From contig NZ_LGHJ01000019.1 in assembly GCF_001306055.1 (NCBI RefSeq), positions 227,986 to 259,985 of the forward strand: a stretch of 32,000 nucleotides of DNA, written 5' to 3'. Positions within the stretch are counted from its first letter, which is position 1. Each line of letters begins with the position of its first letter. The notes beneath the pieces were generated by a model, which saw only the letters and a program-made list of their open reading frames with translations, made no database searches and was not told the origin of the DNA. Origin of the DNA: Bellilinea caldifistulae. Its GTDB lineage: Bacteria > Chloroflexota > Anaerolineae > Anaerolineales > Anaerolineaceae. The position numbers and the translations under genes are program-made. Below, one piece after another: positions 1 through 32,000 of the stretch.

Positions 1-1
1 T

Positions 2-352
2 ACAGAGTCCAGCGGGTTTGTGCGAATTGACGCCGACCATAAAACCAATATCTACGGCTGGGATGTCATCCTGATTGATGACATTGTGGACACGGGTTAC
101 ACGCTTTATACCGTGCGCAAATTGTTACTGGAACGACAGCCCCGTAGCCTGAAAATTTGCGCACTGCTCGACAAAAAAGCCCGTCATAAAGTGGACATCC
201 ACATTGACTATCTCGGTTTTGAAATCCCGGATTATTTTGTGGTGGGCTATGGTCTGGATATTGACGAGAAGGGGCGCAATTTGCCTTATATCGCTTCGGT
301 TGATCTGGAAAAGTACAAAAAACTCTATCCGCCAGATGAAGGGAAAAAGTGA
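2..352 (+). CDS. hpt: hypoxanthine(-guanine) phosphoribosyltransferase, 5'-truncated by window edge
   Basis: The frame is open from the window edge (TESSGFVRIDADHK...). It has the PRPP-binding loop VILIDDIVDTGYT and the C-terminal YFVVGYGLDIDEKGRNLPYI typical of 6-oxopurine PRTases. The GTG at 20 in the ORF track is internal. Confidence 0.85.
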   Translation, partial: TESSGFVRIDADHKTNIYGWDVILIDDIVDTGYTLYTVRKLLLERQPRSLKICALLDKKARHKVDIHIDYLGFEIPDYFVVGYGLDIDEKGRNLPYIASVDLEKYKKLYPPDEGKK

Positions 353-358
353 GGAGTT

Positions 359-1480
359 ATGAAAAAGAGAATCGGAGTATTGACCACCGGGGGCGATAGT
401 CCCGGGATCAACGCTGCCTTGAGGGGATTGGGGAAGGCCGCCACCGGTGTGTACGGCATGGAAATCATCGGCTTTCAAGACGGTTTCAGCGGAATGGCAC
501 AGGGATTGACCGTCGAATTGGAAGGTTCGGCTTTTTCGGGTATTCTCACCACCGGCGGCACAATTCTGGGTACCAACCGGGACCGCCCCGATCGGGTGAT
601 CATTGATGGAGTTCCGCAGGATGCCACTTCCCAAATCCTGCAGAACTTTGACAAATTCAACCTTCATGCGCTGGTTTGCATTGGCGGCAGTGACGCCCAG
701 GACAGTGCGTACTATCTTATGCAGCGCGGTTTGAATGTAATCACCCTGCCGGTTACCATTGACAACGATTTACCCGGCACCGACACTTCGATTGGATTCG
801 ACACAGCCGTCGAGGTTGCCGCCGAAGCGATTGATCGTCTGCATAGCACCGCCATCAGCCATCACCGCATCATCATCGTGGAAATGATGGGACGCGAAAC
901 CGGCTGGTTAACTCTGGCGGCAGGAATTGCCGGCGGCGCAGATGTAATTCTCATCCCGGAAATTCCTTATCACACTGAAAAAGTCGCCGAAGCCATCCTA
1001 AAGCGCAGCCACAGTGGCAAGCGCTTTTCCCTCGTTGCCGTTTCGGAAGGTGCCATCTCTCAGGAAAGCGTGCGCTTCTTTGAAAAAGCACGTCTTGCCA
1101 ACCGTCGTCTGCGCCAGGGCACAGAACAATCCGAAGTGGAACAGCGGTTGGAAGAGATTGAAAAACACGCCGCCGGAGATACCCTTCATCTGGCAAACCG
1201 ATTGGAAGATTTCACCAAACTGGAAACCCGAATCACCATTTTGGGCTACTTACAGCGTGGCGGTACGCCCTCGGCCACTGACCGGGTTCTCGCCACTCAA
1301 CTAGGAACCGCCTGTGCTGCGCTCATTCAGGAAGGTGTTTTCGGCGTGATGGTTGGCACGCGCTCCGGAACAGTGGTCACGACACCGCTGGATCAGGTAG
1401 CCCATCAGACCAAAACCGTCCCCCTTGATCATGCCTGGATTCAGGGAGCGCGGTTGGTAGGAGTCAATCTGGGGGACTAG
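359..1480 (+). CDS. pfkA: 6-phosphofructokinase (PFK-A family; phosphoryl donor not decidable)
   Basis: PFK-A motifs are present: GVLTTGGDSPGINAA, CIGGSDAQDSA, LPVTIDNDL, MGRETGW, LGYLQRGG. A GAGGAG Shine-Dalgarno lies just upstream of ATG 359. Confidence 0.85.
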   Translation: MKKRIGVLTTGGDSPGINAALRGLGKAATGVYGMEIIGFQDGFSGMAQGLTVELEGSAFSGILTTGGTILGTNRDRPDRVIIDGVPQDATSQILQNFDKFNLHALVCIGGSDAQDSAYYLMQRGLNVITLPVTIDNDLPGTDTSIGFDTAVEVAAEAIDRLHSTAISHHRIIIVEMMGRETGWLTLAAGIAGGADVILIPEIPYHTEKVAEAILKRSHSGKRFSLVAVSEGAISQESVRFFEKARLANRRLRQGTEQSEVEQRLEEIEKHAAGDTLHLANRLEDFTKLETRITILGYLQRGGTPSATDRVLATQLGTACAALIQEGVFGVMVGTRSGTVVTTPLDQVAHQTKTVPLDHAWIQGARLVGVNLGD

Positions 1481-1537
1481 CCAGTCCCATACCAGTTTAG
1501 AATAAGACTGACGACAACCTTTCATCAGAGAAGCGAA

Positions 1538-2320
1538 ATGAAACCGATCCGAGTGACCGTTTGTCAAATGCGCGATGATCCTCAAGGCCTGTCTGAAGAC
1601 TGGACGGTTCTGGTCAATCATGTTCAACAACACAAAAGCGATCTGGTTCTGCTGCCGGAAATGCCTTTTGCCCCATGGGTGATGCTCGACAATCAGGTGT
1701 CCACCCAGCGCTGGATGGAATTCGTCCGTCAGCATGATGAATGGATGCAACGGCTGCCTGAATTAAGCCCGGCGGTGGTGTTCGCAACTCGCCCCGCGAT
1801 TCTCAACGGGCGCTGGTTGAACGAGGCATTCTTGTGGGATGCTCAAAGTGGCTACCGCGCCGTCCATCACAAAACTTATCTCCCCGATGAACCCGGTTTT
1901 TGGGAAGCCACCTGGTACGACCGCGGGCCAGTTCAGTTCATTCCCACAAACACCTGCTTTGGAAAGGTGGGATTTCTGGTTTGCACCGAAATCTGGTTCA
2001 CCGAACACGCCCGTAATTTTGCCCGTCAGGGGGTACGGATTTTACTTTCCCCTCGCGCAACCGAAAAGGCCACTACTGCCAAATGGGTGATGGGTGGGCG
2101 TGTTGCGGCCGTGATGAGCGGCGCGTACTGCCTTTCCTCGAACCGCTGCGGCCCTTCGGGGGCCGGGTTTGATTGGGGCGGCAGCGGCTGGATCGCCGAA
2201 CCGGATCAAGGCGACTTACTCGCCACCACCAGTGATACTCATCCCTTCATCACGATTGAAATTGACCTCTCCAAAGCTGACCAAGCCAAACAGGGGTATC
2301 CGCGCTACGTTAAAGAATAA
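1538..2320 (+). CDS. carbon-nitrogen hydrolase (nitrilase superfamily) protein
   Basis: The Glu-Lys-Cys triad contexts of the nitrilase superfamily are present: LLPEMPF, HKTYLP, LVCTEIWF. The 260-aa size fits the family. Confidence 0.75.
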   Translation: MKPIRVTVCQMRDDPQGLSEDWTVLVNHVQQHKSDLVLLPEMPFAPWVMLDNQVSTQRWMEFVRQHDEWMQRLPELSPAVVFATRPAILNGRWLNEAFLWDAQSGYRAVHHKTYLPDEPGFWEATWYDRGPVQFIPTNTCFGKVGFLVCTEIWFTEHARNFARQGVRILLSPRATEKATTAKWVMGGRVAAVMSGAYCLSSNRCGPSGAGFDWGGSGWIAEPDQGDLLATTSDTHPFITIEIDLSKADQAKQGYPRYVKE

Positions 2321-2363
2321 ATCCGGCACTTGATCGAATATTCATACCGCATGTCAGCGCAAC

Positions 2364-4070
2364 TTGAAGATTATTTCTGGGTTTAACCCTGAGAGGTATA
2401 AACCTACCATGGATCCATTAAAAATAGGCTCTCATACTCGCTTTAATTCCCCTCAAAATCTTTTCTGGTCCGGTGACACAGCCGCACTTTCCACGGATGT
2501 TGAAATCATTCGCCAAAGACTGTTATCCTTAGACTCACCCTTGTTGGTGGTAACTGACGGTCAGAATGTCTGGCTCACGGATGAGGGAACCATCCTGCCA
2601 GGGGAGAAAAACTCCACCACCTCCTACCGCTGGCTGGCAACCCTGCCTCCTTCACCAATCGAATCGCTTGGTGATTCATCTTTTCAGGAATGGTACGGCT
2701 GCCGTTACGCTTATTACAGCGGCGCCATGGCCAACGGGATTGCCTCCACCCGCCTGGTCATTGCCATGGGCAAAGCCGGTTTTCTGGCATCCTTTGGTGC
2801 GGCAGGTCTTTCCCCCGAACGGATCGAGGCGGCTATCCACGAAGTTCAAACTGCCCTGCCGCAAGGGCCGTATGCCTTCAACCTGATCAACAGCCCAAAT
2901 GAACCCGCCCTGGAACGTCGCGCGGCCGAGTTGTATGTCCAACACGGCATTCGCAGCGTGGAGGCTTCCGCTTATCTGGAAATTACCCCTGCCCTGGTGT
3001 ACTACCGCGCCAACGGATTAATCAGTCAGCCGGACGGTACAATCCGCATTCAAAACCGGCTGATTGCAAAATTATCCCGTAAAGAAGTCGCCCGTCAGTT
3101 CATGCTCCCGGCCCCTGATGAGATCCTCAATCAATTGGTGCAGGAGAACCGATTGACCGAAACTCAGGCAAATCTCGCCCGCCGTGTTCCAATGGCCGAC
3201 GACATCACCGTTGAGGCTGATTCGGGAGGACACACCGATAACCGCCCATTAGTGGGACTGCTCCCATCTATTCTGACCCTGAGGGATGAGATTCAAGATC
3301 AAATGCAGTACCCCGTTCCGATTCGAATTGGCGCAGCCGGGGGAATCAGCACACCTCAGGCAGCCCTGGCAGCGTTAATGATGGGGGCTGCTTATATTGT
3401 CACCGGTTCGGTCAATCAGGCCTGTATTGAGGCCGGGGCATCCGAACACACCCGCCGCCTGCTCGCCCAGGCCGACATGGCGGATGTTACCATGGCACCT
3501 GCCGCCGACATGTTCGAAATGGGCGTCAAAGTCCAGGTTTTGAAACGCGGCACCATGTTTGCCATGCGGGCTTCCAAGCTCTACGAATTGTATTCCCGCT
3601 ATCCATCCCTTGAAGCCATCCCCGTTGAGGAACTTCAAAAACTGGAAAAGACCGTTTTCAAGCGCCCAGTCGAAGAAATCTGGCAGGATACGGTGCGATT
3701 CTTCCAGCAGCGCGATCCGCGTCAGTTAGAAAGAGCCGAGAAAGATCCGCGTCATAAAATGGCGCTGGTCTTTCGCTGGTACCTGGGACTGTCTTCCCGC
3801 TGGTCAAACAGCGGTGAAAAGGGCCGCGAGATGGACTACCAGATCTGGTGCGGGCCGGCAATGGGAGCTTTCAACGAATGGGTGCGGGGGACCTATCTTG
3901 AAAAGCCTGAAAATCGTTCTGTCGTAGATATTGCTCTCCACATCCTGACCGGGGCGGCATATTTGCAGCGTGTCCGTTTGCTGAACGCCTACGGCGTCCA
4001 AACAAGCCCTGATCTGGAGCGTTACCAACCACTCCAGCCATTGACAGAGTCTATCCTCGAAAAGGCTTGA
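2364..4070 (+). CDS. pfaD: PfaD-family trans-acting enoyl reductase (FMN TIM-barrel, nitronate-monooxygenase-like)
   Basis: PfaD/FabK-type motifs are present: YAYYSGAMANGIAS, ITVEADSGGHTDNRP, IRIGAAGGIS, VTGSVNQ. The track start is TTG 2364. ATG 2409 (MDPLKIG), preceded by GAGAGG, is a more likely start. Confidence 0.8.
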   Translation: MKIISGFNPERYKPTMDPLKIGSHTRFNSPQNLFWSGDTAALSTDVEIIRQRLLSLDSPLLVVTDGQNVWLTDEGTILPGEKNSTTSYRWLATLPPSPIESLGDSSFQEWYGCRYAYYSGAMANGIASTRLVIAMGKAGFLASFGAAGLSPERIEAAIHEVQTALPQGPYAFNLINSPNEPALERRAAELYVQHGIRSVEASAYLEITPALVYYRANGLISQPDGTIRIQNRLIAKLSRKEVARQFMLPAPDEILNQLVQENRLTETQANLARRVPMADDITVEADSGGHTDNRPLVGLLPSILTLRDEIQDQMQYPVPIRIGAAGGISTPQAALAALMMGAAYIVTGSVNQACIEAGASEHTRRLLAQADMADVTMAPAADMFEMGVKVQVLKRGTMFAMRASKLYELYSRYPSLEAIPVEELQKLEKTVFKRPVEEIWQDTVRFFQQRDPRQLERAEKDPRHKMALVFRWYLGLSSRWSNSGEKGREMDYQIWCGPAMGAFNEWVRGTYLEKPENRSVVDIALHILTGAAYLQRVRLLNAYGVQTSPDLERYQPLQPLTESILEKA

Positions 4071-4109
4071 AAGGCTTGCCTCAACAGGACGACAAGCCCC
4101 GGGTCCATT

Positions 4110-4877
4110 TCATTCGCTCAGTTGAATTTCCCGCAAGCGAATAGATGGAATTTCACCGGTTTGTAGTTGAACCGCCAGCGTGACCATGTAGTTGCCGCGT
4201 TGCTGCCACCAGCCAATTAACCGATGGCCTTCTTCCGGCAAATTGCTGCGGTATTCCAAAATCCGCCAGTCTCCCAAATTCGTTGCCATGCCGGGAAACA
4301 CCTGAATCAGGTGAGTATCCACAGCCAACCCGAGCCGCAAAGCCTTCAGGGCGGCCTCTTTGGCGCTCCACAATAATGTGGTACGTCCCGCCTGTGCCTC
4401 TGTGGGGGCTGAAATTACCCATTCGATTTCTTCACCGGTGAAGTAATCCTGCAAGAACGCAGGATGCCGTTCCTCAATCCATTCCAGGTCAATCCCAATC
4501 CAGATACCCTCATTTGCGGTATAGGCTGCCGCCGCTCGTTCGCTGCGGTGAGAGATGCTCAGACAACCAGCCAGCGGTTCACCACCCACTTTAACCAGCG
4601 GATAGCCGTGATGGTGATTTTCAACCGAGATTTCAGCCATCGTCTTTCCGGCAAGAGCCGGAACAACACTCAGCAGCATCCGTTTGGCCGTCCAGCGGCC
4701 GCTCAACCATTCGCTGCGCCGCTTGGGGAATCGAATTGTTTCCAGGAAACGCTGTTCCTCGTGAGACAACCAGCTGGTATCAAAAATGGTGAGGTCTCCC
4801 CTCTGCGGGAAAACCTCACCGATGCACCAATCTAAATTGATCTGGCGCTGCCTTTTAGAGAGTGGCATCTGTCCCAT
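4110..4877 (-). CDS. Sfp-type 4'-phosphopantetheinyl transferase (PfaE-like)
   Basis: It has the WIGIDLE and WSAKEAALKA (W-x-x-KE-x-x-K) PPTase signatures. Its ATG at 4877 overlaps the last 23 nt of the megasynthase ORF, which suggests translational coupling. Confidence 0.8.
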   Translation of the reverse strand: MGQMPLSKRQRQINLDWCIGEVFPQRGDLTIFDTSWLSHEEQRFLETIRFPKRRSEWLSGRWTAKRMLLSVVPALAGKTMAEISVENHHHGYPLVKVGGEPLAGCLSISHRSERAAAAYTANEGIWIGIDLEWIEERHPAFLQDYFTGEEIEWVISAPTEAQAGRTTLLWSAKEAALKALRLGLAVDTHLIQVFPGMATNLGDWRILEYRSNLPEEGHRLIGWWQQRGNYMVTLAVQLQTGEIPSIRLREIQLSE

Positions 4878-7800
4878 TGACCAGTAATTTCATCGGTTTA
4901 AGCAGTGCCGCATCTACGGTGTAGGGCAATGCCACAGTCCGGTAATCCTTCACTTCCAGGTAGACCATGCCGTTCTGATCCACCAGCCTGGCATCAAATG
5001 CCAGACTGCCATCACTCGATCGGCTGGGAATGACCTCGGCAAACAATGGCTTGTCCTCCTGCGGCACACTGCGATGCAGCACCAGTTCGCCAATTGAGCG
5101 CGGTAATGCCAATGTGCCGGTCGCTCCCGCTTCCCAGATGCCAGCAGTCTGCAAAATCGCTTCCAGCAAAATCGGCATGGTTACCAACGAGACCGGCTGC
5201 TCGGTGATAGCCGGCAGGGATTCACGGACTTTGCCCAACACCTTCCCCTCCACCCGTTGGACGCCTTCCAGGACTTGGAAAGAAGGGCCGTGGAAGTAGA
5301 GACGATAGATCTCATCGCTGGCAACGGTGTAAGCGCCGTTCCAACCGGGCGGTTGAACTTTAACCGATGCAGATTTTTCCGTCTTTGGGGTCAAATAAAC
5401 TTTTCCGGCAAAGTGCTGGATGACTTCATTCGGACGAGTTTTAGCAACCAGGGTCGATTCAAGGCTGACATAAGCCACCAAACCACTCGCCTCGCGGATT
5501 ACTCTGGCTTTCCAGGTTACCCGGCGCGGTTCGTTGCGGTAGAACTTGAAGGGAGCCAGGAATTGAACATCTTCCAGACGTTCAACTGCAAAGCCGACTT
5601 TTTCAGCACCCAACACTGAAGCAACATGCTTCGCCGCCGCTGAAAATCCTTCAATTCCCATCACCCCCGGCAGCAAGGGGATTCCGTTCAAAGCATGGTC
5701 TTTGAGAAACGGCTGGTCATTCGGATTCAATTCGGCTTCCAGCAGCACACCGGTTTGCAGGTCAAAGCCGTTCACTGCGCTGAGCATGACATGCGCCGGG
5801 CTACCTTCGCGTAAAGCCTGATTAGCGGCTTCCAGGTTCAAACCGCTCTCCTTGCGGAGCGGTTTTTCCAGAACACCCAACGAACCGGAAACTACCACCT
5901 CACTGACCGGCTCATTCCCTACCAGTTCTTCATAAACAAAGCGGGCTGCCTGCTTCGGAGGCATCTGGTCAATCCCGCCCATTTCCATTAATTGAGGAAT
6001 ATATCCGCGACTCGCCATCCCCACCTGCGCCCAGGCGCTCCAATCAATGGTGACCACCCGCATTTCCGGGTGCAGACCACGCAGGTGAGAAGCAGCCTTT
6101 GCCAGCCAGTCATTGGCAGCACTGTAATCGGTCTGACCGGAATTGCCAAACCTGCCGGCAACCGAACCAAACAGCAACACCTGCTTTGGCAATCTATCCG
6201 CTGTTTGAAGGGCTTTGTAAAGATTGAAGAAACCTCCGGCTTTAACCTGAATAGTCGTACGGAATTCTTCCTCCGGTTTGAGATGCAGCTTTCGGCTGCG
6301 TTCAATGCCGGCTGCATGAATCAGGACATCCACGCGACCATTCTCCTCGACAATCTGACCAATGGTCTCCCCTACCTGATGAGGATCGGTAACATCACAT
6401 AACCGGTAGACCACGCTGGCTCCAAGTGAACGGGCAGTCTGAATGGCATCCAGAATGCCAGCCATACGCTCCAATGCAGCCAGTTTCTCTTCCACCTGCG
6501 CAGGGGAAGGTTTTTGTCCGTTGGCGCTCATTTCTCTGAGCAGGTCTTTTTTCAAGCCATCCCGATCCGCTTTTAATCGCTGGAGGGCTGCATCCTGAGG
6601 ATCGGCTAACGGACTGCGTCCCAGCAGGTAGAAGATGCCCTGCGTTCGCTGTGCCAGATCCGTAAGGATTGGCGCAACAATACCGCCAGCCCCGCCGCTG
6701 ATAATCATTACCGGTTTCTCAGGTAGAGTTGATTGGACCGGATTGTTTCCTTCTTCTTCAAAGAGGGCAATGCTAAAGCGCTGATCGCCCTCCCAGCCGA
6801 CTTCAACCACAGAGGCATCGCCGAGCGTCTCTCCGACCAGGCGGGCAGCAATCTGGCTATCATTTGCGCCTGCTTCAAAATCTACCACCTTGACCAACGC
6901 GTTTGGCCGTTCACGGCTAATAGCTTTGGCAAAGCCGGAAATCAAACCGCCCGAAACATTCTTAGCCGCAGTTACGCAGGTTCCATGCAGGCCGCCCATG
7001 CGGGTTGCACAGATCAAGAAAGGCTCACCTTCCACCATCCGGAGCAAGTGATAGAGGCGTACCAGGCGATTATCTACCAGAGATTGCCAGACACGAACAT
7101 CCTGTTCCGCCAGTGATGGCTCATGGTTCAAACCGACCAGGTAATACAAACCCTGAACCCTGCCAGTGCTTTGGAAGGAGGCAACTTTTTCCTGCCATTC
7201 CTCGGGCGTCTGGGAGGAATCCAGAGTCAAAATTTGGACTTTGCGGGCGCGCAACCTGCGGGCAAGGGAATCGGCTGTTTTGCCTTCATCACTCACCAGA
7301 ATCACCCTGCTGTTTTCATCTAGAGTGACTCCGCTCGGCAGACACAAATCCAATTTCGGCAGCAGCACCGGTTTTGGAACCCTTCGGCGGATGAGAATTT
7401 GCGTCTCTGCCGGCTCTTCGGTTGGTTTAGGCTCTTCAACGGTCTCCATGGCAACCGGAGCTTGCACCTCTTTGGTTGACAGCGCCTGCGCCGTCGGCTC
7501 TTTTGTTGAAACGGACTCAACAACAGGGGTAGCGGTGACAGGTTTTTCTTCGGAAACGGGCAGTTCCTCGGTGCTGGTCGCCTTCCCATTCGTTGATAAC
7601 GCCTCAACCATGAAGCCGATGACTTTTTTCAAGGTGTTGTAATCCACCAACCTGAGGTCTTCCCGCCGCGGGATGTTGTAGTGGGTGCGGATAGTCGCAA
7701 ACAGTTCCGCCTGTTTTACCGTGTCAATTCCTAAATCGGCTTCCAGGTCCAAATCCAAATCCAGCATTTCAACCGGATAGCCCGTCTTTTCACTGACAAC

Positions 7801-10800
7801 CGACAGCACGTAGGTTTTAATTTCCTCTTCATCCACACCGGAGATGGAAGTCCGTGTTGGTGTTGAAGAAGGCTGTTCGCTCTCAGCCTGGACTGGTGCC
7901 GATACTTCGGCAGGTTCAACCGCCTTGCTGACCGGCTGGGCAACCGTTGTAGCAGCCGGTTGAGACTGACTGACAACCCCGCTGCTCAAAGCGTCCACCA
8001 TGAAGTCAATCACCTTCTCCAGGGTGTTGTAATCCACCAGCCGCAGGTCTTCCCGCCGCGGGATGTTGTAGTGGGTGCGGATGGTAGCAAACAATTCAGC
8101 CTGTTTGACGGTATCAATCCCTAAATCGGCTTCCAGGTCAAGCCCCAGGTCGAGCATTTCAACCGGGTAACCGGTCTTTTCACTGACCACTGAAAGCACA
8201 TATTCTTGAATGGCTGCCCGGTCAACGGCCGGGGCTGCAGAAAGAGACGGGACTGATTGAGCCACCTGCATAGGTATCGGCTGAGGTTCAGACTTATCCG
8301 AAGCAGGCATGGCTACATCTTCAGCCGGTTGAGCCTGAGCAGCTATCGCAGCCGCATTTTCCGCCATGAAGGAAATCACTTTGTTGAGGGTGTTGTAATC
8401 AACCAGCCGCAAATCTTCCCGTCTGGGGATGTTGTAATGCGTTCGAATTGCAGCAAAGATTTCAGCTTGTTTCACCGTATCAATGCCCAAATCGGCTTCC
8501 AGATCCAGATCCAAATCCAGCATCTCGACCGGGTAACCCGTTTTTTCACTGACCAGATTGAGAACAAATTCTTTGATCTCATCTACCTTGACCGGTGATC
8601 TGCCGGCGGGCGAGGAAGTTCCCAAGACAACAGGCTGGAGTTTTTCCTTTTCTTCAACCGCTTCAACAGGATGAGCGGCAGGCTGCGGACTCGGCACACC
8701 GACCGGTTGAGATTGCGGCAATTGATCCGGCTGCTCTGCCCAGCGGGTAGGTCCCTGCCCATACTGCCAGCGGGATTTAGCCGGCGGTTTAACCGGCGGT
8801 CCCATGTGGCGGATCCGGAGAGTGCGTTTTTCCACCTCCAATTCGGCTTTTTCGTAACCCGCAATTTCCGCCAGCCATTGCTGATAGACTGGTTGATTGA
8901 TCCTTTCCTTTACATGGGCAACCACCCGGAATAACGCCATGGCAATTTGCGAGCCAAAACCGGCCCCCAACCGCAGAGCATAACTGACCGGGTATTCACC
9001 GCCTTTTGATAGGTTCAAATCACCCAGATCCGGGTCGGGTTCAAAATTCTCATCATAATTGGCAATCGGCGGCACAATTCCATGTTCCAGGGCTTTGATC
9101 GCCACAACATCTTCAATCCCCACGCCCATTGCATGACCGGTGTACCCTTTGGTATTTGCGATGATCACCTGATTGGCTTTATCGCCAAAGGTGTATCGGA
9201 GTGCCTGAATCTCCGCGGAAGCCGAACCGCCTCTGGCGGGGGTGTAGGTTTCGTGAGACATGAACATGGTTTGAGCGGCAATTTCTTCCCGGCGAATACC
9301 AAAACGCTGCTCGGCCGTGCTGATCAGGCGATTCATGATTTCCCGCACATGGGGAACATCCAGGCGGGTTCCATGATAAGCGCTATTGGCGATATCCGTC
9401 GCCAACACCTCACAAATCGCCCGCATGCCGCGTTCTCGCACCGCATCTTCGGACTCAACTACCAGTGCGGCCGCCCCCATTCCCATGATCATCCCATTCC
9501 GCCGGCGGTCAAACGGCAAAGCAGCCATACGCAGATTACCTTCTGTGGTAGCCGCACCAGAAACGAACAAGCCGGTTCCAATCCACTCCGCCAGCGGACC
9601 GCCGGTCACATCGTCACCCGCAATGATGACGACTCGGCGGCAACGTCCGGCGCGAATCCAGTCTTCAGCAACCGCAATCGCATGGGTTGTGGTGGCACAG
9701 GCAGCGTTGACATGCGTATTCGGGCCGCGTGCGCCAATATATTCAGCAAATTGCGAATGCCCCATTGAAAGCACCCGGAAGACAAAACGGCGATCAAAAT
9801 GGTAATCCATCTCTTTGAGCCTTGTTTCCAGTGCTTTGATTCGCTCGCGCAGCAGGTTTCTCACCCCCGTCTGATCCACTGCGACCAGACTGAGAATGTT
9901 GCGCACTTCTTCTAACTGCTTCTCAACTTGCTTGTATTCGGAATAACGCGACATCTCTTCCGCCATTTCATCCAGCCCCGGGAAGGCAGAAGCAAAGATC
10001 ACACCGGTTTCATCAGCCAGCGCTTCTGGCAAGCGCCAGCGGTCGGGGAGATAAGTGCCTTTACTGGTCTTACGATAGGCCATTACCAGGGGAATTCCGG
10101 CATCCCTCAAAGCTTCAATGCCGGCAGCCACTGCGAGTTGGGTGGTAATATCCCAGGCATCCGCACGCTCTACCGGAATGCCGAACTCTTCCACCGGATC
10201 AAATTGCCCGCGCTGTCCACCCAACTTTACGGTCAAATCCACGCTTTCAATCGGGATCATCTGGGCGCCGGCTTCGCTTTTTTCCAAACGGGTTGGCCGC
10301 TTTTCCACCATTCGCTTGCGCAATTCTTCCGGCAAAGGTTCAATGCGGATTTCGCCTTTTAAAATACTCAGGATATTCTCATCATTGAAAACGGGTTTTG
10401 ATCTGCCCGGCAGCCCCAAGCCTGCACCGCTGATCACGACCGAACCCGTCAATGGCAGGCGACCGTCGTTGACCGGTGTCTGTACTTCAACCATCGGTTT
10501 TACAGACGCGCTAATCGCAACCGGGGGGACTGATTTCACACTTACCTCATCAATAGCGGATTTTTGAGTGGACACTTGTGCTGGCGTTTCAAGTTTCTGT
10601 TCTCGACCGGGCGCAATTCCCGCTGCCAGCAGACCACAAACTGCTTCGTTAAAACTGACCACTGCACCTTTTCGGGGATGATTGGTTGCCAGCAGCATGA
10701 CACCCGAGCGGTCTTTGAAAATATCATTTGCCAGAGCGTTCAATACCCGTTTCGGCCCAATCTCGACAAAGACTCTTGCTCCGGCATTATAGAGCGTTTC

Positions 10801-13410
10801 CATGCCTTTAATAAATTGCACTGGCGAGGCAACCTGCTTTCCCAAAATATCCAGAATCTGTTCCCGGCTGGTGGGGTAAAACTCGCCGGTCACATTGGCT
10901 GCCACCGGAATCTTGGGGGATTGCAGGTTCATACGCGCAATAACCTGTTTGAGGGGCTCGCTTGCCGGGGCAACAATTTTTGTGTGGAACGCATGAGAGA
11001 CAGAGATGCGGGTGGCCTGGTAACCGGCTTTTTCAAAAGCCTCTAAGGCAGCCTGAATACCTGCCGTGCTGCCACCCACGACCGATTGCATGGGGCTATT
11101 GATGTTGGCGATGACCACATATTCCGAGATTTCCTGTAAGATCCGTTCAACCTCTTGAATGGGAGCAGAAACTGCCACCATACCACCATTATCCGCCACC
11201 GAGACTTTTTTCATCTCACGGCCGCGTGCCGAAACGACTTCCAAAGCCTCCGCAAAAGTCAATACGCCGGATGCCACCAGTGCGGCATATTCCCCAAGGC
11301 TGTGACCAATCACAAAATCGGGGGAAAACCCGAATTTCTCCATCAACCGCAGCAATGCGACATTGGCCGTCAACATCGCTGGCTGAGTGATCGCCGTATC
11401 CCGTAATGCGGCTTCGGCTTGTTTTAACGATTCTTCGTCCCCCTCTACATAAATGTAACTGGTTAAGGGACGCCCCAAAATGGGTGTCATGATCGCATCA
11501 GCCTCTTTGAAGGTATCCGCTACAAGTGGTTCGGCTTCGCACAGGTCTTTGAGCATGTTGACATATTGAGATCCCTGCCCGGGGAACATAAAGGCAACTT
11601 TACCAGCCTTCCCGCTGCCCCGATAAACCCCCTGGGCAGTCAGCGCCTGCCAGGCATTTGGGGCTTCATTGTCGAGCGTTTTAAGCGCTTTTTCTCCCCG
11701 TGAAATCAACTCCTCAACCGATGAGTAGTCAATCACCAATCGCTCGGGCTTGGTTACCATCGCCGCATCTGGCAATTGGGAAGGTGGTAATTGACCCTGG
11801 CGGGCATTTTCTAAAATTTGAGCCAGTTGTTCCTTTAACTGCTGGCTGTTTTCCCCACTCAGGAAGGCGATTCCGCGATAAGGCACGGGCAAGGTCGAAG
11901 AAACCGCTTCCGCCACGACTTGCGGAGCAGGACTTTCCACCTGCGCCGCTTTTCTTTCCGGCACCGCAAACACCTTTGTTTCAGAAGTCAGCAGCCCCGG
12001 CACCCATTCTTCCAGCACCATGTGAAAGTTGGTGCCGCCAAAACCAAACGAACTGACTCCAGCCCGGCGGATTTCTCCAGGGGCATTTTCCCACGGTCGG
12101 GTTTCGGTATTGACGTAAAAGGGAATGCGGTCGAAATCAATATTTGGGTTGGGTTTATGGAAATTCACAGAGGGCGGCAAAACTTTTTCGTACAAGGCGT
12201 ACATGGCTTTCAGGACACCCGCCGCCCCGGCCGCACTCTTCAAATGACCAATATTGGACTTGACCGATCCCATCGCAATGCTGCGCGGTGGCAGACCAAA
12301 CTTTCCAAAAACCTCGTTGAGAGATTGTGTCTCCACCACATCCCCAACCCGCGTGGAGGTGCCATGGGCTTCAATCAAACCCACACTGGCAGGGTTTACG
12401 CCGGCATTCTTCCAGGCCCGTTCAATCGCACGCTGCTGACCAAGAGGATTGGGAGCCGTAATCCCTTTACCTTTGCCATCGCTGCTGGCGCCAACCCCGC
12501 GGATAACCGCATAAATTTTATCCCCGTCCCGTTCAGCATCGGCCAGCCGCTTTAACAAAAAGAGCACAGCCCCTTCGCCCATGACGAATCCATTCGCCCC
12601 TTCAGCGAACGGCCGTGAACCGTCCGGCGAAAGCGCCCCAATCTTACAGAATTTTACGAACCCCTCAACCCCCATATTGCGGTCCACACCGCCCGTCAAA
12701 ACCGCATCAAACTGGTGATTGACCAGCCCGTCAATAGCGGCTTGAACCGCTGCATGAGAAGAAGCACAGGCAGCGTCTGTGATGAAATTTGGGCCAGAAA
12801 AATTGAACACATTGGCAATTCGGCCGGCAATCACGTTGCCCAGTTCACCCGGCATGGTATCTTCGGTAATATTGCTCACCCTTTTGCGGATATTTTGCGT
12901 CATTCCCTCCAGCAGCGCCTTCTGCACTTCTGGTGGTAGTTGGGCAAATGCTTCCACTTCTTTAAGGGCTTCCATATAATCCGGCAGACGAATTCGTAGG
13001 CTGGTTATGTAATGGTTTTCACCCGCCAGCGCATTGCCAATAATCACCGCCGTACGTGTTCCATCAAGGGGTTTCTGCGGGTAACCGTAATCTAAAAGAG
13101 CCTGCCGCGCTACACTGATGCCCCACTTTTGGCTTTCATCCATCACCGCCAGAACGTTTGGTGGAATGGGGATCCCCCATTTCAGCGGCTCGAAGGGATA
13201 AGATCGTACCCACGCCCCAATTTTGGTATAAGTTTTATCCGGTGCTTTTGGATCAGGATCATAATACAAATCCACCCGCCATCGATCGGGCGGAACCTCG
13301 GTCACTGAATATCGCCCTTGCTTGATATTGTTCCAGAATGCAGGCGCATCTTCAGCATCCGGTAAAATTGCCCCCACTCCGACAATTGCAACGGCTCTAG
13401 GATCAAACAT
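4855..13410 (-). CDS. PfaA-like iterative type I polyketide/fatty-acid megasynthase, KS-AT-KS-ACP-ACP-ACP-KR-DH (2851 aa)
   Basis: This is a single uninterrupted 8.5-kb ORF with AAGGAG 6 nt upstream of ATG 13410. Domain motifs are listed in the domain features below. Confidence 0.9.
   Translation of the reverse strand: [2851 protein letters not shown]
4906..5808 (-). other. PKS-type (double hot-dog) dehydratase domain (aa ~2535-2835)
   Basis: It has the HxxxGxxxxP motif in [14 protein letters not shown] (His2572). The position after KR matches PfaA. Confidence 0.7.
5911..7323 (-). other. ketoreductase domain incl. structural subdomain (aa ~2030-2500)
   Basis: It has the Rossmann motif [10 protein letters not shown] and the SDR catalytic context GQTDYSAAN. 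Confidence 0.75.
7585..7827 (-). other. carrier (ACP-like) domain 3
   Basis: The domain sequence is near-identical to domain 1. The attachment position is Thr1897 (ACG, 7720-7722). Confidence 0.75.
7975..8217 (-). other. carrier (ACP-like) domain 2
   Basis: The domain sequence is near-identical to domain 1. The attachment position is Thr1767 (ACC, 8110-8112). Confidence 0.75.
8341..8583 (-). other. carrier (ACP-like) domain 1
   Basis: Sequence is [50 protein letters not shown]. The attachment position is Thr1645 (ACG, 8476-8478). Confidence 0.75.
8926..10449 (-). other. KS2: second, divergent ketosynthase domain (aa ~988-1495)
   Basis: It has [23 protein letters not shown] with Cys1238 (codon 9697-9699), [12 protein letters not shown] and [13 protein letters not shown]. 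Cys and both His are present, so this is not a CLF. Confidence 0.7.
10696..11601 (-). other. malonyl-CoA:ACP acyltransferase domain (aa ~604-905)
   Basis: It has [20 protein letters not shown] with Ser704 (codon 11299-11301), and SHAFHT. Confidence 0.85.
12007..13401 (-). other. KS1 domain (aa 4-468)
   Basis: It has TDAACASS with Cys215 (codon 12766-12768), [11 protein letters not shown] and [14 protein letters not shown], giving a complete C-H-H triad. Confidence 0.85.
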
Positions 13411-13753
13411 TTTTCTCTCCTTTGAAAGAAGGTGTTTTTTTTCAGGTATCGCTAAAATGGATAAACCATGTCTTAGAGAGACACGGCAAATTTACTAACA
13501 GACTGGATTGCTATTCAGAAGGATGAGAAGGATGAGAGTACAGGTACACAACCTTCCAATTTCTCCGATCGAACAAACCCTATCAAGACAGCCCTCCAAA
13601 AATCGCCTTTTCTGGTTGATAAACTCTGAACGTAATAACCCCTTTACAGACAGGGAGTTACGTAAAAAGAACGGTTTTTCCAACATATCAAACAGGTGGT
13701 ATCAAGAAATTTACACGTGGTATACTCAATCTGTCTGATTTTCTCACAAACGG

Positions 13754-14404
13754 ATGCAAATAACCATGATGGAGTTTATTCAACACTTGACCCCTCCCGA
13801 ACAATTGGAATGGGAATCGCTGAATTCCCCTCTTGCCATTCAAAACTTTTTGGACAGCTTACCCTATATCGGTGAAGAGCGGAACCGTTCCCCCTTGAAT
13901 GTTCTGCGTGACCGCCAATGCCACTGCCTGGATGGGGGTTTATTGGCTGCATTAGCCCTCAGCCGCCTCGGATTTCCCCCGTTGCTAATGGATCTCGTAC
14001 CTGAACCCGGAAAAGATGATGATCATGTTCTCGCAGTTTATCGGATCAATGGTTTTTATGGAGCAATTGCCAAATCCAATTTCGTGGGTTTGAGGTTTCG
14101 CGAGCCGGTATACCGCTCGCTGCGGGAATTAGCCATGTCCTATTTTGAGGCTTTTTACAACATCAACGGAGAAAAAACTCTCCGCGGGTACACCCGGCCG
14201 CTGAACCTGAACCGTTTTCAGCATCTGGATTGGGCGGTGAATGAAGAACATGTCGCCATCGTAGTTGACCACTTTTACTCCCTCAAAAGCATCCCTTTGC
14301 TTACCGCAGAGAGCATTGCGCTCCTCTCCCCGATTGACCGCCGTTCTTACGAAGCCGGGATGTTTGGCACCAATTTTGAAGGTCTCTACCGGCCAGGCAT
14401 TTAA
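13754..14404 (+). CDS. transglutaminase-like / NAT-like Cys-His-Asp fold protein
   Basis: It has QCHCLDGGLLAALALSRLG (nucleophile Cys on a helix N-terminus) followed by DDDHVLAVYRINGFYGAIAKSN. The gene is transcribed divergently from the megasynthase. Confidence 0.5.
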   Translation: MQITMMEFIQHLTPPEQLEWESLNSPLAIQNFLDSLPYIGEERNRSPLNVLRDRQCHCLDGGLLAALALSRLGFPPLLMDLVPEPGKDDDHVLAVYRINGFYGAIAKSNFVGLRFREPVYRSLRELAMSYFEAFYNINGEKTLRGYTRPLNLNRFQHLDWAVNEEHVAIVVDHFYSLKSIPLLTAESIALLSPIDRRSYEAGMFGTNFEGLYRPGI

Positions 14405-14533
14405 TATTTTTACAGGGAAAATCCTGCCTGAGTACAGTTGAAAGCCTATCCACCTGGCGGATGTCACCCTCTTGCAGGGTTTATATAATAATTTAAGGAC
14501 AAAACTTTCAGTAAACTGCACAGGAGGTGTGCT

Positions 14534-14779
14534 ATGGCTTCTGCTACCAGGACTTTACCTCAAACTCGAATTGAGCCGGTTCGCGTTCCAGTTCTGCTTA
14601 TTTTCCTGCCCAGATTGGATCTGATCATCAGCGCAGCAATGATCACGGTTGGTATACTTCTACCTCTTCTAATAACCATCGGCGTGCTATCCGCCAGTCT
14701 ATGGCTGGTTTTGCTCTCTTTCGGGCTGATGGTCACCGGAGGCACGCTCTTCACGGTTTTCATCGGTGAAATTCGCTGA
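14534..14779 (+). CDS. small two-TM membrane protein, function unknown
   Basis: AGGAGG lies 6 nt upstream of the ATG. It has two long hydrophobic stretches: ISAAMITVGILLPLLITIGVL and LWLVLLSFGLMVTGGTLFTVFI. Confidence 0.5.
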   Translation: MASATRTLPQTRIEPVRVPVLLIFLPRLDLIISAAMITVGILLPLLITIGVLSASLWLVLLSFGLMVTGGTLFTVFIGEIR

Positions 14780-14898
14780 AATTACAGGATATGATAGAGA
14801 TTGGATTGATGGTTTTGGATCTCATGTTGATAAACGTGCATTGAAATCTTCCACAAAAAATATTTGTTTAATTTTTATTATGGTAAACTGAATAGAGA

Positions 14899-15891
14899 AT
14901 GTTCAAGAAAACCTCGACGGTTGGTGTCGCCACAGCAATTGCCCACCCCAATATCGCCTTCATTAAATACTGGGGAAATCGGGACAATGAATTGCGCCTT
15001 CCGGCAAATGGTTCAATTTCAATGAATCTGGATGGGTTGACAACCCGCACAACCGTTCGATTCGAAACCAGACTTAAGAACGATACTTTTATCCTCAATC
15101 AAAAAATTCAGGGCGGAAAAGCACTTCAACGTGTCAGCGCCTTTCTGGATATTGTCCGAAAAAAGGCAAATTTCAATTACTTTGCCGAAGTCGTCTCCGA
15201 GAACAATTTCCCCACCGGCAGCGGACTGGCCTCCTCCGCGGCAGCCTTTGCCGCACTCAGCCTGGCTGCCACTAAGGCGGCGGGGCTCAATCTTAATCGC
15301 CAGGAACTTTCGGCCCTTGCCCGGCGTGGATCGGGCTCTGCCTGTCGTTCGATCCCAGCCGGCTTCGTTGAATGGCTGCCGGGCAGTGAAGATGAAGATT
15401 CCTATGCCATTTCCATTGCACCACCCAATCACTGGGAATTGATTGACTGCATCGCCATCGTAGAATCCGATCACAAATCCATCGGTTCGACCGAAGGACA
15501 TCAGCTGGCTGCCACCAGCCCCCTTCAAGCGGCACGGGTCGAGGATGCCCCCCGCCGTCTGGATATCTGTCGGCGAGCCATCCTGCAAAAAGATTTTGAG
15601 GCCTTGGCTCAAATTGTTGAATTAGACAGCAATCTTATGCACGCTGTAATGATGACCTCTACACCACCATTATTCTATTGGAATCCTGCCTCAATTGACT
15701 TGATGAAAAAAGTACGCGATTGGCGAGATGCGGGTTTACCGGTATGTTACACCCTGGATGCCGGCCCCAACGTGCATATGATTTGTCTCAACGAAGCCCT
15801 GAACGAGGTAAAATTCCGGCTTCAGCAAATCCCGGCCGTGGAGCAGGTTCTCGTCTGCCGGCCTGGAGGAGCTGCAACCGTATTAGAATAG
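14899..15891 (+). CDS. mvaD: diphosphomevalonate (or phosphomevalonate) decarboxylase, GHMP family
   Basis: It has AHPNIAFIKYWGNRD, SISMNLD, NNFPTGSGLASSAAAFAAL and RRGSGSACRS. Confidence 0.85.
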   Translation: MFKKTSTVGVATAIAHPNIAFIKYWGNRDNELRLPANGSISMNLDGLTTRTTVRFETRLKNDTFILNQKIQGGKALQRVSAFLDIVRKKANFNYFAEVVSENNFPTGSGLASSAAAFAALSLAATKAAGLNLNRQELSALARRGSGSACRSIPAGFVEWLPGSEDEDSYAISIAPPNHWELIDCIAIVESDHKSIGSTEGHQLAATSPLQAARVEDAPRRLDICRRAILQKDFEALAQIVELDSNLMHAVMMTSTPPLFYWNPASIDLMKKVRDWRDAGLPVCYTLDAGPNVHMICLNEALNEVKFRLQQIPAVEQVLVCRPGGAATVLE

Positions 15892-15915
15892 GCAAATGCT
15901 TGCTTTTAACTCTTT

Positions 15916-15944
15916 TTGCACACCGGACACAAAACGGATATAAT
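15916..15944 (+). promoter_or_regulatory. sigma70-like promoter TTGCAC-17 nt-TATAAT upstream of the rseP-like gene
   Basis: The -35 TTGCAC is at 15916-15921, followed by an exactly 17-nt spacer and the -10 TATAAT at 15939-15944. This is about 45 nt upstream of GTG 15990. Confidence 0.5.
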
Positions 15945-15989
15945 CTGTTTTAGAAAACACAATCAACCGTCCGGAAAGGATGTTATACG

Positions 15990-17063
15990 GTGAATTTACT
16001 GACTTTACTGGAATTCATCCTGTTTTTTGGGGTGATGTTATTTGTGCACGAATTTGGTCACTACCTGGTTGCCAAGCTTTTCAAGATTCGGGTTGAGGAA
16101 TTCGGTTTTGGCTTTCCTCCCCGCCTTGTCAAATTATTTAAAATCGGAGAAACCGACTTTACCCTGAACTTAATTCCCTTTGGGGCTTTTGTACGGCTCT
16201 CCGGCGAAAACGATCCTTCCGTGCCGGGTGGCTTTGGCAGCGCCAATCCCCTTGCCCGAATCGCCGTTCTGCTTGGCGGTCCGGTAATGAACCTGCTCCT
16301 GGGTGTTGTTCTTTTCTCAGTCATGTTTACTCAGACCGGTATGCCGGATACGCGCAAAGTCATGATTGCCTCGGTTGCGGAGGGATCTCCTGCCGCGCAG
16401 GCTGGAATGGCCGTTGGGGACTTAATTATCCGCGTCAATCAAACCCCCGTCACCAGCATGGAGCAATTGATTGCCACTGTTCAGGAAAACAAAGGAAAAG
16501 AAGTAACCATCACTCTTCTCAGGGGGGATCAGGAAATTTCCGTCCAGGCTGTTCCCCGCGTTCAACCCCCGCCGGGCGAGGGAGCGTTGGGCATCTCCAT
16601 GACCAATCCAATTACCAGCGTATCCTGGTTTGAAACTGTACCGGTGTCCTTCAGGGCGACCTTCGAGCAAGCGCGCATGATTTTGGAAATGCCGGGGCGA
16701 CTGATCCGCGGCGAAGTTTCCGGCGAACAGGCACGAGTTGTCGGACCGGTAGGCATCTACTCCATGTTTTCTCAGGCTCGCGAGATGGATGAAGAAAACG
16801 CCGCCTCGACCGATCCCTTTGAACGCACCCTCACTCTGCGTCTGATGACGGTGATTACCATTGCGCTGGGGTTGACCAACCTCTTCCCCATCCCTGCTTT
16901 GGACGGCGGACGAATTTTATTCATCCTCCCTGAGGTAATTACCCGCCGGCGTATCCCGCCTCAGTATGAAAACCTTGTTCACTTGATTGGCTTTGTAGCA
17001 TTGATTTTATTGATGTTTTACATAACGGCTCAAGACATTCTTAACCCTATTCAACTACCTTAG
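15990..17063 (+). CDS. rseP: RIP site-2 zinc metalloprotease (M50, RseP family) with PDZ domain
   Basis: It has HEFGHYLVA (HExxH) in TM1, a PDZ-like segment AEGSPAAQAGMAVGDLII, and the NLFPIPALDGG motif. Confidence 0.85.
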   Translation: MNLLTLLEFILFFGVMLFVHEFGHYLVAKLFKIRVEEFGFGFPPRLVKLFKIGETDFTLNLIPFGAFVRLSGENDPSVPGGFGSANPLARIAVLLGGPVMNLLLGVVLFSVMFTQTGMPDTRKVMIASVAEGSPAAQAGMAVGDLIIRVNQTPVTSMEQLIATVQENKGKEVTITLLRGDQEISVQAVPRVQPPPGEGALGISMTNPITSVSWFETVPVSFRATFEQARMILEMPGRLIRGEVSGEQARVVGPVGIYSMFSQAREMDEENAASTDPFERTLTLRLMTVITIALGLTNLFPIPALDGGRILFILPEVITRRRIPPQYENLVHLIGFVALILLMFYITAQDILNPIQLP

Positions 17064-17087
17064 GCTTGAACGAATGGAAGATCGAAA

Positions 17088-18143
17088 ATGACCTCCTCAA
17101 CAAAACGAATTGTTCCCTTTGATGAAATCCTGGCCGCCCTTTTAGATGACAGCCGGCCGTTTCCGCCCGTATTTTTGCACCGCTTTTCAGACCTCACTCC
17201 AACCGATTTGACCAAATTAAAAACCATTTGGCCGCAAATTTCGCCTCAGCGCCGAATTGCGCTGATGGAAGACCTTGAAGAATATGCAGAAATTGACACC
17301 CTGGTTTCCTTTGATGATCTAAGCATTTTTGCACTGGATGACGAAGAGCCGCGCGTCCGCTCTGCCGCTTTAGAAATCCTTTGGGAAACGGATAACGAAA
17401 AACTCGTCCCCAAATTCATTTCCATGATGGAAGAAGACCCCGATCCATTGGTGCGTGCCACCGCCGCCAGCACATTAGGAAGATACGTCTTTCTGGGAGA
17501 GCTGGAAGAAATTTCCCCCAAAATTTTAAAGCGGGTTGAGGATCATCTGCTTGCGGTTGCGCAAAGCTCGGAAGTGCCTCTCGTCCGTCGGCGAGCTGTT
17601 GAAGCATTGGGTTACTCCAGCCGCCCCGAAGTCAAACCATTAATTCTTGCCGCCTATAATAATGACGACCCGGAGTGGCTGTGTTCGGCTCTGTTTGCCA
17701 TGGGACGATCGGCAAGCCAGGAATACATTCCCGCCGTCATTGATCAGTTGGACCATCCGGATCCCGAAGTGGTATTTGAAGCCGTGCGCGCCGCTGGTCA
17801 GTTGAGCGCCGGAGCTGCCCGTGAAATCCTTTTGGAAATGCTGGAATCCGGAATCGAGGATGATGAATTACGCATGGCAGTCATCTGGTCTCTTTCCGAA
17901 ATTGGCGGCGAGCAAGTCCGCAATGTATTGGAAAACCTTCTCGATCAATCCGAAGATGCCGAGGAAGCCGACTTCTTGCAAGATGCACTGGATAATCTCT
18001 TCCTGACGGAAGGACTGGTCTCCTTTGAGATGTTTGATTTCGAGCCGCAGGATGAAGATGATCTGAGCTCCATCATCAACCTCGAAGAAGAGGAAGAAGA
18101 GGACGACAACCCAGAAGATCATCGGTATTACCGAAACAATTAA
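17088..18143 (+). CDS. HEAT-repeat protein with acidic C-terminal tail
   Basis: The PBS-lyase-type HEAT signature xPxVRxxAxxALG recurs: EPRVRSAALEIL, DPLVRATAASTLG, VPLVRRRAVEALG, DPEVVFEAVRAAG. The tail reads EEEEEEDDNPED. Confidence 0.7.
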   Translation: MTSSTKRIVPFDEILAALLDDSRPFPPVFLHRFSDLTPTDLTKLKTIWPQISPQRRIALMEDLEEYAEIDTLVSFDDLSIFALDDEEPRVRSAALEILWETDNEKLVPKFISMMEEDPDPLVRATAASTLGRYVFLGELEEISPKILKRVEDHLLAVAQSSEVPLVRRRAVEALGYSSRPEVKPLILAAYNNDDPEWLCSALFAMGRSASQEYIPAVIDQLDHPDPEVVFEAVRAAGQLSAGAAREILLEMLESGIEDDELRMAVIWSLSEIGGEQVRNVLENLLDQSEDAEEADFLQDALDNLFLTEGLVSFEMFDFEPQDEDDLSSIINLEEEEEEDDNPEDHRYYRNN

Positions 18144-18162
18144 GTTCTTCAAAGGGGGAAAT

Positions 18163-19365
18163 TTGAACAAAAATATTTTCTTCCTGTTTTGGATGATGAG
18201 CATTCTGATTGGCGGTTGGACTTTTCTGCCACAACAGTCAATCGGTGTACAGCTCCTGCCCCCGCAAATTGAGTTTGGCAGATCCATAAGCTTTAATTTG
18301 CAATTGAAACAACCCGATGAAGTACAGGCCGCTTTCCTGCTGCTCAAATCCAACGGAGAAGAAACTCAAATCATTCCTTTCCCTTCACCGTTGGGAGAAA
18401 CCAATCCGATCGTCATTGACCTGACCACCCATAGCCTGCGGCCTTTTACCACGGTCGAATACTGGTACCGGCTTGAAATGAAAAATGGCGATAACCTGAC
18501 CGGTGAAAAAGCCGCCTTTTTTTACGAGGACAACCGTGTGACATGGCAGCGGCTCTCCGCTCAGCAGATCAACCTCGCCTGGCAACAAGGGGATCTGGTC
18601 TTTGGTCAACAAGCATTGGATGTAACCGTTCAAAGCCTCCAAAGCAATCTTGCGATATTGGATAGCCCCCTCCGGGAAACCGTTTCCATTTACATCTACC
18701 CAAGCGCTAGAGATTTACAGTCCGTACTCAACCTCAATCCAAATAGTTGGGTAGCCGGTCATACCAGCCCCGATCTTGGCGTTATCCTCGTCTCCATCCC
18801 ACCCGGCCCCGATCAGCGCGCAGAAATGGAACGGCAAATTCCCCATGAGCTGATGCACATTCTCCAATACCAGCTCGCCGGCGAAGCCTACACCCGCTTG
18901 CCCGTTTGGCTGATTGAAGGTCTGGCCTCAATTGCCGAACTTTATCCCAACCCCGAATATCAACGCGTCCTCCAAAAGGCCAGTGAAAACGACAACCTAT
19001 TACCATTTGTGAACCTGTGTTCTGCATTTCCTGCTGATTTATCTGGCGCAATTCTCTCGTATGCTCAGTCGGCTTCCTTCATCCGATTTCTCTATCAAAC
19101 TTACGGTGCTTCTTCTTTACGTGATCTGATTTTTTCGTATAAAGACGGATTAGGCTGCGAGGAGGGTGTGCGGAAGGTCTACGGTCAGTCCATTGCGGAA
19201 CTCGAAACACGCTGGCGGCAGGAGGTGCTTGGCATGGATCTGGCTTCACTGGCCTGGAATAATCTACAACCTTATCTGCTCATTTTACTTCTGGTTTCAT
19301 TGCCAATTTTCTGGACAATATTTTCCTCAGGGAGAAAGGGTATTGCTGGAAATGCTCCCCAATGA
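18163..19365 (+). CDS. secreted/membrane-anchored MA-clan zinc metallopeptidase-like protein
   Basis: It starts at TTG after AAGGGGGA and has an N-terminal signal-like segment. It carries HELMH (IPHELMHILQY), a downstream EGLAS, and a C-terminal TM segment LLILLLVSLPIFWTIF. Confidence 0.6.
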   Translation: MNKNIFFLFWMMSILIGGWTFLPQQSIGVQLLPPQIEFGRSISFNLQLKQPDEVQAAFLLLKSNGEETQIIPFPSPLGETNPIVIDLTTHSLRPFTTVEYWYRLEMKNGDNLTGEKAAFFYEDNRVTWQRLSAQQINLAWQQGDLVFGQQALDVTVQSLQSNLAILDSPLRETVSIYIYPSARDLQSVLNLNPNSWVAGHTSPDLGVILVSIPPGPDQRAEMERQIPHELMHILQYQLAGEAYTRLPVWLIEGLASIAELYPNPEYQRVLQKASENDNLLPFVNLCSAFPADLSGAILSYAQSASFIRFLYQTYGASSLRDLIFSYKDGLGCEEGVRKVYGQSIAELETRWRQEVLGMDLASLAWNNLQPYLLILLLVSLPIFWTIFSSGRKGIAGNAPQ

Positions 19366-19651
19366 CACCCCTTCCAGATTACATGCCATCGTCGAGGGCC
19401 GCGTTCAAGGAGTCGGGTTTCGCATGTTCGTCCTCGAAACCGCCCGAAACCTGAACCTGACTGGGTGGGTGCGCAACCGATGGAACGGAGATGTAGAAGT
19501 GCTGGCTGAAGGGCCGCGTTCGGCCTTGGAAAATCTCCTCAGCAAACTCCGAGTCGGTCCACCCGCTGCACACGTGACCGGTGTTCACTTCGAATGGCAG
19601 CAGCCTACTGGAGAGTTTAAGCGTTTCGATGTCCGTGCAACCAGTTATTGA
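19352..19651 (+). CDS. acyP: acylphosphatase
   Basis: It has VEGRVQGVGFRMFV and GWVRNRWNGDVEV, the acylphosphatase signatures. ATG 19352 overlaps the upstream stop. The 161-aa track ORF (19166) is an out-of-frame overlap artefact. Confidence 0.85.
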   Translation: MLPNDTPSRLHAIVEGRVQGVGFRMFVLETARNLNLTGWVRNRWNGDVEVLAEGPRSALENLLSKLRVGPPAAHVTGVHFEWQQPTGEFKRFDVRATSY

Positions 19652-19658
19652 GAAAATA

Positions 19659-20411
19659 TCACTCCTCTGGCTTCCCATCCCACGGATAAACAGCCTGCAT
19701 TGCAGCAAACTCACGCACCGCCGGATCATCAGAGTAGAATCCTCTTTTTTCAGAAGGAAGCAGCAACGCGATCTCGCGCATCATCTCGTGTCCGATTTCT
19801 TCTAAACGATTGCGGTCGGTTTCACCCCGCTCTGAGACAAAAAACGGCCCGAACGGTTTACCAAACCGCACGGTGATTCGGGCTCTCTTCCCGCGTTTGA
19901 GCGTGGGGAACAGGTCGGTCAAACCATCCAGACCTACTGGTAGGATTTTTGCCCGGGTAGAAGAAGCCAGGTAAGCTGCCCCCGGTCGAGCAGGCCGTAA
20001 TACACTTGTCCAATTGCCCGCCTCGGGGAAAATGCCCAGAACGCCTTTCGATTGTAAGACTGCGCGCGATGCATAAAGCGTATCCCGCGAGATTGAGCCT
20101 CGCCGGACTGGTAAAAACCCATACAATTTTGCCAGCCAGATTACGCTTTGAGGGGCGTTCGGCATCCTCAGTCCACCAAGGTACTCGATTGGATATGGGA
20201 CTGAGCCAATGACCGCCACCGGATCCAGAAAACTAAAATGATTGCCGATGACCAGTAACGGTCCCTCTTTTGGAAGATTTTCTCTTCCCTCAATGGAAAA
20301 ATCAGAAAGAACCTGAAAGGCAACCCGGATTAATTGACGCAGGATTGTTCGGATCACTTTCCGACGGGGGTAAGTAATCGTCATATCGTTCATGCACATC
20401 ACTCGATTCAA
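19659..20411 (-). CDS. PlsC-family lysophospholipid/1-acyl-G3P acyltransferase
   Basis: It has the GNHFSFLDP (HX4D) block and the FPEAGNW block. Its ATG overlaps the MFS stop in the sequence ATGA. Confidence 0.8.
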   Translation of the reverse strand: MNRVMCMNDMTITYPRRKVIRTILRQLIRVAFQVLSDFSIEGRENLPKEGPLLVIGNHFSFLDPVAVIGSVPYPIEYLGGLRMPNAPQSVIWLAKLYGFLPVRRGSISRDTLYASRAVLQSKGVLGIFPEAGNWTSVLRPARPGAAYLASSTRAKILPVGLDGLTDLFPTLKRGKRARITVRFGKPFGPFFVSERGETDRNRLEEIGHEMMREIALLLPSEKRGFYSDDPAVREFAAMQAVYPWDGKPEE

Positions 20412-21760
20412 AGGGAGGCTGAAGATTGGCCGATTTCTTCGGTCTCCGGTTGACGAATTTTCAATAAAAGAACCAGCCCGAAAAGGAGAAACGCCACAAT
20501 CGAGCCAATGGCTATGCGAATTCCAGTCTGTTCGGCGTTTATTGTATCCATCCCGCGCCCCCCCAAAATCAAGGCTGCCTCTGCCGCAATAAAACCATAG
20601 ACCGCCGGCCCGATAAAAGACGAAGTCCGCCCGCCGACTTCAAAAAACCCGTAAAACTCGGCACTTTTTTCTTCTGGAGCAAATTGCCCCACCAGCGTGC
20701 GGCTCACCGATTGAACTCCCGTCAGCGCAAAACCGGCAATGGCGCCAATCACAAAGAATACCGTTACATTCTGCACAAACACCATCCACACCACCGCCCC
20801 AATCATTATGGCCAGTGATACGATCAATGAACGCTTGCTTGACCAGCGGTCGGCTAAAATCCCAAACACGTAAGCTCCTGCCACACTGGTGATCTGGATG
20901 ATAATCATAAAAACGATCAGTTGCTGCTGGGTCATACCAAACAAAACCGCCCCAATGATGGCGGCAAAATTCAACGCCATCATGATGCCGTCATTGTAAA
21001 TTAGAAAGGCGATGATGAACTTGATGAACTCACGGTACTGGCGTACCGCTCGAAATGTGTCGCTTAAACGGCGAAAAGCCACTCCAATATATCCCTCGCC
21101 TTGTCTCAAAGGCTGCGGCTCAGCCCGTTCTCGCAGCCATAAAAACAAGGGAATAGATGAAATCAGGTAAAAAACCGCGGTGATTAAGAAAGAAAAGCGC
21201 ACGATTGTCGTTCCGCCGATACTCATAATCAAAGCCAGGACAATCAGCAAGCAAACAATCCCTCCCAGAGAACCAAACGCCCAGCCATTCCCGGAAACCT
21301 TACCCATTTCTTCGGGTGCGGCAATTTCTGGCAACAGCGCGTTATAAAAAACTTGCGCTGCCCGGTATCCGGTCTCAGCCAGAATAAAAAACAACATACC
21401 CGCGAAAATATCCCCTGGCATGACAAAAAATAAAGCTGCCGTGAAAATCACCGATAAGGTTGTGAAAAACAACAAGAACCTTTTTTTGGATGCAGAAAAA
21501 TCGGCCAGTGTCCCCAAAATCGGTGAGAGAACAGCCACAATCAACATGGCGATACCGACCGAAATACCCCACAGCCGGGTTCCTTGCGAACCCCCGACAA
21601 CCTGTCCCTGAAAATAAGCCGAATAAACGGCTAACAAGACCACCGCAGCGTATGCAGAATTACCGAAATCATAAAAATACCATGCCCAACGTTCCCGCCG
21701 GGTTGTTGGAATTCTTTTGCGTACAGCCCGCGTTTTGGTTTGTTCCAGTGCAATTGCCAT
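20408..21760 (-). CDS. MFS transporter (UMF1/Atg22-like type)
   Basis: It has about 12 hydrophobic helices and the N-terminal WAWYFYDFGNSAYAAVV typical of this MFS subgroup. GAGGTGAT lies upstream of the ATG. Confidence 0.8.
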   Translation of the reverse strand: MAIALEQTKTRAVRKRIPTTRRERWAWYFYDFGNSAYAAVVLLAVYSAYFQGQVVGGSQGTRLWGISVGIAMLIVAVLSPILGTLADFSASKKRFLLFFTTLSVIFTAALFFVMPGDIFAGMLFFILAETGYRAAQVFYNALLPEIAAPEEMGKVSGNGWAFGSLGGIVCLLIVLALIMSIGGTTIVRFSFLITAVFYLISSIPLFLWLRERAEPQPLRQGEGYIGVAFRRLSDTFRAVRQYREFIKFIIAFLIYNDGIMMALNFAAIIGAVLFGMTQQQLIVFMIIIQITSVAGAYVFGILADRWSSKRSLIVSLAIMIGAVVWMVFVQNVTVFFVIGAIAGFALTGVQSVSRTLVGQFAPEEKSAEFYGFFEVGGRTSSFIGPAVYGFIAAEAALILGGRGMDTINAEQTGIRIAIGSIVAFLLFGLVLLLKIRQPETEEIGQSSASL

Positions 21761-22068
21761 TAATTAATCACCTCAAATTTTGGAATTTTTTTGACTGTCA
21801 GGTGTCGGAGAGCAACCCCGTGTCTTACCCCTCAGGTGCCCTCGGCTAGTTTATCACAGGCCTGAACTTAGCAGTATGGTTATTTACAATCTATTTCGGA
21901 AATGACCGCTATCATTCTATTAAACCACCTGAGCATGGAAAAGTTGCGGTGAGCCCGCATTTATAATAAAAACAAACTGCGGCTTTCCTGCGGAAACTGA
22001 ATTCTCCTCATCCTGTATAATAATCTCATCACAAACACCATTCATCACAGAAAAAGGGAGATTTCCAC

Positions 22069-22704
22069 ATGGTCAAGCGGCTGATTCTGGTGGCGGGGAA
22101 TATCGGATCGGGCAAAACCTCACTGACCGAACGCATCGGAGCGAGATTGGGATGGCGAACTGCCTACGAATCGGTGAGCGATAATCCCTACCTGCCCGAT
22201 TTTTACCGTGATATGCGAGCCTGGTCATTTCATTTACAGATTTATTTTCTGGGTCATCGCGCTCAGCAGCATCTGGATATGTGGAACGATCCCCGCTCGG
22301 CGATCATTGATCGCAGTATCTACGAAGATGCCGCCATTTTTGCCCGCGCCCTCCATCATTTGGGCAACCTGAATGAGCGCGACTACCAGACGTATCGAAA
22401 AGTGTTCGATCTTGTCGTTCGAACTCTACCGCCGCCATCGCTTCTCATTTACTTAAAAGCTCCCGTTGAGGTACTAATTGAACGTATTCGCCAGCGCGGC
22501 AGGGAAATTGAAAGCAGCATCACCCCTCAATACCTGCAATTGCTCGAAACGTTTTATGATGATTGGATGCGTACCTTCGATCTCTGTCCGGTCCTAACCA
22601 TCCGCACAGACGACCTCGACTTCGTTCATCAAACCCAACATCTGGATACCGTTGTTCAACGCATTCAGGAAAAACTGACCGGAAAAGAAGAAATTGTTTT
22701 TTGA
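22069..22704 (+). CDS. deoxynucleoside kinase
   Basis: It has the P-loop GNIGSGKTSL, the DRSIYEDAAIFA (ERS-like) motif, and the RIRQRGRE lid. Confidence 0.85.
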   Translation: MVKRLILVAGNIGSGKTSLTERIGARLGWRTAYESVSDNPYLPDFYRDMRAWSFHLQIYFLGHRAQQHLDMWNDPRSAIIDRSIYEDAAIFARALHHLGNLNERDYQTYRKVFDLVVRTLPPPSLLIYLKAPVEVLIERIRQRGREIESSITPQYLQLLETFYDDWMRTFDLCPVLTIRTDDLDFVHQTQHLDTVVQRIQEKLTGKEEIVF

Positions 22705-22736
22705 AAGACTCTGATCCTCAAGGGTGAAAGAATTTA

Positions 22737-23267
22737 ATGGAAGTTTCCAAACCATTTCAAAGTTACGAACCGCCACCTCCCCAACTTAAACCAGCCGATC
22801 CGGTTACAATCCTGGTTGCCGATGCGGCAATCGGGATTATTCTGGAGGAGTTAACCGAGGTATGGATCGAACATATCGGTAGCACGGCCGTTCCCGGTTT
22901 AGCGGGCAGCGGCATTATTGATCTGATGCTGATCAGTTCGCCCGATCAGATCGAACCGGTTCAGAAAGCCCTGGATCGGCTTGGCTTTCAGCAACCACAC
23001 CCCAACGATCCGCTTTCCTCAACACCACTGGTGAGGGTGGCATCCATGCCTTATGAAGGTAAATCGTATTTAATTAACCTCTATATCGTTGACAAGGATT
23101 CACCCAGGGTAAATCAATTCCGCACTTTTCGCGATCGGCTGCGCCTTGACCCCGCTTTTCGCTCTGCCTATCAAGACCTCAAACGTTCATTCTTCGCCAG
23201 AGGTAGTCTCAGCCCTTCGGAATACACCCGGGTAAAGAGTGAATTTATTCAGAGGGCTTTGAGTTAA
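22737..23267 (+). CDS. GrpB-family (UPF0157) nucleotidyltransferase-fold protein
   Basis: It has IEHIGSTAVPGLAGSGIIDLML and the C-terminal RDRLRLDPAFRSAYQDLK. Confidence 0.75.
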   Translation: MEVSKPFQSYEPPPPQLKPADPVTILVADAAIGIILEELTEVWIEHIGSTAVPGLAGSGIIDLMLISSPDQIEPVQKALDRLGFQQPHPNDPLSSTPLVRVASMPYEGKSYLINLYIVDKDSPRVNQFRTFRDRLRLDPAFRSAYQDLKRSFFARGSLSPSEYTRVKSEFIQRALS

Positions 23268-23300
23268 AAAACAATGGTGTGGCCTTTGCAGACCACACCA
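23265..23300 (-). terminator. rho-independent terminator of the RRM-protein gene
   Basis: On the minus strand an 8-bp stem TGGTGTGG/CCACACCA (23275-23282 / 23293-23300) with a 10-nt loop is followed by TTGTTTTTT. It lies 27 nt downstream of the stop at 23327. Confidence 0.55.
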
Positions 23301-23326
23301 AAGCACAGCAATTGTTCAAAAAGAAA

Positions 23327-23683
23327 TTACCAGCCGCGACGGCCACCGCCACCACGGTTACCAGACTTTCCACCCCGTCGGTCATTGCCATAATTACTTC
23401 TGCGGTCAAACCCGCTGTCGAAATTGCGCGGACCGCGTTCTTCCCGAGGGCGGGCAGCATTGACTGTCAAATTGCGGTTCATGAACGCTTTGCCGTTCAG
23501 GTTTTGAATCGCATTTTGCGCTTCGCTTTCGTTGGCCATTTCCACAAAACCAAAACCGCGCGGCTGACCCGAAAACTTATCCTTGATCAGGTTAACAGAA
23601 GTAACCGTACCAAAGGCAGAAAACAACTCGCGAACCCCATCTTCGGTCGCATCAAACGACAAATTACCTACATAGATATTCAT
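23327..23683 (-). CDS. RRM-type RNA-binding protein with Gly/Arg-rich tail
   Basis: It has RNP2 IYVGNL, RNP1 RGFGFVEM, and a C-terminal RGGGGRRGW tail. Confidence 0.9.
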
Positions 23684-23841
23684 TTTTTTCCTTTTCTTTT
23701 CTGTTTGACAATCCCAAGTGCAGTTTTGTTATTGTGGTGCTGATAGAAAACCAATGCGACCGAAAACAATACCAGAGAGCCTCAGGATGTCAGATGATGA
23801 ATGACGAACGCATTTATTTTACCACGTTTTCAGCATTACAG

Positions 23842-24402
23842 TCACATTTCTTCTCGAAAGATTAACCCATACTTCTTGCGGGCTGCCAGCCATGCTTTTC
23901 GCAGTAGCTCATAAACCTCATGCGGGTTTTTGATATTTCTCAGAACAATTTCCGCATGAGAAGGATCGGCGCCTTTGATGCGGATATCTCCAATGTCCAG
24001 AAGCCGTTCACCGACCGATTGAGCAAAGTCAATATCCTGAACCCGGATCAACTCGTAATTTTCGTAGTCCTTTCCCAACAGCCCTTTGACCACTTTAATC
24101 CTCTCGTTGGTGATCACATAATATTCAACCAGCGAAAGCAGCGGTCTGCCCTTCCACAATACTTGCTCTCCGTCACCAGATTCAGCAAGTCGGGTAAGTT
24201 GATCATCCGCATCCGACCCAATCACTTCATCCATCACCACCAGCATCTGTGCGGTAACTGCATCCACCAGTTTATTTTGATCATCGCTCGAAAGGGCAGC
24301 CAGATTGACCCCGCTTTGGGCAATTGCCTGCCAGGCAGCCGCTTTAATTTTACTGCGTACCTGTTCCAATTCCATCGCCAGCCTCCTCATTTTACAATTC
24401 AA
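23842..24402 (-). CDS. bacterial PH (bPH_2/YdbS-like) domain protein
   Basis: The segment VLWKGRP...YYVITNERIKVVKGLL...ELIRVQDIDFAQS...GDIRI matches the membrane-flanked PH-domain pattern. The start codon is uncertain (ATG 24402 or the MELEQ ATG). Confidence 0.5.
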   Translation of the reverse strand: MNCKMRRLAMELEQVRSKIKAAAWQAIAQSGVNLAALSSDDQNKLVDAVTAQMLVVMDEVIGSDADDQLTRLAESGDGEQVLWKGRPLLSLVEYYVITNERIKVVKGLLGKDYENYELIRVQDIDFAQSVGERLLDIGDIRIKGADPSHAEIVLRNIKNPHEVYELLRKAWLAARKKYGLIFREEM

Positions 24403-24462
24403 TTTTGACTTTCTGATGAAATTATATCTGAAAGCAAATTCATCCTGTTATACTTATATTGT

Positions 24463-24630
24463 ATGCCCAATCAATTACCTCGAATTGAAATCCCCAAAGA
24501 TGAAATCGAGTTCGATTTTATCCGTGCTTCCGGCCCCGGTGGACAGAATGTCAACGGCGTGTGTACGAAAACCCTGACGTCTCCCCAAACCACCCGGTCA
24601 CCTTCCCGGAGCCGTCTTTTGAGAGAATAA
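24463..24630 (+). pseudogene. arfB: 5' fragment of an arfB/yaeJ-type peptidyl-tRNA hydrolase (GGQ, RF-1 domain) gene, disrupted after codon 31
   Basis: My own translation gives MPNQLPRIEIPKDEIEFDFIRASGPGGQNVN, then unrelated GVCTKTLTSPQ... to TAA 24628-24630. At 55 aa it is below the ORF-track cutoff. Similarity ends at about 24555, exactly where the recombinase gene ends. Confidence 0.7.
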
Positions 24631-26158
24631 CCTTGGCGTGCAACAGCTCCAGCACCTGACGCTTGCTCTCTGGTGTAGGGTCCCAATCCTCATTTGCAAT
24701 CCGTTCCCTTACTTTCTGGGCAAAACCTTCTAAATCTTCAAACTGCCTCTGAGTTGGTACTGCTGTGGGTACGGACTCAATCTCCTCTATTCTCGCGCGG
24801 ACTTCGGTAAGATCCCGGTCTAACTGCACCCTTTGGGCGAGATATTCGGTTTTTGTCATCTGGATGTCTGGATCGGTGTAAGCGCGGGTCAAATTGGTTA
24901 ACTTTTGCTCTAGTTTGCCGGCTGACCGATAATACCCTTCCAGTAGGATGCGCGAACGCGAGCGATTTTCCACATCCAATTGTTGAGCCTGGTAATAAGC
25001 CTGTCTCAAAACCTCTGTATCGACCAGCATTTCCTTTACGGCTTCCCAAACACGTTCTTCCAGACTTACTGCTGTTATTTCCCGATCCATACACTGGCCT
25101 TCAATTCTGCGATGGCGATAGGATCGATGGGCTTTTCGATGCTCCTTTGGACGATCCTTTTGGAAATTGGCTCTGTAAGGTTTCTCACATTCCATACAAC
25201 GGATCATCCCGGATAATAGATAAAAGTGTTGAGGTTGGCGGCGGAGCGCTTCACGATGGTCCTTTATCCTCATTTGAACGAGGTTAAATAATTGCACGTC
25301 TATCAGAGGGGCAATTTCAATCTTAATCCATTCACGTTTTTCACGTGGTTTTAGATCCGAATTACTCCGGCATACCGATTTGTTGTAATGGACATACCCT
25401 TTATAAGTGGTATTGGTCAGGATGTTTCGAATGGCGGATAAGTGCCAGTTTGGTTTACCCGTGTAGGAAGGAATACTACAGTTTTCTAGCTCAACACGAA
25501 TCCTGTGCATAGAGTAGTTCTCCTCGCCATAAAGCGAGAAGATCAATCGAACGACCTCGGCTTGCTCAGGATGAATAGGCAGTCCCCCCATTCCCTTCGC
25601 ATCCAATATGTAACCATACGGTGTCCGTCCACCAACATACAGACCCTTTTCGGCTTTACCACGTTTCCCACGATTACAACGCTCAACCCGTTTGGCGTTC
25701 TCCCACTTGGCAAACGTGGCGTCCATATCTTTGCGCACCTCTCCTTCAGGGAAGTCGTCATAATTTCCGAGCGCAAATTCGACTTTAGCTCCGCGCCGGA
25801 AGAATTCCTTCTCCAAGGTTTGGCGGATGTATGGGTCGCGGGCTAACCGATCGATCGAATGGACCACAACAACATCAAAGCCATAATCTTCGAGATTGGT
25901 CAGCGCAGCATCCAGACTGGGACGGTTCATTTCACGGGAGGAATAATCATCAACGTAAGCGGGAATTGAATTGGGATTTTTCTCAACATCCAGGCCGCTT
26001 TGTTTGTCCACGAACGCATTGCCCACTAGGGTATAACCGTTATTTTGACAATACTTGACGCATTCCGCAATTTGGGTGGGAATTCTGAAGTTGGATCGCT
26101 GATCGTTCGTAGAAACCCGAGAGTAAATAATCGCACGTTTGGTAGCCATAATTATCAC
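24551..26158 (-). CDS. large serine recombinase (integrase)
   Basis: It has the N-terminal AIIYSRVSTNDQ catalytic Ser motif and the resolvase core VVVHSIDRLARD. It also has a recombinase domain, a Cys-rich zinc ribbon (CMECEKPY) and a coiled-coil C-terminus. The probable true start is ATG 26149, with AGGTGA 5 nt upstream. Confidence 0.9.
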   Translation of the reverse strand: MIIMATKRAIIYSRVSTNDQRSNFRIPTQIAECVKYCQNNGYTLVGNAFVDKQSGLDVEKNPNSIPAYVDDYSSREMNRPSLDAALTNLEDYGFDVVVVHSIDRLARDPYIRQTLEKEFFRRGAKVEFALGNYDDFPEGEVRKDMDATFAKWENAKRVERCNRGKRGKAEKGLYVGGRTPYGYILDAKGMGGLPIHPEQAEVVRLIFSLYGEENYSMHRIRVELENCSIPSYTGKPNWHLSAIRNILTNTTYKGYVHYNKSVCRSNSDLKPREKREWIKIEIAPLIDVQLFNLVQMRIKDHREALRRQPQHFYLLSGMIRCMECEKPYRANFQKDRPKEHRKAHRSYRHRRIEGQCMDREITAVSLEERVWEAVKEMLVDTEVLRQAYYQAQQLDVENRSRSRILLEGYYRSAGKLEQKLTNLTRAYTDPDIQMTKTEYLAQRVQLDRDLTEVRARIEEIESVPTAVPTQRQFEDLEGFAQKVRERIANEDWDPTPESKRQVLELLHAKVILSKDGSGKVTGWFGETSGFSYTRR

Positions 26159-26662
26159 CTAACCCTTAATGATCTTAACGCCATGTCCATTGCGCCGAAT
26201 GCGCCCTTCAGTTTCGAGACGTTCCAGGTAGGAGTAAACCATCTGCCTGGACATGTTCAGTGTACGCGCAGCATCTGTCACCCCAATCGTTGGATTGTCA
26301 CGGAACAGTGTCAAAAGATTGTCCATTCGGTTACCTTGAATGACCGCCCTGGCTTGACGCGCTTTGACTAACGAGCTGTCTGGAGTGACAGTATTAGACG
26401 CTGCATTGGACGCTAACAGTTCAGTCAGACTCCCCGTTGTTGGACGAACAGCTTGACGTTCCGCTTTACGCTCAGCACGATCCTGGGCAATACCTGCCAG
26501 ACGCCGGCGATGACCAGAACACAAGGCCAGATTGACGGCACCGACCAGCGCCAGAATTGGAAAGAGCGCCGGCGCGTAACGGGCCAGATCTGGGTAAATA
26601 TCCAGCAGCACGGTCAAACCAATGGTGGAAACCAGGTAAACGCCGACTAAAGAAGCTGCCAA
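26159..26662 (-). CDS. membrane-associated protein with C-terminal winged-HTH
   Basis: Two N-terminal hydrophobic helices are followed by a basic linker. The wHTH reads TIGVTDAARTLNMSRQMVYSYLERLETEGRIRR. The annotated start is a TTG without SD. The frame stays open upstream to a TAA, and an internal ATG gives a 55-aa wHTH-only product. Confidence 0.5.
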   Translation of the reverse strand: MAASLVGVYLVSTIGLTVLLDIYPDLARYAPALFPILALVGAVNLALCSGHRRRLAGIAQDRAERKAERQAVRPTTGSLTELLASNAASNTVTPDSSLVKARQARAVIQGNRMDNLLTLFRDNPTIGVTDAARTLNMSRQMVYSYLERLETEGRIRRNGHGVKIIKG

Positions 26663-26731
26663 TAAAAACGGTGCGTCTGGATTCGTTTTTCCTTTTGCCG
26701 GCGTTGTACTCCCAAAGCAGCAGGCTGGTAC

Positions 26732-26998
26732 TTACGGTAGGCCCAGGCTCTCGATGATCTCAGCGGCGACCCAAGCTAACTCAGCGCTCCAATGCAAGTC
26801 TTTGACTGTGGGATTGGCCACCAAAACCGCACTGGGAATGGGCATGATCCAGAGACCGATGGCGGCAATGCCATCGGTCAGGTTGGTCTCAATTTCCGAG
26901 AGAGTCTCCCGGAATCGAAAAAGAAAAGATTGATCAGCCAAGATGAGCCTCCTATACATGTAGGGGGCAACAAAAAGCCCCCGGTAAATGGTCCCCAC
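26732..26998 (-). CDS. small hydrophobic protein, possibly the N-terminal part of the downstream ORF
   Basis: It contains IAAIGLWIMPIPSAVLVA and AELAWVAAEIIESLGL. It is in the same frame as 26159-26662, separated only by TAA 26732-26734. Confidence 0.35.
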   Translation of the reverse strand: MGTIYRGLFVAPYMYRRLILADQSFLFRFRETLSEIETNLTDGIAAIGLWIMPIPSAVLVANPTVKDLHWSAELAWVAAEIIESLGLP

Positions 26999-27012
26999 CG
27001 AGGGCGAATCCT

Positions 27013-27145
27013 GGCTGATCAGCTATAATGAGATCAGCCCCTACCTCCGCTAGTACCGGTGGTTGGGGTCAGGTTCGTGTAGGTGCTCGCTACACCTGCA
27101 CGAACCATCCTATGGTTTTGTTCTATCTATTATATCTCATAGAAC
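27013..27145. other. structured non-coding region with three stem-loops
   Basis: Stem 1 is GGCTGATC/GATCAGCC (27013-27020 / 27032-27039), with TATAAT in the loop. Stem 2 is GGTTCGTG..AGGTG/CACCT..CACGAACC (27072-27106). Stem 3 is GTTCTAT/ATAGAAC around an AT-rich loop (27120-27145). Confidence 0.35.
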
Positions 27146-27213
27146 AAATATGCGAGTAATCGAATTCGGGCTATCCGGAAGTAGCGAGCCAACCGGAACA
27201 AAAGTCAATAGCG

Positions 27214-27441
27214 CTAGTTACGATGGGTGCTGGGCGGCAGCGTAAAACCGCCAGCCACCCATGCCTCTAACTCCTCCTCGGAAACGCCCAGCAGTTCGCA
27301 CCAATTCAGCCCGACAAACTGAAACCATGTTCGAGCCTCGGTCACGCAGGCCGGGTTATCGCTCTCCAGATCCAGCACGGGATGGTAGATCATGGCCAGG
27401 GCCAGGTCTATATACGGGTCATGGATAATCACGTCATCCAT
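27214..27441 (-). CDS. small hypothetical protein (75 aa from ATG 27441)
   Basis: The ATG overlaps the upstream stop in ATGGATGA, which suggests translational coupling. No recognisable motif was found. Confidence 0.4.
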   Translation of the reverse strand: MDDVIIHDPYIDLALAMIYHPVLDLESDNPACVTEARTWFQFVGLNWCELLGVSEEELEAWVAGGFTLPPSTHRN

Positions 27442-28366
27442 CTTTGCTTTCCTCGGATTTCTCCGGAAGATAGATATGGATGACCTCCCCATCTGTAACC
27501 GCCGTCAATCGTTCTCTCAACTGTGGTATGGGCGAGCCGCTGATTTTCTCGGCCTCCACATCCTTATCCAGGAAGATCGACAGTGCCATAGCCAGCAGCT
27601 CTGGGTTGTAACCGGCCTCGATCCTGCCATCCGGCAGCCGGCGCCAGCAGCCGCCAATCGTGGGCATTTTACTGTCCGCGGGCAGGCGGATGACGATTTC
27701 ACAATTCAACCAGAGTGCTTCAGTCTCTTGTGACATTTGGCCATCAGTGACATGAGTGACATTATTTTCTTGCCCCAGCTCGTTCGGCAGTTGGATGTTA
27801 TAAACGGCTGCCCAGCGTGTCAGATCTGCGAGGGTGATCTGCCACATGCGCGTACCTTTGCCGGCTTCACACGCCTTGCGCAGCCTGAGTTTTCCCAGCA
27901 GCCGTCCCACCTTCCGTGAAGTTATTTTCTCCGGGTCGATATCGGCTTCGGTTTGCTCGGCGATGTGCTGGGCGGCTTCGCTGATCTGAGATGTCGTAAA
28001 TGTCCATCCGGCTGAATGGATGTCACTGTTGTCTTTAATGTCACTCTTTTCATCTGCCAGCTTACACAGCCCCTCCAGCACCAGTAAAAAGATGTCTCCC
28101 GATTGCTGGTCGGCGCTCTCCTCCTGCTGGTAGCGCCAGGACATCTCCTCCAATCGCTGCCAGAGGCCGCCTATTACCACCTGGTCCTGACCTTGATTGC
28201 GAACTGTGTAAGAGTGCTGCAATCGGTGCTGCTGATCAAGACTGTCCCACCAGGCGGCGACGGATAGGATCGCTTTCCACGGCTGAAGGTTGCGCCCACT
28301 CAAGCGGGCATTTTGGGCGACATGAGTTTCAAAATCATGCAGCAAGGGCAAATTTGCCAGACCCAC
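27434..28366 (-). CDS. hypothetical protein; probably the C-terminal half of the primase/helicase-like protein
   Basis: Its GTG start has no SD. The frame is open upstream into the preceding ORF and reachable by a +1 shift at the C6 run (28393-28398). Confidence 0.5.
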   Translation of the reverse strand: MGLANLPLLHDFETHVAQNARLSGRNLQPWKAILSVAAWWDSLDQQHRLQHSYTVRNQGQDQVVIGGLWQRLEEMSWRYQQEESADQQSGDIFLLVLEGLCKLADEKSDIKDNSDIHSAGWTFTTSQISEAAQHIAEQTEADIDPEKITSRKVGRLLGKLRLRKACEAGKGTRMWQITLADLTRWAAVYNIQLPNELGQENNVTHVTDGQMSQETEALWLNCEIVIRLPADSKMPTIGGCWRRLPDGRIEAGYNPELLAMALSIFLDKDVEAEKISGSPIPQLRERLTAVTDGEVIHIYLPEKSEESKDG

Positions 28367-28376
28367 GGCCCACAGA

Positions 28377-30092
28377 TCATCGACCAGTGCGCGGGGGGTC
28401 GTGTGGCCAGAAGGTGTGATCTAGGGGATCGAAATTGGCCTTGTCACGGTCGGCGGTGCGGATGAGGGGAATGACGATGGTGCGCGATGCCAGAACGGGA
28501 TCGGGTATGTTGATCCCGGAAAACAAGCGCGGGCTGTAGGCGTTCACGTGGCGCAGCTTCCATTTTCCAGGTCCGTCCGGTTCTTTCAATGGTATGGTCA
28601 AACCGCGCCGGTTGCCGGCCAGCAGCAATGCGCGTTTATCCGGGTCGGTCTTTTTCGGGTCAGCCAGGTTCTCGGCGTCGTCGAAAGCCAGGGTCGCGCT
28701 ATAATCCGCCAGGTCGCGCAGGCTGGCAAAGCTGCCGCCGGCCAGGATGAGCTGCCCTAGATAAGCCATTTCGGTCACCACGATTAGCAGGTTAGTCTTT
28801 CCTGATCCGGCTCCCCCGTTTGGCCAGAGAAACCCGATCACATTGAATGCATCCAGCAAGTTGGTTGCCATGATGAAGCAGGCAACCAGTTCCGCCATGG
28901 CCTGCTGGTCACCCAACGAATGGTCGAAATCCAGGAAGCGATTGACCACATCCACGACTTGCTGGAAGGTGTAGATCGGGTCGGGGATCTTGCCCTGAAC
29001 GAAGGCGCGTACGCCGCGCGTAGACCAGCGTTTCTCAATTGGGATGATTTCGGGGAGGATGGCTTTCATCCCCAGTTCACTCAGAGGGCGTGTGCTTTGG
29101 CCGTCGCTGACTTCAGTGAAAACACGCCGGTCGCTGCGAACGATAAACAAACAGGTCTTTTCTTCGACCAGGGGCGGGTTGTGGACGATCAGGTTGCCAT
29201 CCTTGTCCAACACTTCGCGCTGGGTGGTGCGCACCGGCAGCCAGGTCGCAGCGAATGCATATTTCCCAATCAGGCAGAGGGGACGCTTGATATTGGGCGA
29301 AGGTTCATCCAACAACTTGATGGTCGGCAGGGCAACATGGGGGATGGGGCGGGGGAATTGTGCCAGCACTTCCAGGTCCTTCAGATCATGCCCGCTGGCC
29401 AACCAGTCATCCACACCCCATTTGGCCCCGCTGGGATGGTTGGGTAGATAGATCGCCGAAACCGTGGCTCTCTTGCGCTGGAGGATTTCCGTTCGGCGTT
29501 CCATTGCCTGGCGCACCGAAGGTTTGTACATTACGTCCGAGTCGAAAACGATGCGCACCGAGCGGTTCTCCCAGGCAACGAAGTCGAAATCCGCCAGGAT
29601 GGTTGTCGCGCCAAATTCATTGCGTCCTTTGAAGTTCCAGACGCCGAGTAAATCAATGGTGCAAGCTCCTGCCGTGGTTAAAGAATCGGCTTTCTTCTGC
29701 CCCTCGGTGATGTACAGCGGAATGCTCGGATTTTTGAGCTTCTTCATGCAGGAGGATGGGCAGTCCACCCGCACACCGGTATCCTTGGGAATCTCGTACT
29801 TGAGGACCTTGACCGGTCGTAATCTGTCCGAATCACGTTTGCCGCGATTTTCATAGGTGCGTGGGTCGTCCGGACGGTAGACATGCAAGCCAACCTTGCC
29901 GTCCGTGGGGTGTAAGGGGATCAGCAGCCCGGGCACACGCCGCTGGGCGGGCGAAAAGCCATATTGAACCAGGTCGCCCTCGCTGGTAATCGTGCGGTAG
30001 CCACGCTCTCGAATCACCTGTTCCGAGATGCCCGATTCTTCGGTAAGCATCTTCAAGTGTTTGTCTGAAAGGGACAGGTCGGTGAGGCTCAT
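28377..30092 (-). CDS. Toprim-like (DUF3854-type) plus P-loop NTPase replication protein (primase/helicase-like)
   Basis: Toprim-like motifs are LYITEGQKKADS and VRIVFDSDV. Walker A is NGGAGSGKTNLL and Walker B is TLAFDDAE. AGGAG lies 8 nt upstream of the ATG. Confidence 0.7.
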   Translation of the reverse strand: MSLTDLSLSDKHLKMLTEESGISEQVIRERGYRTITSEGDLVQYGFSPAQRRVPGLLIPLHPTDGKVGLHVYRPDDPRTYENRGKRDSDRLRPVKVLKYEIPKDTGVRVDCPSSCMKKLKNPSIPLYITEGQKKADSLTTAGACTIDLLGVWNFKGRNEFGATTILADFDFVAWENRSVRIVFDSDVMYKPSVRQAMERRTEILQRKRATVSAIYLPNHPSGAKWGVDDWLASGHDLKDLEVLAQFPRPIPHVALPTIKLLDEPSPNIKRPLCLIGKYAFAATWLPVRTTQREVLDKDGNLIVHNPPLVEEKTCLFIVRSDRRVFTEVSDGQSTRPLSELGMKAILPEIIPIEKRWSTRGVRAFVQGKIPDPIYTFQQVVDVVNRFLDFDHSLGDQQAMAELVACFIMATNLLDAFNVIGFLWPNGGAGSGKTNLLIVVTEMAYLGQLILAGGSFASLRDLADYSATLAFDDAENLADPKKTDPDKRALLLAGNRRGLTIPLKEPDGPGKWKLRHVNAYSPRLFSGINIPDPVLASRTIVIPLIRTADRDKANFDPLDHTFWPHDPPRTGR

Positions 30093-30151
30093 ACTTTGGG
30101 CTCCTGGCTATTGGTGGTTTCTGCGTCTAAAACAGCTGTGTCTCCTGTGGT

Positions 30152-30340
30152 TCATACCTTGCGTTTCTTTGTGGAGGGTTGGTCCGATTTCTTGCCTGGC
30201 TCTCTCCCCCTGCACTGCGTGCGGGGGCCTTCGGGTTTCGTACCTGTAAATTGATCACTGAGGATGTATGCGTAGACGCGCACCAACAACCTCTCCTGCT
30301 CCTCCGGTGAAAGTTGGAGGGTTTCAGCAGGTTGAATCAT
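30152..30340 (-). CDS. small hypothetical protein with basic C-terminal tail
   Basis: ATG 30340 is preceded by AGGAG. The gene overlaps the end of the RHH ORF by 17 nt. No motif was found. Confidence 0.4.
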   Translation of the reverse strand: MIQPAETLQLSPEEQERLLVRVYAYILSDQFTGTKPEGPRTQCRGREPGKKSDQPSTKKRKV

Positions 30341-30527
30341 GGCGAACACAATTCTCCTGTGGTTCTGCGGATGGGCTTTCTGAGGGTAATAACATACCGC
30401 GCCGGATCAAGTCGAGGCGAACGATGAGTCTGGCCTGGTCCGCCGGCGTACGCAGTTCCTGCTCCGCCAGATGGATCAGGGCAGAGTATTAAGGCTGTTC
30501 TAAGAAGATTTTCAAACGGTTGAGCAT
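30324..30527 (-). pseudogene. ribbon-helix-helix (CopG/Arc-like) protein interrupted by in-frame TAA
   Basis: AAGGAG lies 6 nt upstream of ATG 30527. The ORF reads MLNRLKIFLEQP-TAA(30489-30491)-YSALIHLAEQELRTPADQARLIVRLDLIRRG..., which as a whole gives a beta-strand/helix/loop/helix RHH pattern. It is not in the ORF track. Confidence 0.6.
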
Positions 30528-30540
30528 AGATCTCCTTTCG

Positions 30541-30580
30541 GCAAAATAAAATGACGGCGTTATCGTTCAAGGCCGCCATT
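30541..30580 (-). terminator. stem-loop plus U-tract immediately 5' of the RHH Shine-Dalgarno (terminator or attenuator)
   Basis: The minus strand reads AATGGCGGC-13 nt-GCCGTCATT followed by TTATTTTG. The stem is 9 bp with one G-U pair. Confidence 0.3.
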
Positions 30581-30590
30581 CTGCCGCCAG

Positions 30591-30645
30591 GGATATCCCT
30601 TGCTCAAGTACCCGCAATATCCCTCTTTATCCCTTCCATATCCTT
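30591..30645. promoter_or_regulatory. operator-like repeats ATATCC(C)T x4, first copy within 12-bp palindrome AGGGATATCCCT
   Basis: Copies lie at 30593-30600, 30617-30624, 30628-30635 and 30638-30645 (plus-strand reading). Spacing is about 24, 11 and 10 nt. The repeats sit upstream of the RHH gene. Confidence 0.45.
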
Positions 30646-30708
30646 TTTTCGAAGGTTATTGGTTCAAGAGGGCTTCTTCTTGGAATCCTTGATGTAATTC
30701 GACTTTCC

Positions 30709-31326
30709 TTAGGGTACTACTTCAGCCCCATAATCTTTTCGCAGCTTATTGATCCGGTTGAGGACTGTTTTTCTCGAAAGGCTTACCCGAACCGCGATTT
30801 GCTCACAGGTCAGGCCTCTGTGCCAGTGGCGCAAGATCTCGCGGTTGGGTCCGACATTCGGAAGGGTCATCCAGATCTCCGCAGTTGGATTTGCTGGTTG
30901 AGATTGCGCTTCGGTACTGGTTACAGATTGTGGAGTAGTAGAAGCAGTGACTTCGGGGATTTCTGGCAAGGAAAACCAGCCCAACTTTTCCAGTTCGTCG
31001 CGGATCGCATCCCACAGGTCCCAGAGGGTTCTTTCACCAGTCATGCGAATTCGTAAAAGGGTCCCGTCTAGGGGTAGAACATGAGCGTGAATGGACAGGA
31101 GATTCCTTCCGATTGACAACTTTACTTCAATTGGGTTGGCATCCTGTGGAATGCTGCCAGCATCTTTGCGTCCGCCCGGAAGTAGAATTTGGCACGCTAG
31201 CCATTGGTAGTTTGCTTTGCTCCGTAAGGCCAGGGCGAATTGACGCAGCATGACCCCGAACTGCGCCGGCGTGCCTTTGATGGAGAAATCGAACTGCTCA
31301 TCGATTTTCTCTGAGCCGTTTCCCAC
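30709..31326 (-). CDS. LuxR/sigma-region-4-type HTH protein with unknown N-terminal domain
   Basis: The C-terminal segment is NREILRHWHRGLTCEQIAVRVSLSRKTVLNRINKLRK. A Pro/Thr/Ser/Gln-rich linker precedes it. The GTG start has a poor SD, and the frame stays open upstream to TAA 31423-31425. Confidence 0.55.
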   Translation of the reverse strand: MGNGSEKIDEQFDFSIKGTPAQFGVMLRQFALALRSKANYQWLACQILLPGGRKDAGSIPQDANPIEVKLSIGRNLLSIHAHVLPLDGTLLRIRMTGERTLWDLWDAIRDELEKLGWFSLPEIPEVTASTTPQSVTSTEAQSQPANPTAEIWMTLPNVGPNREILRHWHRGLTCEQIAVRVSLSRKTVLNRINKLRKDYGAEVVP

Positions 31327-31422
31327 AGCTCCAAAAGGCAGATCGTGATAACCAAAGATTTGTAATCTGCTGGAAAGCCAGACTTTGAATTCCTGCTGTC
31401 GCTGGACGCGCTTCTCATAAAG

Positions 31423-31764
31423 TTAATCAGAGAGAATGGCCCGGAAAACATCTTTCTGGCCATACAAATCGGCAAGTCGTCCTCTGAGGCCAAGGACCTC
31501 TACACTGAGCAGGTTTTCATACTTTGGAAGCTCATTCGGGGTGATGGGTTGTGGTGGGTCAAAACGTAACTCTGTTCGACCTGACGACTTTTCAAGACAG
31601 CTTATCTTCCCAATATCTCCCCATTTCTGACATTGGATTTCTAACATGTGGCCATCTGACAACGCACAAGAATATACTTCCTGTATGAAGATTGGTTGAA
31701 AGCAGGCCAGGACGGTTGACATCACACGCGAAGGATGTGCGTTTGTATAATGAACAGGCACCAT
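31423..31764 (-). CDS. hypothetical protein, possibly the N-terminal part of the HTH protein
   Basis: It is in the same frame as 30709-31326. An AT-rich upstream region carries a minus-strand TATAAT at 31816-31821. Confidence 0.4.
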   Translation of the reverse strand: MVPVHYTNAHPSRVMSTVLACFQPIFIQEVYSCALSDGHMLEIQCQKWGDIGKISCLEKSSGRTELRFDPPQPITPNELPKYENLLSVEVLGLRGRLADLYGQKDVFRAILSD

Positions 31765-32000
31765 AAACGAACGAATTTTATTTAACCTTTGATAAAAGAA
31801 TTACGATATCTCAATATTATAAGACAGAAAACACGAACGTTCTGAATTTCAGTTTTTCTATGTACCTAATTGGGATTACGCAACCTTTTTTCTGTAAATT
31901 CGAGTCAGAAATATCCATCGTTCTTTAACAATCAAATGACTTGCCAGAGCAATAATGTTTGCCGATCTGCCACTCTTCTGAGATCTCCATCAAGAGGGCT

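What the first reader, a model, noticed from the sequence alone, without database searches (positions are those of the whole stretch)
2364..13410. Minimal PUFA-synthase-like locus: one KS-AT-KS-ACP3-KR-DH protein plus PfaD-type ER plus PPTase, without PfaB/PfaC functions
Canonical pfa loci need a PfaC-type KS-CLF-(FabA DH)2 protein to set chain length and cis double bonds. Here only a PfaA-like megasynthase, a convergently transcribed PfaD-like ER and a PPTase are present. The flanks are housekeeping genes (pfk, a C-N hydrolase) on one side and a TGase-like protein on the other. There is no CLF and no FabA-like DH/isomerase. The product is therefore unlikely to be a classical PUFA and may be a different secondary lipid.
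Basis: partly seen in the sequence, partly recalled or inferred. Interest (0 to 1): 0.65.

Follow-up and report, generated by a model that had tools for sequence, protein, structure and literature searches.

The report
Stand-alone PUFA-synthase-like lipid synthase cassette
This is a three-gene lipid-synthase cassette from a family catalogued in 2011 whose product is still unknown, and nearly every carrier domain in that family has a threonine where all known carrier proteins have the cofactor-bearing serine.

Summary
Window 2409-13410 encodes a 2851-aa KS-AT-KS-ACP3-KR-DH megasynthase, an overlapping Sfp-type PPTase and a convergent PfaD-family enoyl reductase (ER). No PfaB, PfaC, CLF or FabA-type dehydratase lies in the 32 kb, nor beside 22 related Anaerolineales loci.

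The unusual FabF-like second KS marks a family found in at least 600 species genomes. These include Roseiflexus and Acidobacteria, the hosts of the "Type R secondary lipid synthase" of Shulse & Allen 2011, whose product is still unknown.

Three points seem new:
- Both KS domains keep the Cys-His-His triad, so the domain that paper labelled "CLF" looks catalytic.
- The PfaD ER is specific to one Anaerolineales clade. All other lineages carry an acyl-CoA-dehydrogenase gene instead, often with ETF and acetyl-CoA carboxylase genes.
- 1009 of 1030 ACP domains in the family read LGIDTVK, with Thr at the canonical phosphopantetheinyl-Ser position.

The most likely function is an iterative type I synthase making saturated or partly reduced acyl chains, not PUFAs. 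Whether it is a secondary or the housekeeping synthase could not be tested here.

The parts
2409..4070 (+). PfaD-family trans-acting enoyl reductase. The ORF is open from TTG 2364; the probable start is ATG 2409, giving 553 aa.
   Evidence: TIGR02814 scores 680 bits against a cut-off of 449, with PfaD_N, NMO and FabD_helical_ins domains. The source assembly aa. GAGAGG lies upstream of ATG 2409. The gene sits next to the PPTase in 22/22 related Anaerolineales loci that extend that far.
4110..4877 (-). Sfp-type 4'-phosphopantetheinyl transferase, 255 aa. Its ATG overlaps the megasynthase stop by 23 nt.
   Evidence: Pfam ACPS 1e-16. Sfp-type motifs are conserved across 83 family PPTases: GxP, SxSH, GIDxE (D130, E132) and W170..K173-E174..K178. 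PDB sequence hits are only marginal.
4855..13410 (-). Megasynthase, 2851 aa: KS1-AT-KS2-ACP-ACP-ACP-KR-DH.
   Evidence: An AAGGAGAG ribosome-binding site precedes the ATG. At least 120 full-length homologs share the architecture.
12001..13398 (-). KS1 (residues 5-470), a PKS/PfaA-type ketosynthase with Cys215, His349, Lys384 and His389.
   Evidence: Pfam ketoacyl-synt, Ketoacyl-synt_C and KAsynt_C_assoc. The catalytic residues are invariant in 120/120 homologs. It matches PDB 6riw 'ORF10' (which I take to be a PfaC KS-CLF didomain; the tool does not say so) over its full length at 9.5e-71.
10690..11601 (-). Acyltransferase (residues 604-907) with GHSLG (Ser704), Arg729 and the HAFH motif, which indicates malonyl specificity.
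   Evidence: Pfam Acyl_transf_1 and TIGR00128 FabD, 229 bits. The motifs are invariant or nearly so: 119-120 of 120 homologs.
8776..10458 (-). KS2 (residues 985-1545), a divergent FabF-like ketosynthase with a helical-hairpin insert. Catalytic residues are Cys1238, His1386, Lys1421, His1426 and gate Phe1485. This is the domain labelled 'CLF' in the Type R description.
   Evidence: The best NCBIfam and PDB matches are FabF (TIGR03150, 148 bits; 1j3n, 2.3e-26), covering the C-terminal two-thirds. The catalytic residues are invariant in 120/120 homologs. It is 25% identical to KS1. The representative library holds 619 cluster representatives at E<=1e-30.
7585..8613 (-). Three tandem ACP domains (residues 1600-1690, 1722-1812 and 1852-1942), each reading LGIDTVK. 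Thr1645, Thr1767 and Thr1897 (codons 8476-8478, 8110-8112 and 7720-7722) occupy the canonical phosphopantetheinyl-Ser position.
   Evidence: Pfam finds three PP-binding domains. PDB alignments place the Thr on the Ser of PigH, S. coelicolor ACP and other ACPs. In the AF2 model (pLDDT 80.8) helix II starts at the Thr, and Foldseek top hits are ACPs with TM 0.76-0.88. The position is Thr in 1009 of 1030 family ACPs. Codons were read.
5851..7023 (-). Ketoreductase with its structural subdomain (residues 2130-2520). Catalytic residues are Lys2390, Ser2416, Tyr2429 and Asn2433.
   Evidence: Pfam KR and adh_short. The region matches TIGR02813 positions 1909-2256. The residues are invariant in 120/120 homologs.
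4924..5763 (-). PKS-type double-hot-dog dehydratase (residues 2550-2829) with HxxxGxxxxP (His2572), the HGPxF motif and Glu2750..Gln2754.
   Evidence: Pfam PKS_DH_N and PS-DH. The residues are conserved in 119-120 of 120 homologs. No FabA-type domain is present.
4788..4820 (-). A 14-bp GC-rich hairpin followed by a T-run. It lies 35 nt past the megasynthase stop, inside the 5' end of the PPTase ORF, and is a candidate attenuator of PPTase expression.
   Evidence: Terminator scan. The fold gives -38.3 kcal/mol with z = -5.2, and an equivalent hairpin with changed stem bases is present in L007 and L008. The function is inferred only.
13411..13753 (-). 5' intergenic region of the megasynthase. 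It holds a block conserved in the closest relatives at about 13602-13662: ACGTAACTCC..GGGGTTA..ACGTTCAGAGTTTATC, an imperfect palindrome.
   Evidence: Alignment of window, L007 and L008; coordinates. No Rfam family matches. The function is unknown.

Best explanation
The cassette is the Anaerolineales form of the 'Type R' PUFA-synthase-like lipid synthase. It is a self-contained, iterative type I synthase that builds an acyl chain from malonyl-CoA on its own tandem carrier domains.

Proposed cycle, with the status of each step:
1. The co-translated Sfp-type PPTase converts the three ACP domains to the holo form. The attachment site is most probably the conserved Thr of LGIDTVK (inferred).
2. 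The AT (Ser704, HAFH motif) loads malonyl units (inferred from motifs).
3. Two catalytically intact ketosynthases extend the chain: KS1 of PfaA/PKS type and KS2 of FabF type. The active sites are shown; the division of labour is inferred.
4. The KR, the PKS-type DH and the trans-acting PfaD-type ER carry out the full reduction cycle.

There is no FabA-type dehydratase/isomerase and no PfaB/PfaC, so cis double bonds cannot be preserved. The expected product is therefore a saturated, or at most partly reduced, chain rather than EPA or DHA.

Chain length, the release mechanism and the physiological role are unknown. No TE or PfaB is present. Release may be a direct transfer to an acyltransferase or a separate hydrolase.
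For: - A complete catalytic inventory, with every active-site residue invariant or nearly so in 120 homologs: KS1, KS2, AT, KR and DH.
- PfaD-family membership of the ER, and Sfp-type motifs in the PPTase.
- The unit megasynthase -> PPTase <- ER is conserved in 22/22 related Anaerolineales loci that extend far enough, while the flanking genes differ.
- The ER-linked loci form one clade in a neighbour-joining tree of KS2.
- 47 of 51 sister-lineage loci that extend upstream of the megasynthase have no PfaD. They carry an acyl-CoA-dehydrogenase gene immediately upstream on the same strand, with ETF alpha/beta and an EtfD-like Fe-S protein in Acidobacteria.
- Two unrelated enzymes of 2,3-enoyl/acyl redox chemistry therefore occupy the same slot. 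This argues that an enoyl-reduction partner is required.
- Acetyl-CoA carboxylase genes adjoin the synthase in 33 of the non-Anaerolineales loci and in two Anaerolineales loci (L018, L029), which points to a dedicated malonyl-CoA supply.
- Tandem ACPs (1-5 per protein, mostly 3-4) are the hallmark of iterative lipid synthases (PMC3098273).
- No FabA-like DH, CLF or second AT is present in the window or the related loci.
Against: - No product is known for any member of the family (PMC3098273; PMC11837533).
- The ER acts in trans, so it could be used only in some cycles, as in PUFA and heterocyst-glycolipid synthases. That would give hydroxy, keto or trans-enoyl groups.
- No release enzyme has been identified.
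- The ACPs lack the canonical Ser, so their activation is itself unproven.
- The rest of the genome could not be searched for pfaB/pfaC or FAS II genes.
- The AF2 model of KS2 was too poor (pLDDT 55) to support any structural argument.
Confidence: 0.55

Rival explanations
1. The cassette is the housekeeping (primary) fatty-acid synthase of Anaerolineales. It makes the C14-C18 acyl chains of membrane lipids in place of a dissociated FAS II.
For: - The cassette was found in every Anaerolineales locus recovered, always embedded among housekeeping genes that differ between genomes, with no sign of a mobile island around it.
- Acetyl-CoA carboxylase sits directly upstream in L018 and L029 and next to the synthase in 33 of the relatives' loci.
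- There is a published suggestion of precedent: Shulse & Allen proposed that the Type M and Type S synthases may be the core FAS in hosts that lack fabA/fabZ (PMC3098273).
Against: - In their comparison with FAS II, Shulse & Allen named only Type M and Type S hosts as incomplete, so the Type R hosts apparently keep it.
- From my own knowledge of the species descriptions, Anaerolineae contain iso- and anteiso-C15 and odd-chain acids. These normally need a FabH-type primer choice that this synthase has no obvious means to make.
- The presence or absence of fab genes in this genome could not be tested with the tools. Searching two Anaerolineae genome papers for fatty-acid and lipid terms found nothing on fatty-acid synthesis.
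Confidence: 0.2
2. The synthase makes a partly reduced long-chain specialised lipid, such as a hydroxy-, keto- or trans-polyenoic chain. The comparison is with the heterocyst-glycolipid synthase (Type F, which also lacks FabA-type DH) or the enediyne PKSE polyene. In this reading the trans ER, and the ACAD of the relatives, act only at selected cycles or after assembly.
For: - The ER is a separate protein, so its use in each cycle is not enforced.
- Many relatives fuse the PPTase to the C-terminus, giving KS-AT-KS-ACPn-KR-DH-PPT. From my own knowledge this recalls the KS-AT-ACP-KR-DH-PPT layout of enediyne PKSE.
- The presence of two different KS domains suggests chain-length-dependent programming.
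- The Type F cluster, which also lacks DH/I domains, makes the lipid part of heterocyst glycolipids (PMC3098273).
Against: - There are no tailoring genes (glycosyltransferase, reductase, thioesterase, type III PKS) conserved beside the cassette in Anaerolineales.
- The strict one-to-one replacement of ACAD by ER, together with the ACC linkage, fits bulk saturated-chain synthesis better.
Confidence: 0.2
3. It is one half of a classical PUFA synthase, and the PfaB/PfaC partners are encoded elsewhere in the genome.
For: - TIGR02813 (PfaA) and TIGR02814 (PfaD) are both above their cut-offs.
- The rest of the 3.7-Mb genome was not searched.
Against: - None of the 80 loci recovered from the family has a PfaC-like gene within reach.
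- The megasynthase carries its own second KS.
- The PfaA score is barely above its cut-off and is split into three stretches.
- From my own knowledge, no PUFA has been reported from cultured Anaerolineae.
Confidence: 0.05

Closest known systems
Type R secondary lipid synthase (Shulse & Allen 2011, PLoS One 6:e20146): Roseiflexus, Ca. Koribacter, Ca. Solibacter, Elusimicrobium
   Same: A single PfaA-like protein with KS-MAT-second KS-like domain-tandem ACPs-KR, followed by a PPTase gene. The KS2 of the window is 54-61% identical to those of Roseiflexus, Bryobacteraceae and other Acidobacteria recovered with the same signature peptides. The product is unknown in both.
   Different: - The published description has no ER. 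Here a PfaD-type ER is always attached, and it replaces the acyl-CoA dehydrogenase that I find upstream in the other lineages. The paper's Type R description does not list that dehydrogenase.
- The 'CLF' keeps a full Cys-His-His triad.
- A PKS-type DH follows the KR.
- The carrier domains have Thr at the attachment site. The paper contains neither 'threonine' nor 'serine'.
Canonical PUFA synthase PfaABCDE (Types A and B; Shewanella, Photobacterium, Moritella)
   Same: The PfaA-like KS-AT-tandem ACP-KR-DH backbone, the trans PfaD ER and the dedicated Sfp-type PPTase.
   Different: - No PfaB acyltransferase and no PfaC (KS-CLF plus two FabA-type DH) is present.
- An extra FabF-like KS is inserted between the AT and the ACPs.
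- The ACPs read LGIDTVK. Canonical PfaA ACPs read LGIDS as far as I recall; that comparison rests on my own knowledge.
Heterocyst glycolipid synthase (hgl, Type F)
   Same: A PUFA-synthase relative that lacks FabA-type DH/I domains and makes a non-PUFA long-chain lipid (PMC3098273).
   Different: The hgl system is split over several proteins. It has a true KS-CLF-AT protein (HglC) and lies in a cluster with tailoring and export genes. None of these is seen here.
Enediyne PKSE (KS-AT-ACP-KR-DH-PPTase)
   Same: An iterative PUFA-synthase-like enzyme with a PKS-type DH and a dedicated PPTase, which is often fused. At least 50 of the 150 family representatives analysed here also carry a C-terminal PPTase.
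   Different: PKSE has one KS, one ACP and no ER partner, and it makes a conjugated polyene released by a dedicated thioesterase. This comparison rests on my own knowledge and was not tested by phylogeny.

Membership tests
PfaA family (NCBIfam TIGR02813) | Whole-protein score above the curated cut-off of 1010.1 bits | tested here: met
   The score is 1040 bits, split into three stretches, the best covering residues 7-932. This is marginal: KS2 has no counterpart in the model.
Canonical PUFA synthase (pfaABCDE) | A PfaC-type KS-CLF with two FabA-type dehydratase/isomerase domains, and a PfaB acyltransferase | tested here: not met
   Neither is present in the 32-kb window or in the 80 related loci. 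The rest of the genome was not searchable.
Type R secondary lipid synthase (Shulse & Allen 2011) | A single pfaA homolog with the order KS-MAT-'CLF'-ACP(3-6)-KR | tested here: met
   The order is KS1-AT-KS2-ACP3-KR(-DH). The description was read.
Type R secondary lipid synthase (Shulse & Allen 2011) | A PPTase gene downstream of the pfaA homolog | tested here: met
   4110-4877 overlaps the 3' end of the megasynthase.
Type R secondary lipid synthase (Shulse & Allen 2011) | Common descent with the Roseiflexus and Acidobacteria members (KS phylogeny in the paper) | tested here: met
   The KS2 signature peptides SHET[YF]TPAR and NTK[GA]xTGH retrieve Roseiflexus (L035, 60% identity), Bryobacteraceae, Terriglobia and other lineages with the same architecture. 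The paper's own strains were not compared directly.
Chain-length factor (CLF) | A KS-like domain that has lost the active-site Cys | tested here: not met
   KS2 has Cys1238, His1386, Lys1421 and His1426, invariant in 120/120 homologs. The Cys is also invariant in the 8 diverse KS2 sequences aligned from the representative search.
PfaD family enoyl reductase (TIGR02814) | Score above the curated cut-off of 449 bits | tested here: met
   680 bits, with the PfaD_N domain.
Sfp-type PPTase | A two-lobed ACPS fold with the Mg/CoA-binding Asp and Glu and the catalytic Glu..Lys | tested here: met
   Pfam ACPS 1e-16 plus a weak 4PPT_N match. D130, E132, E174 and K178 align to the GIDIE and WSMKESFIK motifs of Sfp. 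No structure was predicted.
Acyl carrier protein (Pfam PP-binding) | A four-helix ACP fold | tested here: met
   Three PP-binding hits. The AF2 model has pLDDT 80.8, and the best Foldseek hit, T. maritima ACP, has TM 0.76/0.88 and rmsd 1.6 A.
Acyl carrier protein (Pfam PP-binding) | A conserved Ser at the N-terminus of helix II as the phosphopantetheine attachment site | tested here: not met
   The position is Thr in all three domains of the window and in 1009 of 1030 family domains. It is Ser in only 12 domains from six proteins.
Acyl carrier protein (Pfam PP-binding) | The domain is actually phosphopantetheinylated | not testable with these tools
   This needs mass spectrometry of the ACP co-expressed with the cognate PPTase.

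The most novel reading that the evidence does not exclude
The carrier domains of this whole synthase family are phosphopantetheinylated on threonine, not serine, by their dedicated PPTase, which is always linked or fused. This would be a previously undescribed attachment chemistry for carrier proteins. It would make the synthase orthogonal to the cell's housekeeping AcpS/ACP system and would explain why each locus brings its own PPTase.
Probability: 0.55. Interest if true: 0.8.

Novelty: new variant of a known kind. Interest (0 to 1): 0.6.

Why it matters
- PUFA-synthase-like KS genes are among the most abundant type I KS genes in metagenomes, and over 92% of pfaA-type KS domains fall outside clades with known products (PMC10308959). 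This cassette is a compact, three-gene, culturable-host entry point to one of the largest uncharacterised clades.
- The comparison made here turns a vague 'different secondary lipid' into concrete experiments:
  - an ER/ACAD swap that predicts a required enoyl-reduction step;
  - two active ketosynthases that can be mutated separately;
  - a carrier domain whose cofactor site is Thr.
- If Thr phosphopantetheinylation is real, it changes a textbook rule for carrier proteins and offers an orthogonal carrier/PPTase pair for engineering.
- If the cassette turns out to be the only fatty-acid synthase of Anaerolineales, it would be a new kind of bacterial primary FAS.

Tried and rejected
1. Literature.
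   - No paper characterises the Anaerolineae or Type R synthase. One further call failed on a malformed term.
   - No paper mentions threonine phosphopantetheinylation.
   - This covers only the held open-access library. Two attempts to open the 2014 PPTase review failed.
2. FAS II in the host. No tool can scan a chosen genome. Searching two Anaerolineae genome papers for fatty-acid and lipid terms found nothing on fatty-acid synthesis. I ran no further search on this, because their top-120 lists could not be targeted to one genome.
3. KS2 structure. The AF2 model built on a 16-sequence alignment was poor (mean pLDDT 55). Only the two long helices of the insert were confident, so no fold search was run and no structural claim is made.
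4. PPTase specificity. I compared the one PPTase fused to an all-Ser-ACP protein (P0177) with 82 PPTases from family loci and proteins, whose ACPs are otherwise almost all Thr-type. No convincing specificity position emerged; with n=1 nothing can be concluded.
5. CLF reading of KS2: rejected, because the triad is intact.
6. KS2 as a recent duplicate of KS1: rejected. The two are 25% identical, and KS2 is closest to FabF whereas KS1 is closest to PKS-type ketosynthases and to PDB 6riw 'ORF10'.
7. Riboswitch or known RNA upstream: no Rfam match anywhere in the window.
8. Promoter and terminator scans were at the level of shuffled controls, apart from the one strong hairpin followed up.
Full report
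**1. What is in the window**

- On the minus strand, 13410-4855 encodes a 2851-aa protein. Its domains run, in residue numbers:
  - KS1, 5-470
  - AT, 604-907
  - a second ketosynthase, KS2, about 985-1545
  - three PP-binding domains, 1600-1942
  - KR, 2130-2520
  - a PKS-type double-hot-dog DH, 2550-2829
- The protein reaches the curated PfaA model TIGR02813 only marginally: 1040 bits against 1010, in three stretches.
- A 255-aa ACPS-family PPTase (4877-4110) starts 23 nt before the megasynthase stop.
- On the plus strand, a PfaD-family ER scores 680 bits on TIGR02814 against a cut-off of 449. It ends 39 nt from the PPTase stop, so it is convergent.
- The ER most likely starts at ATG 2409 rather than TTG 2364.
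- The flanks are PFK and a C-N hydrolase on one side. On the other is a 216-aa protein that has no Pfam hit but matches the CPR-C4 cysteine protease (PDB 7ob6) at 2.8e-35.
- Nothing else in the 32 kb is a KS, CLF, AT, thioesterase or FabA/FabZ-type dehydratase.
- The window comes from a 3.70-Mb contig of assembly GCA_001050215.2. Its closest named relatives are Anaerolineaceae, Bellilinea and Anaerolinea genomes.

**2. Are the domains functional?**

I aligned the 120 best homologs, all of them proteins of 2550-3030 aa with the same Pfam content. Every catalytic residue checked is invariant or nearly so:

| Domain | Residues checked |
|---|---|
| KS1 | Cys215, His349, Lys384, His389 |
| AT | GHSLG (Ser704), Arg729, HAFH (the malonyl-specific signature) |
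| KS2 | Cys1238, His1386, Lys1421, His1426, the HETYTP motif, the GFGS loop with its gate Phe |
| KR | Lys2390, Ser2416, Tyr2429, Asn2433 |
| DH | His2572 in HxxxGxxxxP, HGPxF, Glu2750..Gln2754 |

KS2 is therefore not a chain-length factor in the usual sense. Other points on KS2:

- It is only 25% identical to KS1.
- Its nearest relatives in NCBIfam and the PDB are type II FabF enzymes: TIGR03150 at 148 bits and 1j3n at 2.3e-26.
- KS1, in contrast, resembles PKS ketosynthases. It also matches PDB 6riw 'ORF10' at 9.5e-71; I take that entry to be a PfaC KS-CLF didomain, but the tool does not say so.
- The N-terminal third of KS2 is divergent and carries an insert of two long helices. This insert is the only confidently modelled part of an otherwise poor AF2 model (pLDDT 55).

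**3. How common is it, and is it already known?**

- A full HMMER scan of 1.84 billion cluster representatives with the KS2 segment gave 619 representatives at E<=1e-30.
- Domain mapping of the best 150 showed that the dominant layouts are KS1-AT-KS2-ACPn-KR-DH and the same with a C-terminal PPTase fused.
- The best 80 loci come from Anaerolineae, Chloroflexia (Roseiflexus, Kouleothrix, Oscillochloris), Caldilineae and Ardenticatenaceae. They also come from many Acidobacteriota (Bryobacteraceae, Terriglobia, Blastocatellia), Myxococcota, Acidimicrobiia, Calditrichia and Rhodothermales.
- Shulse & Allen (2011, PMC3098273) defined 'Type R' as a single pfaA homolog, KS-MAT-CLF-ACP(3-6)-KR, followed by a PPTase gene. 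They found it in Roseiflexus, Ca. Koribacter, Ca. Solibacter and Elusimicrobium, with no known product.
- The window's cassette is a member of that family.
- I found no later paper that characterises it. A 2025 study still calls the Anaerolineales pfaA-like genes unconfirmed (PMC11837533).

**4. What differs in this lineage**

I compared the gene neighbourhoods of the 80 loci, four loci fetched by protein identity and the window.

- In every Anaerolineales-type locus that extends past the megasynthase (22 of 22, plus the window), the order is megasynthase -> PPTase <- PfaD-type ER.
- The genes around this unit differ from genome to genome.
- In a neighbour-joining tree of KS2, these loci form one clade of 28. 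It holds the 22 ER-linked sequences in the tree, including the window, and six truncated loci. No other locus falls inside it.
- Outside that clade no locus has a PfaD gene.
- Instead, 47 of the 51 loci that extend upstream of the megasynthase have a gene of about 560-580 aa of the acyl-CoA-dehydrogenase family immediately upstream on the same strand. Pfam finds Acyl-CoA_dh_N, _M and _1 in it.
- In three of the four loci without such a hit, my greedy ORF picker kept a long antisense ORF at exactly that position. This probably hid the gene.
- In Acidobacteria this gene is preceded by ETF-beta, ETF-alpha and a membrane Fe-S protein with a CCG domain. Two loci (L040, an Ardenticatenaceae MAG, and L045) have ETF-alpha/beta as well.
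- Acetyl-CoA carboxylase genes (carboxyltransferase, biotin carboxylase, BCCP) adjoin the synthase in 35 loci. Two of these are Anaerolineales loci (L018, L029).
- Shulse & Allen noted the ACC gene in Koribacter. Their Type R description does not include the dehydrogenase or ETF genes.

My reading, which is inference, is that the synthase needs an enoyl-reducing partner. In most lineages this would be an ACAD/ETF system working in the reductive direction, as butyryl-CoA dehydrogenase/Etf does in clostridia (recalled). The strictly anaerobic Anaerolineales would have replaced it once with an NAD(P)H/FMN-type PfaD reductase.

**5. The carrier domains**

While checking the ACPs, I found that all three read LGIDTVK. 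Thr1645, Thr1767 and Thr1897 sit where every characterised ACP or PCP has the Ser that carries 4'-phosphopantetheine.

- Their codons are ACG, ACC and ACG.
- HMMER alignments to solved ACPs all put this Thr on their Ser. The ACPs include the PigH doublet (LGVDSI, LGIDSV) and the S. coelicolor FAS ACP (LDVDSL).
- In an AF2 model of ACP1 (pLDDT 80.8), helix II begins exactly at the Thr. The model superposes on solved ACPs with TM 0.76/0.88 and rmsd 1.6 A for the best hit.
- Across the family the position is Thr in 1009 of 1030 ACP domains:

| Set | Thr at the position |
|---|---|
| Closest homologs | 396 of 398 |
| Anaerolineales loci | 81 of 81 |
| Roseiflexus, Acidobacteria and other-lineage loci | 186 of 186 aligned |
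| 50%-identity representatives | 346 Thr against 12 Ser |

- The 12 Ser cases cluster in six proteins, and one of them has Ser in all five domains detected. The two residues are therefore exchangeable at this site, which supports it being the functional one.
- The PPTase has ordinary Sfp-type motifs, and I could not find a specificity determinant.
- From my own knowledge, the S36T mutant of E. coli ACP is not modified by AcpS. This would make Thr carriers dependent on their own PPTase, in line with the invariable linkage or fusion of a PPTase to these synthases.
- Two phrase searches found no report of Thr phosphopantetheinylation. That is absence from one open-access library only.

**6. Most likely mechanism, and what is unknown**

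Shown:
- a complete and conserved set of condensing, loading, carrier, keto-reducing and dehydrating domains;
- a linked ER and PPTase;
- no cis-double-bond machinery.

Inferred:
- iterative malonyl-CoA extension on three parallel carriers;
- full reduction in most or all cycles;
- a saturated or partly reduced product.

The role of the FabA-type DH domains of PfaC in cis double-bond formation is published (Hayashi et al. 2019, as listed in the references of PMC13291983). The title and abstract of PMC12895367 describe PfaB as the terminal acyltransferase. Both are missing here.

Unknown:
- chain length;
- the primer;
- how the chain leaves the ACP. An alpha/beta-hydrolase gene is adjacent in two relatives only (L004, L006);
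- whether the product is a specialised lipid or the cell's bulk fatty acid.

I rate the housekeeping-FAS reading at about 0.2. Shulse & Allen named only Type M and Type S hosts as lacking fabA/fabZ. Also, from my own knowledge, Anaerolineae make branched and odd-chain acids. I could not test this reading, because no tool scans a chosen genome.

**7. Verdict**

- It is wrong in treating the locus as an unusual minimal oddity, because the class was catalogued in 2011 and is very widespread.
- The Anaerolineales form is a new variant of that known kind, with a PfaD ER in place of an ACAD.
- The family as a whole has two features that the Type R description I read does not give, and that my searches of the held library found in no paper: a catalytically intact second KS, and a near-universal Thr at the carrier site.
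- These features, rather than the 'minimal' gene content, are what make it worth an experiment.

Noticed in passing
window 7585-8613 (Thr codons 8476-8478, 8110-8112, 7720-7722): All three ACP domains read LGIDTVK, with Thr at the canonical phosphopantetheinyl-Ser position. The same holds for 1009 of 1030 ACP domains of the whole family. It is Ser in only 12 domains from six proteins.
   Followed up: yes
L030, L033-L084 (e.g. L035:5020-6765, L075:3352-4212, L074:4165-5169, L081:1247-3424, L033:17543-20573): Outside the Anaerolineales clade, the synthase gene is preceded by an acyl-CoA-dehydrogenase-family gene. In Acidobacteria, ETF-beta, ETF-alpha and an EtfD-like CCG Fe-S membrane protein come before that. 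Acetyl-CoA carboxylase genes follow. This suggests an ETF-driven enoyl reduction coupled to the synthase.
   Followed up: partly
window 4788-4820 (-): A strong 14-bp hairpin followed by a T-run lies just inside the PPTase ORF, 35 nt after the megasynthase stop (-38.3 kcal/mol, z = -5.2). An equivalent hairpin with altered stem bases is present in L007 and L008. It may attenuate PPTase expression.
   Followed up: partly
window 13602-13662 (-): A block about 200 nt upstream of the megasynthase start is conserved in the window, L007 and L008: ACGTAACTCC..GGGGTTA..ACGTTCAGAGTTTATC, an imperfect palindrome. It is a candidate operator, and no Rfam family matches it.
   Followed up: no
window 24551-31326: A probable integrated mobile element. 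It holds a large serine recombinase (24551-26158), an AbiEi-like HTH protein (26159-26662), a 310-aa ORF with no family, a DUF3854 protein (28377-30092) and an HTH protein (30709-31326). GC content rises to 0.57. No tRNA gene is present in the window.
   Followed up: no
window 13754-14404 (+): A 216-aa ORF with no Pfam or NCBIfam hit is a clear homolog of the CPR-C4 cysteine protease (PDB 7ob6, E = 2.8e-35). It is divergent from the synthase gene and conserved beside it only in the four closest loci.
   Followed up: partly
L001, L005, L006, L013, L014, L016, L019-L029: The ACP domains change position between close homologs. One or two copies lie between KS1 and AT, or between AT and KS2, instead of all following KS2. 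Copy number varies from 1 to 5.
   Followed up: no
window 14899-19365 (+): A diphosphomevalonate-decarboxylase-like gene is followed by an M50 site-2 protease, a HEAT-repeat protein and a peptidase-MA protein. This block is syntenic only in L007 and L008. It shows that the host has a mevalonate-type isoprenoid pathway gene.
   Followed up: no

What the first reader, a model, noticed from the sequence alone, without database searches (positions are those of the whole stretch)
7585..8583. All three tandem carrier domains have Thr where the phosphopantetheine-attachment Ser should be
Each repeat reads LEADLGID-T-VKQAE(L/I)F. This aligns position for position with E. coli ACP LGADSLDTVELV and with the LGIDSIKRVE motif of PUFA-synthase ACPs, and it puts Thr on the modified Ser. 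The Thr codons are ACG (8476-8478), ACC (8110-8112) and ACG (7720-7722). The repeats differ at many synonymous sites, so this is not a sequencing error or a recent single mutation; Thr looks selected. A dedicated Sfp-type PPTase is translationally coupled to the synthase. One possibility is that this PPTase/carrier pair uses an O-phosphopantetheinyl-Thr linkage. The other is that these domains are not classical holo-ACPs.
Basis: partly seen in the sequence, partly recalled or inferred. Interest (0 to 1): 0.75.

Follow-up and report, generated by a model that had tools for sequence, protein, structure and literature searches.

The report
Acyl carrier domains with threonine attachment site
A fatty-acid/polyketide megasynthase of Bellilinea, and hundreds of relatives in more than ten phyla, has threonine where every textbook acyl carrier protein has the cofactor-bearing serine; each usually sits next to its own activating enzyme, so a threonine-linked phosphopantetheine not described in the literature searched here is likely and easy to test.

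Summary
The 2851-aa synthase (4855-13410, minus) has three tandem carrier domains reading LEADLGID-T-VKQAE, with Thr codons at the stated positions. Sequence, profile and AlphaFold alignments all put this Thr on the first residue of helix II, the position of the phosphopantetheinylated Ser.

It is not local. All ~400 carriers of 120 orthologues have Thr. A motif scan of species genomes that allowed Ser gave 303 Thr to 1 Ser, using all four Thr codons. An exhaustive HMMER search shows a large Thr family that is sister to the canonical Ser carriers of PUFA synthase PfaA.

The domain has no conserved Ser, and the site is only ever Thr or, rarely, Ser. All catalytic motifs of the synthase are intact. 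A catalytically canonical Sfp-type PPTase overlaps its stop codon, follows the synthase in 26 of 45 informative loci, and is fused to it in nine.

Best reading (about 0.7): Thr is the 4'-phosphopantetheine attachment site, served by a co-evolved PPTase. The synthase is the known but uncharacterised "Type R" PfaA-like secondary-lipid synthase. I found no report of the Thr. The E. coli ACP S36T mutant is reported as unmodifiable. The linkage itself remains untested.

The parts
4855..13410 (-). PfaA-like type I synthase, 2851 aa: KS1-AT-KS2-(carrier)x3-KR-DH
   Evidence: Pfam domains. NCBIfam TIGR02813 omega_3_PfaA scores 1040 bits against a cut-off of 1010.1. 100% identical to a Bellilinea caldifistulae protein.
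12001..13398 (-). KS1 (aa 5-470), with Cys215/His349/His389 intact
10690..11592 (-). Acyltransferase (aa 607-907), GHSLG with Ser704
8971..10443 (-). KS2 (approximately aa 990-1480). Called 'CLF' in the Type R literature, but it keeps Cys1238/His1386/His1426. Boundaries are approximate.
8353..8586 (-). Carrier domain 1 (aa 1609-1686); Thr1645, codon ACG 8476-8478
7987..8220 (-). Carrier domain 2 (aa 1731-1808); Thr1767, codon ACC 8110-8112. In the AlphaFold model the Thr is the first residue of helix II.
7597..7830 (-). Carrier domain 3 (aa 1861-1938); Thr1897, codon ACG 7720-7722
6028..6708 (-). Ketoreductase (aa 2235-2461), YSAAN motif
4924..5763 (-). PKS-type dehydratase (aa 2550-2829), HxxxGxxxxP with His2572
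4110..4877 (-). Sfp-type 4'-phosphopantetheinyl transferase, 255 aa. Its ATG lies 23 nt before the synthase stop codon. Catalytic set: His110, Asp130, Glu132, Glu174, Lys178.
   Evidence: Pfam PF01648. Family alignments. Profile match to Sfp, 1.5e-17. AlphaFold pLDDT 90.8, with Foldseek hits to AASDHPPT, Sfp and PptT. Gene junction.
2364..4070 (+). PfaD-family trans enoyl reductase, convergent with the PPTase
   Evidence: Pfam PfaD_N + NMO + FabD_helical_ins. TIGR02814, 680 bits. Same three-gene cluster in Longilinea and Anaerolinea.

Best explanation
The three domains are functional acyl carrier domains of an iterative PfaA-like fatty-acid/polyketide synthase. It works with a trans PfaD enoyl reductase.

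Their prosthetic-group site is Thr instead of Ser. The co-transcribed Sfp-type PPTase transfers 4'-phosphopantetheine from CoA to the Thr hydroxyl at the N-terminus of helix II, giving O-(4'-phosphopantetheinyl)-threonine. The thiol arm then carries malonyl and acyl intermediates between KS, AT, KR, DH and PfaD as in any PfaA.

Shown here:
- the position of the Thr;
- its family-wide conservation;
- its co-variation with helix II residues;
- intact catalytic motifs in the synthase and the PPTase;
- synteny or fusion of the PPTase.

Inferred: that the PPTase accepts Thr. Also inferred, and speculative, is why Thr is kept. It may insulate this secondary pathway from housekeeping AcpS-type enzymes, since the E. 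coli ACP S36T mutant is described as unmodifiable. It may also give a more stable phosphodiester.
For: 1. Register. Thr aligns with the modified Ser in PDB ACPs and in canonical PfaA carriers. It is the first residue of helix II in a pLDDT 93.8 model with an ACP fold.

2. Selection.
- 120 full-length orthologues have about 397 carrier motifs, all Thr.
- A genome scan with a pattern that allowed Thr, Ser, Arg, Cys or Trp gave 303 Thr (ACC 156, ACG 120, ACT 14, ACA 13) and 1 Ser.
- An HMM scan of those loci gave 305 Thr, 4 Ser and no other residue.
- Ser is one nucleotide away from Thr, yet is almost never used.

3. No alternative site. No Ser is conserved anywhere in the domain; column 12 is Ala 202 / Ser 59. 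No other carrier is encoded in the 32 kb window.

4. Only hydroxyl residues occur at the site. Ser and Thr also interchange in homologous positions:
- the Heimdallarchaeum synthase has carriers S/T/S in one polypeptide;
- arrays TTTTS and STT exist;
- an all-Ser protein nests inside the Thr clade.

5. The synthase needs a carrier. KS1 C-H-H, AT GHSLG, KS2 C-H-H, KR and DH motifs are all intact, and a PfaD enoyl reductase lies next door.

6. Dedicated PPTase.
- It overlaps the synthase stop codon here.
- The same arrangement occurs in Anaerolinea and Longilinea.
- It is present directly downstream in 26 of 45 loci that have enough flank.
- It is fused into the same ORF in 9 loci, 8 of them with Thr-only carriers.
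- Its catalytic residues are invariant and align with Sfp H90, D107, E109, E151 and K155.
- Its predicted fold matches Sfp and AASDHPPT.

7. Co-variation. Thr goes with +1 Val (97%), +3 Gln (99%), +7 Phe and +11 Arg. Ser goes with +1 Ile (93%), +3 Arg/Lys and +11 Gln. This fits a recognition helix that co-evolved with its PPTase.
Against: There is no direct chemical evidence. Nothing here shows a +340 Da modification.

The only experimental precedent retrieved points the other way. The E. coli ACP S36T mutant is described as a protein that cannot be modified with 4'-phosphopantetheine (PMC3340395). Spinach ACP-I S38T is reported to lose function (PMC9310384).

The PPTase shows no obvious active-site change relative to Sfp that would explain Thr acceptance.

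19 of 45 informative loci have no PPTase within the fetched 8 kb.

The literature search covered open-access papers and preprints only. The linkage could therefore be known, or disproved, somewhere I could not search.
Confidence: 0.7

Rival explanations
1. The Thr domains are permanently apo pseudo-carriers that act as scaffold, spacer or docking modules. Acyl intermediates would be carried by a discrete Ser-type ACP encoded elsewhere, or by CoA. The adjacent PPTase would serve that other carrier.
For: The ACP S36T mutant is described as unmodifiable by E. coli's own machinery. Degenerate carrier-like copies with Ala, Gln, Asp or Gly at the site do occur as single members of some arrays. 19 of 45 loci show no nearby PPTase.
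Against: A pseudo-carrier has no reason to keep a hydroxyl residue, yet the site is 305 Thr, 4 Ser and 0 other. The whole PPTase-recognition motif DLG(I/V)D-T-VKQAE is nearly invariant. The copy number of 2-6 parallels that of functional PfaA ACP arrays. No other carrier lies in the window. Eight synthases carry only Thr carriers together with their own fused PPTase.
Confidence: 0.13
2. The Thr hydroxyl carries a different group. Examples are a direct O-acyl ester, or a CoA-derived moiety other than plain 4'-phosphopantetheine, such as the ribosyl-dephospho-CoA of CitD/MdcC carriers. The chemistry would then differ from classical thioester shuttling.
For: Nothing excludes it computationally. 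Thr in place of Ser could reflect a different transfer chemistry. The PPTase is quite divergent: as a single sequence it finds no PDB PPTase below E = 0.02.
Against: The PPTase keeps the complete Sfp catalytic and CoA/Mg motif set and the Sfp fold. KS, AT, KR and DH are standard thioester-handling domains with intact motifs. Ser-type sister carriers are ordinary PfaA ACPs.
Confidence: 0.07
3. Phosphopantetheine is attached at another residue of the domain, for example the conserved Thr of KTGYP or of YPTL. The helix II Thr would then be structural only.
For: Two other Thr residues are about 97% conserved.
Against: Both of those Thr residues are equally conserved (97-99%) in Ser-type PfaA carriers. 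They are therefore framework residues. Neither lies at a helix N-terminus facing a PPTase in the ACP fold.
Confidence: 0.03

Closest known systems
Tandem ACP domains of PUFA synthase PfaA (Shewanella/Photobacterium type; TIGR02813)
   Same: Same fold and same framework motifs: KTGYP, E-x-D-L-G-I-D-x-x-K-x-x-E, and the Thr before helix IV. Same tandem 'beads' arrangement followed by KR and DH. Same PfaD partner. They are the nearest Ser-type relatives in an exhaustive HMMER search.
   Different: Canonical PfaA carriers read DLGID-S-IKRVEIL. These read DLGID-T-VKQAE(L/I)F, with co-varying changes at +1, +3, +4, +7, +11 and -10.
'Type R' secondary lipid synthase of Shulse & Allen 2011 (PMC3098273): pfaA homologue KS-MAT-CLF-ACP(3-6)-KR plus downstream PPTase, in Koribacter, Solibacter, Elusimicrobium and Roseiflexus; product unknown
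   Same: Same architecture and the same downstream PPTase. An Elusimicrobium minutum locus (L103) has Thr carriers and the PPTase.
   Different: The paper does not mention the Thr; the word 'threonine' occurs 0 times in it. Here the 'CLF' keeps a full Cys-His-His triad. A PfaD reductase is part of the cluster in Anaerolineae.
Sfp-type (group II) PPTases: Sfp, human AASDHPPT, PptT, PfaE/HetI
   Same: Two-domain fold. Motifs SISH, G-x-D-x-E and W-S-x-K-E-A-x-x-K align with Sfp H90, D107, E109, E151 and K155.
   Different: Very divergent: about 15-20% identity to solved PPTases, and the HetI equivalog scores 30 bits against a cut-off of 370. Its presumed substrate hydroxyl is Thr.
Engineered Ser-to-Thr ACP mutants (E. 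coli ACP S36T, spinach ACP-I S38T)
   Same: The same substitution at the same position.
   Different: These mutants are described as unmodifiable or non-functional with AcpS-type enzymes (PMC3340395; PMC9310384). The natural Thr family is under strong purifying selection and comes with its own PPTase.

Membership tests
Carrier protein superfamily (PP-binding, PF00550) | Profile match above Pfam's gathering score | tested here: met
   63 bits against a cut-off of 20.8, with three stretches.
Carrier protein superfamily (PP-binding, PF00550) | ACP-type helical bundle fold | tested here: met
   AlphaFold pLDDT 93.8, with helices at 4-19, 40-54 and 70-82. Foldseek matches to solved ACPs at TM 0.75-0.85.
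Carrier protein superfamily (PP-binding, PF00550) | Conserved Ser at the N-terminus of helix II as the phosphopantetheine site | tested here: not met
   Thr in all three copies and in 305 of 309 family members with a residue at that column.
Carrier protein superfamily (PP-binding, PF00550) | Actually carries 4'-phosphopantetheine | not testable with these tools
   Needs intact-mass and MS/MS analysis.
PfaA-like / 'Type R' secondary lipid synthase | TIGR02813 (omega_3_PfaA) above the curated cut-off | tested here: met
   1040 bits against 1010.1, a marginal pass. Canonical PfaA proteins score 2202-3907 bits.
PfaA-like / 'Type R' secondary lipid synthase | KS-MAT-CLF-ACP(n)-KR architecture with a PPTase gene directly downstream | tested here: met
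   Caveat: the 'CLF' retains the catalytic Cys.
PfaA-like / 'Type R' secondary lipid synthase | PfaD-family enoyl reductase partner | tested here: met
   TIGR02814, 680 bits against a cut-off of 449. Syntenic in two other genera.
Canonical PUFA synthase (pfaABCD/E) | PfaB and PfaC subunits (KS-CLF with FabA-type DH/isomerase domains) | tested here: not met
   None found among the ORFs of at least 150 aa that were scanned against Pfam across the 32 kb window. The rest of the genome was not searched.
Sfp-type (group II) PPTase | PF01648 match and two-domain Sfp/AASDHPPT fold | tested here: met
   61 bits against a cut-off of 25. pLDDT 90.8; Foldseek E = 1.6e-13 to 2byd and 7.8e-13 to 4mrt.
Sfp-type (group II) PPTase | Catalytic His / Asp / Glu / Glu / Lys set | tested here: met
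   D130, E174 and K178 are invariant in both family alignments. H110 and E132 are invariant in one and at least 90% conserved in the other. All five align with the Sfp catalytic residues.
Sfp-type (group II) PPTase | Transfers phosphopantetheine to the carrier hydroxyl (here Thr) | not testable with these tools
   Needs an in vitro assay.

The most novel reading that the evidence does not exclude
O-(4'-phosphopantetheinyl)-threonine is a natural, widespread post-translational modification. It would be installed by a distinct clade of Sfp-type PPTases on the tandem carriers of hundreds to thousands of PfaA-like synthases. These occur in Chloroflexota, Acidobacteriota, Actinomycetota, Myxococcota, Elusimicrobiota, Gemmatimonadota and others, and in some archaeal MAGs. 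Thr would be kept because it makes the carrier invisible to housekeeping AcpS-type enzymes, giving a naturally orthogonal carrier/PPTase pair.
Probability: 0.6. Interest if true: 0.85.

Novelty: new variant of a known kind. Interest (0 to 1): 0.78.

Why it matters
The Ser attachment site is treated as invariant in carrier-protein biochemistry. It is fixed in the PROSITE phosphopantetheine pattern as I recall it. Ser-to-Thr mutants are used as standard 'dead' apo-ACP controls.

A large natural family that uses Thr would do several things:
- add a new linkage chemistry to a universal cofactor system;
- show that annotation rules and 'inactive domain' calls based on a missing Ser are unsafe;
- offer a ready-made orthogonal carrier/PPTase pair for protein labelling and pathway engineering;
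- give a handle on the still unknown products of the widespread Type R secondary-lipid synthases.

These synthases are near-universal in Anaerolineae and common in soil Acidobacteriota and Actinomycetota. The claim can be tested in days by co-expression and intact-mass spectrometry.

Tried and rejected
- Tandem Repeats Finder found nothing at the DNA level, because the copies are only 73-80% identical. The repeat is real at the protein level.
- My first regex for the motif was wrong and returned nothing. It was fixed.
- A first tree script failed on a column filter. It was fixed. The NJ tree rests on about 67 columns and has low resolution, so I used it only to say that the Thr carriers are mostly one clade with a few Ser/Thr switches.
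- The PPTase as a single sequence against PDB gave only marginal hits. A family profile was needed.
- I looked for an active-site difference in the PPTase family that could explain Thr acceptance. The catalytic motifs are the same as in Sfp, and the tools give no coordinates for modelling a complex.
- Literature: ten searches found no mention of Thr-linked phosphopantetheine or of the motif. They covered phrases for Thr-phosphopantetheinylation, the motif strings LGIDTVKQ and others, PfaA/tandem ACP/threonine, and Anaerolineae/pfa. Hits on 'threonine' concerned the DST +1 position or helix IV. The Beld PPTase review was not held.
- I rejected sequencing error or pseudogene: the ORF is intact, many synonymous differences separate the copies, and a 100% identical protein is in public databases.
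- I rejected an alternative Ser site: none is conserved.
- The short 65-138 aa 'stand-alone' hits probably are fragments of tandem arrays split by gene calling on MAGs. I did not treat them as a separate class.


Full report
**What is in the window.**
The window is from Bellilinea caldifistulae (Anaerolineae, Chloroflexota). The 2851-aa product of ORF 4855..13410 (minus strand) is 100% identical to a protein of that species.

Pfam gives the domain order KS, AT, second KS, three PP-binding domains, KR, PKS-type DH. NCBIfam places it just above the cut-off of TIGR02813, 'polyketide-type polyunsaturated fatty acid synthase PfaA' (1040 against 1010.1 bits).

The 255-aa ORF 4110..4877 on the same strand is a 4'-phosphopantetheinyl transferase (PF01648). 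Its ATG lies 23 nt before the synthase stop codon.

Convergent with it, 2364..4070 encodes a PfaD-family enoyl reductase.

The same three-gene arrangement is found in Longilinea arvoryzae and Anaerolinea thermolimosa. No other carrier domain, and no PfaB or PfaC, is encoded in the 32 kb.

**Checking the observation.**
The three carrier repeats are aa 1609-1686, 1731-1808 and 1861-1938. Each reads LEADLGIDTVKQAE(I/L)F. The Thr codons are ACG 8476-8478, ACC 8110-8112 and ACG 7720-7722, exactly as reported.

The copies are 80-89% identical in protein and 73-80% in DNA. Between 42 and 51% of the codons that encode identical residues differ synonymously. The copies are therefore old and under purifying selection.

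Three independent results fix the register:
- phmmer against PDB aligns the Thr to the modified Ser of the PigH ACP doublet, S. coelicolor FAS ACP and others.
- An HMM alignment puts it in the same column as the Ser of DLGIDSIKRVEIL in proteins that score 2202-3907 bits on the PfaA model.
- An AlphaFold model of carrier 2 (pLDDT 93.8) has helix II beginning exactly at this Thr. The model superposes on solved ACPs with TM 0.75-0.85.

That test was run, and the finding survives it.

**How general is the Thr?**
- Among 120 full-length orthologues (53-100% identity), all of about 397 carrier motifs read DLG(I/V)DTVKQAE.
- A scan of one genome per prokaryotic species used a back-translated pattern that allowed Thr, Ser, Arg, Cys or Trp at the site. 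It gave 303 Thr codons (ACC 156, ACG 120, ACT 14, ACA 13) and a single Ser.
- A profile scan of all carriers in those loci gave 305 Thr, 4 Ser and nothing else.
- The loci come from Chloroflexota, Acidobacteriota, Actinomycetota (including isolates of Amycolatopsis, Planobispora and Mycolicibacterium), Myxococcota, Elusimicrobiota (including Elusimicrobium minutum), Gemmatimonadota, Rhodothermales, Bdellovibrionales, Spirochaetes and Desulfomonilaceae. Four are archaeal MAGs: two Heimdallarchaeota, one Thermoplasmatales and one unclassified.

That scan is conditioned on the VKQAE helix, so I also ran an unconditioned, exhaustive HMMER search of 1.84 billion cluster representatives. It gave 5943 hits at E <= 1e-3, 2838 at <= 1e-10 and 740 at <= 1e-30.

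Of the best 150 proteins:
- 101 have only Thr carriers;
- 40 have only Ser carriers (canonical PfaA-type DSIKRVEIL or DSIKKAQLF);
- three mix Ser and Thr;
- a few have one degenerate copy.

A second Thr flavour (DTVKQVE / DTVKQVA) occurs in synthases of 3.5-4 thousand residues.

**What the pattern says.**
Thr-type and Ser-type carriers share the framework: KTGYP, E-7, L-4, G-3, D-1, K+2, E+5 and T+29. They differ in a block that co-varies with the site.
- Thr goes with +1 Val (97%), +3 Gln (99%), +4 Ala, +7 Phe, +11 Arg and -10 Leu.
- Ser goes with +1 Ile (93%), +3 Arg/Lys, +4 Val, +7 Leu, +11 Gln and -10 Met.

Helix II is the surface that PPTases and partner enzymes read (established knowledge from Sfp-PCP and AcpS-ACP complexes).

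A rough NJ tree, built with the motif masked, puts 95 of 109 Thr carriers in one clade. That clade also contains two Ser carriers, one of them from an all-Ser protein.

The complete Heimdallarchaeum genome encodes a synthase whose three carriers are Ser, Thr, Ser.

So Ser and Thr have been exchanged several times at this one column, while no non-hydroxyl residue is tolerated in the main family. The domain has no conserved Ser elsewhere. The 'S' of VSEKTGYP in Bellilinea is Ala in most members. The two other conserved Thr residues are equally conserved in Ser-type PfaA carriers, so they are framework residues.

**The enzymes around the carriers.**
The synthase has every catalytic motif intact:
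- KS1 Cys215/His349/His389;
- AT GHSLG;
- KS2 Cys1238/His1386/His1426;
- KR YSAAN;
- DH HxxxGxxxxP.

With PfaD it forms a complete reducing cycle that needs a thiol-bearing carrier.

A PPTase homologue follows the synthase on the same strand in 26 of the 45 loci that have at least 4.8 kb of downstream sequence. It is fused into the synthase ORF in nine loci. Eight of those nine show only Thr carriers within the fetched sequence.

The PPTase family has 1303 hits at E <= 1e-5. It keeps His110, Asp130, Glu132, Glu174 and Lys178 invariant or nearly so. These align with Sfp His90, Asp107, Glu109, Glu151 and Lys155 (the Sfp numbering and residue roles are from my own knowledge of the Sfp literature).

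Its AlphaFold model (pLDDT 90.8) matches human AASDHPPT, Sfp and PptT over its full length.

I found no active-site substitution that would by itself explain Thr acceptance.

**Best explanation and rivals.**
The most economical reading is that the Thr is the phosphopantetheine attachment site and the coupled PPTase modifies it (confidence about 0.7).

The main rival is that the domains stay apo and something else carries the chain. That would not explain four things:
- why only Thr or Ser is allowed at the site;
- why the recognition motif is nearly invariant;
- why the arrays have the copy numbers of working PfaA arrays;
- why synthases with only Thr carriers have a PPTase fused to them.

Against the best reading stands the only experimental precedent I could retrieve. 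E. coli ACP S36T 'cannot be post-translationally modified by 4'-PP' (PMC3340395). Spinach ACP-I S38T is reported to lose function (PMC9310384). Both concern AcpS-type enzymes and carriers that did not co-evolve with them. They fit the idea that Thr insulates these carriers from housekeeping PPTases, but that idea is inference only.

**Relation to what is known.**
The synthase belongs to the 'Type R' secondary lipid synthases of Shulse and Allen 2011. These are a pfaA homologue KS-MAT-CLF-ACP(3-6)-KR with a downstream PPTase, found in Koribacter, Solibacter, Elusimicrobium and Roseiflexus, with unknown product (PMC3098273).

That paper does not contain the word threonine. Ten full-text searches of the held library found no description of a Thr attachment site, of Thr-linked phosphopantetheine, or of the motif.

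The library lacks most subscription journals, so 'unreported' is provisional.

I class the finding as a new variant of a known kind: an ordinary carrier/PPTase system with a different acceptor residue. It is not a new kind of system.

**Limits.**
All evidence is comparative. The chemistry, the product of the synthase, and the reason for preferring Thr over Ser are untested. Loci from MAGs, including the archaeal ones, may contain binning errors. The Heimdallarchaeum record, however, is a closed chromosome.

Noticed in passing
window 8971-10443 (minus), aa ~990-1480 of the synthase: The domain that the Type R literature calls a chain-length factor keeps a full Cys1238/His1386/His1426 triad. It may therefore be a second active ketosynthase rather than a CLF.
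   Followed up: partly
L013 (Ca. Heimdallarchaeum aukensis CP084166, closed chromosome), L045, L057, L094: Archaeal MAGs (two Heimdallarchaeota, one Thermoplasmatales, one unclassified) encode PfaA-like synthases (AT-KS-carriers-KR-DH) with a C-terminally fused PPTase. The Heimdallarchaeum one has carriers in the order Ser/Thr/Ser. A bacterial-type acyl-carrier megasynthase in Asgard archaea is interesting in itself.
   Followed up: partly
P0271, P0281, P0287, P0354 (representative proteins of 3.5-4.0 thousand aa): A second flavour of Thr carrier (DLGIDTVKQVE / VKQVA) occurs in much larger synthases of other architectures. The Thr site is therefore not confined to the Type R layout.
   Followed up: no
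L014:3995-5671 (uncultured Actinomycetota): The only Ser hit of the motif scan is a different system. It is a 558-aa AT-carrier-carrier protein (DLGVDSVKQAE) next to a KAS III-like protein and an AMP-dependent ligase.
   Followed up: partly
window 13754-14404 (+): A 216-aa ORF divergent from the synthase promoter region has no Pfam or NCBIfam match. It could be a cluster-specific regulator or accessory protein.
   Followed up: no
window 24551-30092 (minus): A large serine recombinase (Resolvase + Recombinase + Zn ribbon), an AbiEi/HTH protein and a DUF3854 protein sit together. This suggests an integrated mobile element about 11 kb from the synthase. GC rises to 0.57 at 28-30 kb.
   Followed up: no
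window 14899-15891 (+) and 19659-20411 (minus): A mevalonate diphosphate decarboxylase and a PlsC-type acyltransferase lie within 7 kb of the synthase. The acyltransferase could be relevant to where the synthase product ends up.
   Followed up: no
proteins P0001-P0120: A search with one carrier domain returned only short 'stand-alone' proteins of 65-138 aa, all with Thr, several of them on the same long contig. They are most likely tandem arrays split by frameshifts or gene calling in MAGs, not true discrete ACPs.
   Followed up: no

Follow-up and report, generated by a model that had tools for sequence, protein, structure and literature searches.

arfB as the apparent landing site of a serine recombinase element in Bellilinea caldifistulae, with an intact arfB at the far end

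Introduction

Some mobile elements that carry a large serine recombinase (LSR) interrupt conserved host genes. In skin/sigK (SpoIVCA), SPbeta/spsM (SprA), the fdxN element of Anabaena (XisF) and Listeria A118/comK, the LSR gene lies at the element end and abuts the break in the conserved gene, as it does at the locus described here. Excision rebuilds the interrupted gene, and in elements of the skin/sigK type it is programmed in a cell that differentiates terminally. An LSR exchanges attP and attB, whose half-sites differ, at a 2-bp core and yields attL and attR with no duplication of the target; sites of the attL type do not react unless an RDF is present. Other islands leave a complete target behind. 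SXT/R391 sits in prfC, a translation-termination factor gene, and retains a full-length target ORF. Islands specific to dusA replace the 5' end of that gene (Farrugia et al. 2015, PMC4482086), and they likewise combine a full-length target ORF with a displaced 5' remnant at the other junction. Within ribosome rescue, the nearest conceptual neighbour is CP4-57, a tyrosine-integrase prophage at ssrA of E. coli whose excision inactivates tmRNA (Onodera et al. 2022, PMC10107115).

We analysed a stretch of 32,000 nucleotides from Bellilinea caldifistulae (the window), in which a plasmid-like integrative element abuts a 5' fragment of the ribosome-rescue gene arfB. An LSR integrative element with a conserved protein-coding target is a known kind of element; the target arfB and the host clade, Anaerolineae, are new. 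With the gene-interrupting LSR elements the locus shares a short core crossover, here AA. It differs from them in target and clade, in the absence of evidence of developmental control, and in that the Bellilinea target stays whole through a duplicated 5' segment. The dusA islands and SXT/R391 use tyrosine integrases and bring their own diverged 5' sequence, whereas the Bellilinea element uses an LSR and the 5' copy is identical to host DNA at 125-127 of 128 positions. The likeness to CP4-57 is that of a mobile element in a ribosome-rescue gene, so that its presence or excision could affect rescue capacity; the gene concerned is that of tmRNA there and arfB here, with no change of function shown. 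In a full-text search of the literature, arfB did not come up in any paper alongside a serine recombinase, a large serine recombinase or attB, and the one paper that connects arfB with integration sites or genomic islands deals with those of tmRNA/ssrA, not arfB. This agrees with a preliminary description of the locus, made from the window alone, which was aware of no report of this target.

Results

An arfB 5' fragment at the end of a recombinase gene

The 55-codon ORF at 24463-24630 (+) is chimeric. Its translation reads MPNQLPRIEIPKDEIEFDFIRASGPGGQNVN followed by GVCTKTLTSPQTTRSPSRSRLLRE; codons 1-31 are a displaced 5' end of arfB with the GGQ motif (residues 26-28), and codons 32-55 run antisense to the 3' end of the LSR gene. 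Residues 1-31 match the full-length ArfB of the same organism at 100%. The ORF aligns to the Pfam RF-1 family (PF00472; E=8.8e-9, 35.8 bits against a cutoff of 35, profile positions 5-33 of 116) and to the NCBIfam ArfB equivalog NF006718 (E=5.4e-10, profile positions 8-38), where its score of 39.1 bits stays below the equivalog cutoff of 100. The preliminary description had read this ORF as the N-terminus of arfB with its GGQ motif and had expected it to align to the RF-1 model, and both matches, which lie far beyond chance, bear this out.

The likeness to ArfB stops past Asn31 (24553-24555). Only residues 1-31 belong to ArfB, and the ORF lacks the full architecture of about 140 aa and the basic C-terminal tail. 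As the TGA stop of the LSR gene (complement of 24551-24553) lies inside arfB codons 30-31, the break in arfB coincides with the 3' end of the recombinase gene, which was also part of the earlier account. A six-frame motif scan found no 3' part of arfB within the window. The ORF thus looks like a displaced remnant, presumably non-functional as ArfB, and in annotation it should be flagged as a remnant and not as a gene.

The attachment site and its counterparts in other hosts

Left of the fragment lies a chromosomal gene for a bPH_2 domain protein of 177 aa (23842-24375, minus strand; Pfam PF03703, E=2e-14). The same gene adjoins intact arfB upstream in an empty-site contig (L008) and in relatives (L009-L012). 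The empty site, which the preliminary description had suggested seeking in related genomes and metagenomes, was found as a metagenome contig of 1,961 bp with genes for an RRM protein, the bPH_2 protein, an intact ArfB and a dodecin. It shares 99.3% identity with 23093-24554 of the window in its left flank and 99.8% with the isolate in its right flank. A related species, with an ArfB that is 85% identical, has the same uninterrupted synteny.

Scanning one genome per species for homologues of the LSR yielded four further hosts with amino-acid identities of 77-97%, namely Levilinea saccharolytica (L016; 97%), two Anaerolineales MAG contigs (86%) and a chromosome-level MAG (77%). A fifth relative, on JGI contig L024, was added through protein look-up. 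The LSR genes of all five relatives abut an arfB 5' fragment that is specific to their own host and ends in …GGQN(V/I). Across the attL junctions of the six host lineages, a host B arm that varies up to the wobble base of codon 30 is followed by AA and then by CGGCGT(G/A)TGTACGAAAACCCTGACGT; the text common to all lineages is ...GGQN(V/I), AA, then CGGCGT(G/A)TGTACG. The P' arm of the element attachment site, CGGCGTGTGTACGAAAACCCTGACGT (24555-24580, +), overlaps the last LSR codons and is identical or has one mismatch in 6/6 attL junctions. Since six host-specific B arms and one conserved P' arm meet at AA, the crossover would fall on this dinucleotide, the first two bases of the Asn31 codon (24553-24554). 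A recombinase-less island of a second host, described below, joins at this AA as well. The recurrence of attL at the same AA in six hosts would fit a site-specific exchange; an LSR does not normally produce a 128-bp duplication such as that at the far end in this genome.

The empty site, the synteny of the related species and five more lineages with a break at the same nucleotide together support arfB as the attB of the LSR element, as had been proposed. The Levilinea and Bellilinea elements share 93% DNA identity over 7 kb, and their hosts belong to different genera. Together with the 97% identity of the recombinases, this indicates that the element moved horizontally. A more distant LSR (L020; 44% identical) occurs without an arfB fragment.

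Two further loci (L021, Ornatilinea apprima LGCL01000003.1, and L022) have the same backbone of HTH gene, DUF3854 Rep gene and winged-HTH gene and have no arfB fragment. The recombinase gene is broken up or shortened in both, with ORFs of 384+183 aa at one locus and of 196 aa at the second, and both copies adjoin a gene resembling that of mevalonate-diphosphate decarboxylase. They may represent either a different attachment site or decayed copies.

The stop codon of the LSR comes from the host side of attL. In Bellilinea (24551-24556), GTCAAC provides the TGA. The host sequence of L024 (junction at about 16848-16930), GTGAAC, supplies no stop, and the called LSR ORF continues into arfB antisense (555 aa as against 535); Levilinea (L016, about 11590-11660) also has GTGAAC, and by our own reading its LSR ORF gains about 11 residues. 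With a stop supplied by the host, the C-terminus of the recombinase varies between integrated states and between hosts. In the MAG OY969938.1, just outside attL (L019:11678-14462), there are three families of dispersed direct repeats of 46-167 nt, with 2-4 copies each that are 64-98% identical to the reference copy. This extra DNA, about 6 kb in length and with an AbiEii gene in it, separates the arfB remnant from the bPH_2 gene, and the repeats may be remnants of other insertions at the same locus.

Genes and cargo of the element

The LSR gene (24551-26158, minus strand) encodes 535 aa from a GTG and has been called as 532 aa from the ATG at 26149. The protein has the complete domain set of a large serine recombinase, with catalytic resolvase (PF00239, 82.1 bits), recombinase (PF07508, 66.4 bits) and zinc-ribbon (Zn_ribbon_recom, PF13408, 28.4 bits) domains all above their Pfam cutoffs. 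It matches the integrases of PHROG 95 (E=8e-84) and has a YSRVSTNDQ motif near the N-terminus; similarity to the CcrB and XisF models is weak and below cutoff. Next to it, a winged-HTH regulator of 167 aa (26159-26662, minus strand; HTH_24 and AbiEi_4 matches, PHROG 633 transcriptional regulator) is conserved beside the LSR in relatives. Three backbone genes on the same strand, of 88 aa (26732-26998), 75 aa (27214-27441) and 310 aa (27434-28366), have no family match, and none of the small backbone ORFs was recognised as an RDF.

The DUF3854 protein of 571 aa (28377-30092, minus strand; Pfam E=6.9e-20) is a probable replication initiator or primase, judging from tblastn matches annotated as 'plasmid replication protein, CyRepA1 family' and 'phage/plasmid primase, P4 family'. 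Over the Toprim-like region it is 26-33% identical to proteins of CyRepA-type cyanobacterial plasmids and P4-like primase elements. The Bellilinea element differs from CyRepA-type plasmids in being chromosomally integrated through an LSR, with no autonomous form observed. We found neither capsid nor conjugation genes, and scans of IMG/VR with the P' arm and with the LSR gave no match. For these reasons, and because of the putative Rep, we describe the element as plasmid-like and integrative.

The backbone HTH gene at 30664-31764 (minus strand) is uninterrupted in relatives, where a single ORF encodes 283-359 aa. Every Bellilinea copy has two in-frame TAA codons in this gene, one at 31423-31425, where Levilinea has GCG, and one at 30709-30711, where it has TAC; they split the gene into ORFs of 113 and 205 aa. 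It may be either a pseudogene or a real split.

The metagenome copies diverge from the isolate right after 31873. Contigs L002, L003 and L031 match the window up to this position only, and a Logan unitig (L004, run DRR198553) ends at 31902, 30 bases (k-1) past it. The sequence from 31874 to the end of the window at 32000 is probably an isolate-specific insertion, for example an IS or other repeat. A minus-strand ORF ends there at about 31927 (...LLLWQVI and stop). In the public scaffold (L001) a run of N starts at the equivalent of 31960, where the window has real bases.

The element measures at least about 8.9 kb, the metagenome version of the Bellilinea element reaching at least 8.86 kb with its terminal gene incompletely assembled. 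To the right of the backbone lies variable cargo, which exceeds 10 kb in Levilinea (L016), in the MAG OY969938.1 (L019/L023) and in L024; the contigs L017, L018 and L025 are short. The cargo at L023:1-9650 includes a SNF2 helicase, an SMC/AAA ATPase, an AIPR protein, an N6/N4 methyltransferase and ResIII, and that at L024:1-9400 includes Z1, DUF4420, DUF6339, HhH-GPD and DNA methylase genes; both look like anti-phage defence.

A complete arfB beyond the far end

The preliminary description had predicted the 3' half of arfB on the plus strand beyond 32000. The remainder of the gene indeed lies just past 32000 and on the strand of the window fragment, on scaffold DF967971.1 of GCA_001050215.2, but what is found there is a complete arfB of 141 codons and not a bare half. 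Along the scaffold to the right, a stretch of N comes first and is followed by 84 bp of non-chromosomal DNA, which leads into arfB. The encoded protein shows no differences from that of the empty site. It scores 171.8 bits against NF006718 (cutoff 100), contains PF00472 and matches E. coli YaeJ (4v95) with E=1.6e-28 across residues 8-134, basic tail included; it spans the length of YaeJ, with the tail ...RRSAKQHRSQVKRWRRY.

arfB is intact with the element integrated because a 128-bp segment, made up of 36 bp 5' of the start codon and codons 1-31 up to AA, is duplicated at the far end. The left copy (24427-24554, +), the host-derived B arm side of attL, runs into the LSR end (…GTCAA, then CGGCGTGTGTACG). 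The right copy runs in frame into arfB codon 32 (…GTCAA, then TAAAGTGGCAAC), and the 128-bp copy and codon 32 onward together encode the 141-aa ArfB. The window copy is identical at 127/128 positions to the far-end copy of the source genome (L001/L006), at 125/128 to that of L007 and at 126/128 to the empty site; within one sample the two copies differ by 1-2 bases, by which a recent origin is neither proven nor ruled out. The same right-hand junction stands at the end of an independent JGI contig of 571 kb, Ga0226835_1000010 (L007), where 125 bp of foreign sequence, the repeat and arfB follow one another. The far-end gene also restores a complete attB.

These findings overturn the further claims that the element inactivates arfB and that only excision could restore an intact gene, since the duplicate already provides a full-length arfB in the integrated state, which makes arfB function in this genome independent of excision. 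The proposed analogy with skin/sigK, in which the host gene is non-functional while the element is integrated, fails with them: the target is uninterrupted here, and an intact 141-aa arfB is present in two independent assemblies. The combination of a full-length target ORF at one junction with a displaced fragment at the other is that of a gene-restoring island of the dusA, prfC/SXT or icd/e14 type.

The DNA 5' of the far-end repeat differs from the chromosomal left flank and carries a divergent promoter-like site (TTGACG-18-TACAAT) and a gene start reading into the element. Because this DNA is foreign, a mis-scaffolded empty site is ruled out. That the far-end arfB is linked to the LSR element is suggested by scaffolding and by co-occurrence in one metagenome; the public scaffold has its N gap between element and arfB, and the metagenome contigs stop within a terminal gene. 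A stretch of 28 bp separates the foreign sequence from the repeat and has no second copy in the window or in any retrieved locus.

The upstream part of the repeat includes TGTTATACT near the start codon, in a block that is conserved in relatives. By eye this motif can be read as a putative extended -10 box; in neither context did a scan for the sigma-70 consensus find an arfB-oriented promoter 5' of the start codon. The far-end arfB retains no more than 36 bp of its native upstream DNA, from which it would have to be expressed.

The foreign far-end sequence, GGTTTTCCCCTTTTCGTC before AA, was considered as the P arm of the element and rejected, with 5/26 matches to the reverse complement of P' at fixed offset and a best scanning match at P=0.13. 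The arm left of AA at the far end is a B arm, which matches the reverse complement of P' at 7/26 positions. A surviving P-type arm is predicted to resemble ...GTGTACGGCTTTATGTTCACTGTATG before AA.

A mirror-image arrangement in a second host

Another Anaerolineae host (ArfB P0128) has an island in arfB at the same Asn31 AA, on contigs L036, L038 and L042 (e.g. L038:3811-10236). From the left, an intact arfB is followed by 4.9 kb of foreign island and by a second arfB copy, which starts exactly at AA and has a 3' ORF of 112 codons. Contig L037 has the same intact arfB and island and ends at the start of the second arfB copy. Empty sites of this host are found on L034, L039, L040 and L041. The island has a GC content of 0.49 as against 0.62 in the flank. 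Its genes code for a TrwB/TraG-like coupling ATPase, two membrane proteins and a protein of 315 aa, and it has no recombinase gene. Host DNA is directly repeated around it. The repeat comprises about 937 bp on the left, at least 526 bp of which is visible on the right at 99.8% identity, and it takes in part of a neighbouring gene.

We compared the island arm beside AA with the P' arm of Bellilinea and found dyad symmetry at 13/26 positions at fixed offset (empirical P=0.0056). Such symmetry is as expected if the island arm were a P arm and the island belonged to an element with an integrase of this family, the end with the recombinase having been lost.

Discussion

We favour, with a probability of roughly 0.65, an LSR insertion at the AA of arfB Asn31 that was followed by a secondary, host-derived duplication, the window ORF being the displaced attL remnant. 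The LSR would have brought a plasmid-like element into the GGQNVNK-coding DNA of arfB in B. caldifistulae, with the crossover at the AA of codon Asn31, a site-specific step for which the comparative junctions give direct support. Unequal recombination, or homology-facilitated illegitimate recombination, with an uninterrupted arfB copy would then have produced the host-derived 128-bp duplicate, at the cost of the right tip of the element including its P arm. One exchange of this kind could give both the Bellilinea and the mirror-image arrangements, with deletion of the element tip on the duplication side. The resulting element would be silent for arfB, bounded by 128-bp direct repeats and probably beyond excision by its own LSR. 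The repeats would permit its precise, scarless loss through homologous recombination, so that the natural empty site need not reflect LSR activity.

Several features argue for a duplicate derived from the host. Its identity to host DNA at 125-127 of 128 positions, with abrupt edges, in an element that moves between hosts with very different arfB 5' DNA, suggests a recent host-derived duplication rather than a built-in mimic. The far-end arm is a B arm, and a site composed of B and P' is attL-like. The mirror case, with about 937 bp of host DNA duplicated at 99.8% identity around a recombinase-less island, and the decay of the Bellilinea copy, with two in-frame stops and an isolate-specific insertion, point the same way. 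The LSR ORF, intact in all Bellilinea copies, counts against this view, as an intact ORF is not expected if the recombinase has long been useless.

The same intact ORF would sit well with an element-borne restoring segment of the SXT/prfC or dusA style, in which the 128-bp arfB start travels in the attP side and rebuilds arfB at each integration. This possibility also fits the outcome, in which one end has the displaced 5' remnant and the opposite end the full-length gene, in an arrangement common to two strains and with a conserved upstream block and putative -10 box inside the duplicate; dusA islands replace the 5' end of their target likewise (PMC4482086). We nevertheless consider it rather unlikely, because a segment carried across genera with divergent arfB 5' ends would hardly be so close to the copy of its own host. 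A circle with a B arm and P', moreover, would be of attL type and unable to recombine with attB under the established LSR model, and the duplication in the mirror host, which takes in part of a neighbouring gene, looks like duplicated host DNA and not like a mimic. A split arfB that is inactive while the element is integrated and is regenerated by LSR excision alone, as for skin/sigK, fdxN/XisF and SPbeta/spsM, would account for the LSR gene abutting the break, for a crossover inside the catalytic GGQ-coding region and for the existence of an empty site in nature. The relatives may be truly split, in that none of 206 homologues (the best 120 matches per search, hence weak evidence) is a full-length ArfB with the N-terminus of one of the other element-bearing hosts. 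For this genome, however, the far-end sequence refutes such a model, as a complete 141-aa arfB accompanies the integrated element both here and in a metagenome strain of independent origin; nothing ties the element to a differentiation programme, and it is polymorphic and crosses genera, so that we hold this explanation to be very improbable.

An assembly artefact or a mixed population, in which the intact arfB came from element-free cells and was mis-scaffolded beside the element, could be suspected from the N gap in the public scaffold, from the contigs that break around the repeat and from Logan unitig L004, which ends 30 bases into the repeat and so has two continuations in that read set. 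Yet each of two independent assemblies has foreign DNA running directly into arfB (84 bp of it in L001 and 125 bp in L007), which carries its own divergent promoter-like site and gene start, and the true empty-site contig L008 differs in having bPH_2 directly upstream of arfB. These observations render an artefact highly unlikely. A broader interpretation, speculative and in our opinion quite unlikely, is that an Anaerolineae family of plasmid-like LSR elements, often with defence-type cargo, targets the near-universal GGQNVNK-coding DNA of arfB and that long crossover-anchored duplications repeatedly re-establish the gene. The LSR system itself might then generate or carry long host-identical arms, which, if true, would contradict the current model of short asymmetric attP and attB sites. 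Alternatively, arfB might be under unusually strong selection in this clade, such that only 'repaired' insertions persist.

The insertion in arfB adds this gene, at its catalytic GGQ-coding segment, to the conserved genes that serve as landing sites of serine integrases. The junction is defined by six host lineages, and the 40-50 bp around AA form a candidate attB that is directly testable. Bacteria in general conserve the target DNA and arfB has a mitochondrial homologue (ICT1), which could make the integrase interesting as a tool with a broad range. That arfB has been kept whole by duplication both in Bellilinea and in the second host hints that loss of ArfB is costly in Anaerolineae. The case also illustrates that a 'split gene' inferred from a single junction can mislead. 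Unrelated to the arfB finding, the window encodes on the minus strand (4855-13410) a multidomain synthase of 2,851 aa (KS-AT-ACP-KR-DH) that resembles a PUFA or polyketide synthase subunit.
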